Positions 1 to 64,000 of a stretch of 64,000 nucleotides of DNA are shown here, piece by piece. The stretch comes from an uncultured delta proteobacterium (GTDB taxonomy: Bacteria; Desulfobacterota; Binatia; HRBIN30). A program made the position numbers and the translations under genes. The stretch is from the NCBI GenBank assembly GCA_963729835.1, contig CAVSQF010000039.1, positions 514,801 through 578,800 on the forward strand, given 5' to 3'. How positions within the stretch are numbered: position 1 is the stretch's first letter; the number at the start of each line of letters is the position of its first letter. The notes under the pieces are model-generated. The model was not told the origin of the DNA and ran no database searches. It was given only the letters and a program-made list of their open reading frames with translations.

Positions 1-1293
1 ACCAGCCGCCATCTCCGCAGCCCGCGCCCCCAGCAGAAACAGCTCTTGCACGCCGAGGGCCGCGGCGCGCTCACCGACTGTATGGTGCGCGCGCCGGGCC
101 TCGTCGCCCAGCTCCCACATCTCCCCCAACACCACCACCGGCCGCCCGGAAAAGCGCCGCAACGCCATCAAGGCCGCCTCTACGCTGGACGGGTTTGCGT
201 TGTATGCATCGTCGATCAGCGTCACGCCGTTGCGCAGCCGGATGATCTGCATGCGGCTGGCAACCGCCATCGTCCGTCCCAACCCGCGGGCAATCACGTC
301 GATATCGATGCCCATCGCGTGGCCGATCGCCGCCGCCGCCAGGGCATTGCTCACGTTGTGCAACCCAACCAGGGGCAGCCGCGTCTTCACCACTCTGTCG
401 TTGACAACCAAGTCGAAGGCGACACCGTCACTGCCGAAATCCGCGACGCGGCGGGCTTGCACCTCACCGCCTTGCCCGAAGAACACCTTGCGGCCGGCAA
501 AGGGCATCGCCAGCCGCCCAATCCATTCATCATCGGCGTTGACGGCGATCACGGCTGACGGCGACAGGCCGGCAAACAGCTCCCCTTTGGCAGCGGCGAC
601 ACCAGCGATGCTTCCTAGGCGCTCGATGTGCACCGGACCAACATTGGTTATCACCGCGTAATCGGGGCGGGCAATCTCCGTCAGCCGCGCGATTTCCCCC
701 GGTCGGTTCATCCCCATCTCCAGCACCGCAACGGCCTCGTCCCCACGCGCCCGCAGCAGGGTCAAGGGTAACCCGATCAGGTTGTTGAAGTTCCCTTCCG
801 TCCGCAGCACGCGCGTGCACGCTCCTGCAGGTTCCGCGGCCTCGCAGACGGCGGCGATCATCTCCTTGGTGGTCGTCTTCCCGACGCTGCCGGTGACTGC
901 CACAACCTTCATCGGCTGTTGCGCCCGTGTCCAGGCGGCCAAGTCACCGAGGGCATGCAGCGTGTCTGACACGAGCACCAGGTGTTGTGGCGAGACGCCA
1001 GCAGGAACGTACTCGACGATGGCCCCCGAGGCGCCGCGCTGTAACGCCTCACCGACGAAGCTGTGACCGTCGTGACGCTCTCCACGCAGCGCGACGAAGA
1101 GCGCCCCGGGGGCAATCTCCTTGGAGCTCGTGCTGATCGACTCGAAGATCAACGTCGGCGCAACCGCGCCACCGGCAGTGCCACTGGTGGCAGTGCCACT
1201 GGGGACGGTACCGCTGGTGGCGATGAGGACGTCTTGCAAGCTCCAAGTCATTGGGCCGATAGACACGCGTTCAATTGCCGCTGCTAACCTCAT
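1..1293 (-). CDS. murF: UDP-N-acetylmuramoyl-tripeptide--D-alanyl-D-alanine ligase MurF (C-terminus beyond window edge)
   Basis: Manual reverse-strand translation from ATG at 1293 gives Mur ligase motifs: ...ALFVALRGERHDGHSF..., ...VTGSVGKTTTKEM..., ...LIDDAYNANPSS..., ...LGEMWELGDEA.... The GERxDGH and DDxYNANP motifs favour MurF over MurE. The gene runs off the left edge, so it is absent from the M-to-stop ORF track. Confidence 0.7.
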   Translation of the reverse strand, partial: MRLAAAIERVSIGPMTWSLQDVLIATSGTVPSGTATSGTAGGAVAPTLIFESISTSSKEIAPGALFVALRGERHDGHSFVGEALQRGASGAIVEYVPAGVSPQHLVLVSDTLHALGDLAAWTRAQQPMKVVAVTGSVGKTTTKEMIAAVCEAAEPAGACTRVLRTEGNFNNLIGLPLTLLRARGDEAVAVLEMGMNRPGEIARLTEIARPDYAVITNVGPVHIERLGSIAGVAAAKGELFAGLSPSAVIAVNADDEWIGRLAMPFAGRKVFFGQGGEVQARRVADFGSDGVAFDLVVNDRVVKTRLPLVGLHNVSNALAAAAIGHAMGIDIDVIARGLGRTMAVASRMQIIRLRNGVTLIDDAYNANPSSVEAALMALRRFSGRPVVVLGEMWELGDEARRAHHTVGERAAALGVQELFLLGARAAEMAAG

Positions 1294-1297
1294 AGCG

Positions 1298-3223
1298 TCA
1301 ACTCGCCGCTGAGCCAAATCGCAGTTCGAGCTTCCGATTCGTTACGGTCTGAGTGCCGGGCGGGGGATCTTGCGCGACGACGAAGCCCGAGCCCGTCACC
1401 TGCACTTCCCACCCGGCTCGCGCCGCTTGCACCAACGCTTCGCGCATGCTCAGGCCGATGAAGCTTGGCATGCCGCGATCGGCATCTTTCGGGGACCAGT
1501 TGAGGCGGCCGATGGCGGCATCGACGCACCGCGCCGGTGCGGCGGCAACGCGCAGCCCGAGGCGGTCAAGCCCGAATTCCGCAACCGCGCGGAACACGGG
1601 TGCTGCCACAGTACCGCCGTAAGTGGCGGTTCTGGGGCTGTCGATCAGCACCAGAATCACCAGCCGCGGCGCATCCGCCGGCACGTAGCCAATGAACGAC
1701 GACATGCGATCCCGCGCCGAATAATGACCGGTCTTACCATCAACCTTCTGAGCCGTGCCAGTTTTGCCGGCCACCGGCACGCCGTCGATGCGTGCGTTGG
1801 TTCCCGTGCCGCCTTCCACTACCCCTCGCAGCAAGTCCGTGACTATACCGGCCGTCTCTGTCGAAACCGGCTGCGCCATTACCTCGGGTGTGTTCTCGCG
1901 CAGCACCGAACCGTCAGCGGCGACAACTCGGCGCACGATGTACGGCCGCATGAGTTTCCCACCGTTCGCAATGGCAGCGTACGCTCGCACCATCTGCAAA
2001 GGTGTGACCGCAATCCCCTGCCCGAAGCTGGTCGTGACCAAATTGATACGCGCCCATTTCTCGGGGGGCGAGACCAATCCGGGGACTTCACCGGGCAAAT
2101 CAATGCGGGTCGGCTTGCCGAAGCCAAACGCCTTGAGGGCCGCCCCAAAGCGGGTGGCGCCGAGCCGTTCTCCTATTTTCGCCGCACCGATGTTGCTCGA
2201 ATGCTTGATGACCTCGGCAAAGCTCAACCAGCCGTAGCGCTCATGGTCATGAACGACGCGCCGCCCAACCGCATAATGACCATTCTCGCAATACACACGA
2301 TCGTCTGGCCGAACCACACGGGCCTCGAGAGCCGCAGCAGCCAGTACGACCTTCATAGTCGAACCCGGCTCGTACGTGTCGGCGATCACTCGATTGCGCC
2401 ATTGTTCGGGTGTGGAGGCGCCCACCTGGTTGGGATCGAACTGCGGGACGTTGGCAAGGGCTAAGATCTCACCCGTGGCGGGATCCATCACGATCGCCGC
2501 CCCCGCGGCAGCACGGCGCTGCACCACCGCAGCGGCGAGCTCGGACTCCGTGACCTGCTGTAAGCTCGCATCGATCGTGAGCTCAACCGTCGCCCCTTGG
2601 CGCGGCAATGGTTGCCAGGCCCCCTCGGTCAACATCCAGTGGCCGCGCGCATCACGATCCACGTTCAGTGACTCGCCGGCACCAGGGAGATACTTGTCGT
2701 ACGCCAGCTCGACGCCCTCCAGGCCTTGCGAATCAACGCCGGAAAACCCCATGACCTGGCCGGCGAGCGCGTTGCGTGGATAGAAGCGACGCCGCGCCGG
2801 CTCACTGCCCACGCCGTGAAACCCGAATGCCGCTATGGCATCCGCCTGCTCCGGTGTCGCTGTGCGCAGCAGCCACACGAACGGCGACTTATCGCGCGCC
2901 CTGTCGGCCACCGTTCCGGGCGGCAGATCTAGAGTCTGCGCTAAGGCGGGAACCACGTTCAGGTCTGGCGGTAGATCGCGCGGCCGGACGTACACTGCCG
3001 CCGATTCGACGGTGAGGGCCAGGGCATCCCCATAACGATCGACAATCGGACCACGCTCCGGCGGCAGGGCAACGCGTTGTCGCTGCTGTCGGGCTGCAAG
3101 TTCTTCGAAGAATGCGCCTTCGATCACGCAGAGGTGGAACGCACGGACAAGCGCCACGACGAGCAGCATGAAGAAAACCCCCGCCGTGGCCGCCATCCGC
3201 AGGCGTAACACCGCCGGCCTCAT
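1298..3223 (-). CDS. ftsI: Penicillin-binding protein / peptidoglycan D,D-transpeptidase FtsI (PBP3-like)
   Basis: 641 aa ORF with an N-terminal TM segment and the transpeptidase SxxK (STMK), SSN and KTGT motifs. Sits in dcw-cluster context between ftsL and murF. Confidence 0.9.
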   Translation of the reverse strand: MRPAVLRLRMAATAGVFFMLLVVALVRAFHLCVIEGAFFEELAARQQRQRVALPPERGPIVDRYGDALALTVESAAVYVRPRDLPPDLNVVPALAQTLDLPPGTVADRARDKSPFVWLLRTATPEQADAIAAFGFHGVGSEPARRRFYPRNALAGQVMGFSGVDSQGLEGVELAYDKYLPGAGESLNVDRDARGHWMLTEGAWQPLPRQGATVELTIDASLQQVTESELAAAVVQRRAAAGAAIVMDPATGEILALANVPQFDPNQVGASTPEQWRNRVIADTYEPGSTMKVVLAAAALEARVVRPDDRVYCENGHYAVGRRVVHDHERYGWLSFAEVIKHSSNIGAAKIGERLGATRFGAALKAFGFGKPTRIDLPGEVPGLVSPPEKWARINLVTTSFGQGIAVTPLQMVRAYAAIANGGKLMRPYIVRRVVAADGSVLRENTPEVMAQPVSTETAGIVTDLLRGVVEGGTGTNARIDGVPVAGKTGTAQKVDGKTGHYSARDRMSSFIGYVPADAPRLVILVLIDSPRTATYGGTVAAPVFRAVAEFGLDRLGLRVAAAPARCVDAAIGRLNWSPKDADRGMPSFIGLSMREALVQAARAGWEVQVTGSGFVVAQDPPPGTQTVTNRKLELRFGSAAS

Positions 3224-3597
3224 GGAAGCACCGCCTCTTGGTCTTTCCGCGGACGCATCATTCCGAGCCGTCCACGCGCGATTGTTTCCAGGCGATCAGG
3301 GGCGCTGAGCGTCGCCGCTTCCACTCTCAGCGCATGCCGCTCCTGCTCGACTTTTTCGACCACTTGTCGAGTCGATGACAAGCCATAGCCGAAGTCGCGA
3401 ACCTTTAGCCGCAGCCAGACGTGTCCGAGCGCAATGAGAACGCCGACGCAGACGAAGACGACGAGCCAGACGATCAAATGCCGCAGCTCAAGGCTGCGGT
3501 CGGCCGCGACGTTCGCCGGGCAGAGCCATGCGGGTGAGCCGCGCAAGTCGTTGCGTTGTCCCGGCGCGGCGCTGCGACTTAGCGAAACTGGCACCAT
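3220..3597 (-). CDS. ftsL: Cell division protein FtsL-like (small bitopic membrane protein)
   Basis: 125 aa with a single TM helix (LIVWLVVFVCVGVLIALG) followed by a coiled-coil-like region. Positioned between mraZ and ftsI and overlapping ftsI by 4 nt. Confidence 0.55.
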   Translation of the reverse strand: MVPVSLSRSAAPGQRNDLRGSPAWLCPANVAADRSLELRHLIVWLVVFVCVGVLIALGHVWLRLKVRDFGYGLSSTRQVVEKVEQERHALRVEAATLSAPDRLETIARGRLGMMRPRKDQEAVLP

Positions 3598-3599
3598 CT

Positions 3600-4052
3600 C
3601 TACAGCCCCAATTCGGAAAAACTCTCCACAAACCCTTGCTCCGCCTCACCGAGGAACTGGTTCCATTGGTCGCGATCCCAAATGTGAAACTTTGCCAATG
3701 CTGATGCAAATACTATGTCTTTCTTTATCCCAGCATAATCTCTTAGGAGCTGTGGTAGGAGTATTCTTCCTTGCTTGTCTATAATGCAGTCATGGGCTCT
3801 GGAAATATAGAAAGCAAGAAACCGCATGACCTTCAAATCGAATTGCGGTCGGGCGCTCATCGACTCTTCGAGCCGCGCCCACACAGCTTGCGGATACACA
3901 TGGAGACAGCGCGCCGTGCCCATCGTGAAGTTCGTGATCACGACGCGATCATCATTGCTGGCTTGCAGAACCTCGCGGAACCGCAGCGGCACACTGACGC
4001 GCCCTTTGTCGTCTATGGTATGCTCAAAGGTGCCGCGAAAGATGTATTCCAT
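3600..4052 (-). CDS. mraZ: Transcriptional regulator MraZ
   Basis: 150 aa with the duplicated MraZ fold signature (FRGTFEHTIDDKGRVSVP ... IDKQGRILLP). It is the first gene of the dcw cluster. Confidence 0.9.
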   Translation of the reverse strand: MEYIFRGTFEHTIDDKGRVSVPLRFREVLQASNDDRVVITNFTMGTARCLHVYPQAVWARLEESMSARPQFDLKVMRFLAFYISRAHDCIIDKQGRILLPQLLRDYAGIKKDIVFASALAKFHIWDRDQWNQFLGEAEQGFVESFSELGL

Positions 4053-4180
4053 TTAGCGCCCTGCTGTACCCACTCTATCCCACCCTATCCCACCAGACGC
4101 CTTATATATCGCAGGGCGCGAAAGGCTGCAAGAAAAAAAATGTGAAGAATTCCTCGCCTACATAGCGAACATGTAGTGAA

Positions 4181-4545
4181 AGTGGCTGCGCGGATCTATA
4201 AGCCGGATTCTGTCATCTCCCACAACAGGGAGACCCATGGTCATTCCTCTCGATCGGCTGTTGCCAGCCGACTCCAGCGACACACCCGAGGGGCGCGGGC
4301 CACGCAACCCTCTGTCGGTCTTGCTCCGGGTGGGGTTTGCCGAGCACATCCGTCACCGGATCTGCTGGTGAACACGTCACCGTTTCACCGACTCCTCCGG
4401 CCACGCCGGAGGCCGTCTGCTTTCTGTGGTACTTTCCTCCGATCACTCGGAGCCGCCGTTAGCGGCCACCCCTGCCCTGTGGAGTCCGGACTTTCCTCCC
4501 GCACATCAATGCGAGCGACCATGCGATCCCGCCCAGCCACGGCTG
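4181..4545 (-). ncRNA. rnpB: RNase P RNA, bacterial type A
   Basis: Minus-strand sense carries the universally conserved GGAAAGUCCGG (plus 4487-4497 ccggactttcc) and ACAGAAUCCGGCUUAU (plus 4199-4215). P1 can be drawn between 5' GGCUGGGCGGGAUC and 3' GAUCCGCGCAGCC. Length of about 365 nt is typical. No protein-like ORF is present and GC3 coding bias is absent. Confidence 0.85.
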
Positions 4546-4549
4546 TATT

Positions 4550-5296
4550 CTACCGTGAGGGCTCTGCGGGTTCTAGAGGCTCGGGGCACCAAAACAGAAT
4601 GCGGTGGCAATTCGGGCAGAGCCGGACATCGCGTGTCCGTTGCAGCTCGTTGAAAAACTGCGGTGGCACATGCATGTAACATCCCTGGCACGTGCCGTTG
4701 CGCACTTCGACGACCGCGCTCCCACCGCGGCGTTCGAATATCTGCTCATACTTCTGCCGCAGGTCGATATCGAGCAACGCGGCGATCTCATCCCGGTGGT
4801 GGCGTTCCTGGCTCACCTCGGCGGTCAGTTGCTCGATGCGCATCCGATATTCACCGTCTTTCTGAAGCAACGCGGCCTCCAGTTCGGCAAGGCGGTCTTC
4901 CGCTTCGCCCGCAGCCGCTGCAACCGTCTCCAGCGACTCCAGGGTATACAGGACTGCTTCTTCCAGCTGCTCGTTCGCTTCTTTGCCCACTTCGATCTCA
5001 CGCCGAAGAGCCTGCAACTCCTTTTCGTTACGCACGCGGTTCAGGCGCATGCGGCGATCGGTCATTTTGGCGCCTTCGGATTCCAGCTGGGCTTCCAGCT
5101 CTCGGCGGCGCGTGTCGAGGGTGTCGCGTTCGGCTTGCGCCGCTCGCGTCGCCTCACGCTGTGCGAGCAACCGACTTTCGAGCGCCGCGATTTCGGCTTC
5201 CAGTGTCTGCCGCAGCTCCGTCTTCTCGTGCAACTGGCGATCGAGGGCTTGCAGCTGGGCCAAGCGGGCAATTGGGGATTCGGCTGAGCTATCCAA
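4550..5296 (-). CDS. Zinc-ribbon/coiled-coil protein (COG1579/DUF164-like)
   Basis: 248 aa. A long coiled-coil is followed by a C-terminal C4 zinc ribbon (CQGCYMHVPPQ...CPNCHRIL). Confidence 0.7.
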   Translation of the reverse strand: MDSSAESPIARLAQLQALDRQLHEKTELRQTLEAEIAALESRLLAQREATRAAQAERDTLDTRRRELEAQLESEGAKMTDRRMRLNRVRNEKELQALRREIEVGKEANEQLEEAVLYTLESLETVAAAAGEAEDRLAELEAALLQKDGEYRMRIEQLTAEVSQERHHRDEIAALLDIDLRQKYEQIFERRGGSAVVEVRNGTCQGCYMHVPPQFFNELQRTRDVRLCPNCHRILFWCPEPLEPAEPSR

Positions 5297-5324
5297 GGGC
5301 GTTCTTCTCTCGCGAGGGGGACAA

Positions 5325-5399
5325 TGGGCCCACCAGGATTCGAACCTGGGACCTACCGGTTATGAGCCGGCGGCTCTGACCAGCCTGAGCTATGGGCCC
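5325..5399 (-). tRNA. tRNA-Met (anticodon CAU; elongator type, or possibly Ile2/k2C)
   Basis: RC gives GGGCCCAUAGCUCAGGCUGGUCAGAGCCGCCGGCUCAUAACCGGUAGGUCCCAGGUUCGAAUCCUGGUGGGCCCA. It has a 7-bp acceptor stem, D, anticodon (CU-CAU-AA) and T arms (GUUCGAAUC), a G1-C72 pair and discriminator A. No encoded CCA. Confidence 0.85.
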
Positions 5400-5591
5400 A
5401 CGCGCAGCGCGCATGCGTGACCACTCCGCTACACGGCGCTCTGCCATATTCCGGATACCCGGTATGGCATGGGCGCGGTGTGGAAGCGCTAACGGTATCG
5501 GCATGTTCACCCTCCCCGTTCCTGCTGATTGCAGCATCGCGCAACGAAATCAAGCACCCCGGTCGATCCGGCCTCTCGCAGTGTGCCCACG

Positions 5592-6023
5592 TCACGACCC
5601 AGGATTGACCTCTCGACGGCGGAGCAGCGCATTCCCCCGCGCCAGTTGCTTGCGAAACACCGCTTCATCGCCACTGGTCTCCGCGCGTCGCAAATCGGCG
5701 AGGTTCTGTTTCCTCTGCGAGCGCAGAGCACGGTCTTCGATGCGTTTGATGCAGTCCAAAGCGATCTGGCAACGGTCTGCCGCTGCCACCGCGCCCTCGC
5801 CGAGTAACCCAGCTGCAACCCGTTCTACCATCGTATCCGGCAGCTGATCTACTGCGGATGCACTGCTGCCTTCTCTTTCCCACGCAGCCACAATGGCACG
5901 GCCGGCGTCGGCCAATGTCGCGTTCCGAAAAACGTCCAGCACGCCACGCTCCGCAGCCAGGAGCGCGGCTCCGCGGTCCAACGCCATGGCTTCCAGCAAA
6001 GTCATCTCTTCGGGACGAAACAC
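5592..6023 (-). CDS. Hypothetical helical protein; possibly the detached C-terminal (DnaB-interaction) region of DnaG
   Basis: 143 aa Ala/Arg-rich helical ORF. It overlaps the dnaG 3' end by 22 nt in another frame. dnaG is only 448 aa here, shorter than the typical ~600 aa. Confidence 0.35.
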   Translation of the reverse strand: MFRPEEMTLLEAMALDRGAALLAAERGVLDVFRNATLADAGRAIVAAWEREGSSASAVDQLPDTMVERVAAGLLGEGAVAAADRCQIALDCIKRIEDRALRSQRKQNLADLRRAETSGDEAVFRKQLARGNALLRRREVNPGS

Positions 6024-7348
6024 GGGGCAGTCTGTTCTGCCGCGCTGGGCATCGTTCCGGACGACGGTGCACGCTTGGCAAGCAGGCTGCGGAACACGGC
6101 TTCATCGACACCCAAGCGCTGCGCGGCTTTGCTCGCCAGCAAACTGGATTGCAGCGGGTCGGTGATGCGCGCGACGATTTCGGCAATTGCTTCTGCGGCG
6201 TGAGCACGTTGTGGCAGTGTGGCTTGTGAGCCGGGATCGAGGCGGTCGAGAAAGAAATCCGCGAGCGGAATGGCATTCTGCAAAAGCGTCCGTGTCGCCT
6301 CTGGACCGTGCGCGCGCACGTACGAGTCCGGATCAAAGCCGTCCGGGAGAAATGCTCCGAGCCCCCACACGCCCACTTCGGCACACAACGCGAAGGCGCG
6401 CATTGCCGCATTTTGTCCAGCGCGATCGCCGTCGAAGAACGCCACCACTTGCGGAGCAAACCGCCGCGCCAGGCGCAACTGGGCGGCGCTCAGCGCCGTG
6501 CCCAGGCTGGCAACGGCATATCCGATGCCCGCCTCTACAAGCGCGAGCGCATCGAGGTAGCCTTCAACCACCACCACCTGTTCAGCTTGACGGATCGGTT
6601 CCCGCGCTTCAAAAAGTCCGTACAACACCTGCCCTTTGTGGAAGATCGTCGACTCCGGCGAGTTGAGGTACTTGGGCTGGTCGTTACCGATTGTGCGCCC
6701 CCCGAAGCCGACGATACGACCGCTGCCGTTGCGGATCGGGAAGGTCACCCGTCCCCACAGGCGATCATAGGTACTGCCATCGCCTCGCCGCCCGATTAAG
6801 CCCAACGCAACTGCCTTCTCGATCCCACTCGGTTTTCCAGCCACAGCGCGCGCCAGGCCTGCACCGGCCTTTGGGCAAAACCCCAGGCCATAGCGTTCGA
6901 TCGTCAGCGCACTGAGCCCCCGTTTCTCCAGGTACTGACGGGCGGGCAGACCACTCTGGGATTGCAGGGCGCTGCGAAAACACCCTTGCGCCTTCTCGTT
7001 CAGTGCCAGCAATTCCTCCCGTTGCTCACCGCCAGCAGTCGCTTCCCTTTGCGCAGGCAGGACCACACCCGCACGGCGCGCCAGCAGCTCCACCGCCTCC
7101 GGGAATGCAACCCGCTCGGCGCGCATCACGAAAGTGAACACGGTGCCGCCCGCACCACAGCCGAAGCAATGGAAAAGTCCACGCTCGTCGTTCACCGTAA
7201 AGGACGGGGTTTTCTCGGAATGGAACGGACAGAGCCCGAGGTAATTCCTGCCGGCCTTCTTGAGGGCCACATAGCCGGAAACCACCTCGACGATACTCAC
7301 TCGCTCACGAATTGCCTGGAGGGCCTCGTCAGGGATTCTGCCGCCCAT
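6002..7348 (-). CDS. dnaG: DNA primase DnaG (zinc-binding, TOPRIM domains)
   Basis: N-terminal zinc ribbon CPFHSEKTPSF...CFGCGAGG and a TOPRIM region (VVVVEGYLDALAL... FFDGDRAGQNAA). Sits in the conserved rpsU-dnaG neighbourhood. Confidence 0.85.
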   Translation of the reverse strand: MGGRIPDEALQAIRERVSIVEVVSGYVALKKAGRNYLGLCPFHSEKTPSFTVNDERGLFHCFGCGAGGTVFTFVMRAERVAFPEAVELLARRAGVVLPAQREATAGGEQREELLALNEKAQGCFRSALQSQSGLPARQYLEKRGLSALTIERYGLGFCPKAGAGLARAVAGKPSGIEKAVALGLIGRRGDGSTYDRLWGRVTFPIRNGSGRIVGFGGRTIGNDQPKYLNSPESTIFHKGQVLYGLFEAREPIRQAEQVVVVEGYLDALALVEAGIGYAVASLGTALSAAQLRLARRFAPQVVAFFDGDRAGQNAAMRAFALCAEVGVWGLGAFLPDGFDPDSYVRAHGPEATRTLLQNAIPLADFFLDRLDPGSQATLPQRAHAAEAIAEIVARITDPLQSSLLASKAAQRLGVDEAVFRSLLAKRAPSSGTMPSAAEQTAPCFVPKR

Positions 7349-7356
7349 GCTCGATC

Positions 7357-7854
7357 CTACGCCTTCCGTTTCAGAGCCGGCTGGGGCGCGCCCTGCGAGC
7401 CTAGGCGAACGATATCGCCAGCCGCGTTTACCAGAGGACGGCCCACGGCTGAGCTCATGATCTTTGCGTCGAATTTCGGCAACATCGGGAACAGATGAAA
7501 AAACAGCAGCACAAACGCCAAGACGGCGGCGCCCTTCAGCACACCCAGGGCCGCGCCTGCCAGCCGACTCATCACACGCACCGGCAGGAGACGATCGAAG
7601 ACCACGCCGCTGAGATTCACTACGGTGTGGACGATCACAAAAATGCCGACAAAGATCATCCCCGTTTCGAACGCGGGCGGGAGGTGGAGATACTCATGAT
7701 AAGTGACAGTTACTAACGGCGTGAGGAGCGCTGCAGCAACGACACCCGCAGCCAGGGCGAGGAGGCCGAAGCCCTCCCGGAAGATCCCTCGCCAGTACCC
7801 ACGTAGAGCACAGAGCAGCAACAGAAGGGCAAGGGCCAGGTCAACGCTGTTCAT
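7357..7854 (-). CDS. cvpA: CvpA family membrane protein
   Basis: 165 aa with 4 TM helices. N-terminus is typical of CvpA (DLALALLLLLCALRGYWRG). Confidence 0.65.
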   Translation of the reverse strand: MNSVDLALALLLLLCALRGYWRGIFREGFGLLALAAGVVAAALLTPLVTVTYHEYLHLPPAFETGMIFVGIFVIVHTVVNLSGVVFDRLLPVRVMSRLAGAALGVLKGAAVLAFVLLFFHLFPMLPKFDAKIMSSAVGRPLVNAAGDIVRLGSQGAPQPALKRKA

Positions 7855-7892
7855 CCACGTACGACCCGGCCCGCTTATTGCCGATCACGGAG

Positions 7893-8090
7893 CTAAAACC
7901 CACTGCGCGCCACCCGGCGCAAGAACCGCTTCTTCGCGGCCAGTGCCTTCTTCTTGCGTCTGACACTTGGCTTTTCATAATGCTCGCGTTTGCGCAATTC
8001 CGCCAGAATGCCCGCTTTCTCGCACTGCTTCTTAAAACGCCTGATGGCACTCTCGATCGGTTCGTTTTCCTTCACTCGAACCCCTGCCAT
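7893..8090 (-). CDS. rpsU: 30S ribosomal protein S21
   Basis: 65 aa basic protein [29 protein letters not shown]...KKRFLR. Confidence 0.9.
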
Positions 8091-8177
8091 GCATCACTCA
8101 CCCCCCTCCCACTCTGGGATGAACGCGTGCCGAACCACGGTACTGTAGGTAACCTGATACTGAGGCGTCCAACCGAG

Positions 8178-8984
8178 CTAGCTTAGTGTTTTTGCGAGGT
8201 GTGTCAAGCGATCGACTTGACGGAAACGGTCCGGGTAATCGCTCATAATGCCATCCACTCCTGCAGCCACCAGCGCGCGCATGGTCCCCACGTCGTTCAC
8301 GGTCCACACGAGCACCTTCATTCCTCTGGCGTGGGCAACTGCCAACACGTCCGCTGACAACAACGACCAATGCGGATGAAGAGATGCGGCTCGCAGCCTT
8401 CCGGCCCAGTTCCAGGCCTCGGAAAAGTCACCGGTCTGCCAAAGTAAGCCCACCTGCGCCGCTGGCAGGCGCTCGCGAACCGCGAGCAGCGCTTCGGGAG
8501 CAAAACAGGATATGATCGTCGAACCAAGAAGGCCGTGCGCGCGCAACAACACGTCCAGCCTCGCCACCAGGGTAGCCCAATCCTCGGGCGGCGCTTTCAA
8601 TTCCACGTTCAGGGCTGCGCGCGCACCGACAAGTTCAACCACTTCCTCCAAGCTCAAGAGCCGCTCGCCGCTGAATTCCGGCGCAAACCACGCCCCCGCA
8701 TCGAGCGCCTTCAGCTCGGCCAGGTTGTTCTCACGCACGGCGCCGCGCCCAGTCGTGGTACGCTCCAGCTCTTCATCGTGGATCACCACCAGTTCGCCAT
8801 CTCGGCTCAACTGCACGTCCAATTCGATCATGTCGACACCCAGGTCCACCGCAAGCTGAAAGGCACGCCGCGTGTGCTCGGGTGCAAGACCTGACGCGCC
8901 CCGGTGACCGATCCGCAACCAAGGCCGACCCATACCGTTGCAGATACGGAAGGTGGACCCTGCCGTCAAGCAGAGCACCAGCAA
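8178..8984 (-). CDS. ugpQ: Glycerophosphodiester phosphodiesterase (GP-PDE family)
   Basis: IGHRGASGLAPEHT...MIELDVQLSRDGELVVIHD...WTVND motifs of the GDPD catalytic domain. Confidence 0.8.
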   Translation of the reverse strand: MLVLCLTAGSTFRICNGMGRPWLRIGHRGASGLAPEHTRRAFQLAVDLGVDMIELDVQLSRDGELVVIHDEELERTTTGRGAVRENNLAELKALDAGAWFAPEFSGERLLSLEEVVELVGARAALNVELKAPPEDWATLVARLDVLLRAHGLLGSTIISCFAPEALLAVRERLPAAQVGLLWQTGDFSEAWNWAGRLRAASLHPHWSLLSADVLAVAHARGMKVLVWTVNDVGTMRALVAAGVDGIMSDYPDRFRQVDRLTHLAKTLS

Positions 8985-9030
8985 CGCCGCGGAATTGCTG
9001 CCTGGGCTGGCTTATGCGATAGGTCACACC

Positions 9031-9894
9031 ATGAGTGTCGGCTGGATCGAGCTTACGGTCGAGGTGCCACCGGACTGGGGCGAGCCGGTCGCCAACTTCT
9101 TGCTCGAAAACGGAGCGCCCGGGCTGCAGTTCCAAGAGCAACAGGACAGCACGCTCTTCGTCGCCCACTTCCGGCAGACCGCGCCCGTGGAGGCCCTCCG
9201 ACGTTTCTGTTCCCAGTTGACTCCAGCGCTCACTTCATCGCGCGTTGATATCCAAACGCGCATCGTCGCGGATGAAGACTGGGCAGAGAACTGGAAGAGT
9301 CACTTTCAATCACAAGCGGTTGGAGAGCGCCTGTCCATCTGCCCGCCATGGGCATCGGGCGAGCCCTCACCTGGCCGCCTGCGCATCACGATCGAGCCGG
9401 GCATGGCCTTCGGAACCGCCCAACACGCCAGCACTCGCGGCTGTTTGGAACTGCTGGAACGCGCCATCGCCGGGCGCCACATCACCCGTGCGTTGGACGT
9501 GGGAACCGGTTCCGGCGTACTTGCCATCGCACTGGCGAAGCTTGCGGTACCGGAGGTGTGGGCGGTCGATACGGACCCCGTTGCTTGCAGCGTGGCGCAG
9601 AAGAATGCCGCGCTCAACGGTGTTGCCGGGTCTATCCGGGTTCGTCCAGGGCTTGCTGACGCGCAGGGAACATTCGATCTCGTCACCGCGAACCTTTATG
9701 CCGCGGTGCTTCACGAACTGGCGCCGGAGTTTTCCAGGCGCTTGCGAAGGGCTGGAATCCTGATCTGTTCCGGCTTTCTTGTGACTGACGAAACCGGTAT
9801 CCGTAACGCCTATGGCGCAGATTGTAACGTGCTGGAGCGTCGGGAGTGCGAGTCCTGGGTAAGCCTGATGTTCGAACGGAGAGTTGAGGCGTGA
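9031..9894 (+). CDS. prmA: Ribosomal protein L11 methyltransferase PrmA
   Basis: SAM-MTase motif ALDVGTGSGVLAIALAKLA and the PrmA architecture. The track ORF begins at 8938, but the internal ATG at 9031 avoids overlap with the convergent gene. Confidence 0.8.
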   Translation: MSVGWIELTVEVPPDWGEPVANFLLENGAPGLQFQEQQDSTLFVAHFRQTAPVEALRRFCSQLTPALTSSRVDIQTRIVADEDWAENWKSHFQSQAVGERLSICPPWASGEPSPGRLRITIEPGMAFGTAQHASTRGCLELLERAIAGRHITRALDVGTGSGVLAIALAKLAVPEVWAVDTDPVACSVAQKNAALNGVAGSIRVRPGLADAQGTFDLVTANLYAAVLHELAPEFSRRLRRAGILICSGFLVTDETGIRNAYGADCNVLERRECESWVSLMFERRVEA

Positions 9895-10631
9895 GCACGC
9901 CGCGCTTCCTCGTCACCGGTGCGGCGCTCCTCGAGCCCGACGTGATTCTCATGGGCACCGAGCTCCACCACTTACGCGTACGCCGTGTGTCGATTGGGGG
10001 TGAGGTCCTCTTGTCGGACGGTTCGGGGCACTTTCAGCGGGGCATCGTCACCGACCTGGATCGGCACCGGGCTGTGATCCGCTTGCTCGATGAGGCTGTT
10101 GCAGAACCGGTAGCACCCTTGCGACTCGTCTTAGCGCAGGCACTCCTCAAATCGAGCAAGACAGATCTGCTGATCGAGAAGGCGACCGAGCTGGGGATCA
10201 GCGAGATCATCGTTCTGACCTCCGGGCGTTCGGTTGTGCGTGCCACTCCAGAGCATCAGGCTCGCTGGCAGCGCATCGCCGCCAGCGCAACCAAGCAATC
10301 CCAACGCAGCAGCGTACCACGCATCAGAGGGCCCATACCTTTCAAAGAACTGCTGTCCACAGCGACCGCTACGGTACAGTTGCTGTTTTGGGAGAGCTGC
10401 CGCGCCGGTGGATTGGCACAGGTAAAAACTGAGCAGCCTCACAGCAAATCCGTGCTCGCCGTTGTCGGGCCCGAAGGAGGCTTCAGCACTGCAGAGGCCG
10501 AGGCAGCCCAGAGAGCCGGGTTCCGCCTCATCAGCCTCGGGACGCGCATTTTGCGCGCCGAAACCGCTGCCCTCGTCGCCGTCACTCTCTGCCAATACTT
10601 GTGGGGCGATCTCGGCCCGAGCCGCACGTAA
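9891..10631 (+). CDS. rsmE: 16S rRNA (uracil1498-N3)-methyltransferase RsmE
   Basis: 246 aa with a PUA-like N-terminus plus a SPOUT domain (LVLAQALLKSSKTDLLIEKATELG...VVGPEGGFS..E). The 4-nt overlap with prmA indicates an operon. Confidence 0.8.
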   Translation: MSTPRFLVTGAALLEPDVILMGTELHHLRVRRVSIGGEVLLSDGSGHFQRGIVTDLDRHRAVIRLLDEAVAEPVAPLRLVLAQALLKSSKTDLLIEKATELGISEIIVLTSGRSVVRATPEHQARWQRIAASATKQSQRSSVPRIRGPIPFKELLSTATATVQLLFWESCRAGGLAQVKTEQPHSKSVLAVVGPEGGFSTAEAEAAQRAGFRLISLGTRILRAETAALVAVTLCQYLWGDLGPSRT

Positions 10632-10705
10632 TTGCCTGCGGCAGCTGCGGCGCATGGCGGCCGCAACTTGCGTGCGCGGCGTTGGGGCCGTAGCATACCG
10701 ATGCC

Positions 10706-11653
10706 ATGTCACGCTTCCTCTTCATCATGGATCCGATCGAGCACATCCTGCCGGACAAGGACACGACCTTCGCCTTCATGCTGGAGAGCCAGAGACGGCA
10801 GCATGCGCTCCACTACTGTGGCATTCAAGACCTTTTCGTCCAAGGTTGCGTCCCGCACGCACGTGTGCGCCGTGCCGAAGTGGCCAGGGACGTCCCGCAC
10901 TACCGCCTTTTTGAAGAGCGCACTGAACTGCTGACCTGGTTCGATACCATCTTCATGCGCAAGGACCCGCCGGTCGACCTTGCGTACGTTTTCGCGACGC
11001 ACATTCTCAGCCTGCTGGATCACACACCGACCTGGGTCATGAACAACCCCCGTGGTCTGCGTGACGCCAACGAGAAGCTCTACGCCCTCAACTTCCCGAG
11101 CGTGATCCCGCCGAGTATCGTCACCTGTGACATTCGCCGTCTCAAGGCGTTCATGGAGGAGCGCGGCGGTGAAATGATCATCAAGCCTTTGGATGGTTGC
11201 GGTGGCGCCGGCGTCTTCCACCTGCACCAGCGCGACCGCAACGTCAATGCTCTCCTTGAGATGACGACGGCCAACGGACAGCGCTCGATCATGGCGCAGC
11301 AGTACTTGCCTGCAGTCCGCGCCGGCGACAAACGTTTGCTCCTCCTCGACGGTCAGCCTCTCGGGGCCGTTCTTCGCGTCCCGCGTGAGGACGAACACCG
11401 CGGCAACATCCACGTCGGCGGGATGTGCACCAAGACCGAGATCACCGCCCGCGACCGTCTGATTGCCGAGACGTTAGGACCTCGCCTGCGCGAGGACGGC
11501 CTCTACTTCGTCGGACTTGACGTCATTGGCGGCTACCTCACCGAGGTCAACGTGACCAGCCCCACGGGCATCCAGGAGATCGACTTGCTGAACGACACGC
11601 GGATCGAGGCAGCCGTTATCGACTTCGTCGAGCGCCACATTCGTTCGCACTGA
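10706..11653 (+). CDS. gshB: Glutathione synthetase (prokaryotic ATP-grasp type)
   Basis: 315 aa with GshB N-domain and ATP-grasp motifs (MIIKPLDGCGGAGVF..., VGLDVIGGYLTEVNVTSPTG). Confidence 0.85.
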   Translation: MSRFLFIMDPIEHILPDKDTTFAFMLESQRRQHALHYCGIQDLFVQGCVPHARVRRAEVARDVPHYRLFEERTELLTWFDTIFMRKDPPVDLAYVFATHILSLLDHTPTWVMNNPRGLRDANEKLYALNFPSVIPPSIVTCDIRRLKAFMEERGGEMIIKPLDGCGGAGVFHLHQRDRNVNALLEMTTANGQRSIMAQQYLPAVRAGDKRLLLLDGQPLGAVLRVPREDEHRGNIHVGGMCTKTEITARDRLIAETLGPRLREDGLYFVGLDVIGGYLTEVNVTSPTGIQEIDLLNDTRIEAAVIDFVERHIRSH

Positions 11654-11712
11654 GGAATCCCGCCACCGCCGACAAAGCACAAAGCAGCGCCTTCGCCGCC
11701 TTCCGAGCCCCC

Positions 11713-11752
11713 AAAACACGAACGGGGCGCCCTAGGGCACCCCGTTCGTTCC
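11713..11752 (-). terminator. Intrinsic terminator hairpin between convergent gshB and the secreted-paralog operon
   Basis: Minus-sense AACGAACGGGGUGCCCUAGGGCGCCCCGUUCGUGUUUUGGGGG: a GC-rich stem followed by UUUU. Confidence 0.6.
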
Positions 11753-11770
11753 CGTCACAAGTACACTCCG

Positions 11771-13003
11771 CTACGGCAAGGTGATCGTATCAGCCGTGCT
11801 CCGCGAGCCCTGCATGTGCAGGTTGAACGCGGCGCTTCTGTCGTTGTGGTGCTCCACGGCGACGCCGAGGATACCGCTCGGAACCGGTCCTACGCCGATC
11901 GCGTTCATCCGGGTTTGCCCAGTCAGCGTACCGGCTACCGCAACACTGAAAATCGACCGGCTACAGCTCGGAGTGTCGATGTTGCACAGCTCCAAGTCCT
12001 GGAAGCAGCTGACTGTCCTGCTGGTAGAGAAACGTTGCTCGAACTCGTTGAATACCAGGTACTGCACGACTGCGGTGCCTGGGATCTGCCGGAGCAGGTC
12101 TTCCGAACAGGGCACCAGAACGAGGTGCGTCATGATCGTGTCATCGGTGCCCGGCACCGGGTCGCTGGCGAGATCAAAGAAGTGATCGAGGATCAAGAAA
12201 TTCGGGCACCCATTGTATTCGCCAGCCGTGCCGCCGAGCGTGAGGACATTGCCCGAGACAGCGCTGCCGGCTACCGCCTGGATCCCTAGCGCATTGTAAC
12301 TGGCCACGTCCAAGTTAGCCGCGGGGGTCGTCTCGTACGTCTCGATCAGCGCCTCACCCTTCAGATCGTTGCTCGCGACCGGTGCACCCGTGGCATCGAC
12401 TTCGATGCACTTCAACTCGCCCACAAACGGGCTCTCCGAAACCGGAGGAATGCGCGTGCCAGCGTTGCTGTCCGTACAGTTTCCTCCCGGCACCGGATTA
12501 CAGTCGTCATTGGTGCCACACGCTTGGAAGGGGTTCTGTTGGCAGAAGCCATACGGCAACGGCAGCCCGCTATCGGCCAAGCCCGCTGAGGCCAGCCACT
12601 CGATCGGTTGGCCCTCCGTCAGGACGATATTGAAGTCCGTCTCTTGGCACTGGGGCACGCAAACCCCGCCGCCTGTGCAAGCTGCGGCGTTGCCCGTGCA
12701 CACCGCACCGTCCGCCGCCCCACCCGAGCAGTGTGAATTCGCATTGATATAGAAGCACTCCACGTTAATCGGTGTTGTCTGGTTGGTATTCGTCAGCCGG
12801 ATCACCGTGTCGCCGGTGGCTTGCACCACCACCTCGGGGTACACCACGATCGCTGCAGGCTTATCCGAGGCTATGTCCGCCCGTGCTGCTTGTCCGCCGG
12901 ACATAACGAATGCCGTTGCGACCGCCATCGTCCAGCCTGCCCATCGCACCTTTCCCATCTGTAGTCTCCTTTCCGCTGTCCTCGGACGCCGCATCATCAG
13001 CAC
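11771..13003 (-). CDS. Secreted Cys-rich protein, uncharacterised family, paralog 1 (intact)
   Basis: 410 aa with a signal peptide. It shares blocks with the three downstream paralogs: CFY(I/V)NA, FxGEL(K/E)CIEVD, LKGEA, YNA(L/I)G, ILDHFF, LxLVPCSED, QxLV(F/Y)NEFEQ, GQTRM, NLHxQG. Carries a P1-specific insert CTGNAAACTGGGVCVPQC. Confidence 0.75.
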   Translation of the reverse strand: MLMMRRPRTAERRLQMGKVRWAGWTMAVATAFVMSGGQAARADIASDKPAAIVVYPEVVVQATGDTVIRLTNTNQTTPINVECFYINANSHCSGGAADGAVCTGNAAACTGGGVCVPQCQETDFNIVLTEGQPIEWLASAGLADSGLPLPYGFCQQNPFQACGTNDDCNPVPGGNCTDSNAGTRIPPVSESPFVGELKCIEVDATGAPVASNDLKGEALIETYETTPAANLDVASYNALGIQAVAGSAVSGNVLTLGGTAGEYNGCPNFLILDHFFDLASDPVPGTDDTIMTHLVLVPCSEDLLRQIPGTAVVQYLVFNEFEQRFSTSRTVSCFQDLELCNIDTPSCSRSIFSVAVAGTLTGQTRMNAIGVGPVPSGILGVAVEHHNDRSAAFNLHMQGSRSTADTITLP

Positions 13004-13009
13004 CGGAAA

Positions 13010-14304
13010 TTAGTCCGAATTGAGCTGTTCCGCGGGAATCGTAATCACGTCCGCGGGCTCTTGACTCGGCGTCACCAGGGTCGTGTGGCCATTCTGTGCC
13101 GACCGGGCTGTGAGAGACCCTGCTGTGTGAGTCTCCTCGATCACCGCAATCACGCCGAACGGCGTGTTGGCCGCCGACCGCATCCGCGTCTGCACGACCG
13201 AGCTTTGAAGGTTCGCAGCCTGGAAGATCGAGTTGATGGTTTCCAAGTTCCACGATGCCCAACACTCCATGGTCGTCGATGCTGAGAACGTCTGTTCGAA
13301 CTCGTTGGTGATCGCGAATTGCAAGGCCACCGCTGGGGTTGACTGCAATTCGAAATTCTCGGTGCACGGCACTACAGTGAGGTTTGTGCCAACGGTGCTG
13401 CTCCCCCCGACCAACAGATCCGTAGCGCCGACGGCGCTGTGATCAAGGATCCAGGTAGCCGGGCACCCCGCGTACTCGGGACCACCCGGGCAGTTGGCGC
13501 CGCCGCCCTGCCCCACGCAGAGGACGTTGTCTTGGTTATTGGGGTTCAGCCCCTGGAGGCCAATCGCGTTGTACTTTGAAACATCGCCAGTCGCGATCTC
13601 CTCAAGGGTAGCTTCGCCCTTGAGCGAGTTGCCCGGCAGTGGAGCACCGCCAGCGTCGACCTCGATGCACATGAGCTCACCCGTGAAGCCGGGCACGACG
13701 GGCGGTACCCGTCCCGGATCAAAACCGGCATCACAACAGGGGTGACCGCCTGCGGGAAAAGTCGTGTCGTTGGGATTACAACTCACAGCCCTGCACGTGG
13801 CCTCGTTGGACGGATACAGACGCCCGGTTGAGGCCACCCAGTGCGTCGGTTGTTGTTTCGTCAGCCAGATGTCGAAATCGATCTCCGTACACAGCGGCGG
13901 GTTTACCTGTTCGCACACGGCGTTGTTGCCGCACACTCCAGCCACTTGCGGATTGCACGAAAGGCCGTTCGAAGCCCCGCCCTTACAAATGAAACCTCCA
14001 GGCGGTTGCCCGGGATCGTGGGCGCCCCATTTACGTAAAAGCAGTGGGCAAACCGCATACTGTTGGTGGTGTTGGTAATTTGAATGACCGTATCCCGAAC
14101 TCCATCGGCTATCACCTTTGGAAAAATCAGGATAGACGCGCTTTGCTCCGTGGTTACGGCAGCCGCCGCCGGCCTGGCTACAAACGCCGCCCCGACCAGT
14201 GCTGCGAGTCCAATGAGCCTTACTAGCCCTCGCTGCCTACGCATTACCCTCCTCCTTTCGATCACGCCGCACCGAAATTCGCCTAGGCGAACCCCTTCGA
14301 CCAA
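13010..14304 (-). pseudogene. Secreted Cys-rich family, paralog 2, split by a single frameshift near 13945
   Basis: ORF 13903..14304 (signal peptide + ILIFPKV...CFYVNGAP) and ORF 13010..13945 (EIDFDIWLTKQQPTHW ... C-terminus) are consecutive parts of one gene in different frames. A 1-nt indel lies at a G/C run. Confidence 0.6.
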
Positions 14305-14358
14305 GTGCGAGCCTTATATCTGTGGGGTCTGAGATTGTCAAGTCAAAAGGCCCTTTTT

Positions 14359-15632
14359 TCATAGTCCCCCCGCGGGCAGGTAAATGAAATCACTTTGGGG
14401 CCGAGTTCCCTGAAAATGCAGGTTGACCGCTGCGCTGCCCCCATCGGCACGGAATTCCTCCGCAACGCCAAGAAGCGTATGTCCCTGCGTCTGGTCTTGG
14501 TTAGCTACCCCGCGGATCCTCGTCTGCCCTGTCAATGTCCCCTGCACCGCGGCACTGAAAATCGATCGGTCCGTACTCGCTTTGTCGATATCGGAGATGT
14601 GGAACTCTTGGAAGCAGGTCACCGGGCGACTTGTCGACAGGCGTTGTTCAAACTCGTTGTACACCAAGAACTGGACCGTTGTCGTAACCGGCATCTGGGT
14701 TGCGAAATCTTCGGAGCACGGGACCAGCGTCAAGTCCGTAGTAACCTCAAGTCCTGAAACCGGATCGTCCGCACCGTCGAAAAAATGATCCAGAATGAGA
14801 ATGTTGGGGCACGAGCTGTACTCGGCGGGGCAGCTCCCGCCAGGGCATGAAGCGGCACCCGAACACGGCAACCCGTTGTTCGAAACCGCCGTTACAGCTG
14901 CCACCGAGGACGAGTGTGTTGTCGCCGTTGTTGGTCCCTGCATTCGCCGGAATGCCGACGGCATTGTACCCTTCCACGTCAATACTCGTCCCTGTCGAAC
15001 GAATGATCTCCGCCTCACCCTTCAAGTCATTCCGTTCGACGGGCACGTTGTTCTGATCGACGGCGATGCACTTCAACTCACCGATGAACGGGACCCTCCG
15101 GCACCCCAGGAATCCGGCTGCCGTCGTTATTTTGCCCGTTTGGACCCGGCCGGCCGCTGGTACTCAGTGGGAGGCACGGCACATCGGGGTTGTCGCTCTC
15201 TTGACACAGCACCGAACCCTGCGAAGCCAGCCATGCAATGGGTTGGCTTGCGGTGATATTCACGACGAAATCGCTCTCTTGCCAGTCAGCCTGGCATGCG
15301 CCAGTCGGGCTGCACGTCACCGGCGTCGAGAGGCAGCTTCCCGTTCCATTCGTGCAATGCGGGGTTGCATTGACGTAGAAACACCATATCGTGATGGGCT
15401 GGTTGGAGGTGTTGCTCACCCGGATCAGCGTATCGACTGGGCCTTGTGATGTTTGCGGCGGCACCGATGTATCCACAACCAGTTTGGGAAACACGAGAAT
15501 CGCCGCGGGCTCATCGGATGCAACGTTAGCGCGAGCACCCGACAGCGCGACACACGCCGCCACGACCGACACCGAACTCCACCACACAGCCTGCTTGAGC
15601 ATACCGAGCCGTCCTGTACGTGTGTGCATCAC
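14359..15632 (-). pseudogene. Secreted Cys-rich family, paralog 3, split by two frameshifts
   Basis: Three ORFs (15078..15632 N-terminal part with signal peptide, 14747..15076 middle, 14359..15018 C-terminal) are collinear with paralog 4. Lesions are near 15078 (EGP/FIGELKCIAVD) and near 14880 (GGSCNGG / LPCSGAASCPGG). Confidence 0.6.
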
Positions 15633-16828
15633 GGGGCCTCCGGCAATACAATGACGTCGCTGTTTGGACGCACCCCTTCGCCGTGCAGGTTCAACGCCGC
15701 ACGACTGACCAGCGGTGCCGCTACCGGTCCCTGGCTGTGAAACTCCTCAGCAACTCCTACGAAGCCCGGCTCGCCATCCGTCGCAGCGGTCATAAGCGTC
15801 TGGGCGAACCGCGTTCCGAGGAAGCCAACATCGAACACTCGCGCAATCGCGTCGAGTTGCAGATTACTCCAACAGGCCACCGTGGTACTGGTTGAGAACA
15901 GTTCCTCGAATTCATTCGTAATCTGGAATTGCACGGTCACCTGCCCCGCGATCTGGTTCTCAAAGTCTTCGCTGCATGGCACCAAGGTCAACTCAGTAAC
16001 CACCTTCGACGGACCGTTGCCGAGTTCGTCCACAGCCGGATCGTTGGCATTCTCCGCGAAATGATTCAGAATGACGGTCTCGGGGCAGGCGTTGTATTCC
16101 GCCCCGGTGGGGCACTGACTCGATTGCGCGCCCCCTAAGCACAGCGTGTTATCGCCGTTGTTCGACCCCTGATCCGAATTGATACCGAGCACGCCGATGG
16201 CGTTGTACTTGGACGCGTCACCGGCCGGCGTGACCAGTGTCGCCTCGCCCTTGAAATGGTTGCCATTGATCGGGGCGCCGGATGAATCCACCTCGATGCA
16301 CTCCAACTCGCCCGCAAACGGGTCAGAGACTGGCGGGATCAGTCCCGGGTCGAAGCCCGCACCGAAACAGTCCCGAACATCCTTGGTGCAGGACTTATCC
16401 GTCTGGTCGAACCGTCGGCCACTCGACACCACCCAATGCGTCGGTTGCTGCTTGGTGAGCCAAATGTCGAAATCGATTTCCTGACATTGCGCCGGGTTCA
16501 GAACTCCCGCCGGTTGAGAGGGATCCTCCGGTACCGCGTTCACGTAAAAGCAATGCGCGAACACCATCGAGTTCGACGTGCTGGAGATTTGAATGATCGT
16601 ATCGACGGGGGCTCCCGTCTGTATGCCCGTTGAATCGGATTGCACCTTCGGGAAGATCAGAATCGAACTGCTGAGTTCGGTGGTCACGTCCCCGGGCGCC
16701 CGCACGGCCGTGACGGCGAACACGATGGACGCCGCAACGCCCCAACGCGCAATCACCCCGCTCGCACTTCCCTTCATTCCATGCTCCTCCGTCGCGTCAA
16801 AGCCGCCGGGATTCCTGGCACTCGTCAT
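15629..16828 (-). CDS. Secreted Cys-rich protein, uncharacterised family, paralog 4 (intact)
   Basis: 399 aa with a signal peptide and every conserved block of the family (ILIFPKV, CFYVNA, EIDFDIWLTKQQPTHW, FAGELECIEVD, ILNHF, LTLVPCSEDF, NEFEELFSTS, NLHGEG). Confidence 0.75.
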   Translation of the reverse strand: MTSARNPGGFDATEEHGMKGSASGVIARWGVAASIVFAVTAVRAPGDVTTELSSSILIFPKVQSDSTGIQTGAPVDTIIQISSTSNSMVFAHCFYVNAVPEDPSQPAGVLNPAQCQEIDFDIWLTKQQPTHWVVSSGRRFDQTDKSCTKDVRDCFGAGFDPGLIPPVSDPFAGELECIEVDSSGAPINGNHFKGEATLVTPAGDASKYNAIGVLGINSDQGSNNGDNTLCLGGAQSSQCPTGAEYNACPETVILNHFAENANDPAVDELGNGPSKVVTELTLVPCSEDFENQIAGQVTVQFQITNEFEELFSTSTTVACWSNLQLDAIARVFDVGFLGTRFAQTLMTAATDGEPGFVGVAEEFHSQGPVAAPLVSRAALNLHGEGVRPNSDVIVLPEAP

Positions 16829-16954
16829 TGCTCCGGCCGCACGCCACGTCCGCGACCCTACGTCGCAAGTGTTGCTTTATAAACTGCTTAGCCCAACATG
16901 TCAACCTAAAAGATACACTACAACGTACGCCGGCAAAAGGCAATCGGTGTTGGC

Positions 16955-17872
16955 TTACCCGACACACGCGAGCCAGTGCCTGTACTCTGCGTCCGCGCCC
17001 CGCGTGATCGCCGTGAAGCGGTCCTGCAGTTCCCGCGTAATGCGACCTGGTCGCCCGGCGCCGATTTGGCGATCGTCAATCTCACGTACCGGAGTGACCT
17101 CCGCAGCGGTCCCGGTCATGAAGGCCTCATCAGCCAGGTACGCCTCGTCGCGCGTGAAACGCTCCTCCACAACCTCGATCCCCTGCGCGCGCAGGATGGT
17201 CAGCACGCTGTCCCGGGTAATCCCGGCGAGGATGGATGTCTGGGGTGTCGTCTTCACGCGGCCGCCGCGAATGATGAAGATATTCTCCCCACTGCATTCA
17301 GCCACGAAGCCATCGGTATCGAGCAACACCGCCTCGTCGTAGCCGGCATGCCGGGCCTCCACGGCCGCGAGAATGGAGTTGACGTAATTCCCCACCGCCT
17401 TCGCCTTGGTCATGAAGGTATTCACGTGCATCCGCTGAAACGATGAGGTCTTGAGGCGCACACCATTGCGCACCCCTTCGTCGCCCAGGTACGCGCCCCA
17501 CGACCAGACGATAATCGCCACGTGCACCGGGTTCTGCACGGCGGCAAGGCCCATCTCGCCGGCCCCGAGGAAAACCAGCGGGCGGATGTAACAGGATCGC
17601 AGCTTATTCGCGCGCACCGTTTGCACGCACGCTTCGGTAATCTGCTCCCTGGTGAATGGCATGCGCATTCCGAGGATGTGTGCCGAACCGAACAGCCGAT
17701 CCACGTGTTCCTCCAGGCGGAAGATCGCGGCGGCCCCATCGCGTCCCTCGTAGCAGCGGATACCCTCGAAGACGCCGAGGCCGTAATGCAACGTATGCGC
17801 CAGCACGTGCACCTGCGCCGCATCCCACGGCACCAGCTCACCGTCAAACCAAATCTGTTCGCTCTTCTGCAC
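16955..17872 (-). CDS. ilvE: Branched-chain amino acid aminotransferase (class IV)
   Basis: 305 aa with fold-type IV aminotransferase motifs ([10 protein letters not shown], ...VGNYVNS..., ...ECSGENIF...). Confidence 0.85.
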
Positions 17873-17918
17873 AGCGATTTCCTCTCCCGTGCCTGCGTAA
17901 CGGAAGCGATCCCGTAGG

Positions 17919-20900
17919 TCAATCCAGACCGCCCTCGGCGCGATCGAACCACCGTTCGTAACAGGCTCGGATGGCTTCGCGCCACACGGTGCATTCGTGC
18001 CAGAGCCCCTCGCTCACGACGGCAGGGGACCCCTCGAAGCCCAGGCGCTTCGCCATCGCTGACAAACCCATGTCCGCGCGGTCGAGGTCTTCCACCGGGC
18101 GGTCGCGCGCCAGGCGCAGCGAGTTCTCGACGCGGCGCAGAAAGTGATAGCCCTGGGTAAGCAACGCGTGATCTCCGACGGACAACACGCCGCTATCGGT
18201 GAGTGCCTGCAGGGCTCCGAGCGTGTCGCGCACCCGAACGCGCGGCTCCGAAAACCCGTAATGCAGCTGCAGCATCTGCACCAGGAACTCGATGTCCACC
18301 ATGCCGCCTCGCCCCGTCTTGATGTTGATGTGGTCCGGCGTTTCGCGTGCCAACTCGCGTTCCATGCGCTCACGGAGACGTCGGATCTCGCGGACCTGCT
18401 CCGGGAGCAGGGGGGCGCGGTACACGAACGCCGAGATGATGGCGCTGACTCGCTCGCTCAATGCCGGATCCCCGGCGACCGGTCGCGCCTTGATCAGTGC
18501 TTGACGCTCCCACATGCGGGCGCTCGTCTCGTGATATTGACGAAATCCCTCGAGCGAGGACACCAGCGGCCCCGACCGGCCCGACGGGCGCAGCCGCGTG
18601 TCGATGCGGTAGACGATGCCCTCGCGTGTCGTCACTTGCAGGACCGTAATTAGCCGCTGGGCCAGCTTGGAAAAAGCTTCGTGCGCCGACAGCGGTCCAC
18701 TCTCGGCGGCGTCCCGGTAGACAAAAATGAGGTCCAGGTCGGAATTATAATTGAGTTCCCTGCCCCCGAGCTTCCCCATCCCGACGACGACCAGCCGTCC
18801 CAACAGGTCATCATACCCGTAGCGGGCGCAGACATCCCGGTGCGCCACAGCGCACGCGCCGCGCAAGCACGCCTCGGCCAACGCCGTTAGCTCCGTGCTC
18901 ACTTCTTGCGGCTCGAGCAGCGCTTGCAGATCATTGATACCAATCCGTAGGAACTCCTGATTGCGGAACCGCCGGAGCACACCGAGCATCTCCTCGAAGT
19001 CATCGGCGCGGGCCAGCACCTCCGCAATCTCGGCATGCAACTCCTCGACCGTGCGGTGGACACGCACCAGATCGGCGCGCACCAATGTATCGAGCAGTTC
19101 CGGATGGCGGATGAACGCATTGGCAAGGAACTGACTCCCGCCGAACAGGTCCACGAGCATGCGCAGCGTCCCCGGATTCTCCCGCAGTAGCGCCAGGAAG
19201 CTGGTGCGCGCCCCGATCGACGAAATGAACGTCGCCAGGTTCTGCAACGCCAGATCCGGGTCGGCCGCCTTAAGGATTGTCCCGAGCATGGCGGGAGCGA
19301 GCTCGTACAGCACCTTCTTGCGGTGCGCCCGTGCCCGTGCAGCCGGGGGGCCGTCACGCAGCAGCAGCAGGTTCTCGTAGCTCGCCGCTGGCCGTGCGGA
19401 CCCAAGCACCTCCAAGCGGGCGATGCTGGCGTCCCGGTCATCTAAGGTCCTGAGCAGTTGCACGACGGTTGGCTCACTCGCGCGCTGCGTCTCGCGCGCC
19501 GGCTCGTAAAAGAGCTTCTCGAAGGCGCGCCGGACGTTCTGCGTATGCCGATCGAGGTCTGCCCACAGCTGCGCCACCGCGCCAGCGCCGCGGTACCCGA
19601 GTCGCCGCGCCAGCGTCTCCTGTTCGTGCGCCGTGGCCGGCAGGCTATGCGTTTGCCGCTCATGCACGATCTGGATCTTGTGTTCGACGTTGCGCAAGAA
19701 GCGGTATGCCTCCACCAGCGCCGTGCCCTCTTCGGGCGGCAGGTAGCCGCCGGCAACCAACCGGCCCAACGTCGGCAGCGATCCGCCTCCACGCAGCCGA
19801 TCGTCGCGCCCGCCATGGATGAGCTGCATGACTTGGACCAGGAACTCGATCTCGCGAATGCCACCGGGCCCGAGTTTGACGTTGCCGCGGCCCACTTTCT
19901 CCCCGAGCCGGGCTTCCAGCCGCGCCTTCATTTCCTTCATGTCGGCCACGGTCGCGTAATCGAGATAGCGCCGGTAGACGAAGGGCTGAACCTCGCGCAG
20001 GAAATGCTCGCCGAGCTCGTGTGAGCCCGCAATCGGCCGCCCTTGAATCAGCGCCGAGCGTTCCCAGGTTTGGCCGTACGCTTCGTAGTACAGCAGGGCA
20101 TTCGGCGCCGCGTTGACGATCGGACCGTTGATGCCTTCCGGGCGCAGGCGCAGATCCACGCGGAAGGCGAAGCCGCTGGGCGTCACCTCCTGCAAGGCGC
20201 GGGTGATGAGCTCCGCGAGTCGGGTGAAGTACTGGCGCGCCGACAGCGATCCGCGCGGCCCGCCGGTGCTCTCACCGGCCTCGCTCTCGTACAGGTACAG
20301 CACGTCGACGTCTGAGCTGAAGTTCAACTCGCCACCACCGAGCTTCCCCATGCCGAGGACGGTGAAGGGATGCGGGGTGCCGGGCGCCGGATCTCGAGTA
20401 TCCAGAAACAGTTCGCCGTACTGCTCCCGCAGCGACTGCCGCGCCCACTCGTAGGCGGCGGCGAATAGACCGGCCGCCAGGGTGCTGAGTTCACTCATAG
20501 TGATTTCGACGGGATAGCGCGCGGTGAGGTCGGCCATGCCGATGCGAACGTATTCGCGATGGCGCAGCCGCCGCAGGCGCTCGGAGAACCGCTCCCACGG
20601 CTCCGCCACCCCGGCAGCGAGCGCCCGCTCATGGTCGGCTGCATCGCGCCGCGCCGCCACCGCACAGTCACGGAACAACGTGATCCAATCCTTTCCGGCG
20701 GCATGCAGCGTGTTGGTCGACGGTTGGCTGGCGCCCAACACGGTGAATAGGGCCGACAACTCCTCGCGGCTCGCGGTCTCGAGCGCCGCAAGCTCCGGCG
20801 TCACGTCGAGCAACCACTCCCAACCGGCCAGGGCCATGGCCGGGTCGGGAGCACCGGCCAGCAGGTCCGGCAATGCGGCGGCGACCGTCGGCGCCAGGCC

Positions 20901-21014
20901 GCGTAGCATGTCGACACCACACGCTACCCGTTGCAGGTCGCAGCCAAAGCGCTGCAGCGTCGTTGCAGGAGATTCCATTGCCCCGAAATGTATACGAACC
21001 GCGCCGCGCCGCAA
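17919..21014 (-). CDS. glnE: Bifunctional glutamine synthetase adenylyltransferase/adenylyl-removing enzyme GlnE
   Basis: 1031 aa with two nucleotidyltransferase domains. Both carry the G[SG]xxxxExxxxSDxD-type motifs ([14 protein letters not shown]; [14 protein letters not shown]) followed by GlnE helical domains. Confidence 0.9.
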
Positions 21015-21104
21015 AACGGCCCGTAGACCGTAGGGGCCACTGTGCGGAGGCGCCGCCCCGCAATGATTCCTCGACGGCTACAGGGAATTGCCCGCCGCTC
21101 GGCT

Positions 21105-22439
21105 CTACACCCCGACGCGCCCGGCGATCTGCGCGTCCATCTGCTCCTGGTACTTGTCGAAATCCGCATCGGCGAGCAGCGTGTACAGGGTATCGAGTGG
21201 GAGGTGCTGGGTCAGCGGCGAACCCAGATCGGGCAGTTTGCTGCGGCGCAGCTCCTGCCACTCGCTGGCGCTCGGCGCATAGAACAGGTCGCCGAAGCCT
21301 GCCTGCTCGCAGCGCTTGTACAGCGCATCGCCGTCCCGCACCCTCTCGTATTCCGCACTGCCGCGCAGCTCGGTCATGAATTGCACCAGCTCCGGTTCGA
21401 CGGTGTAGAGTCGCGCCAGGCGCTTGGCGCCCAGGACCCCGATCACGTCATCGGCAACTCCCAGCTGATCCTCGTACGAGGTCTCTAATTGCGTCCGGAT
21501 CTCGGCGGCGGGCACCTCGGTCTGTGTGAGGAACCCACGGATGGCGTCGCACGGAGCCGTAAACACGTCGCAGCCCGCCAAGCGCGGGAAGGTCTGCCAC
21601 TCGCGGACACTGGCCACGATGAGCTGCGTCTTGATGCTGGGCGTCGCGCGCCGGACCTGCCGCAGCGCCCGTTGCCCCGCGATGCAGGCCTGCTCGCCGA
21701 TCAGGTCCGCCTTCAAACCTTGATTGAGCCGGCCGAGGAAGATGTTTGTGCGCTCGACATTGGCCAAGAGCGCCGCGGCCACCGCCTGGCGCGCCGAGAA
21801 GGTCGAGGTGAAATTCACCGGAATGCCCTCCCGCTCAAGGTCCCTGGCAACCAGAAAACAATGCGGAGCATGCGGCGTGAACGGCACCTTCACAATCGCG
21901 GAAGGCACCATGCGGCGCAGATACCGGCCGATGCGCGTCGCAGCCTCGGGGTCGCCGCCGAGATCCATGTGCAGCTGGAGGCTCACCTCCCACGCTCGCC
22001 CGGCGGCGAATGCCTGCACCATATCGCTGCCGATGCGGCCGCAGACGATCGCATACACCAGCGGCATCAGCTGACGCGGGCGCAGCGCCGGCTGGAGCGC
22101 TCGCAGTCCCTTCGCCCATCCTGCCGGGTCACCCTCGGCGAGATACCGCGCCAGCACCTTGTAAACCAGCGGCTGGTTGGCCGTGTTCCCGTCGATCTCC
22201 TGCAGGATCGCGCCATCACTCGTAGTGATGAGGCTGCGAAGCTCGGTCACATCTGCCGTGTCCGCATAGATGTGTGCCGTTCCAGCTTTGCCCACAGCGG
22301 CCAGGAGCGCGGAGGATTCGAGACGCGGCCGCGCCGCCACACCTGGCTTGCGCCCATAGGACACAACCGTCTCGTCGAATGTACCGTCCTGTGTCGTCCG
22401 CCGCTCGCTCATCGATGCATCTCCTCCAGGGCTGTCCAC
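21105..22439 (-). CDS. Transaldolase-family protein (long form)
   Basis: 444 aa. Central region resembles the transaldolase TIM barrel (IVKVPFTPHAPHCFLVARDLEREGIPVNFTSTFSARQAVAAALLANVE). Assignment is tentative. Confidence 0.5.
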   Translation of the reverse strand: MDSPGGDASMSERRTTQDGTFDETVVSYGRKPGVAARPRLESSALLAAVGKAGTAHIYADTADVTELRSLITTSDGAILQEIDGNTANQPLVYKVLARYLAEGDPAGWAKGLRALQPALRPRQLMPLVYAIVCGRIGSDMVQAFAAGRAWEVSLQLHMDLGGDPEAATRIGRYLRRMVPSAIVKVPFTPHAPHCFLVARDLEREGIPVNFTSTFSARQAVAAALLANVERTNIFLGRLNQGLKADLIGEQACIAGQRALRQVRRATPSIKTQLIVASVREWQTFPRLAGCDVFTAPCDAIRGFLTQTEVPAAEIRTQLETSYEDQLGVADDVIGVLGAKRLARLYTVEPELVQFMTELRGSAEYERVRDGDALYKRCEQAGFGDLFYAPSASEWQELRRSKLPDLGSPLTQHLPLDTLYTLLADADFDKYQEQMDAQIAGRVGV

Positions 22440-22531
22440 GATCTCCGCTCTGACTGCGCGCTTCGCCGCCCAACGTCAAGGCCTCGCACGGAACGCCTGG
22501 ATCTTCCCCGGGCGGCGCATCGTTACCACCC

Positions 22532-23014
22532 TCATTTCTCATCACTTACCTTGGCCGGCGTATACTTGATCAACACCCGCCCGCCATCCTTCAAGCCAGT
22601 GCGGAATTTCTCCTCGAACTTCGGCCAGCCGTCCGGATACTTCTTGGCATAGCTCTCAAACATCACGGGGAGCACGTCTGGCTCATTGACAATGGCGCCG
22701 GTGGCCATGAACGATGGCCCGTCAGGCTTGCCCACGGAGATCTTCGCCTGCGTCCGTCCGGCCTTGATCCGGCGCACGCGCCAGGCCGTCGGCGGCGAGG
22801 CCACATACACAGCGCCATTGTGGTAGAGGAACCAAATCTCAGCGGGCTTACCGAGATGGCCGTCCTTTCGCGTCGTGGCAATATAGACGTACTTGCTGTT
22901 GGCAAGAGCTTCCTTGGTACTTTGCGGCAACTCGGCCGCCGCCGCGCGCACGCCGAACGCAATCAGTGCCAACGCCATCCCCAGCAGCAGTTTGCAGATT
23001 CTCAATCTGTACAT
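22532..23014 (-). CDS. Hypothetical exported protein
   Basis: Predicted signal peptide MYRLRICKLLLGMALALIAFGVRAAAA. No recognisable catalytic motifs. Confidence 0.4.
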   Translation of the reverse strand: MYRLRICKLLLGMALALIAFGVRAAAAELPQSTKEALANSKYVYIATTRKDGHLGKPAEIWFLYHNGAVYVASPPTAWRVRRIKAGRTQAKISVGKPDGPSFMATGAIVNEPDVLPVMFESYAKKYPDGWPKFEEKFRTGLKDGGRVLIKYTPAKVSDEK

Positions 23015-23310
23015 GTTTCCTCCCGGCAGGCCTCTGAGCTTCCAGTGGTCCACGCGTCGTGTCAAGCACTGCCCCGCATATCACCCGTCGCGTGTTCGCA
23101 AATCGGCAAGCCCGAGCGACCAACGCCTGTCCTGAGCTACGCAACCCGTGGATGATCGCGTGGCACGACGAAATTGGCGAGGCGCGGCCTCGCCACTCCA
23201 GAGTATTGGAGTAGCAAGGCCATGCCTCGCTTGGGTTGCGGGCGTCAGCCCGCGTTGAGCCACGTCGCAGGGGGAACGGGCCCGCCGCACAGACGCCGGC
23301 GCAGCCCCCT

Positions 23311-23895
23311 CTATGCCGGGCGCAGCCCCAGGCCTTGGCGGATGATGCGCACCGCAATCGCCGCCAGCAGCAAGCTCATTATTTTCGCCAGGGCGCGGGC
23401 ACCGCTGCGCCCCAGCAGCCGTTCGATGCCTTGGGCGCGCGCCAGCACCAACCAGCAGAGCGCCAGGTTGGCAAGCAGCGCGACAATGGTGAGCGCGACG
23501 CCGTGCAGGTCAACGAAGACGATCGTGGTCGTGATCACGGCCGGGCCGGCAATCAACGGCACGCCGAGCGGCACCGCGCCCAGATCGATGTCCTCACCGA
23601 TGCTGTGCGGCTCGGTGCGCAGCAGATCCAGGCCGGAGATGCCCAACAGAATCAAACCGCCGGCGATTTGGAAGTCGGATACGGTGATGCCCAAGGAGAC
23701 GAAGACCGCCTTGCCGAGCAGAGCAAACCCCACGCTGACGACGGCGGCCACGAGGATCGACAGGCGCAACATCTGCCGCCGCTGCGGCACCGTCATGCGG
23801 TGCGTCAGCGCGAAGTAGATCGGCGCCACCCCGACCGGGTCGACGGCGACGAAGAGCGCGACAAAGGCAAGCACGAATTCATGGAGGAGGGCCAT
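23311..23895 (-). CDS. MarC/UPF0056 family integral membrane protein
   Basis: 194 aa with 6 TM helices and MarC-like conserved stretches (GGLILLGISGLDLL; PLIAGPAVITT). Confidence 0.75.
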   Translation of the reverse strand: MALLHEFVLAFVALFVAVDPVGVAPIYFALTHRMTVPQRRQMLRLSILVAAVVSVGFALLGKAVFVSLGITVSDFQIAGGLILLGISGLDLLRTEPHSIGEDIDLGAVPLGVPLIAGPAVITTTIVFVDLHGVALTIVALLANLALCWLVLARAQGIERLLGRSGARALAKIMSLLLAAIAVRIIRQGLGLRPA

Positions 23896-23963
23896 GTTCT
23901 TTCACCGATGACACAACTGCGTCATCCGCGCTAGACGCCTATCTCTTGACACCAATCACCGAG

Positions 23964-23980
23964 TAGCTATTCAATAGCTA
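23964..23980. promoter_or_regulatory. Perfect 8-1-8 palindrome TAGCTATTcAATAGCTA overlapping a putative -35/-10; likely autoregulatory operator for the downstream RHH/BrnA-like gene
   Basis: The TTGACA-like hexamer at 23946 sits about 17 nt before the palindrome. Location is immediately upstream of ORF 23990/24050. Confidence 0.4.
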
Positions 23981-24049
23981 TGAGGCTGCTTGAAGATGCG
24001 GCTCTGGCCGAGTGGCTGTGACCCATGCGAAGCAACGAAAGGAAACTGT

Positions 24050-24307
24050 ATGAGGAAGCCTGCACGGAAGATCACTAAACCCCGCCGCAGAGATGCACAG
24101 ACCGAAGAGTTCGAGCGGCGCGATCTCGGCGACGACGTGCGCACCTCCGGCGTCAGGCCGGTCGTCATCCACCCGAAGTCACGCCCGACCTCGATCGTGC
24201 TCGAGCCCGACCTCGTCGCGCAGCTGCGCGAGAAGGCCGCCAAGCGCGGGCTCGGCTATCAAACCATGCTCAAGGTCATCGTACGTGAGCACCTCGACGA
24301 GTACTGA
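24050..24307 (+). CDS. BrnA/CopG-like antitoxin-family DNA-binding protein (orphan; no cognate BrnT adjacent)
   Basis: C-terminal region RPTSIVLEPDLVAQLREKAAKRGLGYQTMLKVIVREHL matches the BrnA (COG3514) ribbon-helix-helix pattern. The likely start is at ATG 24050 (MRKPARK...). Confidence 0.5.
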   Translation: MRKPARKITKPRRRDAQTEEFERRDLGDDVRTSGVRPVVIHPKSRPTSIVLEPDLVAQLREKAAKRGLGYQTMLKVIVREHLDEY

Positions 24308-24318
24308 CCCTGTGTTAC

Positions 24319-25863
24319 GTGACGCCCGTTAGTTGCCGGATGCCTCACGGGAAAATGACCATGAAATACTTCGTCTCTTGGATCGGCCGACAGGATATCG
24401 AGGGAGCTGCCCGCGAGACTCCAACCGGCCCCATTGTCGACTTTCTCCGCGTGCATCCGGAAGTGACCGCGGTCCTACTCGCAGATTGGGCGAAAGATGT
24501 CACGGCGAAGTACGTCGCAGCCGTGCGGCGCGCGGTCGACGCGACCATCGACATCCGACCCATCAAGCTGAAGGACCCCACCGACTATCTCGGCATTTTC
24601 CGCGCAGCAGACGCGGCGCTGGCGCAGCTGATCCAGGACGTCCGCGCTGACGACATCGCCATTCACACTAGCCCCGGCACCAGTGCGATGGCGGCCGTGT
24701 GGATTCTGCTTGCGAAGACGAAGTACGCCGGTGCGAAGCTGTTCAAGAGTTGGCTCGACACGGACGGCACACCCCAGTTGCGCGAAGTCGAGATTCCGTT
24801 CGACCTCACGCTGGACGTCTTGCCGGACATCGCTGCGCGGCGCGCCGCGCTCCTCGCGCCGTTGGACGTTGCGTTGCCGGTGACGAGGGCCTTCGAACCG
24901 CTGATCCATCGGAGCACGATGATGGCCGCCGTGATCCGTAACGCGCGACGCGCCGCGCTCTACCCGAACCCGGTCTTGATCCTCGGCGAATCCGGCACCG
25001 GCAAAGAAGTGCTGGCGCGGGCGATCCATGCCGCCAGCTTGCGTGCCGGCAAGCAGTTTCAACCCAAGAACTGCGCGGCCATGCCGCGCGATCTGCTTGA
25101 CGCCGAGCTGTTCGGGCATGTCAAAGGCGCCTACACGGGAGCCGTTGCCGACCGCCCCGGCCTGTTCGAGGCGTGCGACGGCGGCAGCGTGTTCCTCGAC
25201 GAGGTGGGCGACATGGCGCCGGAGACGCAGGTGCGGCTGCTGCGCGTGTTGCAGGACGGGGAGATTCAGCGCGTCGGCGAGAGCAGAACGCGAAAGGTTG
25301 ACGTGCGCGTGATTGCAGCGACGCATCGCGACCTGATCGCGGCGATGCGCGACGGCGCCTTTCGCGAGGATCTCTTCTACCGCCTGGCCGTGCTGGTGCT
25401 GCACATCCCGCCACTGCGAGAACATCCCGAGGATATCTTCTCGCTCGCGCAGCACTTCCTCGCTGTCTTGAACGAGCGTGCCGCCGCGATTCCCGGCGCC
25501 GAGCGCAAGCATCTTTCCCCTGACGCAAGGAAGTTTGCGGAGAGCTACCCGTGGCCGGGCAATGTGCGCGAGCTGGAGAACACGTTGGCGCGCATCTTCG
25601 CGCTGGTGTCCGGTGACACGATCCGCGGTGAGGATTTCAAAGCCCACGTGATTCCGACCGACGCCGCCAGCACCGAAGTAATTCCGTTGTCCGCACGGAA
25701 AAACTTCAGCCTGAATGAGGAACTTGAAGCCGTCGAGCGACGGTTGATCGAGCAAGCGTTGCGTGAGTGCGGCGGCACCAAGGAGCGCGCCGCGAAGCTT
25801 CTTGGGCTTGCGAGCCGGCAGGCGTTGGCGCATCGTATCCGCCGTTTGGGTGTTCCATCGTAA
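24319..25863 (+). CDS. Sigma-54-dependent transcriptional activator, RtcR-like (non-receiver, CARF-like N-terminal sensor + AAA+ + Fis HTH)
   Basis: Central AAA+ sigma-54 activator motifs: [19 protein letters not shown] (Walker A), [28 protein letters not shown], and the [14 protein letters not shown] signature. C-terminal Fis-type HTH ([17 protein letters not shown]). The N-terminal ~200 aa carry no REC/PAS/GAF hallmarks. The segment [29 protein letters not shown] resembles the RtcR CARF-domain motif as recalled from memory. A likely true start is at 24361 (MKYFVSWIG). Confidence 0.8.
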
Positions 25864-25867
25864 CCGG

Positions 25868-25885
25868 TTGGCACGCTGGCTGCTA
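25868..25885 (+). promoter_or_regulatory. Sigma-54 (-24/-12) promoter
   Basis: TTGGCACGCTGGCTGCTA closely matches the consensus YTGGCACGrNNNTTGCW, with only the first T of the -12 TTGC element deviating (CTGC). It lies 5 nt after the activator gene stop and faces the downstream small ORF and hsdR. Confidence 0.55.
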
Positions 25886-25936
25886 TTCAGTAGTGCAAGG
25901 TGAGCACAGATGGAGAGAGGGAGTTGAACATGGGAG

Positions 25937-26248
25937 GTGCAGCCGAGCGCATCTCTCTTCACGGCAGCCCTGTCGTTGGCGCGCGCTTTGGTTGTACGGG
26001 AGCGCGTTCAGCAGGCACGGGTGCAGGCCGAGTTCAGCGCCATCGAGGCCGCCGTGGGCCGCATCGCCAAGGCGGCGGAGTCGCTCAGCGACATCGTCAG
26101 CATGGCCGGCACGGTTCGTTCGCATGGCGAAAAGATCCGCGACCGCGCCGAGCGCCTCCAGGACGAAATCGACAAGCAGCTTGAAGTGTTGCGGCAGAAT
26201 GTGGAAGGACTAAGGGACCATTCCGAAGGGGACGGTGCAGCAGCTTGA
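25937..26248 (+). CDS. Small helical/coiled-coil protein of unknown function, first gene downstream of the sigma-54 promoter
   Basis: 103 aa ORF with strong GC3 coding bias. The overlapping 25900 frame is Arg/Gly-rich off-frame noise. Its stop overlaps the hsdR start (TTGA). Confidence 0.45.
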   Translation: MQPSASLFTAALSLARALVVRERVQQARVQAEFSAIEAAVGRIAKAAESLSDIVSMAGTVRSHGEKIRDRAERLQDEIDKQLEVLRQNVEGLRDHSEGDGAAA

Positions 26249-28486
26249 GCGACGCCCAAAAAGAAACCGACGCACGAATCGCGATCGACGATATGCTCCG
26301 GCAGGCACGCTGGGACCCGGCGGACAAGTCACAGGTGTTGACAGAGTTCACCGTTAAGCAGGCGTCTGGACTTGTCAGTGAGGAAGACGGCTTTGCGGGT
26401 ATCATCCATAGCGACGGCGATGACATGCCGACCGGACGCGCCGACTACGTGCTGCTGGATCAACGCGGACGTCCGCTTGCCGTTGTTGAAGCCAAACGCA
26501 CAGCTATCCAGCCCTACACCGCCAAGCAGCAGGTCCTTCCCTACGCCAAGAGCATCGGCGCGCCGTTCATCTTTCTAACAACGGCGAGGTGATCTACTTC
26601 TGGGACTACCCAACGACGACGCGCGCATCGTCAACTCGTTCTACTCCCGGCGCGACCTCGAACGTCTGGTCGAGATGCGGGCAGACACAGAAGCCGCTGG
26701 CGACGATTCCGATTCCCGAGCTATTACCTGAGGCAGGGCGAGACAGCGCGCGGTCCGCCCGTACCAGAAAGAAGCCATGCGCGCCCTCGACCAAGCCGTC
26801 GAACTGGGCAAGCGCCGCTTCCTCATCGAGCTGCCGACCGGCACCGGGAAGACGGACCTGATCTGCCTCTACCTCAAGCGCCTCATCAGAGCCGGCCGCG
26901 CTGAGCGCGTCTTTTTCTTGGTGGACCGCGAGCAACTCGCCAAGCAAGCGCTGGAGGCGATGCAAGACATCCTCAACCGGCACGGCAGCTATTGGCTCAA
27001 GCCGGGCATGATTCGGCAGGAGCAACAGATTACGGTCTGCCTGCTCCAGACGATGATCGGCCGCTATCAGGAGTTCACCAGCGGCTACTTCGATGTGGTC
27101 ATCGCCGATGAGTGCCATCGTTCCATCTATGGTGCCTGGCAGACGGCACTTACCCATTTCGACGCGCTCCACATCGGCCTGACTGCCACCCCGGCTGCCT
27201 ACATTGAACGGAACACCTTCCAGCTTCTATCACTGCAAGGACAGCGCAGCCGGACTTCTCCTACCCGATTCAAGAAGCTTTCGAAGAGGAGTACCTGGTC
27301 CCCTACAAGTTCGCCACCGGCATCACCGAGCTACTCGCTGAGGGTGCAGACGTGGACGATGAGCACTACGACCCAGCCGAGTTCGAGCGCAAATGGACCA
27401 ACGAGGACACCAACCGCAAGATGATGGAGGAGTTCGACCGGCTGGCCTGGGAGAACTACAAGGAGCTGGCGCCCGACCAGAAAGTTGGCCCGGGCAAGGC
27501 CATCGTCTTTGCGATCACCAAGCACCACGCCGCTCGGCTGGCGCAGTATCTCAACGAACTGCATCCCGGAGCAGAAAGGGCGCTACGCCGAAGTGATCAC
27601 CTCCGACGTTGCCAACGCCGAGGATCTCATCCGGCGCTTCAAACAGGAAGACTACCCGCAGATCGCCGTCAGCGTGGGCATGCTGGACACCGGTTTCGAT
27701 TGCCGCGAGGTGCTGCATCTGGTCATGTGCCGGCGCGTCCGCAGCCCGATCCTCTACCAGCAGATGCGCGGCCGCGGCACGCGCACCGCACCGCACATCG
27801 GCAAAGAGAAGTTCGTCATCTACGACTTCTTCGGCAATCACGAGTTTTTCAACGACAGCGACACGGACATCTTCGTCGGCACTGGTACTGGCCACGTGCC
27901 CAGCCCGCGGCCACCCCGACCGCCCGGCGGCCGTAACCTCATCGAGCTGGGTCTGGAGGACGAGTGGCTGCAAGCGGTCACCTACGTTGAAGTCGGGCCG
28001 CAAGGCGAGCGCATCGACAAGCAAGACTACGTAAGTCGACTGGGAGCAGGCCATCCGCGCTGCGGCGAAGGATGACGAGGTCGCTGCGTAAGGTGCGAGG
28101 CGGGTATCGAGCTAACGGCGGAAGAAGAGCAACGGCTTGCGGACAAGCTCAATCGTCCGGAGCACTACTTCAACGAAGAAAACCTGCGGCGCGCTTATCG
28201 CAACCCGGGCGGAACGTTGGTTGACTTCATCAGGCACGCGCTGGGAACGGCCAAGGTGAAGAGCCGCGAGGAAGTGGTCACCGAAGATTTCCGCGCGTGG
28301 CTCGTCTCCAAGAACCTCACGCCGGATCAGGCGCAGTACCTGGCCTTGCTCAAGAACCGCGGTATAGTGCGCGGCAAGGTGGACGTCGACGACCTCTTCC
28401 AGCCACCACTGTCGATTCTGAACGCTGCCAGCTCGGCGTCGAGCTGTTCGGCGAGAAGGGCCTGCAGGAGATCGTCACCGAAATGA
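26245..28486 (+). pseudogene. hsdR: Type I restriction enzyme R subunit HsdR, heavily degraded
   Basis: HsdR homology (nuclease N-terminus ADYVLLDQRGRPLAVVEAKR; helicase motifs I TGTGKT, II DECH, III TATP; DUF3387-like C-terminus) is spread over at least 6 ORF fragments in all three frames. Lesions mapped by frame tracking: 1-nt deletions near 26578 and 26611; an in-frame TGA at 26729; frameshifts near 27245, 27568, 28052/28098 (a compensating pair) and 28430. Confidence 0.8.
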
Positions 28487-30188
28487 ACGAGGCGATCTTC
28501 GCCAGAAGGCGCATAGCGGCGATGAACCAAGCCCTGCGCAGAAAGCTCGACCACATCACCGACATCCTGTGGGCTGGTGGGGTTACCAATCCGGTGACTT
28601 ACATCGAGCAGATTTCTTACCTCATTTACCTCAAGCTGCTCGACGAGGAGGAGTCGGTCCGTGAGCTGCAGGCGCGGCTCACCGGGAGGCGCGGCAACGG
28701 TAACAGCAAGAGTCTCTTTCCGCAGCAGGCTGAGCGCTACCGTTGGTCGAAGTGGCGCTTCAAGAGCGGCGAGGAGCTGCGCAACTTCGTGCGCGACGAG
28801 GTCTTCCCCTACATGGGCTCGCTGGTGCGGGAAGAACCGCAGATCGCCGAGTACTTCCGCGACGCGGTCTTGGAGATCGTCGACCCCAACGTGCTCAAGC
28901 AAGTCATTGATGAACTCGACAGCATCGACTTCCGCAAGCTCGGCACCGACGTGAAGGGCGACATCTTCGAGTATCTGCTCACTCATCTCGGCCAGTCGGC
29001 GCTCAACGGCCAGTTCCGCACGCCGCGGCAGATCCGCACGATGATGGTGGCGATGCTCGATCCCGATCTCGGCGACACGATTTTCGATCCGGCGTGACGG
29101 CACTGCAGGGTTCCTCATCGACTCCGTTGAACACATCCTGGCCAAGTACTCCGAGAACGCCGCAGGAGGTGCCGATCTACGGCGAGGAGTGGCTGGAGAA
29201 GCGCGGGCAAGCAATTGAAGAAGTCAAGGCGCAGATCCCCACGCTGCAGACGTATCGGAAGGGCGCCGGCGAAAAGATCCCGGACTGGGAGCTGCTGGAG
29301 CGGTCCATCTACGGCATCGACGTTTCGCGGCAGATGATGCGCATCGGCATGATGAACCTGGTCCTGCACGGCATCCGGCACGCGCAGGTGAAGCGCGCCA
29401 ACAGTCTCTCTGAGATGGGCGGGCTGAGTGAAGAGGACCTGCGGCGGCGCTACAAGGTCATTCTGTCCAACCCGCCGTTCGCCGGCGTGCTTCCGAGGGA
29501 ATCGATCCGCAAGGATCTGGGGACCAGCTCGAAGAAGAGCGAGCTACTGTTCCTCGGGCTGATGATGCAATCGCTCGCGCCGGGCGGCCGTTGCGCCGTG
29601 ATCGTACCCGAAGGGCTGCTGTTTGGCTCAACGTCGGCGCACGTCGAGCTCCGCCGCAAGCTCGTCGAAGAGTTCGAGTTACTCGCGGTCGTCTCACTGC
29701 CCGCGGGTGTTTTCAAACCTTACGCCGGAGTAAAAACGGGTGTCCTGGTGTTTCGCAGACCAGTGACCACTGATCACTCGTCACTGACCACTGCTCGTAA
29801 AGTCTGGTTCTACGAAATCCACGCCGACGGCTACGACCCCGACAAGATCACCGGCGGCGGCCGGCCGGAGACGCCTGAGCGGAATGACATCCCGAATCTT
29901 CTATCGCAATGGGCGACATACAAAGCATCCGGCTTCCGCGAACCGCCTGGGCATGAAGCCAACTCCCTTCTCAGTCCGGACGACTCCGCAGCGAGTTGCT
30001 GGTGGGCAACTGTCGGACTCGTTGCTGAGAACGACTACAATCTCGCGGCTGGGCGCTACAAGCCACAGGTCGCTGAGAAGGCGCCGGAAGAGAAACCCGA
30101 ACAGGTCGTCCAAGAGGTCCTCTCGATCGAGCGCGAGATTGAAGTGGGACTGGAACGACTGCTCAGGGATATTGAGACCGCACGGTAG
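28483..30188 (+). pseudogene. hsdM: Type I R-M methyltransferase HsdM, apparently disrupted by two +1 frameshifts
   Basis: The HsdM_N region and motif I (GQFRTPRQI...IFDPA) read in one frame up to a TGA at 29095. DPACGTAGFLIDSVEHIL continues only after deleting one base. The downstream part (YGIDVSRQMMRIGMMNLVLHGI, NPPF) is in the third frame, which requires a second shift near 29170-29215. Confidence 0.6.
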
Positions 30189-31451
30189 ATGGAACACAGA
30201 GGCTCAATGGCGTTTCCTTGGCGGCGTGTTCCGTTCGAACACGCGTGCTCGGACACGACGGGCGGTCAGATGAAGGTCCAGAAGCGCGACTATCTCACCG
30301 ACGGCCCTCTGCCGGTAGTCGACCAAGGGCAACAACCTGTCGCAGGATACACGGATGCATTGGATGCAGCCTATCGCGGCCCACTGCCTGTTGTGCTTTT
30401 TGGAGATCACACACGCGTGTTCAAGTACGTGGATTTCCCGTTCGCGCTCGGAGCGGATGGAGTGAAAGTACTCGTCGCGAAGCATCCTTTCCATCCCAAG
30501 TTTCTTTGGTTCTACTTCCGGTCCCTGCAGATCCCGAGCCGCGGGTACAGCCGCCATTTCAAATTCTTGGGCGAGTTTGCGGTGCCGCTTGTGGCTCCAT
30601 CCGAGCAGCGGCGCATCGTGGAGATCCTCGACCAGGCCGAGGCGCTGCGGAAGCTGCGCGCCGCGGCCGACGCCAAGGCCGAGCGCATCCTGCCCGCGCT
30701 CTTCTACAAAATGTTCGGCGACCCGGCGACGAACCCGATGGTGTGGCCAATCTCGAAGCTTGGCGACCCCGACATTACATTGGAGTTCCGCTACGGAACA
30801 TCGAGCAAGTGTGAGCCCGAACCGCAGGGATTGCCCGTCTTGAGAATACCGAACGTGTTGAAGGGGGAGATCGACTTGGCTGATCTGAAGTATGCAGATC
30901 TATCGGGAGCTGAAGTCGAGCGCCTGCTCTTGGCGCGAGGGGATCTGCTCTTCGTGAGGACGAACGGAAACCGGGAGTATGTGGGCCGCTGCGCGGTCTT
31001 TGATCTTCCCAAGCCTTTCTTGTTCGCTTCCTACCTTATCCGCGCACGGCTGAACGCCTCGAAGGTTGACCCTTGGTACGTGGCCGCGTTTCTTCGGAGC
31101 CCGGTGGGCCGCCAGCATATGTCACCGGTGATTCGAACCACGGCCGGTCAGTCGAACATCAGCGTCGAAGGACTGAGCAACATCGAGATACTTGTGCCCC
31201 CAATTGAACATCAGCATCGATTTCGGTCGCTGACCCAGGAACTGCTTAGACTTCGGCGCCAACGTGAGTCCGCAGCGGCAGCACTACAGACCGCGTTCGA
31301 AACGCTGCTTCATCGTACATTCTCCGGCGACCTGACGGCCAAGTGGCGCGAGGCGCACATGCAGGAGCTGCTGGCGGAGATGGAGGGGCAGGCGAAGGCT
31401 CTAGCCGGAGCAAATCCCGACACGGCTGTCGAGCGCGGGGCTCTCGTATGA
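30189..31451 (+). CDS. hsdS: Type I R-M specificity subunit HsdS (two target-recognition domains, intact)
   Basis: 420 aa with two TRDs separated by a conserved central region and a C-terminal coiled-coil repeat (LRKLRAAADAKAERILPALFYKMFG ... LLRLRRQRESAAAALQTAFETLLHRTF). Confidence 0.8.
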   Translation: MEHRGSMAFPWRRVPFEHACSDTTGGQMKVQKRDYLTDGPLPVVDQGQQPVAGYTDALDAAYRGPLPVVLFGDHTRVFKYVDFPFALGADGVKVLVAKHPFHPKFLWFYFRSLQIPSRGYSRHFKFLGEFAVPLVAPSEQRRIVEILDQAEALRKLRAAADAKAERILPALFYKMFGDPATNPMVWPISKLGDPDITLEFRYGTSSKCEPEPQGLPVLRIPNVLKGEIDLADLKYADLSGAEVERLLLARGDLLFVRTNGNREYVGRCAVFDLPKPFLFASYLIRARLNASKVDPWYVAAFLRSPVGRQHMSPVIRTTAGQSNISVEGLSNIEILVPPIEHQHRFRSLTQELLRLRRQRESAAAALQTAFETLLHRTFSGDLTAKWREAHMQELLAEMEGQAKALAGANPDTAVERGALV

Positions 31452-33109
31452 TTACCGCGCTCCGCATCGGCAACTTCAAGGCCTTCGCCGAACCGCAAAC
31501 GGTTCCGATCAAACCCCTCACGCTCATCTTCGGCGCCAACAGCGCAGGTAAGTCGAGCATCATCCATGGGCTGTTGCTCGCACACGAAGCGAACCGCACG
31601 GGCAATCTCAACGTGCTGCGGACCGAGCTGGGAGGTGACTCGGTCGACCTCGGAGGGTTCCGCCAGTATACGCACCGGCATCAGGACTGGCAGCCGGTAC
31701 ACTGGGGCGTCGAGATGCAGGTGGCCGCCTTGAGTGGTCGCCTCGCCGAGTTGCTCACGCCGGCTAGGACGGTTGCGCTCCAGTTGCTCATCGGCGTGCG
31801 AGAGAGTTCGTGGGAAGTGCCAGAGGTTGTGGAGACGCTTGCCTATGACCTGGTCGTTGACGAGGTCAGCCTCCTCCGCGCCAGCCGGCGGAAGATTGAA
31901 GACTTCATGCAGCCGACCGAAGACATGCGGCTTGACCGGATAGACCATCACCATGCGGTTATCGAAAGGATTCTGGGCGCCATCGTTGAAACCAGTACGA
32001 CGGCAACCAAAATCTCTGCTTCTGATCTGGAGAGCGTCGCAGAAGCCGTCGACGCTTTGGTCCCTGCGTTGAGTGTCACGGGAAAGGGTCTGCTTCCTAA
32101 CCGCGTAACCGTTGAGGCAACATCGCCGGGAGACGAGAGTCGGACTTTGTTTCCGGTGGGCAAGGGGAGCCGGCACGAGGATCTGGCCGCAGCGGTCCGT
32201 TTTGTCCTCCCGCGCACGCTCAGTGAATTGATCGGCGGACTAAGCGAGGTGGCGCGCAGTGAATTGGGCCGGCTGCGCTATCTCGGCCCGTTGCGCTCTT
32301 ACCCGCCTCGGCACCTCGCATCGGACCAGTATCACGACCCGAACTGGCTTGCCGGCGGTGGGCACGCCTACGAGGTGCTGCGCACCAATGAGTCTGTGCG
32401 CTCCGCCGTAAACCGATGGCTGAGCGATCCCGAAAAACTCAGTACGCCGTATGAGGTGCGGGTCGAGCACCTTGTGACCGTCGACGATCTGGAGCTGGCC
32501 TATGCGAGGAGGGTTGAAAGCGAACGGGATGCACTCGCGGATGTCCTCGAAGTCCCCGAGGACGAGGCGGCCGATCTCTCGGAATGGAAGGAAGAGGAGG
32601 TGTCGTTCGATCACCTCCGAGAATTGGAGCACAGCGAAGCGCGGCTGCAGGTCTTGCACCTCGTCGACAAACGAACCGAAACACAGGTCACTCACCGTGA
32701 CGTGGGCATCGGCATCAGCCAGGTGTTGCCCGTGCTGGTAAGCGCGTACGGTTCCTCGGACCTGATCGTCGCCATCGAGCAACCTGAGATCCACCTGCAT
32801 CCCGCCCTTCAAGCCGAGCTTGCCGATGTCTTCATCGACTCCGCACTCGGGGAACGCAAGAACACCTTCCTCCTCGAAACGCACAGCGAGCACCTGATCC
32901 TCCGGGTGATGCGCCGGATGCGGGACACTGTTCGTGGCAAACGCGGTGATGCGCCGCCGGTGAGACCGGAGGACGTAGCCGTGCTGTTCGTCGAGCCCAC
33001 CACCAAGGGCTCAATCGTGCACGAACTGCGGCTGAAACCGGACGGCTCGCTGCTCGATCCGTGGCCCGGCGGCTTCTTCGAGGAAGGGTTCGGCGAGCTG
33101 TTCGGGTGA
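31448..33109 (+). CDS. ABC-type/SMC-like ATPase of the AAA_21 family with a DUF3696-like C-terminus
   Basis: Walker A FGANSAGKSS, the signature D-loop/Walker B DLIVAIEQPEIHLHP, H-loop LLETHSEHLI, and a C-terminal DPWPGGFFEEGF. The ATG overlaps the hsdS stop (ATGA), which implies translational coupling. Confidence 0.7.
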   Translation: MITALRIGNFKAFAEPQTVPIKPLTLIFGANSAGKSSIIHGLLLAHEANRTGNLNVLRTELGGDSVDLGGFRQYTHRHQDWQPVHWGVEMQVAALSGRLAELLTPARTVALQLLIGVRESSWEVPEVVETLAYDLVVDEVSLLRASRRKIEDFMQPTEDMRLDRIDHHHAVIERILGAIVETSTTATKISASDLESVAEAVDALVPALSVTGKGLLPNRVTVEATSPGDESRTLFPVGKGSRHEDLAAAVRFVLPRTLSELIGGLSEVARSELGRLRYLGPLRSYPPRHLASDQYHDPNWLAGGGHAYEVLRTNESVRSAVNRWLSDPEKLSTPYEVRVEHLVTVDDLELAYARRVESERDALADVLEVPEDEAADLSEWKEEEVSFDHLRELEHSEARLQVLHLVDKRTETQVTHRDVGIGISQVLPVLVSAYGSSDLIVAIEQPEIHLHPALQAELADVFIDSALGERKNTFLLETHSEHLILRVMRRMRDTVRGKRGDAPPVRPEDVAVLFVEPTTKGSIVHELRLKPDGSLLDPWPGGFFEEGFGELFG

Positions 33110-33116
33110 ACCTTGG

Positions 33117-34016
33117 ATGCTGCACCTCGTTTACTTTGCGCCCGAGAATCTGTCCGATCCCGTCGTTCTGAGTGATGCTGGCGCCGGTCTCCTGATCAGC
33201 GTGCTGCGCTCACTCCTCCAGAACTGCCTCCTGCTTGATTTCACCGACTACCGCTTTGACGACCGCGTCGCCGTGGAAGTGGAAACGCTGCCGCATGAGC
33301 TCAGAAAGATGGTCAAGGTGCTGCTCGCGCAGTTCAAGAAAGCAAATCGAATCATCCGGGCACTGAAGGACGACTACGCCGGCTCCACCGAATTGCACCT
33401 GGCAGCCGAGCAGGCGGCGCAACTCGGCCTGGAATTGGTGATCATCCGTGCCGACACCGAATGGGACCCGCAGGCGACCCGAGTGCCGCGGGCCTCGCTC
33501 ACCGGCTACCCGATGACGGACTTCGAAGCCGTTCGCTCACAAGGTGTTGCAGACCGGCATTACAGTGATGATGGGATACCGGCGACCCAGTTCATCGAAG
33601 TGTATATCGTTCCGTTCGTGCGATTCGCCGAACGGCTCGACCTCATCGATGGCTCACTGGGAGAGAACTACCGGGACGACTACGGGCATACCCTGGATTG
33701 CCTCTTCGCGGCGCTTGGCAGGTCATGCCACTGGAAGGAACGTGTGCAGGTCACGATCCACTGCTGCCGGGGTGCGGGTAACAAACCCGATCACGTGCGC
33801 GACACGGTGCTTGAGTTGACAAAGAAGCACGGGCTCGACGGTCATGCGCAGACCTATTTCTACGGCGACCCCGGCCAGCCGTTCAGGTTCAAGCACGACC
33901 GTTGCCTCGCATCTGAATTTGGGAGTCCTGAACATCGGCCGTGGCTTCGACTTCGTCCAGAAGGCGGACGGCAAGCTCAAGAATACAATCATCGGTTTCG
34001 GCGGACCAGACGCTGA
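33117..34016 (+). CDS. Hypothetical 299-aa protein, predicted partner of the upstream ATPase
   Basis: Intact ORF 8 nt after the ATPase stop. No recognisable motifs: no obvious TOPRIM E...DxD, HNH or HEPN Rx4-6H signatures were found. Confidence 0.4.
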   Translation: MLHLVYFAPENLSDPVVLSDAGAGLLISVLRSLLQNCLLLDFTDYRFDDRVAVEVETLPHELRKMVKVLLAQFKKANRIIRALKDDYAGSTELHLAAEQAAQLGLELVIIRADTEWDPQATRVPRASLTGYPMTDFEAVRSQGVADRHYSDDGIPATQFIEVYIVPFVRFAERLDLIDGSLGENYRDDYGHTLDCLFAALGRSCHWKERVQVTIHCCRGAGNKPDHVRDTVLELTKKHGLDGHAQTYFYGDPGQPFRFKHDRCLASEFGSPEHRPWLRLRPEGGRQAQEYNHRFRRTRR

Positions 34017-34137
34017 CACAATGCTCGCACCGTATGTCGCGATCAGGAGTTAGTGACGGTGCCGAGACCTCCACCCGCGCGGATTCGGATCTACCCCAAG
34101 CTGCTGGCGGGCTCCGCGGAGTAGAAGGTGACGCCGA

Positions 34138-34518
34138 GTGATCGGAAAGGCCGCCTGCAAGGCGCGGCGTGAGGGCACGCCGGCTCCAGAATTCGTGTTC
34201 TTTCTGGCGCCCAGCCTGCGTATTGCGGAACCTATACTCGCGTGTTACCCGCTGGGCTTCTCTGCGCGCGCGCAGCATGCGCTCTTCAACTTCATCGCTG
34301 CCGGCGCGGTGGCCATCACCGACTTTGGCGCCGCGGACGTCTCTCGTGCCGCGGCGCTGATGCAGCGCTTCGCCAATCTGCCGATGGATTTTGCGGATGC
34401 CACCCTGGTCGTCCTCGCCGAGCGCCTGCACGCGACCACCGTGTTCACACTCGACCGCCGCGACTTCACCGTCTACCGGGTCGGCCGGCGCACCCTTCGC
34501 CTACTCCCTAAAGGCTGA
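34138..34518 (+). CDS. PIN-like (VapC-family) protein with substituted first catalytic Asp
   Basis: C-terminal half matches VapC (MDFADATLVVLAERLHATTVFTLDRRDFTVYR). The N-terminal strand reads FFLAPSL instead of the canonical LDTS. Confidence 0.35.
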   Translation: MIGKAACKARREGTPAPEFVFFLAPSLRIAEPILACYPLGFSARAQHALFNFIAAGAVAITDFGAADVSRAAALMQRFANLPMDFADATLVVLAERLHATTVFTLDRRDFTVYRVGRRTLRLLPKG

Positions 34519-34542
34519 CCCAGGCCGTGTCGCCGTCGTGGC

Positions 34543-34950
34543 TCACGCGGGGCGCACCCGCTCGATCTTGAGCTTCGAGTGCCGTGCGAGGACATCGTAA
34601 TCGCGATCATTGTGCAGCAGCGACGCCCGCTCACGGATCGCCACGGCCGCGATCAAGCAGTCGATCAGCTTGCGCACCGTGTCCCCCTTGCGGCGACAGG
34701 TGCGATACAGCTCCGCCGCACCTTCGAAGTCGGGCAGCCCCCGGAGGCGCAGGCGCGGCAGGCCGAGTAGCAGGACACGCATGCGGGCGTGATCGGCGCC
34801 CGTCCTCGCGCCGGCGAGCACCTCCATGATCACCACCTCGGTCGTCGCGATCGGGGCACACGCTTGCAACAGGTGCCTGAGAGCCAGGTGCGTCGGGTGA
34901 CCGCTCTTGCGCAGGAACTCGATCCAGGCGGAGGTATCGACGAGAATCAT
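34543..34950 (-). CDS. vapC: Type II toxin VapC (PIN domain)
   Basis: MILVDTSAWIEFLR... is the canonical PIN N-terminus, and acidic residues are conserved. Confidence 0.85.
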   Translation of the reverse strand: MILVDTSAWIEFLRKSGHPTHLALRHLLQACAPIATTEVVIMEVLAGARTGADHARMRVLLLGLPRLRLRGLPDFEGAAELYRTCRRKGDTVRKLIDCLIAAVAIRERASLLHNDRDYDVLARHSKLKIERVRPA

Positions 34951-35246
34951 CGTCCGCCGCGCGCGCGCCGCAGCTCGGCCAGGTTCCCCTCCCAGCCAGC
35001 TCCCTCCAACTGCAACAGCTCCTCGTACAGGTCAATCTCCTTCAGGCGCCCCGTTCGCTTCGCCCACTCCTCGATCTCAGGCCAGTCCCACGCCGGTTGT
35101 CCGGACACCGTCCACCGTGGCAGCGGGAGCAACCCCCGTTGACGCCAGGTATGGACGGTCTGGGCCTTCACGCCCAAGCGGGAGGCGATCTCGGCAGCCC
35201 CGACGGGGATCGATTCCGGCACCGGCGCAGCCGCAGTAGAGGGCAT
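34947..35246 (-). CDS. vapB: Antitoxin with an N-terminal HTH (excisionase/AlpA-like); cognate VapB-type partner
   Basis: 99 aa. Has a 4-nt overlap with vapC and an HTH-like segment (AAEIASRLGVKAQTVHTWRQRG). Confidence 0.55.
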   Translation of the reverse strand: MPSTAAAPVPESIPVGAAEIASRLGVKAQTVHTWRQRGLLPLPRWTVSGQPAWDWPEIEEWAKRTGRLKEIDLYEELLQLEGAGWEGNLAELRRARGGR

Positions 35247-35300
35247 GCGTCTTGTGTAGCGCCCAGCGCTACAGGTGTCAAGGTGATTCTCGAATCGCCC

Positions 35301-36071
35301 CTACGGCGCGCCGGTTCCCGGACGGCGCAGCGCCTCGACTTTCGCAATCAGGTTGTGACAATCGCCGATGGAGCGGCCACTGATTCTCGCGCACGCCAAT
35401 TCGCGGTGCAGCGGCGCGGAGCCGGAAACCTGCCCATCAGCCGTAACCTCACCGATGCCCGGGACGAGCACCATCGCGCTGCTGAGCTCGATGATGCCTT
35501 CCGGCGTGTGCACGGAGCGTACGGTCCGGACGGAGACCGCAGCGCGGAAATCACCGAGGGCGGTATGCACCGCGGCGGCGGCACTGACACGGACAACCTG
35601 TGTTACCTGCACAGAGCCGGTGCGCTGATTGTCGCTGAGCCGCGTCACCTCCGCGGTCGCCGCGCCGTGGCGCTCACCGGGCACCAGCGGCATCTCCAGT
35701 TGCGACAAGGGTGGATCATAGCGCAAGCGCTCGCCCGGCCCGAAGTCCTCGCTGAGCAGCAGCAACGCATGACCGTCGTCACGGAAGTGCGTACGAGCAA
35801 CTGCCACGCCATCCTCACTTGTAGTGACCTCAAATTCTCCTTCCGGGCCCGCCGCCGTGACGCGCTCGACGTGGATGCCGGCATTCACGTCTCCGCTCTC
35901 GCCAGCCCGCCACCACAGGTACACCAGATGATCGCCATCGGCGTGCGGCACCAGCTCCTGCAACGAGGTTGCAAGCGGTTTCGGTCCTGCCAGCCGCAGC
36001 ATCGAGCAGGCGGTGACGCCGAGGAGGGCACACAGCCAGACGGCACGATGGCGGGAAGTCAGTGTCACCAT
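35301..36071 (-). CDS. Hypothetical lipoprotein
   Basis: Signal peptide with lipobox LLGVTAC. 256 aa with no recognised domain. Confidence 0.45.
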   Translation of the reverse strand: MVTLTSRHRAVWLCALLGVTACSMLRLAGPKPLATSLQELVPHADGDHLVYLWWRAGESGDVNAGIHVERVTAAGPEGEFEVTTSEDGVAVARTHFRDDGHALLLLSEDFGPGERLRYDPPLSQLEMPLVPGERHGAATAEVTRLSDNQRTGSVQVTQVVRVSAAAAVHTALGDFRAAVSVRTVRSVHTPEGIIELSSAMVLVPGIGEVTADGQVSGSAPLHRELACARISGRSIGDCHNLIAKVEALRRPGTGAP

Positions 36072-36126
36072 CGCCCCTATGAGTATGTGTCGATCTTGCG
36101 TAGATCGAGATACACCTGCTTCACGC

Positions 36127-38763
36127 TCACGTTTTCGTCCTTTCCTTTTCTGGCCGGGGTTTCTGCGCGCTGAATGGTTGGCGTGCGACAGTCTCTTCCG
36201 CAGGTCTGATCAGTCTACCCAGGTCGGCCCGGAGCTTGGCCGCGAAGTGAGCCACCAGGCTGGCATCAGCCATGGCCATGTCCAGTTGGCGGGTGTGTAT
36301 GATCAGGTGGCCTAGGGCTCGCACGCTCTCCAAGGCCTCGGCATCACTCAAGTGGTCCCGGCGCGCCCGTATGGCATCGGCACGGATGACCGCCGCGAAA
36401 CCCAACTCCTCCAGCAGTTCGGCCATGAGGTGAAGGCGGGTCTGCTTGCGGGCCATGTCGGCCCCGCCGCCTTGGAAGGCGAACAGCACAAAATCTTCCT
36501 CTGGGTCGGGACCGGCCAAGACTTCCACCGCAGCAAAGTGCGCTCCCAGCCGCGATTGCAAGTTCATGAAGTCGCGCCCCACCAGGAAGTAGTTGCCTTC
36601 TTCCCAACCGGCACGGGTCTCCAGTTCCGGCCGCATGGTGGACTGCACGATGACCGAAGTCAGCCCGGAGCCGGTGATCGGCGGCCCATCCCAGGGCACA
36701 GCCAGCATGCCCTCCCACAGGGCCAGCCATGGCCGACTGGCGATCTGCTCGACGCGCACATACTTGCCGCTCACCTCTTCCGTGAAGCCGCCGCCGATGT
36801 CGATGAGCCGCCACTGCATAGGTGCGTTGCAGTAGAGCCTCTTGGCTGCAGCGACCGGAAACTTCTTCCCGCCCAGGCTGAAGATCTCGCGCACCGCCTG
36901 CTCATGGCAGAAACGGGTTAGATCATGCAGGGTGCGACAACTCGCCACATTGAACTCTGGGGAAGATGGGTCCGGGAGGTTCAGCGGTACGGCCAATGCG
37001 ATGAGCTGCTCGAGGCTGCGCCGGATAGGGGTCTGCGGTGCCGGCGGCGCCGGCCGGGCTCTCAGCAGGCCCTCCACGCGGCCGGGATAGATAGCTCGGC
37101 GGTCCGCATCCACTGTGATCACCTTCCCTTGCCTCGAGCCGTTTCAAATCCGGCCCCACGTCCAGAAGCGCCGGCACCCTAAACTCTCGCGCCACGGTGG
37201 CTAAATGGCCCGCCAGCCCGCCGTGGCCCGCAACCAAGGCCTCAGCCCGGCTCAAGAGAGGGGCCCAACGTGGCAGCGGCCGCTCTACAACCAGCACCTG
37301 GCCGGCCTCGAAGAGCATGGCGTCACGCCCGGTACGCACCCAGTGCACCACCCCAGCGGCTGCCCCAGGTGCGGCCCCGAGCCCAGCGCTGATGATCGGA
37401 TCAGGCAGCCCCTCCACCAGCGGCTGGGCGGCCGCTGCAGCTTGACGGTGGAGCGGCCGACATTGCAGGTAAACCAGCTGCCCTCCCCTATCCAGTGCCC
37501 ACTCCAAGTCCTGCGGCCCCCCGAATGCCATCTCCACCTCTTTAGCACAGGCAGCTAGTTCCTTGGCCAGGTCATCGCTGAGCGGACTTGTGTTTCTTAG
37601 CCCCTTTGGTAGCTCAGCCGACAGCACCCCGCTGGAAGGGTCGCACTGGTAGTAGCGGTCCTGGCTGCCGGCGCGGCGCTGCAGGACTCCGCTTTCGGTG
37701 TCCACCACGATCTCCACGGCCTCTGCCGAGCCGTCCACCACGCCCTTGGGCAGGCCCCAGCAGGCGCTGATGTACACCCTGCCGTCGGCCGGGTCCAAGG
37801 GTGAGGCACTGTACACCACCCCTCCAGCTCGGGCCGGAAGCATCACCAGGCAGCCCGCTGCCATGGCTAGGTCCTGGTCTCTCAGACCATGGTGGCCATA
37901 GTAACTAAGGGCCTGCGGGCCGTAAGCGCTGGCAACGACCTCGCGATAGGCCTCGCACAGTGCGGCGGGCGTTACGTTCAACTCGGTGTGAAACTGACCG
38001 GCAAAGGAAGCCGCGCCCACGTCCTCTCCCAAAGCGCTGGAACGCACCGCAAGCTTCAACTCGGGACCGTGGCGCTGGAGCAGCCGTTGGCAGGCGGCCG
38101 CCATTTCCTGTTCCAACTCCGGGGGCAACTCGCCCTCGATGAAGAGCCGCTGCAAAGCGGAACAGGCGGCAAACAGCTCGTCGACCCCGCTCAGACTCTT
38201 GATCTGCAGCAGCCGGTTGATTTCGGCGCGCAGGTCGTTGTGCTCCACGAAGCGGGCGTAGGCCACGGTGGTGATCACGAACCCGTCGGGCACCGTCAGC
38301 CCCAGCCGGTTGCCCAGTTGTGCCAGTGTGGCCATCTTGGGGCCGGCCAGGTCATCAGCCCCTACGCCAAGCTCACCCAACTCAACCACAAGGGGCCGTG
38401 GGGCAACGGCCGCGCCCCGGCGACCTGCTCGTCCAGCTCCCGCTTCAGCGCCGTGAAGCGCTCCATCAGCGCGGTGTAGCGTCCCGGTGCTAGCTTCTGC
38501 AGTTCCTGGATCATGGCCAACACGCTCACCGCCATTTCGGTAGCCGCCGAACGCAGGCGCGCCATGGTGACGGGCTCCGGACTCTGCTGAGCCTCTTGGA
38601 GTTCGGCCATGATGGTCAACGCCCGGCTGTTGGCCTTGAGCAGGTTGCGGTAGCCCAGGAACCGCCCCGCGAGACGAGTGCGTAGCTCGGCCAGCACCGC
38701 CTGATCCTGCGCACCAGACCGGCCGCGGAACAGGGACTTGATCAGGGTGCCCCAGCCGCCCAT
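36127..38763 (-). pseudogene. Swivel-histidine dikinase-like protein (N-helical + PPDK_N/ATP-grasp + PEP-utilizers mobile His + novel C-terminal domain), paralog A; two frameshifts
   Basis: ORFs 38362..38763 (helical N-terminal domain, homologous to the paralog B N-terminus), 36923..38389 (PPDK_N-like domain and swivel motif GGLAGHLATVAREFRVPAL) and 36127..37122 (C-terminal domain) are collinear with the intact paralog B. Lesions lie near 38375 and 37123 (EG/KVITVDADRR). Confidence 0.6.
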
Positions 38764-38790
38764 CGGGTACCTCCGGCCCCGGGGCCGAGC

Positions 38791-39183
38791 TTAGGAGGGG
38801 ACCCGGCGCATTAGCTGTGCGCGCTCCCGGGCGTCCCGGATGCGCTCGATCAAGTCGTCCAACTTGACCGGCTTGATCAGGTAATCAAAGGCCCCCAACT
38901 CCACCCCCTCTACGCCGGATCCCACCGAGGCGTGGCCGGTGAGGAGGATCACCTCCACATTGGGGTCGCGGTCCTTGATGGCCTTGAGGGTCACGATGCC
39001 GTCCATGTCTGGCATCTTCACGTCGAGCACTACCACCTCAGCTGGGTTTTCGGCCAACATCTTCAAGGCATCCATGCCGCTGGTAGCCCCGTGGGCATCC
39101 AGCCCCCGACGTTGAAGCCGCCGCACCAGCGACTCCAGAAAGTCGCGCTCGTCGTCCACGATTAGCACTTTGCACTGGCTCAT
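38791..39183 (-). CDS. Stand-alone response-regulator receiver domain (CheY-like)
   Basis: 130 aa with VLIVDDE...D...LDVKMPDMDG...K, the canonical REC residues. Confidence 0.9.
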   Translation of the reverse strand: MSQCKVLIVDDERDFLESLVRRLQRRGLDAHGATSGMDALKMLAENPAEVVVLDVKMPDMDGIVTLKAIKDRDPNVEVILLTGHASVGSGVEGVELGAFDYLIKPVKLDDLIERIRDARERAQLMRRVPS

Positions 39184-39205
39184 TGCTGTTCTCCTTCCGT
39201 CCCCA

Positions 39206-40828
39206 TCAGCCCCTCTCTGGCTCCGCGATGGGCAGGCTGGCGATGAAAGTGGCTCCTTGAGCCGGTGGGCTCTCGAAGGTCAGCGTACCGCCCATCTTCT
39301 CCATGATGGAGTGGCTTATGGAAAGCCCCAGCCCCGTGCCTTGCCCCAGCGCCTTTGTGGTGAAAAAGGGATCGAAAACCCGTTCGCCTACGTCGGGTGG
39401 CACCCCCGGTCCGCTGTCGGTCACCCGCACCTGCACGAAGTGACCGTCACGGGTGGTAGTGATCACCAACTTTCCGCCTTGGCTGGCAGCGTCGAGTGCG
39501 TTGTTGAGCAGGTTCAGCAGCACCTGCTGGAGTTGGGCACGGTCGGCTGGGATGAGCGGCAGGCTGGAGTCCAACTTGAGCTCGACTGTGAGGTTTTGGT
39601 AGCGTGCTTCTTTCTCCACAAAGGAGAGGGACTCTTTCACCACCTGATTGATATCCAGCTTCTCGAGCGTGGGCTCCATGTGGCGGGCAAACTTGAGCAT
39701 GCGGTGCGTCACATCCCTGGCCCGTTCCACCTGTCCCAGTATCTTACCAAGGTTGTCCCGGCAGAGATCGCCTTCCGGCAGCTGCGCCAGGATCTCGGGA
39801 CGCAGGATATCCTCGAGCTCGCCAGCCAGCTCACCGATGGCGGCCAACGGGTTGTTGATCTCATGCGCCACGCCGGCGGCCATGCGGCCCAAGGACACCA
39901 ACCGGGCCGAGTGCGCCACTTGAGCGTCGAGGGCGGCACGCTCACGGTCGTTGGCCTGAAGCTGTTTAATGAACAGCCGCACCAGTAACAGCACCGAGGC
40001 AATGATGAGGAGGTTGGCCACCCACACGATGGCCATATCCACACGCCTGGCCTGGTTCAGGGGGCCCGGCATCTCCTGAGGGTCCTGGTCTACCACCAAC
40101 AGCCAAGGGATGCTCGACAGCCACGTAAACGCCGTGAACAGCGTGCGCCCATCCGGACCCACCCGTTCCACGACCGTGTTGCCAGGTGGCACCGCCCCAA
40201 CATCGAACTTGGCGGACGTGAGGATTCCCCCGGCAAAGCGGCTAGGGGTTTGCAACTGTCCCCGCGAGTTGACGATATAGGCGTCGCCACTGAGGCCGAC
40301 CTGGGCGCTGCGCACCAGGCGGTTGAAGACCTCCGAGTCGATCGTGGCCCGCAGGATCCAGGGTTCGCCTTCGTCCTCGTGTTTCACCGCGATGACGAAA
40401 TGGGGCACGTTGCGCACGCCGAGAAATACATCGCTGATGTACACTCCCCGAAGCATGACCTGGTGAAACCACTCCGCGTCGCGGTAGTTCTGGTGCTGCA
40501 GGGGATAGGGCCCCACATAGGAAGCGTGGTTGCCCGAGGCGTCGATGACTCCCAGGTCCAGGAAGCTTCGAGTGCGGCGGTTGAGCATCTGGAAGGTTTT
40601 GTTCAACTCGCGCTGGTCACCGAGCTGGGCCAGTTGAGCGGAATGGGCCAATGCTTCCAGCACAGCGGTACGCTCAGCCAAAAAGAGATCAATGGCCTCG
40701 GCGCGGGCGACCGCCCGCACGATCATCTCTTCCTTGAGCTTTTCCTGGTTGGCACGAAGGAAGTAGTAGTAGATCCCGACCCCTAGGACGTTTAAAGGCA
40801 CAAGGGCCACCACTAGGCTGACCAGGGT
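39206..40828 (-). CDS. Sensor histidine kinase (periplasmic sensor domain, HisKA, HATPase_c)
   Basis: Two TM segments flank a periplasmic region of about 280 aa. H-box LAAGVAHEINNPL. N-box, G1 and G2 (DSGPGVPPD...GTGLGLS). The start is chosen at MTLVSLVV to limit overlap with the upstream gene; the track ORF begins at 40933. Confidence 0.8.
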   Translation of the reverse strand, partial: TLVSLVVALVPLNVLGVGIYYYFLRANQEKLKEEMIVRAVARAEAIDLFLAERTAVLEALAHSAQLAQLGDQRELNKTFQMLNRRTRSFLDLGVIDASGNHASYVGPYPLQHQNYRDAEWFHQVMLRGVYISDVFLGVRNVPHFVIAVKHEDEGEPWILRATIDSEVFNRLVRSAQVGLSGDAYIVNSRGQLQTPSRFAGGILTSAKFDVGAVPPGNTVVERVGPDGRTLFTAFTWLSSIPWLLVVDQDPQEMPGPLNQARRVDMAIVWVANLLIIASVLLLVRLFIKQLQANDRERAALDAQVAHSARLVSLGRMAAGVAHEINNPLAAIGELAGELEDILRPEILAQLPEGDLCRDNLGKILGQVERARDVTHRMLKFARHMEPTLEKLDINQVVKESLSFVEKEARYQNLTVELKLDSSLPLIPADRAQLQQVLLNLLNNALDAASQGGKLVITTTRDGHFVQVRVTDSGPGVPPDVGERVFDPFFTTKALGQGTGLGLSISHSIMEKMGGTLTFESPPAQGATFIASLPIAEPERG

Positions 40829-40860
40829 CATGCGCCGAGCAAGCTGCGCGTAGACCTTGA

Positions 40861-43455
40861 TCACGAAGCCGACCCCACGGTTGGCAAGGTGGTGAGATTG
40901 TAGTCGCCCCGGCTGAAGGCCTGAGCCAGCCATTCCACCATGTGCGGCCCGTCCATGAGCATGTCCAACTGGCGGCTGAAGAGCACGAGTCGTCCTATTT
41001 CCTCGAGAATGCGCGTGATCTCCTCCGGCGCACGCTTTTTCAGGAAGGCGCTGACTGCGTCGCCGGTGCGCTCGGCGTTGAAGCCCAGGTCGCCGAGGAT
41101 GCGCTGCACCAGCACCGCCCTGAGCAAGCGGCGGTCCTCGGTGGCCGCCCCGCCGTGGAAGCGGAAGCTCACGTAGTTGTCGTTCAACCGCTGCCCACAG
41201 TAGCAGTCCAGGGCCGTAAAGTGGTAACCCACCCGGCAGTTGAAGTTGATGTAGTCGGCGCTGAGGATGGCGTAGGCTCGCCCGCCCATGCTGCGCTGGC
41301 CGGCGTCCTGCGGCGGGGTCAAGAGCGACGCGCTGAGGACCGAGGCGAGGCCCTTCAGGCTCACCGGCCGCGGAGCACTCCAGTCGATGCGCTGGTCGGT
41401 AAGCCCCTTCAGGAAAGCTGCACCCGGCCGGGACTGCACGGCCTCGACCCCGGGGCTTTCCCCCGCCTCAGCACGCAGCCCGCCACCCAAGTCGATGATC
41501 CACAAATCAAAGGGCAGCTTGACCTGCAAGCGGCGGGCTGCTCCCGCTGCCTTCTGCCCCACTTGGTCGCCCAGGCGGAACATTTCATTGAAGGACATCT
41601 CATGCATGAACCGGATGAGGTCGTGAAAGCTGCTGCAGTTCTCCGGACGGAACTCCGGGGCCTTGGGGTCAGTGAGATTCAGCCGGGTGATGAGTTGAAC
41701 CGCCCTGAGCCTCAAGGGCAGTGCCCGTACCCGGCTGGCGACGGCCTGGGTGGTGATCTTGTGGTCGAGCAATGCATCCACCCGGCCGCCGTAAACTCTG
41801 CGGTTGCTGGCGTCCAGAGTCACCTCCAGACCAGGCGTGAGCTTTTCCAATGCCCCGGCCACACCCACCAGCGTCGGCACTCCATACTCCCGGGCGAGGG
41901 CCGCTAGGTGTCCGGCCACCCCACCCACCTCAGTTATCAGCGCCGTAGCCGCGGGCAGCAACGCCGCTAGAGCTGGCGAGGACTCACGAGCCACCAGTAT
42001 CGCGCCGGTGGGGAAGTCGGCCATGTCGTCGATCCCGCGCACGAGATGCACGGGGCCGCAAGCGGTGCCCGGCCGCGCCGTCTGCCCGCCGCTCAGAATT
42101 AATGGCGCGCTTACCCTCACCCGGGTGGGGCTGGCCGAATCCTGCACCACCCGCAAAGGCCGAGCCTGCAGTATACACAGGCGCCCCTGGCCGTCCCGTG
42201 CCCACTCCACATCTAGGGCCTCGCCTAGGATGTGTTCTAGACGTAAGCCGACCACCGCCAGTTCTTGAATGGCTTCGGCCGGCAGCACCTGCTGACGGGC
42301 CTGCTCGGGATCCAGCTTCCGGCGTTCTGTCCCTTGCGGCCCGACCACCAGCATGTAATCCCTTCGGCCCACGTGGCGCACGCTGTAGCCAGCGTCGGGA
42401 CCCCGATCCGCCGTGTAAACGTCCGCGTCCAGCGATCCGTCCACCAGCCCTAGTCCAAGACCCGGTACCGCGCTGATGACAGCCGGTCCCTTGCCGCCGG
42501 CCAGGGGGTCGGTGGTGTAGAGCACCCCGCTGACCGCCGACTCGACCATGACCTGCACCAGTACGGCCATCTCGGCATCCAAGTCCGAAAGTCCTTCCCG
42601 TTCGCGGTAGGCCAGGGCCTGCGCGGAATACAGGGAGGCGAGCACCGCGAGATACGCGTGGGGTGCGTCGTCTGGGCGCACCCCCAGTCGACTCTCGTAG
42701 AGTCCGGCGAAGGAAGTGTGGGTGTCCTCACCGAGAGCACTAGAACGGAGCGACAAAGCGGCCCCGCCCTGGGCGCTGCTTAGAGCGCGGCACCGTTCCA
42801 GCATTTCTTTCTCTAGGTCCGCCGGAAGCTTGATCGTAGCGAATTCGGCCTGCAAGCGACGTGAACGTTCTTCCCGTGCGGCCAGGTCGCCCCCCTCTGC
42901 CAGCATGGCCACCTGCCGTAGCCGCCCCCCGAGCCCGGTCTCGGCCATTACTCGGCGGAATGCCTCGGTCGTAATGACCAGACCCTCCGGCACCGGCAGC
43001 CCCTCCCGGCGCAGAGTGGCCAGGTTGCTGGCCTTCGCCCCGGTTAGATGCTCCATACCCGGCTCTACGGCCTCCAGGGGCAAAAAGCTCGATCCAGCGG
43101 CGGCGTCCGCCTGGATGGCTAACAGTGCATCGATCTGGTGGCGTACCTCGTTGAAGGGTGCCAACAGAGACTGGTAGCGGTCGCCGGAGATGAGGTTCAG
43201 GTGGCGGATCATCAGAAAGACCTTGGCGCTGGCGGCAATATAGCGAGAGCGCAAAAAGTCCACCCCCAACACGCCGCTCCGCTCCAGGACACTCTGGATC
43301 TCGGCGATGATCTCCAGCACCTCGTTGTTGGCCCTGAGCAGGTACTGGAACTCCTTGAAGCGCAGTTTGAGCTGGACAAAGCCCTGACCTGGCTCCCGCG
43401 AGGAACCACGCAGGTTGCGCCAAGCTCTGGTGAAGCGGTTGGTCACAACCGTCAC
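40861..43455 (-). CDS. Swivel-histidine dikinase-like protein, paralog B (intact, 864 aa)
   Basis: A PPDK_N/ATP-grasp-like region, the PEP-utilizers mobile domain (EVGGVAGHLAALAREYGVPTLVG) and a C-terminal ~300 aa domain (YVSFRFHGGAATEDRRLL...). That C-terminal domain lacks the TIM-barrel PEP-binding motifs of genuine PEP synthase/PPDK. Confidence 0.75.
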   Translation of the reverse strand: MTVVTNRFTRAWRNLRGSSREPGQGFVQLKLRFKEFQYLLRANNEVLEIIAEIQSVLERSGVLGVDFLRSRYIAASAKVFLMIRHLNLISGDRYQSLLAPFNEVRHQIDALLAIQADAAAGSSFLPLEAVEPGMEHLTGAKASNLATLRREGLPVPEGLVITTEAFRRVMAETGLGGRLRQVAMLAEGGDLAAREERSRRLQAEFATIKLPADLEKEMLERCRALSSAQGGAALSLRSSALGEDTHTSFAGLYESRLGVRPDDAPHAYLAVLASLYSAQALAYREREGLSDLDAEMAVLVQVMVESAVSGVLYTTDPLAGGKGPAVISAVPGLGLGLVDGSLDADVYTADRGPDAGYSVRHVGRRDYMLVVGPQGTERRKLDPEQARQQVLPAEAIQELAVVGLRLEHILGEALDVEWARDGQGRLCILQARPLRVVQDSASPTRVRVSAPLILSGGQTARPGTACGPVHLVRGIDDMADFPTGAILVARESSPALAALLPAATALITEVGGVAGHLAALAREYGVPTLVGVAGALEKLTPGLEVTLDASNRRVYGGRVDALLDHKITTQAVASRVRALPLRLRAVQLITRLNLTDPKAPEFRPENCSSFHDLIRFMHEMSFNEMFRLGDQVGQKAAGAARRLQVKLPFDLWIIDLGGGLRAEAGESPGVEAVQSRPGAAFLKGLTDQRIDWSAPRPVSLKGLASVLSASLLTPPQDAGQRSMGGRAYAILSADYINFNCRVGYHFTALDCYCGQRLNDNYVSFRFHGGAATEDRRLLRAVLVQRILGDLGFNAERTGDAVSAFLKKRAPEEITRILEEIGRLVLFSRQLDMLMDGPHMVEWLAQAFSRGDYNLTTLPTVGSAS

Positions 43456-43467
43456 CCTCCCGCGTTC

Positions 43468-43755
43468 TCAGCCTTGGCGGTTTGGGCCGAGGTCGGAGAC
43501 GCCTTCGAGGGCGCCGAAAAGCCCCACCGGCCGGCAAAGCCGCTCCCCCGGTGTGGCGGGACACTCGGGGGCGAAGCGCCTGAGCGCCCAGCGGGCAAGC
43601 AGCACCGTGACGAGCGCGGCGGGTACGAACACCTGGCTGAAGCGCCAGGCGATTTCGGCAGGCTGGAAGTGGCTCCACCAGATACCCAACGTCAGCTCGG
43701 CTAGAAGCAGTATGTCCATACTCGCCACAATGGCCAGTTTCCAAAAGTTCATCTC
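43468..43755 (-). CDS. Small membrane protein (2 TM)
   Basis: MNFWKLAIVASMDILLLAELTLGIWW...VPAALVTVLLARWAL. Confidence 0.35.
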   Translation of the reverse strand, partial: EMNFWKLAIVASMDILLLAELTLGIWWSHFQPAEIAWRFSQVFVPAALVTVLLARWALRRFAPECPATPGERLCRPVGLFGALEGVSDLGPNRQG

Positions 43756-43809
43756 TATGTCTCCTCCAGGCTCAGCGGGTCGGTCTCCGAGATGGCGGGC
43801 CAACTCTGG

Positions 43810-44010
43810 CTACTGCTTGCGGAGGTCTTGCTTGGTGACGTTCATGACCTTCAGGGCCAGGAAAGAGTTGCCCTGGACCTTGTAAGCCACTCGGATAACG
43901 TCCCCAGGGTCGGGGCTGAGCCCCACCTTCGCTTCGGCCACATTGAACACCGCCGTCTCTCCATGGATGGGGTTCAATTCCGGCTGAGTGTTTTTCAGCT
44001 CTAGGGTCAA
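43810..44010 (-). CDS. Hypothetical small protein
   Basis: 66 aa ORF with coding-like GC3. Its start codon lies inside the IS left inverted repeat. Confidence 0.25.
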   Translation of the reverse strand: MTLELKNTQPELNPIHGETAVFNVAEAKVGLSPDPGDVIRVAYKVQGNSFLALKVMNVTKQDLRKQ

Positions 44011-44020
44011 TGCCAGTAAC

Positions 44021-45367
44021 TTAAGGCCATCGGGGCAGTGGACCGCGGTTGGGCGGAGCCTTTTTGGCGTAGTTGCTCATTTTGATTTTGACTGCTCGCG
44101 CATAGCGACGAGGCCGGCGTTTGGGCAAGACCAGGAGCGCGATTTGTTCATGCAAGGCCGCCAGGCGCTTGGGTAGTACACCAGGACTGGCCAGCCACGC
44201 GCTGACGAGGAAGTTGCGTACGAGCATGAGTGAGTGGCGAAAGCTGATGCGCGCCGGGGGCAGTTTCAGCCGGGTAGCCACTTGGAGCATTTCGAGCCGC
44301 ACCAGATTGTAAGCAATGGCGAGTCCCCAGAGCTCTTGCAGCACTCGTTGTGGGGACTTGCTGCGCAGGGTTTCGAGACGTTCCAGGGCGTGAGTCTTTA
44401 CTTCGTCGAACCCGATCTCGAGCTCCCAGCGTTCGTGGTAGAGGTGGACGATCTCGGAGGCCGGGTAGGTGTTGGGATCGAGCAGAGAGGTCAGCAATAC
44501 CTGCGGGCGAAAGCCGCGGCGCTGGTAGCGAATGGCACGGGCAGTGAGGCACTCGGGCAACTCGGGGTGCTGCTTGCGCAGGGAGCGATTGATGCGAATC
44601 TGCACGAGATCGTCGTGGGGGCCAAGCCGGCGTACGACCTGCCACTTCAGATTGCGTTTGCTGCGACAGAGCCAGTGCCGCTCGGTGCCCTGGCTCTGGA
44701 TGGAGTAGAAGACGAAGTAATTGATGAACCCCTTGTCGACCACGGTGACACAGTGGTCGGGCAGACGGTTCCAGAGTTCCTGAGCCAGCGTTTGCTCGCC
44801 GGTGTGGTAGGAGCCCGGAACGATGTCCGCCAGCAGATGAGCCCGCAGCACCATCAGGGCGACCAGCCGGAGCTGCGGATAGGCCCCCGCACTGCGGCCA
44901 TTACATGGGCGGCCGAACACGAGCTCGTTGTCGGCCGTGTCCGCGATCAACATCGTGGTGCCATCCACCCCGTAGACGGCCAGCCCCCGCCACCGCAGCG
45001 CGGCGGCAGCCGTCCCCGCCCAGCGTTGTGCGGTTTCGCCAAACAGCACGGCCAGTGGTTCACAGCCCAGCCGATCCCGGGCCCGCACGACGGCAGTCCG
45101 GCTGACCTCGTCGTCTTCCTTGATCTCCGGCAGGACCAGATCGAGGTGCTGGACGACTTCGTCAATGCAGCGGTCGCGCAGCAGCGCCATGCCGAGCACC
45201 AGCCAGACGACCAACTCCGCGGGCAGTTTGCGCTTGCGCACACTGGCCGTGCCGGTAGCGGTCAACACCCGTCTGACCCACGCCAGGTCCAGGGTGCGGC
45301 TGAACAGCGCAAAACTCTCACTGCGATTTCCTTCTCCGAGCACCTGCAGGGCCTCTGCCAGCTCCAT
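44021..45367 (-). CDS. IS4-family DDE transposase
   Basis: 448 aa with a DDE_Tnp_1 pattern (…VYGVDGTTM…, …VVDKGF…, …YHERWELEIGFDEVK…). Confidence 0.85.
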   Translation of the reverse strand: MELAEALQVLGEGNRSESFALFSRTLDLAWVRRVLTATGTASVRKRKLPAELVVWLVLGMALLRDRCIDEVVQHLDLVLPEIKEDDEVSRTAVVRARDRLGCEPLAVLFGETAQRWAGTAAAALRWRGLAVYGVDGTTMLIADTADNELVFGRPCNGRSAGAYPQLRLVALMVLRAHLLADIVPGSYHTGEQTLAQELWNRLPDHCVTVVDKGFINYFVFYSIQSQGTERHWLCRSKRNLKWQVVRRLGPHDDLVQIRINRSLRKQHPELPECLTARAIRYQRRGFRPQVLLTSLLDPNTYPASEIVHLYHERWELEIGFDEVKTHALERLETLRSKSPQRVLQELWGLAIAYNLVRLEMLQVATRLKLPPARISFRHSLMLVRNFLVSAWLASPGVLPKRLAALHEQIALLVLPKRRPRRYARAVKIKMSNYAKKAPPNRGPLPRWP

Positions 45368-45695
45368 CCTCCTCCCCTCCTCCTCTTGCCCGTCGGTGCC
45401 GCAGCAGATCGCGATTGACGGCCGCTACCTGCTCAAGAATCTCCCAGCACCGCCGATAGACCGCCATGCCGTGGCGCACCGTGGCCACCAGCTCGCGTGG
45501 TACCGAGATCTGTTCGGTGCGTCCCCCACGATGGGTGACACTCAGATAGACCGCGCGGTGCAGCGCCCCGTCCACACAGCGACAGCTTTGCTTGCCGCAG
45601 CGCACCGAACGCTCCACCAGACTGCCGCGCAAGATCTCGTCGAGCGGAGGCAACCTCGCCAGTAGCCGCTGGCGGCGCTTCACAAGCCGATCCAT
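45318..45695 (-). CDS. IS-associated small ORF with a Cys-rich (CGKQSCRC) segment
   Basis: 125 aa lying inside the IS boundaries upstream of the transposase, overlapping its start by ~50 nt. Confidence 0.35.
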   Translation of the reverse strand: MDRLVKRRQRLLARLPPLDEILRGSLVERSVRCGKQSCRCVDGALHRAVYLSVTHRGGRTEQISVPRELVATVRHGMAVYRRCWEILEQVAAVNRDLLRHRRARGGGEEDGAGRGPAGARRRKSQ

Positions 45696-45798
45696 GCCTT
45701 ACGGTCTTATAACCGAAAGACACTCGATAGTCAAAGCCTCGTTCTTCCGTTGCGCGCTTCAACTCAGCGCAAGTGATTGCCGTGCCGGCAGAAACGCC

Positions 45799-45945
45799 TT
45801 AAGTTACTGGCATTGGCTCTAGGGTGTGGTCGGCCGGACTGAATCGCAAGCACTTGCCCTGGTAGACGTAACTCTTGGTCTCGTTGCGGCAACCCAGGAC
45901 GGACATGACCGATACCACCAGCATCAGGGTAAGTAGTCTTTTCAT
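45799..45945 (-). CDS. Putative small lipoprotein (48 aa); 3' end and stop supplied by the IS right IR
   Basis: MKRLLTLMLVVSVMSVLGC... is a signal peptide with a lipobox. The ORF terminates at a TAA inside IRR. Confidence 0.3.
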   Translation of the reverse strand: MKRLLTLMLVVSVMSVLGCRNETKSYVYQGKCLRFSPADHTLEPMPVT

Positions 45946-45962
45946 CTAGACGCCTCCATTTA

Positions 45963-47000
45963 TCAGGCCGCGTTGGCAATGCTGTTGGCGCGCTTCTCGC
46001 GCAGCTCCTGGGCTGCACCCACGAACATGATCTTCATGATGTAAATGCAGATGGCGGTGATGGCTCCTAGAATGATCACCGTGGCCGCAGCGTTGAAGCC
46101 GAACTGTTTCAAGATGATGGAGATCATGCAGGCCACCACCGCGCAGCCAAAGAGCAGGCGGATGCCGTAGCCCTTGGTATACTTGGTGGCCACCGTACCG
46201 ATCTGCGCTCCGATAGCCGCACCGCAGAGCATCACAAAAACCGCCACCAGCTCGATCCGGCCCTTCAAGCTATACGTAAATGCGCCGTAAAGGCCGCTCA
46301 TCATCACCTCGAACAGGTCGGTACCCACCGCCACATGGGTAGGCACGCCAACGAAGTAGACCAGCGACGGCATGCGCAGGAGACCGCCGCCGATGCCCAG
46401 GAAGCCGGCCATCACGCCCGTGAGGAAAGCGATCAGCACCGGCAGCCACATCGAGCAGTAGATGCCGGCAACCTCGAAGTGGACCATGGGCGGAATCTTG
46501 ATCCTGTGCAGGGCGGGAGCCCAGTTCACGCCGCCAGTGGCGCCGGTGTGGCTGGGGTCGTCGCTCTTCCTTTTGCTGCGTACAGCCTTGCCGTAATCAT
46601 AGAAGACCATCAGCGCAATGAGCGACAGGAACACCACGTAGGTCCAGCGTACCACCGGACCAACCTGGCCGATGCGTTCCAGGGCCATGACAATCCGCGC
46701 GCCCAGTTCGATGCCAAACATGGTACCGATGACCATGATGAAGCCCAGCTTGTAGTCCACGTTGCCGAACTTGGAGTGGCGCATCGTAGAAATCATCGAT
46801 TTGCCCGCGACGTGGGCTATGTCCGTACCAATGGCGAACGCCATGGGAAAGCCGAGGATGTTGAGACCCGGCGTCACCATCCAAGCGCCCCCCATGCCGA
46901 AGAAGCCGCCGATAACCCCTACCGAGTAGCCGATCAGAAGCAGACCCGGCCAGAAAATATCCACGCCCGCAATGGGCATGTGCATGTACATCCATTCCAT
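45963..47000 (-). CDS. TSUP-family (TauE/SafE, DUF81) sulfite/anion exporter
   Basis: 345 aa with duplicated 4-TM repeats and GxGGG motifs (GGFFGMGGAWM; GFLGIGGGLL). Confidence 0.8.
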   Translation of the reverse strand: MEWMYMHMPIAGVDIFWPGLLLIGYSVGVIGGFFGMGGAWMVTPGLNILGFPMAFAIGTDIAHVAGKSMISTMRHSKFGNVDYKLGFIMVIGTMFGIELGARIVMALERIGQVGPVVRWTYVVFLSLIALMVFYDYGKAVRSKRKSDDPSHTGATGGVNWAPALHRIKIPPMVHFEVAGIYCSMWLPVLIAFLTGVMAGFLGIGGGLLRMPSLVYFVGVPTHVAVGTDLFEVMMSGLYGAFTYSLKGRIELVAVFVMLCGAAIGAQIGTVATKYTKGYGIRLLFGCAVVACMISIILKQFGFNAAATVIILGAITAICIYIMKIMFVGAAQELREKRANSIANAA

Positions 47001-47031
47001 AGTTTCCGCTCCTTGCCCCCTGACACGTAGA

Positions 47032-47325
47032 CTAGCGCTCCACGTGCCCGCCGCCCTTGGTCAGATCCAATCCGACCCGGCTCATGATCACGTCCATCAA
47101 CACCCCCAAACTCCCCCCGAGCAGCGCAGTGAACACCACTGCCCAGATGGCAAACATCCATGGGTCCTCGTTGTAGATACTTGCCAGGTAGAGACTGAAC
47201 CCGCTGAGGACACGGGTGTCGGCCACCACTACCAGATCGCCGCCCCCTTCCGCGGCGTGCGCCAATCCGGGCAGCAGAGCCCCCAGCGCTCCCGCCAAGG
47301 CTCCGATTTTGATACCCCCTGTCAT
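47032..47325 (-). CDS. DUF1634-like small membrane protein (commonly paired with TauE/SafE)
   Basis: 97 aa with 2 TM. Located immediately upstream in the same operon. Confidence 0.5.
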   Translation of the reverse strand: MTGGIKIGALAGALGALLPGLAHAAEGGGDLVVVADTRVLSGFSLYLASIYNEDPWMFAIWAVVFTALLGGSLGVLMDVIMSRVGLDLTKGGGHVER

Positions 47326-47630
47326 ACCGTTACCTCCCTCGCTTCTTTTCGAGTGTTGCAGCTGTCTTCCCCCTGCTCACCATGCAGACTTTCAGGTCAT
47401 TTTACAGCAACTTTCTCTTCAAGCCTTCAGCGTCCCCAGCAATCAGGGTCCAGCGTTAGCACAGCGGCAGCCGAGCCGGAACGGCGCCAGGTCGACAAAG
47501 AATGTGGTACCACTTGTTTGGAAAGTAGTTGACAAATGTGGTTATTTAACAACGTGTCAATGATTGGTTTCCGTTCATCCGCAGCGACGGCTGGGCGCAG
47601 TCCTTAGCAGGCTGCTGAAGAACCCCGCTC

Positions 47631-47716
47631 CATGCTTCGAGAGCCTCAGCATGAGCGGATCCCCTCCCCGAAGTTATTCAACTTTTCCGCTCACCCTGAG
47701 GCTCTCGAAGGGTGTT
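47631..47716. repeat. REP-like compound palindromic element, copy A
   Basis: Inverted pair of a ~28-nt hairpin motif: catgCTTCGAGAGCCTCAGcatgagcgg ... ccgctcacccTGAGGCTCTCGAAGggtg. A second copy lies at 60621-60745. Confidence 0.6.
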
Positions 47717-47738
47717 CTCCTCACTTTTCAGCAACCGG

Positions 47739-48962
47739 TTAGAACCTCTCGGCCGCATGCAGCGCGAGGACTTCGTTGGTGCCGTCCTCGATCAACGACG
47801 CCCGGGCATCGCGCAGCAGTTTCTCAATCGGGTACTCCTGGCTCAACCCGTTGCCGCCGAACACCTGGAGCGCTTCCGTCGCCACTTCGAAGGCCGTCTG
47901 TGTCGAAGTCACCTTCGAGGCGATGGCGTAGTGCACGGCCGGGAAGCTCCCCGGAGCGGCGCCAAAGAACGGGTTGTTGACGATGTTGTAGAGCACCACG
48001 CGGCGGTTCAGGGAGCGGGCGGCCTCGATCTTCCGGAACATCTCGAACAGCTTCATCTTGATGGTTTGGTGCTGAATGATTGGGACTCCTCCTTGCACGC
48101 GCTGCTTCGCGTACTCCACCGCCATCTCGAACGCTGCCCGGGCGCACCCCACGAAGGCGGCCCCCATGTACCCGTTAGCCGTACACAGCGTCAGCTCCAT
48201 CCCCATGGCGTACATCTCCGGGGGAATAACCATGTGCGTGATCGGGACGCGCACGTCGTCGAAGAACACCTCCCCTTGCGGCAGCGGCCGCTGGCCGAGT
48301 TTCTCGAGAGGTTTGCCGTGCGACACCCCCGGCGCCGTGAGATCCACCAGCAGCACGCCGCCGCCCGTGACCCCGTCACCATTGTCCACGGCGGTGTACA
48401 ACGCCGCCGCTTCAGCAACGGGACCGTTCGACACCCATGCCGCCTTCTGGCCGGTGATGACGTAGTAGTCGCCATCGAGGCGGGCGATGCAGTTCGGCTT
48501 GAACAAACCGGGTCGCCGGCTGCTGCCGCTCAAATCGATTGAATCGCTGCCGTGATCCGGCTCCGTGATGGCCCAACAGCCGACCTTGCCCAACGGGAAG
48601 GCCGCCATCAGGTCCGGGTTCTGCGTGGTCTGCGCCAGCATCGCGGGAAACTCGCCGGCACCGAGGCTGATCGCCAGCCCGGCATCGCCCCATCCCAGCT
48701 CCTCCGTCGCGATGCAGGTCAGCCGGGCGAGCTGCACGGGCGTGATCTCGGAGCCCGGGCCCGCCAGCATGCGGATGCCCAGCTCGTCCCACTTGTTGTG
48801 CACCTCCCACAAGAGCGAATCGTCGGCGATGACCTCGTCGGCCGAAAGGCGATCCAACGCCTGCCCGGCGGGGCGCATGACTTCCTCCGCAAACCGATGC
48901 ACGAGGTCGCGAATATTCCGTTCTTCTTCCGAAAGATCGAAGTCGATGTCTTGTAGCACCAT
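47739..48962 (-). CDS. Acyl-CoA dehydrogenase family protein
   Basis: 407 aa with ACAD N/M/C domains (…GCWAITEPDHGSD…, …YMGAAFVGCARAAFE…, …FGGNGLSQEYPIEKLLRDA…). Confidence 0.85.
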   Translation of the reverse strand: MVLQDIDFDLSEEERNIRDLVHRFAEEVMRPAGQALDRLSADEVIADDSLLWEVHNKWDELGIRMLAGPGSEITPVQLARLTCIATEELGWGDAGLAISLGAGEFPAMLAQTTQNPDLMAAFPLGKVGCWAITEPDHGSDSIDLSGSSRRPGLFKPNCIARLDGDYYVITGQKAAWVSNGPVAEAAALYTAVDNGDGVTGGGVLLVDLTAPGVSHGKPLEKLGQRPLPQGEVFFDDVRVPITHMVIPPEMYAMGMELTLCTANGYMGAAFVGCARAAFEMAVEYAKQRVQGGVPIIQHQTIKMKLFEMFRKIEAARSLNRRVVLYNIVNNPFFGAAPGSFPAVHYAIASKVTSTQTAFEVATEALQVFGGNGLSQEYPIEKLLRDARASLIEDGTNEVLALHAAERF

Positions 48963-49094
48963 GAGCCGTCCCTCCGTGAGCGCTGTGCTCGCTGGACTAT
49001 GCCCCCGCAGCAGCCGCGGGACAAGTGAATTTGGTGCCGGGTTATGAAAGGGCGCACTAGGGGCGGTTCGCGAACCGTCCCCACGACGACCCGC

Positions 49095-49874
<780 letters not shown>

Positions 49875-49910
49875 CGTTGGCTTATAGCATATGGCTTATG
49901 GCTTATGGCC
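49875..49910. repeat. Tandem heptamer repeats (CCATAAG/CTTATGG)n in the hisA-hisF junction
   Basis: Minus sense reads CCATAAGCCATAAGCCATATGCTATAAGCCAACG-ATG. It supplies the HKP-stop of hisA and stop codons in all three frames. Confidence 0.7.
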
Positions 49911-50648
49911 AAGATCGACCTGGCCACCCCGGGCGATTCGGATGGCCTCCGGCAAACGTACGGCGCCGGTGTACAACGCGCGTCCAACGATCACCGCGTC
50001 GATCCCTGCAATACCACAGTCCCGCAACGCGATGATGTCTGCCAGCGAGCCGACACCACCGGACGCGGTGACTGGAATGGTGATCGCCTCGGCGATGGCG
50101 CGCGTTGCGGCGACATTGACCCCGTGCTGCGTGCCGTCACGGCTGATGTCGGTATGGATCACGCGGCATGCCCCCAGCGCCTCCGCCTGATGTGCCAACG
50201 CGACGGCGGTGGTATCGCTGGTTTGCAACCAACCGTGTACCGCCACCTTGCCGTCACGCGCGTCGATCCCCACAGCAACGTGTCCGGGAAAACGGCGGCA
50301 GGCCTCGCCAACGATGTCCGGATCGGCCAGCGCTGCCGTACCGAAAATCACCCGATCAGCACCGAGATCGAGCAACTCGGCCGCGCGCGCGACGCTACGC
50401 ACCCCGCCACCGACTTCAATCGGAATCGCCAGGCCACGACACAGCCTGGCGACCGCCGCACCGTTGACGGATGTACCGGCGACGGCGCCGTCGAGATCAA
50501 CGAGGTGCAGGTATTGCGCTCCCTCGGCTACCCAGCGCTGCCCGACGGCGAGCGGATCATCGCTGTAGACGGTCTCCGCGTTCATGTCGCCGCGCAGCAA
50601 GCGCACGCACTTGCCGCCTTTCAAGTCGATGGCCGGGACGATCAGCAT
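49896..50648 (-). CDS. hisA: 1-(5-phosphoribosyl)-5-[(5-phosphoribosylamino)methylideneamino]imidazole-4-carboxamide isomerase HisA
   Basis: MLIVPAIDLKGGKCVRL... is the canonical HisA. Ends ...GHKP. Confidence 0.9.
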   Translation of the reverse strand: MLIVPAIDLKGGKCVRLLRGDMNAETVYSDDPLAVGQRWVAEGAQYLHLVDLDGAVAGTSVNGAAVARLCRGLAIPIEVGGGVRSVARAAELLDLGADRVIFGTAALADPDIVGEACRRFPGHVAVGIDARDGKVAVHGWLQTSDTTAVALAHQAEALGACRVIHTDISRDGTQHGVNVAATRAIAEAITIPVTASGGVGSLADIIALRDCGIAGIDAVIVGRALYTGAVRLPEAIRIARGGQVDLGHKP

Positions 50649-50683
50649 TTGGCTTGTGGCTTATGGCTTATGGCTTGTGGCAT
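50649..50683. repeat. Tandem heptamer repeats (CCAYAAG)n in the hisH-hisA junction
   Basis: Minus sense reads CACAAGCCATAAGCCATAAGCCACAAGCCAA-ATG. Confidence 0.7.
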
Positions 50684-51290
50684 ATCGCCCGAAGTTCGCC
50701 AGGATCTTCAATCCCACGCGCTGGCTCTTCTCCGGGTGATACTGGGTCGCGAAGACGTTGTCGCGCGCGACCGCGGAAGCGAACTCGAACCCATATTCCG
50801 TGCTGGTTGCCGTGAGCGACGGATCAGCGGGCACGACGTAGTAGGAATGCACGAAATACACGAAGGCGCCGTTCTCGATGCCCTGCAGGTGCGGCACGTC
50901 TTGGTACTTGCGGATCTGATTCCATCCCATGTGCGGCACCTTGAGGGTTGCGCTTTCCGGAAAGCGCACAACGCGACCCGGGAATATCCCCAAGCCCGGC
51001 ACCGGACCGAACTCCTCGCTCTCGTCAAAGAGCAGCTGCATCCCGAGACAGATTCCCAGGAACGGCGTGCCGCGGCGGATCACGTGGCGGACGGTCTCCA
51101 CCAAGCCATAGCCGCGCAGATTGTCCATGCACGCGCCGAATGCGCCCACCCCCGGGAGCACCACCCCCACAGCCGCGGTGATGCGGTCCGGATCGCGGGT
51201 CACCTCCGCCGCGAAGCCCACCCGTTCGAGCCCCTTCTGCACCGAGCGCAGATTCCCCATCCCGTAGTCGATGATGGCGATGGTTGGCAT
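50661..51290 (-). CDS. hisH: Imidazole glycerol phosphate synthase glutaminase subunit HisH
   Basis: MPTIAIIDYGMGNLRSV... class I glutamine amidotransferase with the catalytic Cys in GICLGMQLL. Ends ...SHKP. Confidence 0.9.
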   Translation of the reverse strand: MPTIAIIDYGMGNLRSVQKGLERVGFAAEVTRDPDRITAAVGVVLPGVGAFGACMDNLRGYGLVETVRHVIRRGTPFLGICLGMQLLFDESEEFGPVPGLGIFPGRVVRFPESATLKVPHMGWNQIRKYQDVPHLQGIENGAFVYFVHSYYVVPADPSLTATSTEYGFEFASAVARDNVFATQYHPEKSQRVGLKILANFGRYATSHKP

Positions 51291-51310
51291 ATAGCTTATG
51301 GCTTATGGCC
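51291..51310. repeat. Tandem heptamer repeats (CCATAAG)2 immediately upstream of hisH
   Basis: Minus sense reads GGCCATAAGCCATAAGCTAT-ATG. Confidence 0.65.
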
Positions 51311-51329
51311 AGACTTTTTTGAAGCCAGA

Positions 51330-51400
51330 GTAAGGCCGGCGGCGCGGGCCGTCCTCGGCATTAGCAAACGGTGCAGCGCGCCGGATTCGGCCGGCCTTAC
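51330..51400. repeat. Long GC-rich stem-loop (11-bp perfect outer stem GUAAGGCCGGC/GCCGGCCUUAC with inner GGCGCG/CGCGCC stem)
   Basis: Seen directly in sequence. Lies in the 385-nt hisB-hisH spacer and is not followed by a U-tract on either strand. Confidence 0.5.
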
Positions 51401-51456
51401 GCCCTTCGAGCACTTAACACTAAACCGCCAGCAATCACGATGACGCATCGGATCCA

Positions 51457-51622
51457 GGTTCCTCTCCCTCCGGAAGAGGTCAGGTGAGGGGATTAGATAA
51501 TGCCGAAGACCACCATCTTCACCGAGTGAACGAACAGCACTCATCGTGCTACCCCCAATAAGGTGACTTCGTCCGACATCCAATCCCCTCATCCTGACCT
51601 TCTCCCGGAGGGAGAAGGAACC
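51457..51622. repeat. MITE-like element: ~40-bp imperfect terminal inverted repeats flanking an ~85-bp core
   Basis: Left arm ggttcctctccctccggaagaggtcaggtgaggggattag. Right arm caatcccctcatcctgaccttctcccggagggagaaggaacc, which is the reverse complement with a few mismatches. Confidence 0.55.
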
Positions 51623-51679
51623 CAGGAGATACCCCGTCGTCACTACGAGATGCGGCACTAACGCACACGCCATAAGCAG

Positions 51680-52345
51680 CTACAAGCTTCCTTTTGTCGA
51701 CGGCACGCCCCGCACGCGCGGGTCGATCTGGGTGGCCTCGTCGAGGGCGCGCGCCAACGCCTTGAAAGCCGCTTCAATGATGTGGTGCGGATTGCGGCCT
51801 TGCACTTGGTGCAGGTGCAGGTTCATGGCTGCCTGATTCGCGAAGGCCAGCAGGAAATCGTGCACCAGCTCGGTGTCGAAGTCGCCGACGCGGGCTTGCT
51901 TGATGCGCAGGTTGTAGGCGAGAAACGGGCGGCCGCTCAGATCGATGACCGCATTGACCAGCGCCTCATCGAGCGGACAGGCGGCGTTGCCGAAGCGCCG
52001 GATGCCGACCTTCTCCGCCAACGCTTCGCGCAACGCTTGACCAAGCGCCAGACCAATATCCTCGACCGTGTGATGCTGGTCGACCTCCAAATCGCCGCTG
52101 GCCTGTACCGTGAGGTCGAAAAAGCCGTGGCGTGCAAAGATCTCCAGCATGTGATCGAGGAAGGGGACGCCGGTGTGGATCTGCGCCTCTCCGCGGCCGT
52201 CGATGTCGAGCTCGACGGCGATGTCGGTCTCCTTCGTCGTACGCACCACGCGGGCATGCCGCCCGCTGGGGCGCGGCCGCGCGACGAGGGCGCGCCGCTC
52301 CGCCGACGTGCCGCGATCACTCCGCGTTTTCGATCGTCCCATTGC
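51680..52345 (-). CDS. hisB: Imidazoleglycerol-phosphate dehydratase HisB
   Basis: RVVRTTKETDIAVELDIDG...HHTVEDIGLALG...HHIIEAAFKALARAL IGPD motifs. Start placed at MGRSK; the track ORF extends to 52438. Confidence 0.8.
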   Translation of the reverse strand, partial: AMGRSKTRSDRGTSAERRALVARPRPSGRHARVVRTTKETDIAVELDIDGRGEAQIHTGVPFLDHMLEIFARHGFFDLTVQASGDLEVDQHHTVEDIGLALGQALREALAEKVGIRRFGNAACPLDEALVNAVIDLSGRPFLAYNLRIKQARVGDFDTELVHDFLLAFANQAAMNLHLHQVQGRNPHHIIEAAFKALARALDEATQIDPRVRGVPSTKGSL

Positions 52346-53666
52346 GTCCTCCTTGTTTGCGGCGCGGCGCCGGTGTGAAGCGACAGCGCACCGCCGCCGC
52401 ATGCGCCTCGTACCCTTCCAATGTCGCCAGACGCACAATTGCGGGCGCCAGCCGCCGCAAGCCGGCGCGCGTTGCAGAGACCACGCTCGTACGTTTCACG
52501 AAGTCATACACCCCGAGCGGCGAGAAAAAGCGCGCCGTACCACCCGTCGGCAACACGTGATTCGGCCCCGCGAGATAATCTCCAAGCGGCGCCGGCGCGA
52601 ACGGTCCGAGAAACACCGCCCCGGCGTTGCGGATGCGGCGCACCCAACGTTGCGCGTCCTTCACCATCAGTTCCAGGTGCTCCGGAGCCACTTGATCCGC
52701 GAGCGCCACGGCCTCCTCGAGATCACGCACGATCACCAACGCACCGCGGCGGCGCAGCACGCGCGCCACATCTGCACGCCGCGGCAATACTTTCAGTTGC
52801 GCATCGATCTCGGCCTGGACCGCCAGCGCCACATCCCGAGCGGGCGTCAGCAACACGGCGCATTCATCCCCGCTGCCGTGCTCGGCCTGCGCCAGCAAGT
52901 CGGCCGCGACATGCGCGGCGGTGGCGGTCTCGTCCGCAATGACCAGCACCTCGCTGGGGCCGGCGATGGCGTCGATGTCGACGGTGCCGTAGACGATTCT
53001 CTTCGCCGCTTGTACGTACGCGTTGCCCGGCCCAACGATCTTGTCGACGCGCGCGATCGTCTGTGTCCCAAATGCCAACGCCGCCACCGCCTGGGCGCCG
53101 CCGATGCGAAACACCGTGCGCACGCCGGCGATCGCCGCCGCCGCCAACACCGCGGGGTTCATCCCGCCGGCTCCCGCAGGCGACACCATGACCACCTCAC
53201 GCACCCCCGCAACGCGCGCCGGAATGGCGTTCATCAAGACCGACGACGGATAGGCCGCATGCCCACCGGGCACATACAATCCAACACGATCGAGCGGCGT
53301 GATTTGCTGCCCGAGCCGTAACCCAGTCGCATCGCGATAGCTCCACGACTTCATCCGCTGGCGGCGATGGAAGGCGGTAATGCGCCGGGCGGCAAACCGC
53401 AGCGCCTGCAACGCCTGCGGGGCCACGGCACGCGGCGCGGCGCGCAGCTCATCCTCACTCACCCGCAGCTGCTCCGGCGACAGGCGCACGCGGTCGTAAC
53501 GCCGTGTGAACTCGATGACCGCCGCATCACCGCGCCGCCGCACGGCATCGACGATCCGCCGCGCTTGCAGATCGATCGCGGCGTTCCCCCCGCTCCCGCG
53601 CTCGCGGATTGCCGCGAACCGGCGGGCGAAATCCGCATCCCGCGTCGACAGTACTCGTACCAACAT
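52317..53666 (-). CDS. hisD: Histidinol dehydrogenase HisD
   Basis: 449 aa. HisD motifs with NAD and zinc ligands (…GPGNAYV…, …AEHGSGDE…). Confidence 0.9.
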   Translation of the reverse strand: MLVRVLSTRDADFARRFAAIRERGSGGNAAIDLQARRIVDAVRRRGDAAVIEFTRRYDRVRLSPEQLRVSEDELRAAPRAVAPQALQALRFAARRITAFHRRQRMKSWSYRDATGLRLGQQITPLDRVGLYVPGGHAAYPSSVLMNAIPARVAGVREVVMVSPAGAGGMNPAVLAAAAIAGVRTVFRIGGAQAVAALAFGTQTIARVDKIVGPGNAYVQAAKRIVYGTVDIDAIAGPSEVLVIADETATAAHVAADLLAQAEHGSGDECAVLLTPARDVALAVQAEIDAQLKVLPRRADVARVLRRRGALVIVRDLEEAVALADQVAPEHLELMVKDAQRWVRRIRNAGAVFLGPFAPAPLGDYLAGPNHVLPTGGTARFFSPLGVYDFVKRTSVVSATRAGLRRLAPAIVRLATLEGYEAHAAAVRCRFTPAPRRKQGGRNGTIENAE

Positions 53667-53675
53667 GCGCTTCCC

Positions 53676-54676
53676 TCAACGTTGTGCGGCCACCACACGC
53701 GGCAATCCCGCGTAATCAGCGTGCACCGACACGCGGCGGAATCCGGCCGCGCGTGCCAAGCCTTGCACCGACTCTGCTTGATCGGCGCCGATTTCCACGA
53801 ACAACCAGCCGCCGACAGTCAGGCACCCGGGCGCGGCGGCCAGCACGCGCCGCATCACTTCGAGCCCGTCCGCACCACCCACGAGCGCCCCGCGCGGCTC
53901 CCAGGCGAGCTCCGGCTGCAAGCCCTGCAGGTCGCCGGCGCGCACATACGGCGGATTGCAGACGATCGCGTCGAAGCGGCACCCTCCAAGCGCGGCGAAC
54001 AGATCGCTGGCGCAGCAGTGGATGCGTGCCGCGACCCGGTTGCGGCGCGCATTTGCCCGCGCCACGGCCAGCGCTGCCGGCGAAATGTCGAGCGCCCAGA
54101 TCTCTGCCCGCCGCAGCTCGGTCGCCAGGGCGACAGCGATGCAGCCACTGCCGGTTCCGAGATCACAAATAGTGATGTTGTGCTCGTTCCCTTCACTGGC
54201 CCCCCGCCTTACCAAGGACGGGGCAAGGGAGAGGTCGCTGACGCGCCATTCCAAAACCTCCCCTGCCCCCTCCTTCGCAAGGAGGGGAACTCCGGACGAA
54301 CGGCTGGCATTGCCCCGGGCCGCCATTGCCACCGTCAGCTCCACCAGCAGCTCCGTCTCCGGGCGTGGGATCAACACGTCGGGCGTCACGGCAAAGTCCA
54401 GCGACCAGAATTCCTGACGGCCGACGATGTACTGCAACGGCTCGCGCGTACAGCGCCGTTCGAGCATCAGGCGGAAGGCCTGCTCACACGAGCGCGACAG
54501 GCACTCGCGCCCACGGGCGTACAGCGCCGGGCGATCCACCCCAACGGCGGCGGCGAGCAGCACCTCGGCATCCAGCCGCGGCGTGCTCACGCCCGCCGCT
54601 CCCAGCGCCGCCGCTCCTGCTGCGATCAGCCGGCCGACGGTGTCCGGCGGGGCGACACTCTCGATGGCCGCGTCCA

Positions 54677-54677
<1 letters not shown>
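53676..54677 (-). CDS. prmC: Release-factor glutamine N5-methyltransferase PrmC (HemK) with an internal ~40-aa insertion
   Basis: NPPY motif (CNPPYVRAGD), SAM motif DLGTGSGCIAV. The start at MDAAIESV overlaps the prfA stop. An inserted SRSSGVPLLAKEGAGEVLEWRVSDLSLAPSLVRRGASEGNE is encoded by a palindromic DNA segment. Confidence 0.8.
54184..54300. repeat. In-frame palindromic insertion (two hairpins) inside prmC
   Basis: The hairpin cccctccttcgcaaggagggg, plus a flanking imperfect hairpin ggacggggcaagggagaggt / acctcccctgccccctcc, sit between two conserved PrmC blocks. Confidence 0.5.
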
Positions 54678-55744
<1,067 letters not shown>

Positions 55745-55757
55745 CGGGAGTCAGCAC

Positions 55758-55794
55758 GAAAAAGGGCGAGGGAGCTCAGCTCCCGCGCCCTTTG
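55758..55794 (-). terminator. Intrinsic terminator downstream of rpmE
   Basis: Minus-sense AAAGGGCGCGGGAGCUGAGCUCCCUCGCCCUUUUUCG: a GC stem followed by a U5 tract. Confidence 0.7.
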
Positions 55795-55832
55795 GAATCT
55801 CGTGTGCCGCCAGAGCCGCAGCTCTCGGGACA

Positions 55833-56036
55833 CTACTGTTGCATGCCGTATTTACGTTTGAAGCGCTCGACGCGCCCAGCGGTGTCCATGAGCTTCTGCT
55901 TGCCGGTAAAGAACGGATGGCAGCTGGAGCAGATTTCCACATGGATCTTTGGTACCGTCGAACGGGTCTCGATGACATTGCCGCACGCGCAGACAATCTG
56001 CGCCGCCTCGTACTTCGGATGTATACCCTCGCGCAT
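55833..56036 (-). CDS. rpmE: 50S ribosomal protein L31
   Basis: [27 protein letters not shown]...[11 protein letters not shown] with the zinc-binding C4 motif. Confidence 0.9.
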
Positions 56037-56158
56037 TGAATTTCTGCCTCTTACCGGAGGCGGAGTCTATAGCATCGCGACCCATCGGTCGCAAGCAACC
56101 CGCTTCCACAAACGTGCCACCGGCATCGAGGCGAGTTTCTACCGCACGCACCACGGCC

Positions 56159-56374
56159 CTACGGCAACTCAGCCGGGCCGAGTTTTTTGAAGAGATAGTA
56201 ACCCATTCGATCCAGCACCTGGAGCGTTTCACGGTGCTGGACGCTGCTCCGGTAGAGCCCGATCACGGTTACGACCAAGCCAAGGAATGTGAGCAGCCCC
56301 AAGAAGATGAGTGCGTAAACCGCCAACTCATTGATGGCCACGAGGCGCTGCAGAATGGCAGGCAACTGGTCCAT
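56159..56374 (-). CDS. Hypothetical small membrane protein
   Basis: A ~70 aa core (MDQLPAILQRLVAINELAVYALIFLGLLTFLGLVVTVIGLY...) with 1-2 TM helices. The upstream extension in the track ORF is encoded by the CGTG-repeat hairpin and is probably not coding. Confidence 0.35.
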   Translation of the reverse strand: MDQLPAILQRLVAINELAVYALIFLGLLTFLGLVVTVIGLYRSSVQHRETLQVLDRMGYYLFKKLGPAELP

Positions 56375-56410
56375 ATTCTCTCCTTCCAGCACCATAGCTG
56401 AATCGCGCAA

Positions 56411-56477
56411 AATCGTGAATCGTGTTCGTGCTCGTGTTCGTGAGCCGAGCACGATTCACCAGCACGAGCCACGATTA

Positions 56478-56480
<3 letters not shown>
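56411..56480 (-). terminator. Long imperfect hairpin built from CGTG/CACG short repeats followed by UUUU; likely glpK intrinsic terminator
   Basis: Plus strand reads aatcgtg aatcgtg ttcgtg ctcgtg ttcgtg agccgag cacg attcacc agcacg agccacg attatcacg. The minus-sense hairpin ends in AUUUUGCG, directly 3' of the glpK stop. Confidence 0.5.
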
Positions 56481-57962
<1,482 letters not shown>

Positions 57963-58103
57963 GCGTCGTGTCTCCCAACGGCTGTTTTCCATTTTCAGCC
58001 GCGGAGCGCAAACGGCTGTGAACAGCGGACAGTCCACTTTCCCTGGCCGTGGCCGATCATGTAGGTGGACACCGACTTTCACGTCCCGGCAAGGTGTCCC
58101 CAG

Positions 58104-58313
58104 TCAGTCGAGCGACTTCCGGAAGCGGAGTATGCTCACGCTGAGCACTGTTGCTCCGATCACTGCCATCGCCAGCATCTGCGGCCAGAGGACGCGCAAA
58201 CCCAAGCCCTTCAGGAACGTGCCCCGGAGAACGACCAGGAGGTACCGCAGCGGGTTCAGATAGATGAGCCACGAAGCTCTACGATCGCACCACTGACCCA
58301 CTGACCAGATCAC
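58104..58313 (-). pseudogene. 3' fragment of an ABC-2-type transporter permease gene (copy 1; contains a 94-bp direct repeat)
   Basis: Encodes only the last ~69 aa (…YLNPLRYLLVVLRGTFLKGLGLRVLWPQMLAMAVIGATVLSVSILRFRKSLD). Bases 58104-58197 recur at 60876-60969. Confidence 0.5.
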
Positions 58314-58408
58314 CCTCGACGAGATCGAACGGATTGCGATATAATTTCCGTATGGATTCCGCCGCCCGCTCCTGTGGTAAAATGCTTCGATGAAAGGTAG
58401 GTAGAAAC

Positions 58409-58669
58409 ATGGCCTCCCTCGATTGGTCCCAATGCGCCGCCGTGGAGAGCATCCCCGGTAAAGTCAGTGGCGCATGGGTGTTTCGTGATACCCGCTTGCC
58501 GGTGGCGACCGTGATTGAGAACCTTGAGGATTTGAGCGTCGAGGAAGTGATGGAACAATTCGACGTGACGCGGGAGCAGATCACCGCGGTCCTGGATTTT
58601 GTGGCCCAGAGCCTCAAGGTGTCCGCACCGGGGCAACCCGCCGCGCCGATCGATGCGCATTCTCTTTGA
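58409..58669 (+). CDS. DUF433-family protein (putative antitoxin/DNA-binding partner)
   Basis: 86 aa with the typical DUF433 core (GKVSGAWVFRDTRLPVATVIENLEDLSVEEV). Confidence 0.55.
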   Translation: MASLDWSQCAAVESIPGKVSGAWVFRDTRLPVATVIENLEDLSVEEVMEQFDVTREQITAVLDFVAQSLKVSAPGQPAAPIDAHSL

Positions 58670-58982
58670 CCACGGAACACCAAAGGGACTTGCCCGCGCG
58701 CTTCCCGGCCACACGATCACCACCGCCCAAGCCAGAGGCTGGGACACGCTCAACAATGGCGCATTGCTGAATGCTGCAGAGGCGGCGGCGCTTGACCTCT
58801 TGCTCACGACCGACAGGAGAATCCGCTACCAGCAGAACCTCGCCGGACGAACCATTGCCCTCGTTGTGTTGACCGGGACCACGAAATGGTCACGTGTCAG
58901 ATTGCACCTTGAACGCATAGCCGCCGTGGTGAACGCGGCCACACCCGGCAGCTACACCGAAATTGATATTCCCTTCAGCTAG
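58653..58982 (+). CDS. DUF5615-family PIN-like protein (putative toxin partner of DUF433)
   Basis: MRILFDHGTPKGLARAL... Start taken at the internal ATG (58653); overlaps the upstream gene, as in DUF433/DUF5615 pairs. Confidence 0.5.
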   Translation: MRILFDHGTPKGLARALPGHTITTAQARGWDTLNNGALLNAAEAAALDLLLTTDRRIRYQQNLAGRTIALVVLTGTTKWSRVRLHLERIAAVVNAATPGSYTEIDIPFS

Positions 58983-59020
58983 CCACTGCGCGCCGCCAAC
59001 TTTGTAAATCTTATAGGAGG

Positions 59021-59215
59021 CTATGGCAGGTCATGGGGTAACCTCACACGCAGTTTCAACACGGCGACCGCGATGCGTGTTTCGAGCCGGTATCCGGGTG
59101 GCTCTACTGAGAAATTGCACAATTGCTCGCCCGGGGCGCCCGGTTGGAGGACGCGGAACACTTCAATGGTCGTTTCGGTTGGGCGGTAGAAAACCGAGAG
59201 CGGTAAGGTTGGCAT
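59021..59215 (-). pseudogene. N-terminally truncated RelE/ParE-like toxin remnant
   Basis: LSVFYRPTETTIEVFRVLQPG resembles the conserved C-terminal strand of RelE/ParE toxins. An upstream in-frame stop leaves no room for the rest of the domain. Confidence 0.3.
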
Positions 59216-59313
59216 GAGAAAATCGGTCGTTCCTGCGCCAGCGTCAAAGCATTAAATCGTCATTGCGGGCTTAAGTTGACATGTACGGCGGCTTGCCGTA
59301 TGGTGTGTCGGCT

Positions 59314-59598
59314 ATGAAACCGGACACCCAAACCACCGCTCGACTGGAAGCGCGCCTGCCGCCCGACGTTCTGGCGCGGCTGAAACGTGCGGCCGAGATC
59401 CAGGGCCTCACGCTCACGGATTTTGTCGTGGCCGCCGCCGATGAAGCCGCGTGCCGAGCCATCGAGCAAACTGAAATCATTCGTCTCTCCGTCGAGGATC
59501 AGCGACAAATCGCCGACGCGCTCCTGCATCCTCCCGCGCCGTCCGCGGCTCTGAAGAAAGCCGCCAAGCGGTATCGTGATCTGTTCGGAGCGGAATGA
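59314..59598 (+). CDS. DUF1778-family RHH antitoxin (TacA/KacA-like)
   Basis: MKPDTQTTARLEARLPPDVLARLKRAAEIQGLTLTDFVVAAA... Followed, with a 4-nt overlap, by a GNAT toxin. Confidence 0.7.
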   Translation: MKPDTQTTARLEARLPPDVLARLKRAAEIQGLTLTDFVVAAADEAACRAIEQTEIIRLSVEDQRQIADALLHPPAPSAALKKAAKRYRDLFGAE

Positions 59599-60110
59599 CC
59601 GCTTCCCCCTTTCGGTTTGAGACGCTGAGCGAGACCCACGACCGCACCGCGTTTCATTGCGGGGAGCCGGCGCTTGACCGGTATCTGCAGACGCAGGCAA
59701 CCCAGGACATCCGCCGCCGTGTTGCGAATTGCTTCGTGGCGATCGAGGCCGCGACCGGCCGCCTGGCCACCTACTACACGCTGTCGGCAGCCAGCATCCC
59801 TCTGGTGGATCTTCCCCCAGAACACACCAAACGCTTGCCGCGCTATCCCACTGTGCCGGCGGTTCGTATCGGGCGCCTCGCTGTGGACGAGACGTTTCAA
59901 GGGCGTGGCCTCGGTGCGATGTTGCTGCTGAACGCTGTACACCGCAGTTTGCAGTCCGATGCTGCGGCGTGCACGCTTCTAGTCGATGCCAAGAACGACC
60001 AGGGCGTTGCTTTCTATCGGCGTTACGGATTCCGTTCTCTGACAAGCCGCCCCCGCACGTTGTATTTGCCCCTGGCAACGGCCCAAAAGGCCATCCTGGC
60101 CGCTCACTAA
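59595..60110 (+). CDS. GNAT-family acetyltransferase toxin (TacT/KacT-like)
   Basis: 171 aa with an acetyl-CoA binding motif (RLAVDETFQGRGLGAMLL) and a GVAFYRRYGF C-terminal block. Confidence 0.75.
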   Translation: MTASPFRFETLSETHDRTAFHCGEPALDRYLQTQATQDIRRRVANCFVAIEAATGRLATYYTLSAASIPLVDLPPEHTKRLPRYPTVPAVRIGRLAVDETFQGRGLGAMLLLNAVHRSLQSDAAACTLLVDAKNDQGVAFYRRYGFRSLTSRPRTLYLPLATAQKAILAAH

Positions 60111-60468
60111 CCGCCTATGGCTCGACGAATTGCGATCTGACCTGTGCGCCAGCGACGGAACCTTCCTGCTGTTCCCTCTGTCTCGTGGTGGTGCTCCTGA
60201 TGCTCTGGGGGTGCCAGCGCTTGGCGGCGTTTGGCGGTGGTGCGAGCTTTCATAGGAGGAAGGATAGGCGCCCGTTGGGAAGTTGTCAAATGTTTACAAT
60301 AGTTGTAGGGACCGGGCCAGCAACACCAGAAACCCAGAGACCGCGCATGGCACAGGATGTGAGGGAGCGTTCTCGCTCCCCACAGCCGCGCGGCGCACGC
60401 TGCCACGGTCACTCGCCTTTCTCAATGATTTGCCCTCCTTGAGTGCCGATCTTCGAGATGTCGCACAA

Positions 60469-60815
60469 GAGTTCTTTCACAACAGCCGGAGGCTGGCACC
60501 CGGCCGCGCAGCCTGCCTCGCCAATCCGGGAAGTCCCTTACCCTAAATGGCGTGCCAAGTGCAAACGCAACGATGGCCGCTGTCACCCACCGGTCGAGAC
60601 TGTCGATCTTCTCCGGCGGGCGCCCTTCGAGACGCCGCCAGAAGAAGGCGGCTCCTCAGGGCGAGCGGTTCTGTTAGGGTTTTCCAAAGACAATTTCCGC
60701 TCACCCTGAGGAGGTCCCTTCTTTTGGGACCGTCTCGAAGGGTGTGGTTCCCGTTAATCCACAGTCTCGTTCGGTAGCTGACGGCTTTTGGCACGAGAGT
60801 TCTTCCACGACAGCC
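60469..60815. repeat. ~30-bp direct repeats (GAGTTCTTYCACRACAGCCGGAGGC) bracketing REP-like element copy B
   Basis: DR-L 60469-60499 and DR-R 60785-60815 are seen directly. Element B lies between them. Confidence 0.5.
60621..60745. repeat. REP-like compound palindromic element, copy B
   Basis: cccttcgagacgCCGCCagaagaaGGCGGctcctcagggcgagcgg ... ccgctcaccctgaggagGTCCCttcttttGGGACcgtctcgaaggg. Same architecture as copy A, with extended, mutually compensatory apical hairpins. Confidence 0.6.
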
Positions 60816-60875
60816 GGAGGCCGGACGGGGAGCGGGCGCGACAGGAAGCGCCCATCACACCTGTGGTGCTTAGCC

Positions 60876-60990
60876 TCTCAGTCGAGCGACTTTCGGAAGC
60901 GCAGTATGCTCACGCTGAGGAGTGTCGCTCCGATCACTGCCATCGCCAGCATCTGCGGCCAGAGGACGCGCAGGCCCAAGATGCCGACCG
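60876..60990 (-). pseudogene. 3' fragment of ABC-2 permease gene (copy 2, ~32 aa)
   Basis: Encodes ...LGLRVLWPQMLAMAVIGATLLSVSILRFRKSLD preceded by an in-frame stop. About 93% identical to 58104-58197. Confidence 0.5.
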
Positions 60991-61018
60991 CAACCGCAAG
61001 GATCGGCCAACCGCTCCT

Positions 61019-61276
61019 CTAGGCGCCGCGGTGGGCGTCCTTGTACGCCCGAAGAATCGAATTGATCCGCGTTTGGTACCGCTTCCCGTGCCCGCGAAAC
61101 CATTGGAGCACATCCGCGTCAATGCGGAGGGTGACCTGGGCCTTGCGCTCGATCGGTTTCAGCCCCTTGCGGACGAGTCCCTTGGCAAACACCTCGGGGG
61201 GCACTTCCGGAATGTCGGTGAGGTCGATGGCCTCAGCACTCCGGGATCTTTGCGAAGTAGCTCGTTTCCTCATTCT
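61019..61276 (-). CDS. brnA: BrnA antitoxin (COG3514 RHH)
   Basis: ...KAQVTLRIDADVLQWFRGHGKRYQTRINSILRAYKDAH is the canonical BrnA C-terminus. The start is uncertain because it overlaps brnT. Confidence 0.7.
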   Translation of the reverse strand, partial: RMRKRATSQRSRSAEAIDLTDIPEVPPEVFAKGLVRKGLKPIERKAQVTLRIDADVLQWFRGHGKRYQTRINSILRAYKDAHRGA

Positions 61277-61511
61277 TTGTCGCCTTCCGTATCGAAATGA
61301 ACCGGATCGAATCGCCGCGCTCCGTATGTGCCACCGCAACCACTCGCCCTGCCAGAATACCGAACGTGATGAAGCGGCGTTCGTCGTACTCGAATCGGGT
61401 GTCCTCGACGCTCACCGTGTAGCCGTCAAAGACTCTCTCCGCGCCGACGAAATCGATGCCGTGTTTCCGGATATTCGCCTTCCGCTTCGTCTCCTCCCAC
61501 TCGAACTCCAC
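61233..61511 (-). CDS. brnT: BrnT toxin (DUF497 ribonuclease)
   Basis: MEFEWEETKRKANIRKHGIDFVGAERVFDG...RFITFGILAGRVVAVAHTERGDSIRFISIRKAT is the canonical BrnT. Confidence 0.8.
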   Translation of the reverse strand: MEFEWEETKRKANIRKHGIDFVGAERVFDGYTVSVEDTRFEYDERRFITFGILAGRVVAVAHTERGDSIRFISIRKATKNEETSYFAKIPEC

Positions 61512-61559
61512 GGGCGGAGACTGTAGCTACATAATGTAACGACAGCAAGCGAATTCACA

Positions 61560-61700
61560 GCCCCCACGATCGCACCACCGATATTCGGCGTAACGACATC
61601 CCCGAGCGGCACAGCTTCCGGGCCAGCGCCACGGTGGCTTGCTCATGTGGCTCCGGCTCGATGTGGTTGCCGTCGGAGCTGAGACGCCAGCCGTAGGGAG
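61560..61700 (-). pseudogene. Serine-recombinase fragment (remnant)
   Basis: An alternative minus frame reads ...PYGWRLSSDGNHIEPEPHEQATVALARKLCRSGMSLRRIS..., resembling the recombinase/HTH region of large serine recombinases. There is no intact ORF. Confidence 0.25.
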
Positions 61701-62091
61701 CTTCTCGGCTAGGCGTCGGACTACGCGGTTCAGGTTCAACTCATAGAGGTTTGCAGAAGTCGAGCGAGCCACGCACGTTCGCGACGAGCCACAGCGGTTG
61801 TCGAGCGAGCACTTTTGCAAACCGGAGTTGAACTGAGCAGTCTGAGCAGCGGCGCACCGAGTGATGCCCTATGCACATTCCATTGTGGCGCTAACGATCA
61901 ACAGATGACAATAGGAAGCGCGAGGGCGTTGGTAAGGTGGTGTCCAGCTATCCTGTGGCGCGGGCCAACGCCGACGATGCGGTGCGTCGACCACTCGCGC
62001 CCCGAAGTTGGGGGCACTGCTGCGCGCCAGAACGCACGGGGGCAGCGCCACGCGAGGTGGCCTCGATCGCCGCCACGGCGAGCTTGGGCAG

Positions 62092-63333
62092 TCATGCGGC
62101 CTGTCCAAGATGTGGTGGGCCGCGATCGGTGCGGCGGTGGAAAGGCGCCGGGCTGAGGGCATGGCGAATCATGCGCCCGTGTGGACAGCGCGGGCAGCGC
62201 GTCAGGTCAATGCCCGTGAGGTGCAGCAGTCGGGTCTGCCAGTCGAGTGTAGCGCCACCGCGAGCTAGCGCAGGCTCGGGTACCAGTAGCGCAGTCGCCT
62301 GCAAGAATGCACGGGCGCGTTCGAGCTGCGTGGTGGCGTTGCCCGCGGCGAGCAGGCCGTAGTGACGGATCTTGACGAAGCCCGCGGGCAGCACGTGGAG
62401 GAGGAAGCGCCGGATAAACGTGTGCACCGGCAGGGTGATGCTGCGGCCCCCCTTGGTGGCAAAGCGCACGCCGTCAGCATCGATCGCCTGCAGGCGCTGA
62501 TTGGAGATCCCAACCCGGTGCGTGTAGCGGCCGAGATAACGGAACACATGCTGCGGCCCACCGAACGGGCGCTTGGCGTACACGACCCACTCGCTGCGGT
62601 GCAGCTCGTTGACGAGGTGTTGAAACGTGCCCGCGTCGGCGAGTGACTGCGTGCCGCCACCGAACTGCAGTTCGTCATTGCGGTACGCGGCGACGAGGGC
62701 GGCCAGAAACTTTCCACGGAAGAGCCGCGAGAGCACCTTGACGGGGAAGAGGTAACGGCGGCGGGCACTCTGCCAGCGCTGCCGGTCGACGCTGAGTCCG
62801 CCACCGGTGACGATGCAGTGCACGTGCGGGTGGAACTGCAACTCCCGCGTCCAGGTATGCAGCACGCTGGTGATGCCGAGCTGAGCGCCCAAGCGCGCCG
62901 GATCGCGACCGAGAGTGAGCAAGGTCTGCGCGGCGGCCTGAAACAGGAGCGTGAAGAGTCGCCGCCGATTACGATGGGCGAGAGGCCGTAGCGCGGCGGG
63001 CAGCGTGAAGACAACATGAAAGTAGTGCGTCGGCAGGAGGCGGGTGAGGCGCTGCTCGATCCACTGCGCCTGGCGCAGGCTCTGACACTTGGGACAGTGC
63101 CGGTTGCGGCAGGAATTGTAGGCCGGACGTTCGTGCCCGCAAGTGTCGCACACGTCCAGGTGTCCGCCCAACGCCGCGGTGCGACACGTTTCGATGGCGT
63201 GCATCGCCGCACGTTGGTCGGCGCTGACTGGGTGCCGCTGCCGGTACACCTCGCCGTGGGCGCGGAAGATCGAGGCGATCTCCAGGGCCGGGCGGGCCGC
63301 CGGGCGACACGGCTCGGCTGCCGCGTGCCCCAC
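62092..63333 (-). CDS. IS91-family (rolling-circle, HUH-Y2) transposase
   Basis: 413 aa with an N-terminal zinc-binding region (CDTCGHERPAYNSCRNRHCPKCQ), the HUH motif region (HPHVHCIVTGGG) and a C-terminal tyrosine region typical of IS91/IS801/IS1294. Confidence 0.85.
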   Translation of the reverse strand: MGHAAAEPCRPAARPALEIASIFRAHGEVYRQRHPVSADQRAAMHAIETCRTAALGGHLDVCDTCGHERPAYNSCRNRHCPKCQSLRQAQWIEQRLTRLLPTHYFHVVFTLPAALRPLAHRNRRRLFTLLFQAAAQTLLTLGRDPARLGAQLGITSVLHTWTRELQFHPHVHCIVTGGGLSVDRQRWQSARRRYLFPVKVLSRLFRGKFLAALVAAYRNDELQFGGGTQSLADAGTFQHLVNELHRSEWVVYAKRPFGGPQHVFRYLGRYTHRVGISNQRLQAIDADGVRFATKGGRSITLPVHTFIRRFLLHVLPAGFVKIRHYGLLAAGNATTQLERARAFLQATALLVPEPALARGGATLDWQTRLLHLTGIDLTRCPRCPHGRMIRHALSPAPFHRRTDRGPPHLGQAA

Positions 63334-63335
63334 GG

Positions 63336-64000
63336 TTACTCGGGCTCAGGCGCGGGCGGGAAGTCGAGGCGGTCCAGTGGACTGTGCGTCTGTCCGATCT
63401 GCAGCGTACTGACCTGAGTGTAGCGGACGGTGGTGCGAATCGAGGCATGGCCGAGCAGTTGTTGAATCGTACGGATATCGGTGCCGGCTTCCAGCAAGTG
63501 CGTGGCGAAGCAGTGCCGCAGGACGTGGGGCGTGACTCGCTTGGAAAATCCGCACGTGGCCACCACCGTCTGCAGCATGCGTTGGACGGTCGTGGGCTGC
63601 AGGTGGGGCGCCCCTTTCGTCCCGGGGAACAGGAACGACCCCGGCGGCTTGACCAGACGCCAGTACTCCCGCAGCACCGCCAGGAGTCGGTCGCCCAGCA
63701 TGACGTAGCGATCCTTGCCCCCCTTGCCGTCGCGCACGTGGATGACCATGCGTTGACTGTCGATGTCGGCGACCTGGAGGGAGCACACCTCACTGATCCG
63801 CAAGCCGGCACCATAGGCGAGCATCAGGACGACCCGGTGTTTGAGGGAGCGCACGGCGCTCAACAGCTGCGTGATCTCACCGGGGGTGAGAATATCGGGC
63901 AGCCGCTGCGGGACCTGGGGCCAAGGAATATGCGCCACCACTTCGGGGCGACGCAGCGTGTTTACGTACAAGAACTTCAACGCCGCGACGTACATCCGTA
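63336..64000 (-). CDS. Tyrosine recombinase/integrase (C-terminal catalytic domain; N-terminus beyond window)
   Basis: R..HxxR..Y catalytic box (…TPHVLRHCFATHLLEAGTDIRTIQQLLGHASIRTTVRYTQVS…). Confidence 0.8.
   Translation of the reverse strand, partial: RMYVAALKFLYVNTLRRPEVVAHIPWPQVPQRLPDILTPGEITQLLSAVRSLKHRVVLMLAYGAGLRISEVCSLQVADIDSQRMVIHVRDGKGGKDRYVMLGDRLLAVLREYWRLVKPPGSFLFPGTKGAPHLQPTTVQRMLQTVVATCGFSKRVTPHVLRHCFATHLLEAGTDIRTIQQLLGHASIRTTVRYTQVSTLQIGQTHSPLDRLDFPPAPEPE

Follow-up and report, generated by a model that had tools for sequence, protein, structure and literature searches.

The window analyzed here, 64,000 nt from the genome of an uncultured bacterium of the Binatia (contig CAVSQF010000039.1, positions 514,801 to 578,800), contains an old, conserved Binatia locus of two gene pairs, in each of which a type-A gene is followed by a type-B gene. 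With a probability of roughly 0.6, we regard the products as Sec-exported, disulfide-stabilized A-B partners of the Binatia cell envelope that have a putative binding or structural role, and the frameshifts that interrupt two of the four genes as likely assembly indels.

Four paralogs are arranged as two bicistronic units

A tblastn search of the window with the two intact proteins found exactly four related genes, all on the minus strand and none elsewhere (E values of 1e-25 to 1e-81; pairwise identities of 35 to 53%), in agreement with an initial description, made from the sequence alone, of four minus-strand paralogs with signal peptides and many cysteines. The locus spans positions 16777 to 11771 (−), encodes proteins of ∼380 to 420 aa, and is transcribed in the order A1, B1, A2, B2. 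A1 (15629 to 16777, −; 382 aa) and B2 (11771 to 12958, −; 395 aa) are intact open reading frames with exact database copies (P0001 and P0271, respectively). B1 (14359 to 15629, −) carries two +1 indels and has a corrected reading of 422 aa; A2 (13010 to 14244, −) carries one −1 indel and has a corrected reading of 411 aa. The sequence-only reading began the first gene at 16828, which is an in-frame ATG further upstream; 16777 is the start in the database copy and in the orthologs. Types A and B are homologous along their full length (hhalign probability of 100% over 356 aligned columns).

The stop codon of A1 and the ATG of B1 share one base (TGATG), an overlap seen in four genomes (the window and the gene calls of related loci L001, L005, and L076), and this junction may couple the translation of the two genes. 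A pattern scan for TTGACA-N17-TATAAR gave two matches only in the 64-kb window, both upstream of A genes, where shuffled sequences predict 0.00 matches: TTGACA-N17-TATAAA ahead of A1-B1 (16876 to 16904, −) and TTGACA-N17-TATAAG, preceded by an A/T-rich tract, ahead of A2-B2 (14313 to 14341, −). A consensus promoter scan left both sites unscored because the final T is absent. In orthologous loci, the hexamers of the A1-B1 site are conserved with a variable spacer, and the A2-B2 site is near-identical across 17 loci. A relaxed pattern precedes 86 of 121 A genes versus none of 134 B genes; across 1.03 Mb of sequence from related loci, the strict pattern matches 83 times, always on the strand of the family. 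From these matches we infer that A1-B1 and A2-B2 are transcribed separately, each from a predicted, near-consensus sigma-70-like promoter. With a separate promoter-like site ahead of A1 and of A2, the array consists of two bicistronic units (A1-B1 and A2-B2) and not the single four-gene operon that had been proposed.

The 5′ leader of A2 (14245 to 14312, −), which contains a small hairpin (TTCGC...GCGAA) and a Shine-Dalgarno sequence (AGGAGG), is almost invariant across Binatia in the 17-locus alignment. RNAalifold found essentially no covariation in this leader, the sequence of which hardly varies, and an Rfam search of the locus, leader included, matched no family. Past B2 lies an intrinsic-terminator-like hairpin with a T-run (11710 to 11752, −), read from the sequence as ACGAACGGGGTGCCC-TAG-GGCGCCCCGTTCGT followed by GTTTTGG; its inner part was picked up by a scan, and the hairpin is also present in L076. 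None of the four genes has a distinctive codon bias (Nc of 41 to 46), which does not back very high expression.

The locus is conserved across Binatia and evolves under purifying selection

Among 75 related loci that were fetched, 28 have the A1-B1-A2-B2 order downstream of ilvE, with 1:1 orthology of the four genes. These 28 loci all come from Binatia-type MAGs, many different ones, and the array is intact in every locus with gene calls (e.g., L001, L005, and L076). The four-gene loci have glnE, ilvE, gshB, rsmE, and prmA as neighbors; the neighbors at pair loci include ABC exporters, LptD, UDP-glucose dehydrogenase, and an FG-GAP protein. Several A-B pairs occur per genome, and the order within them is regular: 108 of 117 A genes are directly followed by a B gene, and 108 of 120 B genes are preceded by an A gene. 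The basic unit of the family is the A-B pair. The family, ∼1,600 sequence clusters without domain annotation, was found here only in genomes that are labeled Binatia or have Binatia-type synteny, and the split between the paralogs predates the divergence of the sampled Binatia genomes.

With L076, an 87%-identical relative, as the reference, dN/dS is 0.137 for A1, 0.146 for B1, 0.159 for A2, and 0.154 for B2, compared to 0.06 to 0.28 for neighboring genes; identity to the L076 orthologs is 88% for A1 and 87% for both B1 and A2. All four genes, broken or intact, are under purifying selection as strong as that acting on their housekeeping neighbors.

These findings bear on an explanation offered by the sequence-only reading, according to which a surface or antigen-like gene was recently amplified in tandem, is diversifying, and is decaying into pseudogenes. 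Four adjacent paralogs, two of them frameshifted, are what such a process would leave, and variable Cys-rich loops do differ among lineages. However, paralogs that are 35 to 53% identical each have a same-position ortholog across Binatia, L001, L005, and L076 carry the array without any disruption, and dN/dS values of 0.14 to 0.16 speak for purifying selection and against diversifying pressure. The phylogenetic distribution, a Binatia-wide conserved array of ancient paralogs in the same order and place, likewise argues against recent amplification. Antigen-type signs, namely, variable copy number or position and raised dN/dS, were not seen: the order downstream of ilvE recurs, and dN/dS is ∼0.15. 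We judge this explanation to be very improbable.

Frameshifts in B1 and A2

Relative to L076, whose four genes are all intact, the genes contain only three indels that are not multiples of three: two +1 indels in B1, at ∼15093 (CC to CCC) and at ∼14882, and a −1 indel in A2 at ∼14012 (GGGG to GGG). The tblastn search reads B1 in frames −3, −1, and −2 and A2 in frame −2 and then −1, and past each shift the right frame is open and conserved up to the natural stop codon. The one and two frameshifts that had been assigned to paralogs 2 and 3 are right in ascending coordinates (one in A2, two in B1). Two of the three indels change the number of bases in a run of C or of G. Phase variation was considered and rejected, since these runs measure just 2 to 4 bases and the genes are intact in relatives.

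Frameshifts also interrupt genes elsewhere in the window: dnaG, the essential primase gene, which is split near 6040 to 6085; hsdM (∼29095); hsdR; and a PPDK-like gene. Given these splits, the three indels at the locus are probably sequencing or assembly errors; if real, they would be very recent and limited to one strain. For the same reason, the claim that these copies are decaying pseudogenes is doubtful. Amino acid change on this lineage is not significantly raised in B1 and A2. Relaxed selection was not found in them, the dN/dS values of B1 and A2 matching those of A1 and B2, and in B1 the amino acid changes unique to the window and to L076 number 14 and 17, respectively.

The alternative that B1 and A2 are truly inactivated by recent single-base lesions, leaving A1 and B2 as a mixed pair, is somewhat unlikely but draws on several observations. 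The indels are locally concentrated: of the roughly eight frameshifts in the window, three sit within 2.5 kb at the four-gene locus, above what an even error rate would give. The surviving intact genes are one A and one B; A2 has a weak, nonsignificant excess of lineage-specific amino acid changes (15 unique to the window versus 6 unique to L076; P = 0.08); and the restriction-modification genes of the window may be real pseudogenes too. Set against these are the frameshift in dnaG, the equal dN/dS values of broken and intact genes, the open and conserved frame past every shift, and the intact array of L076. Frameshifts in this assembly, that in dnaG included, should not be called pseudogenes without read support.

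Protein features and predicted fold

All four proteins have Sec-type N termini that end in A-x-A, and they contain 10 (A1), 16 (B1), 16 (A2), and 16 (B2) cysteines. The 16 proteins compared all share five conserved cysteines, and the cysteine total is odd in many orthologs. The conserved blocks listed in the sequence-only reading are present, but several are specific to a subtype and not invariant across the family: TKQQPTHW and ILIFPKV are confined to A1 and A2, and ILDHFF is confined to B1 and B2. The invariant polar and aromatic residues common to A and B are those of E-DF, QP-W, KGE, YNA, VPC, NE-E, Q, and N-H. AF2 models of A1 (pLDDT of 83, pTM of 0.83) and B2 (pLDDT of 87, pTM of 0.86) are all-beta, with low confidence for the first 27 to 31 residues.

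That the family is unrecognized was borne out. Scans of the four proteins against Pfam (E ≤ 1), NCBIfam, and PHROG gave no family past the cutoff; the sole Pfam match at an E of ≤1, of B2 to the unrelated TLP1_add_C (E = 0.22), is at chance level and below the cutoff. A PDB sequence-profile search (E ≤ 10) returned no matches, every named homolog is a “hypothetical protein,” and the literature on Binatia secreted and Cys-rich proteins and on metaproteomics yielded nothing on the A/B family.

Sequence profiles matched no characterized family, and a structural match was obtained over one domain only. A Foldseek search of the PDB with the A1 and B2 models gave one confident match, TM1070 (PDB 1nc7; probability of 1.0), with a TM score of 0.65 to 0.69 on the target over ∼140 aligned columns, covering one domain at 6 to 10% identity. 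Proteins of the ASRT/TM1070 family are beta-sandwiches whose predicted ligands are small molecules or sugars; they are related to CBM4-2, and a conserved Trp in the first strand and His/Cys residues of the ligand pocket are described for them (PMC2739507). The TM1070 topology is an eight-stranded beta-sandwich. The likeness to ASRT/ASRAH (TM1070; Pfam DUF1362) is a structural match obtained with both models; sequence-profile membership in DUF1362/ASRT was not found (Pfam, E ≤ 1; PDB profiles, E ≤ 10). ASRT proteins are single-domain proteins of ∼120 aa, whereas the window proteins are exported and Cys-rich, with mature chains of ∼350 aa that are matched in part.

In the mechanism that we favor, A and B would be exported by Sec and oxidized into disulfide-stabilized beta-sandwich proteins, which may act jointly, as a putative heteromer, in the periplasm or at the cell surface. 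The invariant polar and aromatic residues would then form a putative ligand-binding or catalytic site and not a mere scaffold. Because the one structural match is an ASRT/TM1070 beta-sandwich, our best guess for the ligand is a small molecule or a glycan.

Alternatively, A and B could be secreted enzymes of a new fold class, for example ones in which the Cys of VPC-S-E-D acts with the His of N-L-H or the acidic residues of NEFE, or beta-sandwiches cross-linked intramolecularly, and not binding or structural proteins. An unusually large number of polar residues are invariant across paralogs older than the sampled Binatia divergence; five conserved cysteines is an odd number and many ortholog totals are odd, so that a free thiol is possible; and weak Foldseek matches include isopeptide-bonded pilins and transglutaminase sandwich domains. 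However, no enzyme family was matched by sequence, the pilin and factor XIII matches have TM scores of <0.2, and candidate catalytic residues such as the LDHFF His and the SEDF Asp vary among family members. We regard an enzymatic or cross-linked identity as rather unlikely.

Relatives and a possible envelope role

The extracellular location proposed from the sequence alone fits the domain context of relatives, which are fused to FG-GAP, CARDB, and EF-hand modules and to Vgb-lyase-like propellers. Some chains combine half an A with a complete B, and natural A-B fusion proteins exist (P0183 and P0221). In the distant members P0122 and P0150, the B-type domain is followed by a Pro/Thr linker and then GC, a hydrophobic helix, and RRRR, a predicted tail from which surface anchoring may be suspected in some lineages. 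By comparison, A1, B1, A2, and B2 end just past the last beta-strand (...LP), with no tail and no LPXTG.

Binatia (Binatota), all uncultured, occur widely in soils and sediments, and to our knowledge nothing is known of their cell envelope. Because the A/B family is apparently restricted to Binatia, has several conserved pairs per genome in core positions, evolves under purifying selection, and has near-consensus promoter-like sites, it is a candidate for a major envelope component or a lineage-defining activity. A more speculative proposal, which we put forward as unlikely, is that A-B pairs constitute an undescribed, Binatia-wide extracytoplasmic assembly or activity, possibly a disulfide-linked heteromer with a new tandem beta-sandwich fold, which forms or decorates the envelope, is encoded at no fewer than three pair loci per genome behind the strongest local promoters, and, in the case of A2, is controlled in its expression by the ultraconserved leader RNA. 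The A-then-B rule yields a testable hypothesis of heteromer formation, and the ∼1,600-cluster family could be added to Pfam.

Comparison with known systems

Apart from TM1070, the Foldseek matches to arrestin/Vps26, adhesins, pilins, factor XIII, and capsids have TM scores of <0.25 and were set aside as generic beta-sandwich noise. A viral capsid jelly-roll was rejected: norovirus and birnavirus matches have TM scores of 0.10 to 0.18 at probabilities of <0.45, PHROG gave no match, and a search of viral structures (BFVD) gave nothing meaningful (TM ≤ 0.19). Cysteine richness is unusual for S-layer proteins, and no SLH or other Pfam domain was found in the window proteins.

Two-domain adhesins and pilins (ClfB and FnBPA N2N3, CfaE, FmlH, and Streptococcus sanguinis PilA and PilB) are likewise extracellular, all-beta, tandem-sandwich proteins and appear as weak Foldseek matches. 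They differ in that the TM scores are 0.1 to 0.2, and the window proteins lack an LPXTG/sortase signal. Chaperone-usher or sortase-dependent pili and adhesins were rejected, as no chaperone, usher, or sortase gene is adjacent. The Gly-Cys/helix/Arg tails of P0122 and P0150 resemble the MYXO-CTERM-like sorting tails of bacterial surface proteins; such tails occur in these distant members and are absent from the four window proteins, and NCBIfam identified no sorting domain in relatives with sorting-tail-like ends.

The pairing of A and B also invites comparison with two-component secreted toxins, such as the staphylococcal bicomponent leukocidins (S and F), whose components are paralogous, secreted, beta-rich proteins that are encoded side by side, cotranscribed, and active jointly, or binary insecticidal toxins. 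That A-B is itself such a toxin is highly unlikely given its housekeeping surroundings, its conserved synteny, the several pairs per genome, and the purifying selection on its genes; no Pfam toxin family, leukocidin and aerolysin included, was matched, and neither fold is among the top 50 Foldseek PDB matches. The resemblance is an analogy in how the pair may work: leukocidins are accessory virulence genes without sequence or fold similarity to A/B, whereas the A/B genes belong to the core genome across the class.

The four genes and their two subtypes

Tblastn with the proteins of the two intact minus-strand ORFs, A1 (16828/16777..15629) and B2 (13003/12958..11771), recovered exactly four related genes in the 64-kb window (35 to 53% identity; E values of 1e-25 to 1e-81) and no further family genes elsewhere in it, in agreement with the four paralogs of the sequence-only reading. 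The ORF table and minus-strand sequence contain ORF fragments between A1 and B2, and tblastn spread the second transcribed gene, B1, over frames -3, -1, and -2 and the third, A2, over frames -2 and -1. Each of the four proteins begins with a Sec-type signal peptide that has A-x-A at its end, signal peptides having been proposed before. A relative with 87% identity (L076) has intact copies of all four (381, 425, 410, and 380 aa), and alignment to them located the only three non-3n indels within the genes: B1 carries +1 at about 15093 (CC to CCC) and +1 at about 14882, whereas A2 carries -1 at about 14012 (GGGG to GGG). The earlier count, one frameshift in paralog 2 and two in paralog 3, is correct if paralogs are numbered by ascending coordinate.

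The motif TKQQPTHW marks type A (A1 and A2), and ILDHFF, together with additional Cys-rich inserts, marks type B (B1 and B2). The motif blocks described as invariant are present, but several are subtype specific. Types A and B can be aligned from end to end (hhalign probability, 100%) and have five invariant cysteines in common, along with many polar and aromatic residues that do not vary. Cysteine totals are odd in many orthologs. The column directly N-terminal to the invariant E-DF motif (A1 residue ∼97, QCQE, and its equivalents in A2, B1, and B2) holds either Cys or Trp in three ortholog groups; in the fourth, B1, it is always Trp in the set compared. The total flips between even and odd accordingly. 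A2 also carries a 30-aa insertion with four cysteines, GFICKGGASNGLSCNPQVAGVCGNNAVCEQV (∼13915 to 14005), present in the window and L076 and missing from two other related loci, L005 and L001. The A2 indel lies at the 5' edge of this insertion, and the second B1 indel likewise falls within a variable Cys-rich loop.

Distribution and gene order

Homolog searches with A1 and with B2 each returned >1,400 proteins, all unnamed or “hypothetical,” the named ones coming from Candidatus Binatia MAGs; an exhaustive HMM search yielded 1,584 clusters (50% identity). A scan of the species genomes in GTDB, addressing the phylogenetic distribution that the sequence-only reading had wished to see, found several loci per genome, nearly all either labeled Binatia (within the candidate phylum Binatota at NCBI) or carrying older or misbinned labels with unchanged synteny. 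L001, L005, L076, and 25 other fetched loci have four family genes in identical order after (topA-trmFO-glnE-)ilvE, with gshB-rsmE-prmA usually following them, and the best match of each window gene is the same-position gene in another genome. Judging from this kept order and place, the array is old and fixed rather than recently amplified, contrary to the tandem amplification proposed before. Within the window, synteny of topA-trmFO-glnE-ilvE with other Binatia ends just past glnE (∼21071 to 22439), where a transaldolase-like gene (22439..21105) replaces trmFO.

Across all nonredundant loci, a B gene directly follows 108 of 117 A genes, and an A gene directly precedes 108 of 120 B genes. The same genomes have A-then-B pairs elsewhere in two further conserved neighborhoods (loci L054, L060, L062, L069, L070, and L074 and L051, L056, L058, L061, L066, and L067): one includes an FG-GAP protein transcribed divergently, a pair of MsbA-like ABC exporters, and LptD; in the other, the pair follows two large Cys-rich DUF7107/PD40 proteins and a UDP-glucose dehydrogenase. 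FG-GAP, a neighbor here, also occurs in fusion with the family domain: in some relatives that domain is C-terminal in FG-GAP, CARDB, EF-hand, or Vgb-lyase-like proteins. Other relatives join half an A and a full B within one chain, and some B-type relatives continue into a Pro/Thr linker followed by Gly-Cys, a helix, and an Arg tail.

Two probable transcription units

The 64-kb window has just two copies of the promoter-like sequence TTGACA-N17-TATAA(A/G) (0.00 expected by chance), each on the minus strand upstream of an A gene (16904..16876 and 14341..14313). Related loci totaling 1.03 Mb contain 83 strict matches, every one on the family strand; a relaxed pattern precedes 86 of 121 A genes and no B gene. 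Among orthologous loci, the hexamers are fixed and the spacers variable. In the window and three other genomes, the A1 stop codon shares one base with the B1 start (TGATG); A2 and B2 are separated by about 50 nt containing a Shine-Dalgarno sequence, and downstream of B2 lies a strong hairpin with a T-run. From these signals we infer that the locus is two bicistronic units, in place of the single operon of four first envisaged. Codon bias of the family genes is ordinary.

The A2 promoter, 5' leader, and first ∼16 codons (14200 to 14341, minus strand) are nearly invariant in nucleotides, synonymous sites included, in L001, L005, L006, L011, and others, the A2 proteins there being only about 50 to 58% identical. 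This conservation suggests a regulatory RNA or operator; the region has no match in Rfam, and its sequence varies too little for a fold test.

Frameshifts and selection

The essential primase gene dnaG (5604 to 7348, minus strand) is also split in this assembly, with its catalytic part in frame -1, its C-terminal domain in frame -3, and the shift near 6040 to 6085; in L076 it is a single intact 590-aa ORF. Such damage to an essential gene speaks for indel errors in the assembly. Also fragmented is a type I restriction-modification locus (26744 to 31451, plus strand), with hsdR in three or more ORFs (ResIII at 26777 to 27424, Helicase_C at 27485 to 28075) and hsdM broken near 29095 by one extra A within the DPACGTAGFL methyltransferase motif. 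A PPDK_N and PEP-utilizer (swivel-domain) gene (36127 to 38389, minus strand) changes frame near 37131, about 200 nt ahead of the upstream frame's stop; the 331-aa ORF downstream has no Pfam match of its own. An IS4-family transposase (Nterm_IS4 and DDE_Tnp_1) lies at 44021 to 45367 (minus strand).

With the primase gene broken, the three indels in B1 and A2 are more likely artifacts, or at most very recent. Real inactivation of both genes is the less likely reading, although the local density of the indels and a weak A2 signal (below) speak for it. After correction of the indels, dN/dS against L076 was 0.137 for A1, 0.146 for B1, 0.159 for A2, and 0.154 for B2 (ilvE, 0.06; glnE, 0.18; gshB, 0.17; rsmE, 0.28). 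With L005 as the outgroup, window-unique/L076-unique amino acid changes numbered 18/15 (A1), 14/17 (B1), 15/6 (A2; P = 0.08), and 10/11 (B2). By these measures, neither diversifying selection nor measurable decay was found in the four genes, the broken B1 and A2 included. Since the array also appears old, we rejected the earlier picture of a decaying antigen-like family under diversifying pressure.

Predicted structure, proposed role, and nearest known fold

Searches of Pfam, NCBIfam, and PHROG with the four proteins, and of PDB sequences with the family profile (E ≤ 10), found no match, bearing out the view that the family is unrecognized. AlphaFold2 models built from family alignments are confident and all-beta (A1, pLDDT 83 and pTM 0.83; B2, pLDDT 87 and pTM 0.86), with disordered signal peptides. 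Foldseek found no whole-chain PDB match (TM below 0.25), but both models match TM1070 (1nc7) over one domain (probability 1.0; TM 0.65 to 0.69 on the target); viral structures gave nothing. The profile and structure searches recommended earlier thus yielded one structural match and no sequence family.

Most likely, each A-B pair would be coexpressed from its own putative strong promoter, exported by Sec, and oxidized into disulfide-rich beta-sandwich proteins that may act as a cell envelope heteromer with a conserved site, putatively for binding (of a glycan, possibly) or catalysis. Also plausible is a new class of enzyme. Hypothetical families confined to one lineage are common; this one is of above-average interest because it spans the class, belongs to the core genome, occurs in pairs, and seems to be strongly transcribed. 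Nothing on the family turned up in targeted literature searches, and the A-B rule, promoters, and A2 leader appear undescribed.

By kind, these would be secreted tandem beta-sandwich proteins, of a family itself unannotated. [quoted passage not shown] A bicomponent toxin is an unlikely reading. Secreted paralogs in pairs recall the bicomponent leukocidins, an analogy in logic only.

Follow-up and report, generated by a model that had tools for sequence, protein, structure and literature searches.

A probable RtcR-like CARF-AAA+-HTH activator with a sigma-54 promoter at its stop codon heads a decayed restriction-modification cassette

The gene described here probably encodes an RtcR-like CARF-AAA+-HTH regulator that heads, together with a sigma-54 promoter, a defence operon running in the same direction. 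It was found in a 64-kb stretch of DNA (hereafter the window). A preliminary description of this sequence had pointed out the ORF, its CARF-like N-terminus, the promoter and the gene order, all of which stood up to analysis, and had presented them as an unusual stress-to-defence circuit, a claim of novelty that did not, since the arrangement was already predicted by Makarova et al. 2014 (PMC4012209) and Bell et al. 2024 (eLife, PMC11090510). The circuit was thus known beforehand as a prediction, and this copy is a further, degenerate instance of it. What is new is the precise position of the promoter at the regulator stop, which is conserved in about 60% of loci; a promoter abutting the stop codon of the regulator is not reported in PMC4012209 or PMC11090510.

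The ORF listing placed the regulator at 24319-25863 on the plus strand. Its likely start is the ATG at 24361, leading to a protein of 500 aa instead of the 514 aa first proposed; the public protein collection held one identical 500-aa sequence, and the N-termini of the homologues coincide with this start. The intact gene (24361..25863, RtcR_PspF2 in PADLOC) encodes a CARF domain (24361-24894), a sigma-54 interaction AAA+ domain (24904-25401), a lid assigned by Pfam as AAA_lid_14 (25417-25665) and a Fis-type HTH (25723-25845), all on the plus strand. Sigma54_activat (PF00158) matched residues 182-347 with an E value of 6e-65 and HTH_8 (PF02954) residues 455-495 with 8e-9, AAA_lid_14 was also matched, and the same Pfam search revealed no REC, PAS or GAF domain, as had been expected of this N-terminus; the AAA+ and Fis HTH assignments likewise held. 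The sigma-54 contact loop read from the translation is GAYTGA rather than GAFTGA, a natural variant carried by 12 of 109 family members. With the sigma-54 AAA+ domain, Walker A and Walker B included, and the C-terminal Fis-type HTH both present, the protein can be classed by sequence as a bacterial enhancer-binding protein. Its nearest homologues are 74–78% identical, and the lineage is Binatia-like.

The N-terminal 178 residues gave a confident CARF-domain model (AF2 pLDDT 90.9, pTM 0.81). A PDB sequence search with this N-domain returned no match even at E 10, so fold comparison was needed, and the best 50 PDB matches to the model in Foldseek were all CARF proteins (top E 2e-6), including Csm6, Cam1, Cad1, Can2 and Csa3. 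The PADLOC profiles CARF1 and CARF4 matched residues 24-121 weakly. The N-terminal stretch that the preliminary description had likened to RtcR aligns to YLIHITTGTHVAQICWFLLAEARYLPARL of E. coli RtcR, and the full BLASTP alignment of the two proteins showed 31% identity (E 9e-40), with an hhalign probability of 96%. The motif following CARF strand 4 is HTSPGTS, without the K/R typical of cOA-binding CARFs; RtcR-type CARFs also have no K/R after the beta4 motif H-x-[ST]-x-GT (Makarova et al. 2014, PMC4012209). Fold, profiles and alignments agree in supporting a predicted CARF domain of the RtcR type, and profile search and structure prediction alike yielded a CARF fold and no REC.

Downstream on the plus strand, the coiled-coil ORF, hsdR, hsdM, hsdS, ATPase and partner gene follow in the order first proposed, the coiled-coil ORF itself turning out to be a deletion remnant. 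This 103-aa ORF (25937..26248) corresponds to the last ~100 residues of a protein of ~540 aa: in tblastn with the 538-aa protein of a related locus (L007), only residues 437-536 matched, at 25931-26224 with 53% identity, indicating a deletion of ~435 codons relative to the intact homologue. Full-length homologues gave weak Mrr_cat and DUF2130 matches and carry the motif KGD...VFEAK, which suggests that the parent, intact in relatives, is a helical plus PD-(D/E)xK-like (nuclease-like) protein. The remnant overlaps at its end the hsdR start, TTG 26245. The hsdR pseudogene (26245..28530) is represented over its full length with four frame changes, tblastn with the intact HsdR of L007 and L008 running through frames 1, 2, 1, 2, 1 over residues 2-746 (junctions inspected) and Pfam recovering only fragments of HSDR_N, ResIII and Helicase_C. 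Two frameshifts, at ~29095 and ~29160, break hsdM (28522..30188) inside the AdoMet-binding motif region (DPACGTGGF), as seen from tblastn frames 1, 2, 3 and from junction translation, and divide HsdM_N and N6_Mtase between two ORFs.

By comparison with these, hsdS (30189..31451, 420 aa, Pfam Methylase_S) is apparently an intact single ORF, aligned by tblastn in one frame to residues 3-427 of the L007 HsdS. Its stop overlaps (ATGA) the confirmed start of an intact ABC-type ATPase (31448..33109), by Pfam AAA_15/AAA_21 followed by a DUF3696 tail, which is 47% identical in one frame to the Geotalea orthologue and whose best PADLOC matches are PDC-M55A, NsnB, HEC-03B and AriA. The partner gene (33117..34053, ~300 aa) is shifted in frame by 1 nt near 33925, and its present ORF stops at 34016. 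Alignment with nine homologues showed divergence after residue ~270, the conserved C-terminus lying in another frame, and the frameshift removes a conserved HxR-x4-E-x6-GRGFDF motif. The AF2 model of the partner is of low confidence (pLDDT 59) and its best matches in the PDB, weak at E 1e-3 to 0.1, are mostly PLD-family folds (MITD1, PLD2, Streptomyces PLD, F13), by which the partner is tentatively modelled as PLD-like. Only hsdS and the ATPase are left as whole ORFs in the cargo, and hsdS is the one whole member of the hsdR, hsdM and hsdS set that an intact type I R-M system comprises. The earlier view that hsdR decays while the rest is kept was therefore contradicted by the frameshifts in hsdM and the partner, which, together with the truncated first ORF, also weaken the proposal that the circuit explains the retention of the module.

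Because the cargo is largely non-functional, the circuit here may be vestigial, and we lean slightly towards the reading that it is real in the family and a leftover in this genome, where an activator-promoter unit heads a dead cassette and the defence has been lost. Seven frameshifts (hsdR 4, hsdM 2, partner 1) and the ~435-codon deletion from the first gene speak for this reading, as do the truncated activator remnants that are common in metagenomes. Since the flanking housekeeping genes are intact, the frameshifts do not stem from uniform sequencing error, which was rejected as their sole cause; glnE (1031 aa), a PBP gene (641 aa), a PPDK-like gene (864 aa), a histidine kinase gene and an IS4 transposase gene are all whole in the window. 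Some doubt about assembly error remains because a neighbouring PPDK-like paralogue is frameshifted as well, and the contig, being metagenome-derived, may hold assembly indel errors. The intact state of the activator, promoter, hsdS and ATPase argues against the vestigial reading, with a chance of ~0.01 for seven random frameshifts (an estimate by share of length). Should the activator-promoter unit be maintained, this would be owing to another target or to the recency of the decay. Given a largely pseudogenised cargo and an uncultured Binatia-like lineage, the window copy is a poor experimental subject; the family includes cultured carriers in which the prediction is open to test, among them Geotalea uraniireducens Rf4, Comamonas testosteroni SWCO2 and Azospira sp. 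I13.

The sigma-54 (-24/-12) promoter TGGCACGCTGGCTGCT lies at 25869-25884 on the plus strand and points into the downstream defence genes. The last base of the activator stop TAA is 25863 and TTGGCACGCTGGCTGCTA starts at 25868, and 5 nt separate stop and promoter, as the preliminary description had noticed. Within the 64-kb window alone, three matches with at most one mismatch compared with 2.6 expected, which is not exceptional; this count being uninformative, it was replaced by a cross-locus position test for the motif TGGYAY-N5-NTGC starting between -30 and +25 nt of the activator stop. Of 71 non-redundant homologous loci, which come from many phyla, 42 have the motif at this position, an enrichment of ~500-fold over the roughly 0.00125 expected by background in each such interval, and the other 29 loci had no strict motif at the stop codon. 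In a consensus of the free positions drawn from 43 promoters, those of the 42 loci and that of the window, G follows TGGCAC in 33 and T or A follows TGC in 36, fitting the sigma-54 consensus TGGCACG-N4-TTGCW. L012 and L005, the closest relatives, carry the promoter in identical or nearly identical form. Sequence and positional conservation together predict that TGGCACGCTGGCTGCT is a genuine sigma-54 promoter.

Neither an rpoN gene nor an RpoN box was found within the 64-kb window. For a promoter placed at the stop codon, an enhancer (UAS) would have to be within the coding region of the activator itself; a search led to no claimed site. Two palindromes were examined, an AT-rich TTCCGT-N7-ACGGAA at 25682-25700 and a GCGGCG...CGCCGC ~95 nt before the activator stop, and both were rejected as a UAS, their conservation of position and sequence in close relatives not exceeding that explained by coding (CGG...RAA). 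A scan for terminators between genes gave 12 against 8.8 expected, with none between the activator and the promoter or cargo, so upstream read-through is possible.

The linkage of activator and defence genes extends well beyond the window. Among 57 informative homologous loci, hsdR-hsdM(-hsdS) lies directly downstream on the same strand in 24; in 13 of these the AAA_15 ATPase known from the window follows, and a further 7 loci carry the ATPase only. Nine of the 57 carry a CoCoNuT-like cassette with a UPF1-like helicase, preceded in seven cases by vWA-PP2C-kinase genes, and NACHT cassettes are among the cargoes at other loci. The annotated order in Geotalea uraniireducens Rf4 is activator-hsdR-hsdM-hsdS-83aa-ATPase-309aa, and L007 and L010 are further annotated examples of an activator-headed cassette. 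Cargo varies by locus; across phyla, activator and cargo are strictly co-oriented and closely spaced (+49 to +800 nt), which supports, at the level of sequence, a wiring of activator, promoter and defence genes conserved across distant phyla. In the window, too, the activator comes first in an R-M/defence operon that runs in its own direction, the position expected of RtcR_PspF2.

Mere co-location of regulator and defence genes in one island, with the promoter-like sequence unused and sigma-70 promoters or read-through serving the cargo, is improbable. Such a reading could draw on the chance-level pattern count within the window, on the lack of a terminator separating activator from cargo and on the internal promoters considered likely in such loci by Bell et al. 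(PMC11090510), but the ~500-fold excess of the -24/-12 motif at its position, the sigma-54-like consensus at unconstrained promoter positions and the strict, tightly spaced co-orientation despite differing cargo all argue against it.

The family assignment was made by profile comparison. PADLOC PDLC01995 (RtcR_PspF2--CARF_AAA_HTH) scored 530 bits (E 1.6e-159; no curated cut-off exists for it in the PADLOC library), aligning activator residues 2-498 with profile positions 2-480 of 481, compared with 172 bits for the canonical RtcR model in PADLOC. The best NCBIfam match was RtcR (NF038308), which at 314 bits missed its cut-off of 650 and which spans much of the N-domain, as other NCBIfam enhancer-binding-protein models do not. 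Pfam RtcR (PF06956) was matched at E 0.003 and 17.4 bits, below the gathering score of 23.1. tblastn with E. coli RtcA and RtcB detected neither gene in the whole 64-kb window, in keeping with their absence nearby as first stated from the sequence, nor in 90 related loci. On these profiles the activator is assigned to the RtcR_PspF2 paralogous CARF-AAA-HTH family and not to the RtcR orthologues. GTDB species genomes yielded 534 relatives; the family was recovered only with a full-length query, an N-domain query of a 5.8-billion-protein database giving just fragments. A true RtcR orthologue serving rtcBA elsewhere in the genome, with incidental adjacency to the R-M island, is disfavoured and very unlikely: RtcR is the top NCBIfam model, the weak Pfam match exists and identity to E. 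coli RtcR is 31%, whereas the NCBIfam score falls far under the equivalog cut-off and the Pfam score under the gathering score, RtcR_PspF2 scores three times as high as the RtcR model, no rtcA or rtcB lies in the window or within 10 kb in the 90 loci, and both the stop-codon promoter and the co-directional defence cargo are conserved.

Makarova et al. 2014 (PMC4012209) described CARF-AAA-HTH proteins resembling RtcR that were 'not linked to Rtc' and were 'often associated with R-M systems', and predicted that they act as sigma-54 activators of downstream genes. The present activator shares with them the domains, the absence of rtc linkage and the location directly upstream of R-M, and nothing essential differs, the window copy being Binatia-like and heading a decayed cassette. 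In the account of Bell et al. (PMC11090510), RtcR homologues head superoperons with type I R-M, and BrnT-like genes lie upstream of RtcR-associated operons. Shared with these CoCoNuT superoperons are the 5' regulator, the co-directional defence operon, the placing of type I R-M between the regulator and further effectors, and a BrnT/BrnA-type gene upstream. The window cargo consists of type I R-M, the AAA_15/DUF3696 ATPase and its partner, with only a BrnA-like antitoxin and no toxin upstream. tblastn with the L031 and L046 genes found no CnuH-like helicase, vWA, PP2C or kinase in the window, its ORFs at 25937-36173 contain no CoCoNuT Pfam domains, and the UPF1-like helicase CnuH and the McrBC-like CnuBC, by which a CoCoNuT, a subclass of type IV restriction, is recognised, are both missing. 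The E. coli/Salmonella RtcR has the same CARF-AAA+-HTH architecture, a beta4 motif without a following K/R, and sigma-54 dependence, but the window activator differs in its low identity and sub-threshold NCBIfam and Pfam scores; rtcR and rtcBA are divergent, whereas the promoter in the window directly follows its regulator gene in tandem orientation, and RtcR targets rtcBA RNA repair where the predicted target here is defence genes. Other ligand-sensing regulators that head defence operons, as here, are of the WYL type (BrxR/CapW) and the Csa3 type. These are wHTH repressors or activators of the sigma-70 type, in contrast to the ATP-dependent sigma-54 activator of the window.

By analogy with RtcR, the CARF domain would keep the AAA+ domain inactive in the resting state and would bind a ligand derived from infection or damage. 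Ligand binding would lead to AAA+ assembly, and ATP hydrolysis would then open the sigma-54 RNA polymerase complex at 25869-25884, so that the downstream genes would be made on demand, in addition to any upstream read-through. Most defence systems are thought to be constitutively expressed. A ligand-gated, ATP-dependent sigma-54 switch before R-M and abortive-infection cassettes would constitute an inducible layer of immunity and would also tie RtcR-type RNA-damage sensing to DNA restriction. A bolder and rather doubtful extension is that the activator and its stop-codon promoter make up a portable cassette of regulator and promoter, with unrelated defence genes swapped in and out behind it, the cargoes across loci being type I R-M, the AAA_15 ATPase with its PLD-like partner, the coiled-coil PD-(D/E)xK protein, CoCoNuT and NACHT. 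In such a cassette the coding sequence of the regulator itself would contain the enhancer, and one CARF-sensed signal of RNA damage or infection would induce whichever cargo is docked; if true, anti-phage immunity would have a general inducible layer based on sigma-54.

On the left flank, an orphan BrnA/CopG-type antitoxin-like gene (23990..24307, plus strand), recognised by weak Pfam matches to CopG_antitoxin, BrnA_antitoxin and RHH_1, ends 53 nt upstream of the activator on the same strand, with no adjoining BrnT-like toxin ORF, and marks where the island begins on that side; directly to its left the opposite strand carries a MarC-like membrane ORF.

The activator gene noted in the preliminary description is an open reading frame at 24319-25863 (+) of the window, and the ATG at 24361 is its probable start, giving a protein of 500 aa. 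Full-length homologues all start with an equivalent MKYxVSWIG, and the public collection contains an identical 500-aa protein. In Pfam searches, residues 182-347 matched the sigma-54 interaction domain (E 6e-65), with an AAA lid and a Fis-type HTH behind it. As had been described, no REC, PAS or GAF domain was detected in the first 180 residues, where the sole Pfam signal was the RtcR domain at 17.4 bits, below its gathering score of 23.1. An alignment of the N-terminal domains of 36 activator homologues (A1) was used as input for an AlphaFold model of this region, which reached a mean pLDDT of 90.9 and a pTM of 0.81. Foldseek comparison of the model with the PDB returned CARF proteins for all of the best 50 matches (top E-value 2e-6), including Csm6, Cam1, Cad1, Can2, Csa3 and ring nucleases. 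A profile-to-sequence comparison of the N-terminal domain with that of RtcR gave a probability of 96%. When compared by BLASTP with E. coli RtcR (from NC_000913.3), the activator aligned from residue 68 onward with 31% identity (E 9e-40), and a 27-residue stretch was paired with IHITTGTHVAQICWFLLAEARYLPARL, exactly the resemblance to the RtcR CARF segment that the preliminary description had pointed out. Based on the model and these alignments, the N-terminal domain is assigned as an RtcR-type CARF domain.

The resemblance does not extend to orthology. The activator scored 314 bits against the NCBIfam RtcR equivalog model, well short of the cut-off of 650, and over its full length it matched a separate PADLOC-DB profile, RtcR_PspF2--CARF_AAA_HTH, at 530 bits, whereas that of canonical RtcR gave 172. 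Furthermore, E. coli RtcA and RtcB, used as tblastn queries, matched nothing in the window and nothing in 90 related loci, extending the reported lack of rtcA and rtcB nearby. Identity as an RtcR orthologue was rejected on these three grounds, and the profile scores place the activator in a paralogous family.

A near-consensus sigma-54 element had been proposed just past the activator gene, whose stop codon ends at 25863; the element, TGGCACGCTGGCTGCT, lies at 25869-25884. Since the promoter pattern occurred three times in the window against 2.6 expected, which is not significant, relatives were fetched. Clustering at 50% identity gives about 2,000 groups that carry the N-terminal domain, and a relative of it is encoded in 534 loci of GTDB species genomes. 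The test set was 71 non-redundant loci in which the 3' end of the activator gene is complete; in 42 of them, TGGYAY-N5-NTGC started between -30 and +25 nt from the activator stop codon, chiefly from 0 to +7 or at -19. The remaining 2.16 Mb of locus sequence contained it only 49 times, corresponding to 0.00125 per interval. Where the search pattern leaves bases free, they agree with the sigma-54 consensus: of the 43 promoters formed by these 42 loci and the window, 33 have G behind TGGCAC, 22 have T in front of TGC, and 36 have T or A after it. The closest relatives carry an identical or near-identical element, and Geotalea uraniireducens Rf4 (activator at CP000698.1, about 1,220,895-1,222,385) has TGGCATGTCCGCTGCA 2 nt 3' of the stop. 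This recurrent -24/-12 placement abutting the stop codon argues that the promoter is real. A search for an enhancer (UAS) identified none; given a promoter so close to the end of the gene, an enhancer at the usual 80-200 nt would fall inside the coding region of the activator HTH or linker. A terminator scan found none between activator and promoter, so read-through can add basal expression.

The genes 3' of the activators were surveyed in 57 loci with at least 3 kb downstream, and annotated neighbourhoods and tblastn agreed. Directly 3' of the activator and on the same strand, 24 loci carry hsdR-hsdM(-hsdS), and 13 of these run on into the same AAA_15 ATPase; in one more, hsdR is followed by the contig end too soon to show further genes. 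This ATPase with no detectable R-M genes occurs in 7/57, a CoCoNuT-like cassette with a UPF1-like helicase in nine (seven of them also with vWA-PP2C-kinase genes), a nuclease-like gene of about 540 aa alone in one, and other cargo, such as a 1574-aa NACHT protein, in 15. In Geotalea uraniireducens Rf4, whose activator shares only 41% identity with that of the window, the order is activator-hsdR-hsdM-hsdS-83aa-ATPase-309aa. It follows that the linkage of activator and co-directional defence cargo is ancient and has been kept in Desulfobacterota, Proteobacteria, Planctomycetota, Myxococcota and the window's own Binatia-like lineage. In contrast to the 41% of the adjacent activators, the window's HsdR and HsdM (26245-30188) match their G. 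uraniireducens counterparts (L008:11534-15447) at 58-81% identity; the R-M cassette either has been exchanged horizontally behind resident regulators or evolves far more slowly than the regulator.

Several individual loci extend this range. At L010:17743-20983, behind the same type of activator, a PDC-M61A/B candidate defence pair (E 1e-205 and 1e-239) lies between hsdS and the AAA_15 ATPase. The NACHT/NB-ARC protein of 1574 aa (L088:2282-7006) directly follows a family activator, as does, at L034:1743-4970, a HATPase_c-domain protein succeeded by a receiver-domain protein.

The preliminary observation is confirmed, and the core of its interpretation, a CARF activator and a sigma-54 promoter directed at defence genes, stands. 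The circuit had been presented as unusual; it is of a known, computationally predicted kind. Makarova et al. 2014 had already predicted that RtcR-like CARF-AAA-HTH proteins lacking rtc linkage, and frequently found beside R-M systems, activate the genes downstream of them through sigma-54. Bell et al. 2024 (PMC11090510) placed RtcR homologues at the 5' head of CoCoNuT 'superoperons' in which type I R-M and other systems intervene, and noted BrnT-like genes upstream. A 2025 preprint goes no further than naming, among the genes of a Pseudomonas defence island, one annotated as RtcR. Neither Makarova et al. (PMC4012209) nor Bell et al. mapped promoters, and a literature search found no experimental study of the RtcR-like CARF-AAA-HTH family. 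By analogy with RtcR (see also PMC4012209 and PMC11090510), the CARF domain would autoinhibit the AAA+ domain, a ligand bound to it would lift this inhibition, and ATP hydrolysis would then open the sigma-54 closed complex. What the present analysis adds is the conserved promoter position next to the stop codon, counts of the cargo types, a recurrent nuclease-like partner of about 540 aa and the decayed state of the window locus.

In the window, the promoter is followed on the + strand by a 103-aa ORF (25937-26248), hsdR (start TTG 26245, overlapping the stop of that ORF), hsdM, hsdS, an AAA_15/AAA_21/DUF3696 ATPase and a partner of about 300 aa. To the left of the island lie glnE and transaldolase genes and then a MarC-like gene; to its right is a PPDK-like gene. 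hsdR is present at full length but runs through frames 1, 2, 1, 2, 1, that is, four frameshifts, and hsdM has two in the region of its DPACGTGGF AdoMet motif, while activator, promoter, hsdS and ATPase (31448-33109) are intact. Uniform sequencing error is unlikely, since the large genes flanking the island are whole; read-level confirmation is nevertheless needed, as the contig is metagenome-derived and the adjacent PPDK-like paralogue is also frameshifted. The window copy is a degenerate member of the predicted kind of circuit. The two PPDK_N plus PEP-utiliser paralogues, at 36127-38389 (-) and 40861-43455 (-), are 35-38% identical; the copy bordering the island changes frame at about 37130, indicating a frameshift or pseudogene, and the other, of 864 aa, is whole.

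The 103-aa 'coiled-coil ORF' is what remains of the protein of about 540 aa and matches its residues 437-536 (remnant at 25931-26224); about 435 codons have been lost. Whole copies of the gene lie immediately 3' of the activator in the Binatia-like loci L007 (11534-13150) and L012 (11565-13145), and the gene is divergent and upstream of the activator in three myxobacterial loci (L074:1745-3397(-), L075:8188-9867(-) and L083:8175-9866(-)). This unannotated family of about 540-560 aa is long and helical, combines a PD-(D/E)xK-like core (KGD...VFEAK) with a coiled coil at the C terminus, and gave only sub-threshold matches to Mrr_cat and DUF2130 and none in PADLOC; its full-length members are probably coiled-coil PD-(D/E)xK nucleases.

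The ATPase partner (about 311 aa; 33117-34053; homologues P0287-P0295) belongs to no Pfam or PADLOC family. In the window, a 1-nt frameshift near 33925 removes a C-terminal block (VLNIGRGFDF...) that is near-invariant in nine homologues and here still encoded in another frame. The invariant motif H-x-R-x4-E-x6-GRGxDF, inside which the frameshift falls, and a weak structural similarity to PLD-family folds suggest an HKD-like (nuclease) effector, a tentative reading because the model is poor (pLDDT 59).

Decay recurs elsewhere. Activator remnants of 160-273 aa, which keep the CARF domain alone or with a portion of the AAA+ domain, lie on long metagenomic contigs (L001:10001-11745, L003:10001-10483, L004 and L002). 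In L001 an AAA_15 fragment of 58 aa comes next, so entire regulator-cargo modules decay repeatedly.

Just 5' of the window activator, on the same strand, is a BrnA/CopG-like antitoxin gene (23990-24307) with no BrnT-like toxin ORF beside it; none of the other 90 loci has a homologue of this gene. Closing the island on the right, a PIN-domain (VapC-like) ORF (34138-34518) and a small ORF upstream (33941-34141) look like a VapBC-type toxin-antitoxin pair; the 358-aa ORF that follows (35097-36173) had no family match. The window further contains an IS4-family transposase at 44021-45367 (-), a class A RNase P RNA at 4183-4535 (-; 234 bits) and a tRNA-Met at 5324-5400 (-).

Follow-up and report, generated by a model that had tools for sequence, protein, structure and literature searches.

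The locus lies in a 64-kb window, by which we mean the whole stretch of DNA that was analysed. It comprises the genes of a type I restriction-modification (R-M) operon, followed by an ABC-type ATPase gene and a partner gene (Table 1). hsdR, hsdM and hsdS are all found in the window. The frames of hsdR and hsdM are broken in the deposited sequence, as the first-pass annotation had stated, and the only uninterrupted genes at the locus are hsdS and the ATPase gene. Two further observations of that annotation were borne out. The hsdS stop and the ATPase start share an ATGA at 31448-31451, and a second open reading frame (ORF) follows the ATPase closely, with a 7-nt spacer between the ATPase stop and the next ATG at 33117. 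Scanning for promoters and terminators did not help: promoter-like sites numbered 2 where 1.4 were expected, and terminator-like sites 11 where 6.9 were expected. A codon-usage Viterbi scan of the window did not by itself separate gene boundaries from frameshifts.

Table 1. Features of the R-M locus in the window.
Feature	Position	Strand	Remarks
hsdR, type I restriction subunit	26245..28527	+	frame interrupted; Pfam HSDR_N, ResIII and Helicase_C on fragments
hsdM, type I methyltransferase	28522..30188	+	frame interrupted at ~29094 and 29156; Pfam HsdM_N and N6_Mtase on fragments
hsdS, specificity subunit, 420 aa	30189..31451	+	uninterrupted; PADLOC Specificity_I 3.9e-76; Pfam Methylase_S
ABC-type ATPase with C-terminal DUF3696 tail, NsnB-like, 553 aa	31448..33109	+	uninterrupted
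effector partner, NsnC-like (predicted PIN-like N-domain and MIT_C-like PLD C-domain)	33117..34053	+	true length 311 aa; split by +1 frameshift
extra A breaking the partner frame	33924..33924	+	window GGGAGTCC vs L005 GGC-GTCC

The ATPase contains the motifs GANSAGKSS, IVAIEQPEIHLHP, LLETHSEHLI and DPWPGGFFEEGF, all of which had been recognized before. In Pfam it matches AAA_15 (E-value 7e-19), AAA_21 (1.1e-14) and DUF3696 (1.1e-5; 25.9 bits vs a cutoff of 22), and its PADLOC matches are PDC-M55A (8.5e-43), NsnB (3.2e-41) and HEC-03B (5.1e-38). The match to AriA is confined to the C-terminal ATPase lobe (1.5e-20), and that to AbiLi to the N-terminal P-loop region (5e-9). Relatives of the ATPase were collected from GTDB species representatives (240 relatives), and 80 loci were read. 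The window ATPase keeps all 66 residues that are invariant in the 80 clade members, and residues 1-562 of the 574-residue ATPase from L001 are matched by the window copy in one frame (tblastn). All 80 clade ATPases score no more than moderately against the PDC-M55A, NsnB and HEC-03B models, the best E-values being 1e-50 to 4e-46. Judging from these scores, the clade is therefore a sister group to the three models, and does not appear to fall inside them. Matches to the ATPase in plasmid and phage collections are partial and distant, with nothing pointing to a plasmid- or phage-borne clade.

The partner gene in the window is frameshifted. Its annotated ORF of 299 residues stops at 34016 and had been taken for an intact protein. 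Homologues are 311-313 residues long, and past residue ~268 they match the +1 frame; tblastn places the switch from frame 3 to frame 1 between 33916 and 33923. The shift, and the production of a 299- instead of a 311-residue protein, is caused by a single surplus base, A33924 (GGG-A-GTC). Deleting it gives back RCLASEFGVLNIGRGFDF and a stop at 34053. The 299-residue product misses G276 and D278, which are conserved at 99% and 96% in the family. The earlier view that both genes of the pair are intact is thus correct for the ATPase and incorrect for the partner.

Sequence searches with the window partner gave nothing credible in PADLOC, Pfam, NCBIfam and PHROGs (Pfam returned ATPgrasp_N alone, E-value 0.022), and a sequence-profile search of the PDB gave noise (E-value > 0.5). 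A first AF2 run with 12 sequences, which reached a pLDDT of 67 and left the N-terminal domain unresolved, was replaced by a run with 115 sequences. The structure predicted from a homologue 68% identical to the partner (pLDDT 96.8) has a PIN-like domain at the N terminus and a MIT_C-like phospholipase D (PLD) fold at the C terminus. Conservation across 115 highly divergent partner sequences is 96-100% at D178, H260, R262, G276 and D278. The motif of the family reads H260-D-R262-x3-(S/T)-(E/D), an HDR variant like that of MIT_C, and the signature of the C-terminal domain is D...HDR...GxD. Our first guess, the classical HxK(x)4D (HKD) PLD motif, is absent from the family and was dropped in favor of the MIT_C-type HDR motif. 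Among 75 partners scored, 7 are matched by Pfam MIT_C, 5 by PADLOC NsnC and 4 by BrxL. MIT_C-like PLD domains occur also in BrxL and in human MITD1; the MIT_C of MITD1 is a membrane-binding domain and is not known as an enzyme.

These features resemble NsnC of the Menshen system, which consists of NsnA, NsnB and NsnC (Millman et al. 2022; analysed in Li et al. 2025, PMC12065111). The PIN-like domain of the modeled partner has no conserved acidic quartet, as in inPIN. PB-PLD1 is described as having a D/E after β2 and the HDR before β5 (PMC12065111). In the model, D178 is located at a strand end and HDR 260-262 shortly ahead of a later strand, and by our own strand count this placement fits the description. 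The predicted architecture of the partner is that of the NsnC class with inPIN and PB-PLD1 domains.

Catalysis by PB-PLD1 has only been hypothesized (PMC12065111). The C-terminal domain of the partner could instead bind membranes or phospholipids like the MIT_C of MITD1, or act on lipids, so that the effector would act at the membrane to kill the cell or arrest it, or it could be a non-catalytic adaptor. We consider this improbable. The 96-100% conservation of the five residues argues for a catalytic or ligand-binding pocket, and most NsnC effector slots are filled by nucleases (PMC12065111). We infer that the partner is a nuclease.

Analysis of the related loci revealed that the pair recurs beside hsdS in other genomes, in keeping with the earlier proposal of a conserved defense-type pair physically tied to this gene. 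An ORF of 305-361 residues follows the ATPase in 74 loci, its longest-ORF start located -55 to +17 nt from the ATPase stop. The partner is conserved elsewhere: 68 of the 76 ORFs trailing the ATPase are homologues of the one in the window. Measured against the window copy, the ATPases have a median identity of 48% and the partners one of 21%. The usual gene order is hsdR-hsdM-(cargo)-hsdS-(cargo)-ATPase-effector. Of the 63 loci with flanks of 7 kb or more, 59 have hsdM upstream and on the same strand, and the other 4 lack it; the order and orientation of this linkage are fixed across more than 15 phyla. The coupling to hsdS is often translational. hsdS is directly 5' of the ATPase in 35 of 70 loci, and in 26 of these 35 the distance is within -11 to +16 nt. 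In half of the loci, hsdS and the ATPase are separated by other defense genes; GmrSD, OLD-TOPRIM, SIR2, KwaB and YhcG are among the insertions, and L089 has YhcG directly upstream. The R-M genes of the relatives are almost all intact, with hsdR in 62 of 66 and hsdM in 57 of 61 aligning in a single frame. Several cultured strains have apparently complete loci; intact operons are found, for instance, in Massilia timonae CCUG 45783 and Thermomonas fusca DSM 15424. Co-location with R-M genes could mean no more than co-transfer and shared transcription.

Reading all frames of the 64-kb window, we found no DG[QN]QR motif, and there was no DUF262 match in Pfam among the upstream neighbor ORFs of the ATPase in related loci. 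A DUF262 motif is present in 7 of 82 related loci, 4 of them GmrSD insertions. The DGQQR motif scan and the Pfam search of the immediate neighbors indicate that NsnA is absent from the module. Together, the sequence comparisons suggest that the pair is a widespread Menshen/HEC-03-like variant, consisting of two genes and appended to type I R-M operons. The effector is without a model in PADLOC v2.0.0, Pfam, NCBIfam 20.0 and PHROGs, and the pair is uncatalogued there. The first-pass annotation had called it uncharacterized, which is too strong: its architecture appears to be that of Menshen NsnB and NsnC (PMC12065111), and its ATPase is related to that of HEC-03 (bioRxiv 10.1101/2024.01.29.577857).

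The pair might be an autonomous abortive-infection or toxin-like module, with inserts in the ATPase sensing a trigger of its own as in PARIS or Septu. The end of the R-M operon would then be a permissive site that provides co-transfer and co-expression, and there would be no functional coupling to HsdS, HsdM or HsdR. The related two-gene HEC-03 functions when cloned without an R-M partner (bioRxiv 10.1101/2024.01.29.577857), and the intercalation of many unrelated defense genes at the same sites, the YhcG directly upstream at L089 and the loci without hsdM are consistent with such a module. However, the order and orientation with hsdM are fixed across phyla, the ATPase start often overlaps the hsdS stop or follows it within 16 nt, and a module missing the dedicated Menshen sensor would have no obvious DNA-sensing component. 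On balance we regard autonomy as rather unlikely.

The broken frames in the window can be read in different ways. Relative to the intact HsdR of L002, L005 and L088, hsdR has 4 net frame changes (frames 1/2/1/2/1 in tblastn), and ~14 single-nucleotide indels are present relative to L001 and L005. hsdM has 2 net frame changes involving three frames (tblastn with the HsdM of L001 and L002), with single-base insertions at 29094 and 29156. The dN/dS of the hsdR branch is 0.055 in the window and 0.054 in the intact L088, suggesting no relaxed selection on the window hsdR at the substitution level. The clustered single-nucleotide indels in hsdR, together with a dN/dS equal to that of intact orthologues, therefore point to assembly errors or very recent events. 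Given this pattern, long-standing decay is less likely than assembly error or very recent damage.

It is quite possible, if short of probable, that the locus is instead a truly decaying remnant with real pseudogenes. The frame breaks are concentrated, with 17 of about 20 in the 64-kb window located within the 7.8-kb locus. Real deletions of hsdM-C, hsdS-N and the ATPase have occurred in syntenic relatives, and ~340 nt found downstream in L005, encoding an RHH antitoxin and a PIN N-terminus, are missing from the window. However, every frame-shifting indel is 1 nt (13 insertions vs 4 deletions), and 10 of 15 successive indel spacings in hsdR-hsdM are at most 80 nt. In the shifted segments the conserved peptide can still be read in another frame, substitutions in hsdR are as constrained as in intact orthologues, and frame breaks are also seen elsewhere in the window, in dnaG (probable) and a PPDK-like gene.

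Because the indel pattern favors error or recent damage, the window copy is uninformative on selection for the pair. The first-pass annotation had proposed that the ATPase and the 299-residue protein, perhaps with HsdS, were kept by selection as a stand-alone defense pair after hsdR and hsdM died. This proposal draws on the uninterrupted frames of hsdS and the ATPase next to the broken ones of hsdR and hsdM. The chance that 3 indels outside hsdR all miss hsdS and the ATPase is about 0.1, and the uninterrupted frames are therefore not evidence of selection. In addition, the partner is frameshifted and has lost the near-invariant G276 and D278, intact hsdR and hsdM accompany the pair in relatives, the ATPase has been lost by deletion in the syntenic L005-L007, and the window hsdR shows no relaxation. 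Selection on the pair in place of restriction is very improbable. In a long-read-style contig, broken frames should not be taken as a sign of selection.

We propose that 31448-33109 and 33117-34053 probably constitute a two-gene ATPase and effector module of the Menshen NsnB/NsnC type. We infer a role in defense and a coupling to the R-M enzyme for the clade. By analogy to Menshen, Septu, PARIS and PrrC, oligomers of the ATPase may hold the effector via its PIN-like domain. A trigger tied to the condition of the type I enzyme encoded alongside them, possibly an anti-restriction protein inhibiting R-M or engagement with unmodified DNA, would alter ATP binding or hydrolysis. The PLD-fold effector would then be released or activated and cut nucleic acid, providing second-line or abortive defense. 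More tentatively, and with considerable doubt, we suggest that NsnA was replaced in its sensor role by the type I R-M complex, either HsdS/HsdM or the whole enzyme. The ATPase would sense whether the R-M enzyme had stalled on unmodified DNA or was being blocked by an anti-restriction protein, and would then release the PLD-fold nuclease. Were this so, the type I operon would contain a built-in second-line effector, a PrrC-like guard made from Menshen parts.

If the module works as proposed, an effector under ATPase control is hard-wired into a large and phylogenetically broad set of type I R-M operons. It would represent a natural experiment in sensor swapping, with the R-M enzyme in place of NsnA, and a second, more widespread case of the PrrC type, in which latent nucleases guard restriction enzymes. 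The module would also offer a tractable system for testing whether MIT_C-like PLD domains are enzymes. A terminal module of this kind may escape methods that use as their anchor DUF262 or genes lying between those of a system.

The pair was compared with known systems. No TOPRIM or DUF4435 match was found in the partner with Pfam and PADLOC. Membership in PARIS, AbiL and RloAB, which the first-pass annotation had named among the systems whose match would refute its proposal, was rejected on the lack of a TOPRIM in the partner, and the pair belongs to none of them. MADS was also rejected, the matches to mad3 and mad5 being weak and a MAD4-like gene missing. PARIS likewise has two genes, and its ABC ATPase sequesters a nuclease and frees it upon sensing an anti-restriction protein. 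However, the effector of our pair is not a TOPRIM/DUF4435 protein, and AriA is without the DUF3696 tail. PrrC/EcoprrI and RloA-RloB/AbiLi-AbiLii are ABC-ATPase modules genetically wired into type I R-M loci, and PrrC sets the precedent of an R-M enzyme guarding a latent nuclease. PrrC is a single ATPase-anticodon-nuclease polypeptide, and RloB and AbiLii are TOPRIM/DUF4435 proteins; none of these systems has a PIN-like and PLD-fold partner or a DUF3696 tail.

PDC-M55, an unvalidated candidate in PADLOC v2.0.0, provides the top PADLOC ATPase model for the whole clade (best E-value 1.4e-50). The score is far under the level of family members, and no PDC-M55 model matches the partner. HEC-03 is a validated two-gene system in which defense requires both genes (Payne et al. 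2024, bioRxiv 10.1101/2024.01.29.577857). It also combines an ABC ATPase of the DUF3696 group with a PIN-domain partner and was found attached to a methylase-based system. Unlike the partner here, in which a PIN-like domain without the acidic quartet is predicted to be fused to a PLD-fold domain, the HEC-03 partner is VapC-like, and its PADLOC model matches none of the 75 partners. The match to the HEC-03B model is moderate (5.1e-38 for the window ATPase, 4.4e-46 for the best of the clade). HEC-03 is embedded in Hma, whereas our pair is appended to type I R-M.

In architecture the pair resembles Menshen, for which an NsnB4-NsnC2 complex joined via DUF3696 and the inPIN domain has been predicted with AlphaFold 3 (PMC12065111). 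The window ATPase is NsnB-like, of the ABC type with a DUF3696 tail. The effector is encoded directly 3' of it, and its inactive-PIN-like N-terminal domain and MIT_C-like, D...HDR-containing PLD domain match inPIN and PB-PLD1. In both cases the effector is much more variable than the ATPase, and association with R-M systems is frequent. The PADLOC NsnB match, however, is moderate (E-values 1e-41 to 1e-48 for ~560 residues), and the ATPase is longer than the NsnB model, which has a length of 345. NsnA (ParB-DUF262 and ParBDB), the defining anchor of Menshen, which is encoded immediately before the ATPase in that system, appears to be missing; hsdS takes this place in the window, and the module has a fixed position after hsdS, closing type I R-M operons at their 3' end.

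In the window, the type I restriction-modification (R-M) operon is followed by two extra genes, which encode an ATPase and a partner protein. The TGA of hsdS is shared with the ATG of the ATPase gene in an ATGA at 31448-31451, as described in the first-pass annotation. The ATPase motifs cited there are all present in the 553-aa protein. The Walker A lysine is K35. We also compared 80 related ATPases (the clade); the 66 residues that are invariant among them are read as kept in the window ATPase.

Features of the R-M locus and its surroundings in the window
Feature	Position	Strand	Description
dnaG	5592-7348	-	Apparently split into two ORFs: 448 aa (Zn-ribbon, primase core, Toprim, DnaB_bind) and 143 aa (other frame, overlaps the end of the first, carries the coding signal onward)
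Sigma-54-dependent activator	24319-25863		514 aa; unassigned ~190-aa N-terminal domain; just 5' of the R-M locus
103-aa ORF	25937-26248		Immediately 5' of hsdR, overlapping its start; coding-like GC3
Type I R-M operon, then two extra genes	26245-34053	+	
hsdS	30189-31451	+	420 aa, uninterrupted; PADLOC Specificity_I, 3.9e-76
ATPase gene	31448-33109	+	553 aa; Pfam AAA_15, AAA_21, DUF3696
Partner ORF	starts at 33117	+	7-nt spacer after the ATPase gene
VapC-like PIN gene	34054-34518		Pfam match confined to the C-terminal half of the model
Second PIN gene and MerR-like HTH gene	34543-35246	-	
PPDK_N/PEP-utilizers paralogue	36127-38763	-	Three ORFs; two frameshifts, near 37130 and 38380
Response regulator	38791-39183		Between the PPDK-like paralogues
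Histidine kinase	39206-40933		Between the PPDK-like paralogues
PPDK-like paralogue	40861-43455		864 aa, intact

A Pfam search matched the 103-aa ORF to no family. The same slot in relatives holds other unknown genes, of 380 aa in locus L005 and 530 aa in locus L088. The counterpart of the sigma-54 activator in loci L005-L007 is cut to 157 aa and adjoins rtcB and an archease gene, so the activator may be RtcR-like.

The pair is widespread. Among GTDB species representatives, 240 ATPase relatives were found, and 80 of their loci, spanning more than 15 phyla, were examined. Candidate carriers in culture are Massilia timonae CCUG 45783 (L030), Thioalkalivibrio sulfidiphilus ALJ17 (L034), Aquabacterium lacunae KMB7 (L037), Paraburkholderia bannensis NBRC 103871 (L074) and Thermomonas fusca DSM 15424 (L080). 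An ORF of 305-361 aa lies 3' of the ATPase in 74 loci, with its longest-ORF start between 55 nt before and 17 nt after the ATPase stop. After one HMM iteration, 68 of 76 such ORFs are homologous to the window partner. The eight negative loci (L033, L036, L039, L043, L046, L047, L048 and L083) encode proteins of 324-356 aa, and the sole MIT_C match among them, in L083, is weak (E 0.003). These proteins represent a strongly diverged branch or else an exchanged effector. Identity to the window copy across relatives is about 48% for the ATPase and just about 21% for the partner.

The pair is also linked to type I R-M. Of the 63 loci with 7 kb or more of flanking sequence, 59 have hsdM upstream in the same orientation and 56 have hsdR. 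Among the loci examined, hsdM could be aligned in one frame in 62 of 66 and hsdR in 57 of 61. HsdS is encoded directly upstream of the ATPase in 35 of 70 loci, at spacings of -11 to +16 nt in 26 of the 35. The pair recurs beside hsdS in other genomes. Where HsdS is not directly upstream, other defence genes are intercalated. In close relatives of the partner, the order is hsdR-...-hsdM-hsdS-(DUF433/DUF5615)-ATPase-partner in L001, hsdR-hsdM-GmrSD-hsdS-ATPase-partner in L002, which sits on a conjugative element, and hsdR-hsdM-hsdS-210aa-ATPase-partner in L088. The hsdM/hsdS and hsdS/ATPase junctions serve as cargo sites for unrelated defence genes (L002, L008-L087), including GmrSD, OLD-TOPRIM/AAA_21, SIR2_2, KwaB, pP_pnuc_1, YhcG, DUF6119, RhuM, DUF3800, Uma2 and toxin-antitoxin pairs. 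DUF262 is essentially absent, being detected by motif scan in 7 of 82 loci and nowhere in the 64-kb window.

By sequence, the window ATPase is one of the ABC ATPases with a DUF3696 tail. Every one of the 80 clade ATPases matches the PADLOC models PDC-M55A, NsnB and HEC-03B, but only at 1e-38 to 1e-50. These values are moderate for proteins of ~560 aa, which indicates that the clade is a sister of these models and a member of none. PADLOC matches to AriA, GajA and AbiLi are partial, and NCBIfam 20.0 contains no model for the ATPase.

The partner had been regarded as an intact 299-aa protein. Our analysis indicated a frameshift in it. Across 5.8 billion proteins searched, close relatives numbered only 11, and those of full length are 311-313 aa. 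They follow window frame 0 to ...HDRCLASEF and then the +1 frame, GVLNIGRGFDFVQK...GFGGPDADTMLAPYVAIRS, ending at 34053. Aligned at the DNA level with L005, which is syntenic, the window gene shows one extra base, A33924, in GGG-A-GTC. The 299-aa product as written lacks G276 and D278, which are conserved in 99% and 96% of a 115-sequence alignment.

Sequence libraries (Pfam, PADLOC, NCBIfam, PHROGs and PDB sequence profiles) returned nothing credible for the partner. A profile built from nine full-length homologues and searched against 1.84 billion representatives collected 223 clusters at 50% identity (E ≤ 1e-3), most of them 300-350 aa and matched over their full length. In the 115-sequence alignment, D178, H260, R262, G276 and D278 are conserved family-wide, and the N-domain shows no acidic quartet that is conserved. 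Among 75 partners from related loci, seven match Pfam MIT_C, five PADLOC NsnC and four BrxL. One class of the Menshen effector NsnC combines an inactive PIN domain (inPIN) with 'PB-PLD1', a MIT_C-like PLD domain with D/E after beta-2 and HDR before beta-5 (Li et al., 2025; PMC12065111). The window partner fits this description. By analogy, its MIT_C-like domain may cut nucleic acid.

The first-pass annotation considered hsdR and hsdM dead. Their frames are indeed split, but lasting decay is not the favoured cause. Compared to intact orthologues, hsdR carries about 14 frame-shifting single-nucleotide indels (10 insertions, 4 deletions), hsdM two single-nucleotide insertions and the partner gene one insertion; hsdS and the ATPase gene have none. 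The 17 positions are 26579, 26610, 26684, 26721, 26742, 27222, 27247, 27474, 27492, 27568, 28040, 28081, 28098, 28430, 29094, 29156 and 33924. The indels are clustered, with 10 of 15 successive spacings in hsdR-hsdM at most 80 nt, and in the shifted stretches the conserved peptide can still be read in another frame. In a pseudogene old enough to have gathered 14 indels, an excess of non-synonymous substitutions would be expected, but there is none: dN/dS is 0.055 on the window hsdR branch and 0.054 on the intact L088 branch, which counts against old decay. Breaks are also present in the PPDK-like gene and probably in dnaG; a frameshift in this essential gene hints at indel errors in the assembly. 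We consider it somewhat more probable than not that the indels are assembly errors or very recent damage. Real decay with true pseudogenes is less favoured but plausible: frame breaks are concentrated in the R-M/pair locus, and the syntenic L005-L007 bear real deletions. These loci, from JGI metagenomes, are ~82% identical to the window over 25312-34519. One clean deletion joins the hsdM N-terminus to the middle of hsdS, removing hsdM-C and hsdS-N. The other joins ATPase codon ~8 to partner codon ~49, creating a fusion protein (P0003, MITAL...), a natural loss of the ATPase with hsdR kept. Consistent with decay, the RHH-PIN pair further downstream is ~340 nt shorter in the window than in L005, with the antitoxin (RHH) and the N-terminus of PIN missing. 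Whether the indels are errors or decay, their pattern does not show the proposed selection on the pair over restriction, as the partner is frameshifted too. The window copy adds nothing on selection for the pair.

PrrC is a latent nuclease guarded by a type I enzyme. In Menshen, AF3 predicts an NsnB4-NsnC2 complex joined via DUF3696 and the inPIN domain. By analogy with this complex, Septu, PARIS and PrrC, the ATPase would most likely sequester the effector, and a trigger would free or activate it. Given how strictly the pair is linked to type I R-M, and with NsnA missing, the state of the R-M enzyme is the most attractive candidate trigger. A serious rival is that the pair is an autonomous module merely co-travelling with R-M.

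PARIS, AbiL and RloAB are rejected as identities of the pair, since TOPRIM is lacking in the partner, as first noted. The pair resembles Menshen in its NsnB plus NsnC anatomy and in having a partner far more variable than the ATPase, mirroring the effector polymorphism reported for NsnC. However, it lacks the ParB-DUF262 protein NsnA, the defining Menshen feature. It also resembles HEC-03, a validated two-gene system of an ABC ATPase and a PIN protein in which both genes are needed (Payne et al., bioRxiv 10.1101/2024.01.29.577857), but the effector differs. The Menshen set of Li et al. was gathered with DUF262 as the anchor (PMC12065111), so pairs without NsnA could not enter it. Payne et al. 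sought genes nested inside systems (bioRxiv 10.1101/2024.01.29.577857), and this approach may likewise have missed a module placed 3' of the final hsd gene. The proposal of an uncharacterized defence pair holds in part: the pair exists, is conserved and looks like a defence module, but its anatomy is of the known NsnB plus NsnC type. The description that suits it best is a Menshen/HEC-03-like ATPase-PLD module without NsnA, attached to the end of type I R-M operons.

Follow-up and report, generated by a model that had tools for sequence, protein, structure and literature searches.

Two genes in the 64,000-nucleotide stretch of DNA analysed here (the window) encode ancient paralogues, dikinases A and B, within a large uncharacterised clade of PEP-synthase-type dikinases in which a previously undescribed α/β domain of ~300 residues takes the place of the PEP/pyruvate TIM barrel. 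They form the distal part of a conserved ~11-kb operon (36127-47325, minus strand) of a type that is widespread in sulfate-reducing bacteria. Our tentative reading is that of a dikinase under two-component control which works at a TauE-type anion permease. Only a few kinds of swivel-histidine dikinase are known, and each carries out a distinct ATP-costly activation (of pyruvate, starch, phenol or rifampin). The acceptor of the present branch is very probably new, because its third domain has no recognisable relative.

Organization of the operon

The genes run in the order DVU0150-family protein, TauE-family anion permease, small lipoprotein (split by an IS4 element), small two-TM protein, dikinase B, dCache histidine kinase, single-domain receiver and dikinase A, which is frameshifted (Table 1). 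An initial annotation of this DNA had described two dikinases bracketing a histidine kinase and a stand-alone receiver, and every one of these elements is found on the minus strand; it had missed the module of DVU0150-family, TauE and small envelope proteins, with which these genes share an operon or supra-operon and which is their strongest association.

Table 1. Features of the operon and of the element inserted in it (window coordinates).
Feature	Position	Strand	Description
DVU0150-family small secreted/membrane protein	47032-47325	-	97 aa; phmmer E 3.7e-43 to an L001 protein with PF28216:DVU0150
TauE/SafE-family (TSUP) anion permease	45963-47000	-	345 aa; phmmer E 7.6e-229
Small lipoprotein gene, 5' part	45826-45941 (approximate)	-	encodes ~102 aa in its intact form; truncated by the IS
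IS4-family insertion sequence	44008-45816	-	1809 bp; transposase 44021-45367; DUF6788 ORF 45318-45695
Small lipoprotein gene, 3' part	43813-44007 (approximate)	-	phmmer to L001 lipoprotein E 1.8e-33; blastn collinearity
Small conserved two-TM protein	43468-43803	-	Directly upstream of dikinase B; homologue is the 96-aa gene L003 9691-9981
Dikinase B	40861-43455	-	864 aa, intact; Pfam, NCBIfam, AF2 models
Sensor histidine kinase	39206-40864	-	552 aa (GTG start at 40864); two TM segments flank a periplasmic dCache_1; HisKA; HATPase_c (Pfam)
Single-domain receiver	38791-39183	-	130 aa; 27 nt upstream of dikinase A; Pfam PF00072 at 6-116
Dikinase A	36127-38763	-	878 aa after repair; same four-domain architecture as B; tblastn with B and the L001 orthologue

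The DVU0150-TauE module is collinear with those of the related loci L001 and L003, which carry PF28216 and PF01925. The TauE gene has 86% nucleotide identity to that of L001, and its orthologues in L001-L005 are annotated PF01925:TauE. The DVU0150-family gene is the first of the conserved cluster and is itself collinear with L001 by blastn. Intact relatives of the lipoprotein have a signal peptide and a lipobox Cys, and a two-TM protein gene stands at the same position in most related loci. A scan of the cluster for sigma-70 promoters and terminators gave nothing above shuffled expectation, and the sequence upstream of the DVU0150-like gene, read by eye, holds no convincing -24/-12 sigma-54 site.

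Domain architecture of the dikinases

As first described, both dikinases combine an N-terminal helical domain with an ATP-grasp domain and a swivel-His domain (Pfam, AF2 models). In dikinase B, the helical N-domain (residues 1-120) is followed by the ATP-grasp domain [137-441; PPDK_N (PF01326), E 6e-67], the swivel-His domain [481-551, with His516; PEP-utilizers (PF00391), E 1.5e-17] and a C-domain (~560/570-864); residues ~560-864 have no Pfam match. The swivel motif reads GGVAGHLAALAREYGVP. In dikinase A, PF01326 covers residues 13-322 of the middle piece (E 3e-76). The paralogy of the two proteins is clear, with 35-38% identity over ~710 aa (E 3e-85, far above chance).

Six residues of the ATP-grasp and swivel domains, K141, R237, E417, Q430, R432 and H516 (B numbering), are invariant in 55 sequences; the first five we take to be nucleotide-binding residues, by analogy with PPDK. 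The ATP-grasp catalytic residues and the phospho-carrier His of the dikinase superfamily are kept in B, and the same motifs occur in A. We considered the N-domain, a helical bundle of ~120 aa, as an HPt-like phospho-His bundle and rejected this, as it has no conserved His.

The third domain

The C-terminus had been said to lack the PEP/pyruvate TIM barrel, and searches against Pfam, PDB sequences and PDB folds bear this out. A Pfam scan of the C-domain in 36 family members returned no match even at E ≤ 10 [PEP-utilizers_C (PF02896) included], NCBIfam has no match to these ~300 residues either, and a C-domain profile found nothing among PDB sequences (best E 0.7). The AF2 model (pLDDT 82.5) is a mixed α/β fold with antiparallel hairpins for which Foldseek finds no match in the PDB at E ≤ 0.001. 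Foldseek similarity to DHHA1-like domains (RecJ, AlaRS C-Ala, PAP phosphatase) is weak and inconsistent (TM ~0.2, E ≥ 0.03), and we do not accept it as homology. A circular permutation of the domain order was also looked for; the C-domain HMM detects nothing at E ≤ 10 among ~720-aa and rifampin-phosphotransferase-like (RPH-like) PPDK_N proteins. These proteins lie in unrelated contexts beside PNPOx and so are a different family.

Eight residues of the C-domain are invariant in the 55 sequences (H611, D612, R615, H618, H745, G769, R779 and D831, B numbering), and the domain has two characteristic loops, IDLGGG and FxFxGGAAxxxRR. To judge from the sequences, the invariant polar residues and the loops suggest an active site or a site for anion binding more than a surface for docking; the residues could also serve catalysis on a protein side chain instead of a small molecule.

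Comparison with known dikinases

PEP synthase (PpsA; pyruvate, water dikinase; PDB: 2OLS, 8A8E, 9DAE) likewise consists of an ATP-grasp domain, a central swivel-His domain and a third domain, and its nucleotide-site residues and catalytic His are kept in the family. It also gives the best partial NCBIfam and PDB sequence matches, which cover the ATP-grasp and swivel domains, and the source annotations and most database names read 'pyruvate, water dikinase'. Yet a role in central metabolism, as divergent PEP synthases or PPDKs for the interconversion of pyruvate and PEP, is extremely unlikely and already largely refuted. Whole-protein scores are under half of the curated PEP synthase cut-offs (TIGR01418, 256.5 versus 598 bits; NF005057, 250 versus 739.75 bits), and the score for pyruvate phosphate dikinase is 45 versus 843 bits (TIGR01828). 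The TIM barrel is absent by Pfam, PDB profile search and predicted fold, an extra helical bundle precedes the ATP-grasp domain in the AF2 model, and the genomic context is one of transport and signalling, not gluconeogenesis.

The initial annotation had placed the proteins closer to RPH (PDB: 5HV1, 5FBS), which is also a three-domain dikinase that phosphorylates something besides pyruvate and is the closest full-length structural match of the predicted model (Foldseek, E 3e-22). This placement does not hold. In RPH the order is ATP-grasp domain, rifampin-binding domain (PF27448) and C-terminal swivel domain, whereas here the swivel domain is central (481-551 of 864 aa), as in PEP synthase, which is also the best partial NCBIfam match. 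Precomputed Pfam assignments for all full-length family members list PF00391 and PF01326 alone; PF27448 is found on RPH-like matches. RPH model scores are 208 versus a cut-off of 999 bits (NF041857) and 144 versus 1700 bits (NF000283). An enzyme that inactivates a xenobiotic or antibiotic as RPH does, with the sensor for detection and the permease for efflux, is therefore very unlikely, despite the rank of the RPH structures in Foldseek and the 208 bits that the ATP-grasp domain scores. Besides the domain order, the absence of PF27448 and the failure of the C-domain HMM to detect RPH-like proteins, the family is centred in strict anaerobes with oxyanion-type transporters (TauE, SulP, ChrA), and two ancient paralogues co-occur, which is unusual for a resistance gene.

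The split phenol-type dikinases (phenylphosphate synthase; HpeHI, PDB: 9GOJ) belong to the same superfamily, and HpeHI is a Foldseek match of the dikinase model through its ATP-grasp subunit HpeI. They show that swivel-His chemistry has been reused for new small-molecule acceptors (PMC12167813), but are built of separate subunits and act in aromatic catabolism.

Histidine kinase and receiver

The open reading frame of the histidine kinase extends over 39206-40933; the likely start is the GTG at 40864, which overlaps the dikinase B stop as GTGA, and the orthologues in L001-L005 are 552 aa long. Pfam places dCache_1 at 64-281, HisKA at 348-418 and HATPase_c at 464-570, in agreement with the large periplasmic sensor already described, which lies between two TM segments. 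The H-box (AHEINNPL) and the N, G1 and G2 boxes (NNALDA, DSGPGV, GTGLGL) can be read in the translation. The receiver is indeed a stand-alone protein, with Response_reg as its sole Pfam domain. By sequence reading it retains the DD pair, D54, T82 and K104 (motifs VDDE, LDVKMPDMDG, LLTGH and YLIKP) and with them every residue needed for phosphorylation. The pair thus has the kinase boxes and the receiver pocket of a canonical two-component system and lacks the output domain of a response regulator.

Conservation of the neighbourhood

The dikinase family comprises thousands of proteins (1,656 clusters at 50% identity, nearly all with the same architecture) from sulfate reducers, syntrophs, Acidobacteriota and Nitrospirota, and is concentrated in strict anaerobes. 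Among the GTDB species representatives, a genome scan with a 10-sequence alignment as query located no fewer than 475 loci. The GTDB loci analysed are the best-scoring 80 of these, and proportions may not hold family-wide: within 8 kb, well-flanked loci have a TauE gene in 38 of 43 cases and a DVU0150 gene in 37 of 43, and of the 90 receiver ORFs that lie no more than 2.6 kb from a family gene, 75 encode single-domain receivers. Distant members of the family adjoin TauE plus Alph_Pro_TM, SulP/STAS or ChrA, and one lineage has a natural Alph_Pro_TM::dikinase fusion directly downstream of TauE. Alph_Pro_TM is a membrane protein and a partner of TauE. The small membrane partners vary from locus to locus (lipoprotein/two-TM, a 271-aa protein, Alph_Pro_TM, a 246-aa protein).

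Linkage to two-component genes, which the initial annotation had pointed out for this locus, persists down to ~30% identity and across orders; the exact order dikinase, histidine kinase, receiver, dikinase is typical only of a Desulfarculaceae-like clade. What is conserved across orders are two smaller units, a receiver followed by dikinase A, and a dCache sensor with dikinase B, where the sensor is either a histidine kinase or a dCache/HAMP sigma-54 activator. In 13 loci the receiver gene directly precedes an A-type dikinase gene and shares its strand. Receivers encoded next to a dikinase make up a tighter subfamily and score higher against the window receiver (median 98 bits) than receivers encoded farther away (median 67 bits). 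At the Desulfovibrio aminophilus locus (L091) the module runs into an A-type dikinase preceded by a receiver, and a dCache/HAMP sigma-54 activator and a B-type dikinase are transcribed divergently from it; a histidine kinase gene is not present within 20 kb.

The initial annotation had raised the idea of a phosphotransfer link. In such a phosphorelay, the dikinase would act as an unconventional, ATP-grasp-driven 'histidine kinase' that passes phosphate from the swivel His to Asp54 of the receiver, and the receiver would integrate an intracellular energy signal with the extracellular signal of the dCache kinase. The kinase-less D. aminophilus locus fits phosphorylation of the receiver by the dikinase at least as well as allosteric control, and the receiver has the residues and the position for it. 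We nevertheless regard a phosphorelay as improbable. To our knowledge no transfer from a swivel His to Asp has been described, and seven invariant His, Asp and Arg residues would be superfluous in a C-domain that served purely for docking, since receivers catalyse their own phosphorylation. B-type dikinases often have no adjacent receiver and stand instead beside a receiver-less sigma-54 activator, and the association with TauE and the Alph_Pro_TM fusion would be left unexplained.

Relation to two Desulfovibrio gene clusters

TauE-family permeases are poorly understood, and here a very large unnamed branch of dikinases is tightly tied to them, to dCache sensors and to output-less receivers. 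The linkage offers a concrete, testable candidate for the function of two long-unexplained Desulfovibrio gene clusters, one strongly induced in syntrophic growth with methanogens and one in which mutations give nitrate resistance, a matter relevant to souring control in oil fields.

Syntrophic co-culture induces the first cluster, DVU0150-DVU0145 of D. vulgaris (PMC4265775), and the activator DVU0151 is its predicted regulator (PMC4641369). Like the present operon it encodes TauE, a DVU0150-family protein and a single receiver, together with small proteins of the envelope (lipoprotein and membrane proteins); the likeness is one of layout, drawn through the D. aminophilus locus, whose genes are arranged as reported for DVU0150-DVU0145, and the text of PMC4265775 and PMC4641369. 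The clade of the window differs in having a dCache histidine kinase in place of the activator and both dikinases in one operon. A literature search for DVU0152, DVU0144, Dde_0695-0699 and 'phosphoenolpyruvate synthase-related protein' returned nothing.

The second cluster (DVU0251-DVU0245 in D. vulgaris, Dde_0597-0605 in G20) encodes a TauE-like permease, a histidine kinase, a single-domain receiver and a PPDK_N/swivel dikinase, and its genes behave as one functional unit when nitrate resistance is assayed by transposon fitness (PMC4001038). Mutants in the permease, the receiver and the dikinase share the nitrate-resistance phenotype, so these genes work as a unit, and in D. vulgaris mutating the phosphatase (DVU0245) has the opposite effect on nitrate resistance to mutating the dikinase (PMC4001038). 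A PtxB-like binding protein and a DSP phosphatase set the cluster apart from the operon described here; its dikinase, DVU0246, is annotated at 744 aa and is a candidate member of the family.

The opposing phosphatase phenotype has a counterpart in our data: at one locus (L095) the family member is followed by a gene for a dual-specificity (DSP/PTP-type) protein-phosphatase-like protein, and together the two form a pattern typical of reversible regulatory phosphorylation. The dikinase might accordingly be a regulatory protein kinase that phosphorylates a hydroxyl side chain on the cytoplasmic part of the permease complex, or on another protein, with a mark that would switch transport on and that dual-specificity phosphatases would reverse. 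Relatives of the dikinases (RPH, phenylphosphate synthase, HpeHI, glucan water dikinase) phosphorylate phenolic and alcoholic hydroxyls, which favours such a role, and glucan water dikinase is paired with the DSP phosphatase SEX4. The Alph_Pro_TM::dikinase fusion would likewise tether the enzyme to a membrane complex. We think a regulatory protein kinase unlikely on balance. A phosphatase neighbour is found in just 1 of ~95 loci, the variable small membrane partners leave no evident conserved protein target besides TauE, and the argument from the nitrate cluster leans on DVU0246, a putative member of the family.

Proposed mechanism

The reading that we prefer, and hold to be possible rather than established, is that a two-component-controlled dikinase works at the TauE-type permease. 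By the established chemistry of the family, the swivel His (His516 in B) would receive the β,γ-pyrophosphoryl group of ATP from the ATP-grasp domain, the γ-phosphate would leave as Pi, and the swivel domain would bring His~P to the C-domain. Conservation and context suggest that the acceptor binds in a C-domain pocket formed by Gly-rich loops and the invariant His, Asp and Arg side chains. The acceptor would be a small anionic compound, either the cargo of the neighbouring permease or derived from that cargo, so that the dikinase would work at the permease. From the conservation of the gene pairs, the dCache kinase may sense an extracytoplasmic ligand and phosphorylate the lone receiver; because the receiver has no output domain, it would bind dikinase A, and perhaps B as well, and adjust its activity. 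Knowing the acceptor would extend anaerobic anion metabolism by one reaction, or would link phospho-His enzymes, receivers and transport in a new way.

A bolder arrangement, to which we give little credence, is an ATP-driven system resembling the PTS, made up of dikinase, lone receiver and TauE, in which phosphate would pass from ATP to the swivel His~P and, perhaps through receiver Asp~P, to the cargo or the permease. Its nearest functional analogue is PTS Enzyme I, which supplies phosphate to a permease-coupled relay of proteins and has the same swivel-His domain (weak matches, 21 bits versus a cut-off of 824). Enzyme I is, however, charged by PEP via a TIM barrel, has an HPr-binding helical insert and no ATP-grasp domain, and its specific domains (PEP-utilisers_N, PEP-utilizers_C) are absent from the window dikinases by Pfam. 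If such a system existed, phosphoryl transfer at the membrane would energise or gate anion uptake, or would prevent its reversal, and this would be a new coupling of a secondary-type permease to ATP under an extracytoplasmic dCache sensor. Both the DVU0145-0150 cluster, with its induction in syntrophy, and the common phenotype of the permease, receiver and dikinase mutants of the nitrate cluster would then be explained at once.

State of the locus in this genome

An insertion sequence lies inside the operon and dikinase A carries two indels; the locus has probably lost its activity here or is in decay. Dikinase A is found in three ORF pieces (38763-38362, 38389-36923 and 37122-36127) whose frames run -3/-2/-3 along the L001 orthologue, which is intact at 866 aa (75-80% identity). 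The two frameshifts reported earlier are thus real, as two 1-nt indels, and their positions are corrected: those given before (~38375 and ~37123) are ORF ends and are 10-20 nt off. One C is missing from the C4 run at 38392-38395 (-1 indel) and one G is surplus at 37132-37133 (+1 indel); correcting both restores an 878-aa ORF. Programmed frameshifting was considered and rejected; the two compensating indels are 1.26 kb apart and there are zero-frame stop codons. The close orthologues of dikinase A (78-82% identity) are all intact, at 861-866 aa. A near-identical intact copy, as would bear on sequencing error versus pseudogene, was looked for, and the best match is just 82% identical.

The IS4 element had been placed directly upstream of the operon. 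The element is genuine, and it lies within the operon, where it splits the small lipoprotein gene. Its transposase has the Pfam domains Nterm_IS4 and DDE_Tnp_1 and scores 237.9 bits against NF033592 (cut-off 115). Perfect terminal inverted repeats of 20 bp (44008-44027 and 45796-45815; chance expectation none) are flanked by a 9-bp target duplication, CTCTAGGGT, at 43999-44007 and 45817-45825. The blastn alignment with L001 breaks at window positions 45818/44008, inside the lipoprotein gene of L001 (9327-9635), where the target site is uninterrupted and free of the element.

Organization of the operon

The dikinase, histidine kinase, receiver and dikinase genes proposed in the initial annotation are present on the minus strand, as seen in the ORF listing and domain scans, and the conserved unit extends beyond these four genes (see table). 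It begins with genes for a DVU0150-family protein, a TauE/SafE-family permease (TauE), a small lipoprotein and a small membrane protein, followed in order by dikinase B, the kinase, the receiver and dikinase A. On the 5' side of the operon are his genes and a gene for an acyl-CoA dehydrogenase. The probable start of the kinase is a GTG at 40864, in a GTGA overlap with the dikinase B stop codon. No further copy of the dikinase family occurs elsewhere in the 64-kb window.

Features of the window and of homologous loci in other genomes (L027–L096)
Locus	Feature	Position	Strand	Remarks
Window	Sigma-54 activator AAA+ domain	24889-25644	+	~11 kb from operon
Window	AAA_15/AAA_21/DUF3696 ATPase	31343-33109	+	PADLOC PDC-M55A, NsnB, HEC-03B, E 1e-38 to 1e-43
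Window	299-aa protein, no family	33117-34016	+	Starts 8 nt after the ATPase gene
Window	Second PIN-like C-terminal fragment	34138-34518	+	
Window	PIN-domain protein	34543-34950	-	Toxin-antitoxin-like; overlaps upstream ORF
Window	99-aa ORF	34947-35246	-	Upstream of, overlapping PIN-domain gene
Window	256-aa protein	35301-36071	-	Directly downstream of dikinase A; signal-peptide-like N-terminus
Window	Dikinase A (gene 8)	38763-36127	-	Three ORF pieces
Window	Receiver-only protein (gene 7)	38791-39183	-	130 aa
Window	Histidine kinase (gene 6)	39206-40933	-	ORF as listed; dCache_1 (periplasmic), HisKA, HATPase_c
Window	Dikinase B (gene 5)	40861-43455	-	864 aa, intact
Window	Small 2-TM protein (gene 4)	43468-43803		
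Window	IS4-family element	44008-45816		1809 bp; transposase and accessory DUF6788 ORF
Window	Lipoprotein, ~102 aa (gene 3)			Split by IS4 element
Window	TauE permease (gene 2)	45963-47000		
Window	DVU0150-family protein (gene 1)	47032-47325		
L027	Second module type	15745-18665		
L063	Second module type	16278-20818		
L082	Second module type	3974-7688		
L091	DUF169 gene	14205-14981		Near D. aminophilus cluster
L095	Dual-specificity/PTP-type phosphatase	11368-11871		After 1,059-aa dikinase variant; Fundidesulfovibrio magnetotacticus
L096	Alph_Pro_TM::dikinase fusion	8001-11375		Directly after TauE

By blastn, the locus of a close relative (L001) is collinear with the window from 47318 to 36203, the sole break being the IS4-family insertion, which ends in perfect 20-bp inverted repeats and is flanked by a 9-bp target duplication. 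This element had been placed directly upstream of the operon; it is real, but it lies inside the conserved operon, within the lipoprotein gene. The insertion is probably recent and probably polar on all four genes from dikinase B to dikinase A. Dikinase A is indeed split by two frameshifts, running through frames -3, -2 and -3 when compared with the intact 866-aa L001 orthologue (75–80% identical). Two single-base repairs (insertion of a C into the C4 run at 38392-38395 and deletion of a G at 37132-37133) regain an 878-aa ORF with all motifs. Close orthologues (78–82% identity) are all intact; the protein collection searched held no near-identical copy. Since there is no break in dikinase B, the kinase, the receiver or the nearby his genes, and an IS sits in the same operon, real decay of dikinase A is plausible, sequence errors being the alternative. 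With one insertion and two indels, the locus looks damaged in this genome.

Domain structure of the dikinases

Dikinases A and B are paralogues, as first thought (35–38% identical, E 3e-85). Dikinase B has a PPDK_N domain (residues 137–441) and a PEP-utilizers swivel domain (481–551), and in domain scans no family covers residues 1–125 or ~560–864. In agreement with this, the matches found in the PDB by sequence and by fold, namely PpsA (2OLS, 8A8E), rifampin phosphotransferase (RPH; 5HV1), HpeI (9GOJ) and PPDK, are confined to these first two catalytic domains. Residues K141, R237, E417, Q430 and R432, which we take to be those of the PPDK nucleotide site, are invariant in a 55-sequence alignment, as is the swivel His516; the dikinase catalytic apparatus is intact. 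The N-terminal ~120 residues form a helical bundle in the full-length model (pLDDT 85.7), with no conserved His in the same alignment.

The ~300-aa C-terminal domain (C-domain) is new and strongly conserved, with invariant H611, D612, R615, H618, H745, G769, R779 and D831 (55 sequences) and conserved IDLGGG and FxFxGGAAxxxRR loops. None of 36 members examined has a Pfam match in this domain, and no sequence match was found in the PDB. The AF2 model (pLDDT 82.5) predicts an α/β fold of helices and antiparallel sheet, in agreement with the earlier view that the PEP/pyruvate TIM barrel is missing; a Foldseek search of this model against the PDB gives nothing at E ≤ 0.001.

NCBIfam yields only partial, sub-threshold matches: PEP synthase reaches 256 bits (cut-off 598), covering ATP-grasp and swivel, and RPH 208 bits (cut-off 999), covering ATP-grasp only. 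Neither protein passes the tests that define PEP synthase, PPDK, RPH or Enzyme I. The suggested kinship to RPH architecture was not borne out, as the domain order is that of PEP synthase, and inactivation of a xenobiotic in the manner of RPH is very improbable. An ordinary PEP synthase, with which the proteins share domain order, is scarcely credible. Because of the partial matches, the invariant residues and the non-TIM C-domain, the proteins are best described as dikinase-like without a fit to any of these four enzymes; they probably work like dikinases.

Distribution and conserved gene neighbourhood

A C-domain profile recovers 1,656 clusters at 50% identity (842 at E ≤ 1e-30), and in almost all of them the domain occupies positions ~560–860 of ~850–890-aa proteins. 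A query of the A type (relatives grouping with dikinase A) yields 2,901 proteins with E ≤ 1e-50. GTDB species representatives hold at least 475 loci, including Desulfarculaceae, Desulfobacterales, Syntrophobacterales, Desulfovibrionales, Acidobacteriota, Nitrospirota, Planctomycetota and Sumerlaeota; Desulfosarcina variabilis, Desulfovibrio aminophilus, Desulfoglaeba alkanexedens and Fundidesulfovibrio magnetotacticus are among the cultured hosts. Databases name the proteins ‘hypothetical’, ‘PEP/pyruvate-binding domain-containing’ or ‘pyruvate, water dikinase’. Variants of ~1,050 aa (P0054, P0060 and P0185, about 1,050–1,075 aa) carry a further ~200-aa β-rich extension past the C-domain, which has no Pfam match and by eye looks jelly-roll or lectin-like; their genes lie beside ChrB, MFS, HD and ChrA, not TauE.

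The exact gene order of the window is found again at identities of 83% and 56%, and many Desulfarculaceae-like loci have it too. Context was counted in 43 GTDB loci (from the 80 best-scoring of at least 475) flanked by 5 kb or more on each side. Within 8 kb, 38 of the 43 have TauE, 37 a DVU0150-family gene and 12 a second dikinase copy; 34 have a sensor or regulator as direct neighbour. Dikinases A and B are ancient paralogues that co-occur in several orders. A single-domain receiver directly precedes the A-type gene on the same strand in 13 loci, and B-type genes are bordered downstream by a dCache kinase or upstream by a membrane dCache/HAMP sigma-54 activator. Of the 90 receiver ORFs no more than 2.6 kb away from a family gene, 75 are single-domain, and the window receiver is more similar to dikinase-adjacent receivers than to distant ones. 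The proposed two-component linkage recurs in related loci, reaching remote members at ~30–37% identity.

Distant members show TauE-dikinase-...-dikinase-kinase-receiver-CBS-SulP/STAS-dikinase (L008), TauE-Alph_Pro_TM-Usp...kinase-receiver-dikinase (L093), Usp-TauE-Alph_Pro_TM-dikinase-receiver (L094), or MFS-HD-MFS-dikinase followed by ChrA (L007) or a DSP phosphatase (L095); in L006 a lone dikinase lies beside a hybrid kinase. The membrane protein Alph_Pro_TM (PF09608), a partner of TauE encoded by a separate gene between TauE and dikinase in L093, L094 and L065, is in one lineage fused to the dikinase N-terminus (L096; proteins P0066, P0070), with a kinase-receiver-dikinase triple nearby. 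Such a fusion speaks for action of the enzyme at the permease complex.

Conserved gene linkage ties the family to TauE-type permeases, to dCache sensors and to receivers without an output domain, and the locus is real and outside the explanation of every curated family. The enzyme class, swivel-His dikinases, is already known; here it is embedded in a permease and two-component module. The new C-domain, the size of the family and the unusual receiver and permease coupling make it noteworthy.

We tentatively favour a composite mechanism, whose chance of being right as a whole is somewhat below even. By the family's established chemistry, the swivel His would be charged with the β-phosphate of ATP, releasing AMP and Pi. 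The polar, Gly-rich conservation of the C-domain, the transporter associations and the fusion suggest that the phosphate would pass, at the membrane complex, to an acceptor that is small, anionic and related to the cargo of the permease. The pairing of receiver with A-type gene and the lack of an output domain suggest that the kinase-phosphorylated receiver would regulate the dikinase by direct binding.

A second module type combines an N-terminally extended TauE variant, a membrane protein of ~246 aa, in some cases a universal stress protein (Usp), a receiver and an A-type dikinase. Usp genes were counted in 21 loci, and a protein of 271 aa without assigned family in 26.

Relation to Desulfovibrio gene clusters

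In D. aminophilus (L091) a B-type dikinase and its sigma-54 activator are divergent from DVU0150-TauE-112 aa-81 aa-271 aa-receiver-A-type dikinase, a layout that matches the published description of DVU0150-DVU0145 in D. vulgaris, which was compared by description only. There, DVU0145 encodes a response regulator, and lipoproteins and membrane proteins of unknown function make up DVU0150-DVU0146 (PMC4265775, PMC4641369); the cluster is up in syntrophic co-culture and down on return to sulfate respiration (PMC4265775), and the DVU0150-0146 operon is predicted to be under the divergent activator DVU0151 (PMC4641369). The D. aminophilus cluster has a receiver without a kinase, as would suit transfer of the phosphate from His to the receiver Asp, a quite doubtful alternative to receiver-bound control.

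Cells become nitrate-resistant when a transposon hits the gene for a TauE-like permease, for a single-domain receiver or for a PPDK_N/swivel ‘dikinase’ (DVU0251, DVU0247, DVU0246; Dde_0598, 0603, 0604); a leaky thiosulfate transporter was suggested (Korte et al., PMC4001038). The DSP phosphatase DVU0245, neighbour of DVU0246, has the opposite mutant phenotype (PMC4001038 Table 3). These phenotypes and the phosphatase neighbour in L095 speak for a regulatory kinase that targets a protein and is counteracted by DSP phosphatases, a reading which is unlikely, though less so than phosphotransfer to the receiver. The pairing of dikinase and phosphatase (L095; DVU0246/DVU0245) recalls that of plant glucan water dikinase and SEX4. 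A phosphatase adjoins the dikinase in 1 of ~95 loci. Membership of DVU0246, DVU0144 or DVU0152 in the dikinase family is a lead rather than a result. The family bears directly on two unexplained Desulfovibrio phenotypes, syntrophy induction and nitrate resistance.

Close to the D. aminophilus cluster is a DUF169 gene, and the ‘nitrate cluster’ of G20 also opens with a DUF169 gene (Dde_0597; PMC4001038 Table 3); this may be coincidence.

Flanking region

The toxin-antitoxin-like genes, the defence-like ATPase and the IS suggest that the stretch downstream of the operon is variable and island-like. The PADLOC models matched by the ATPase are candidate-defence models, and its gene and that of the 299-aa protein probably form a two-gene anti-phage system. 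The 256-aa protein matches nothing in Pfam, NCBIfam or PADLOC and is absent from the same position in L001. Where the window has the toxin-antitoxin-like genes, L001 has an acyl-CoA dehydrogenase gene.
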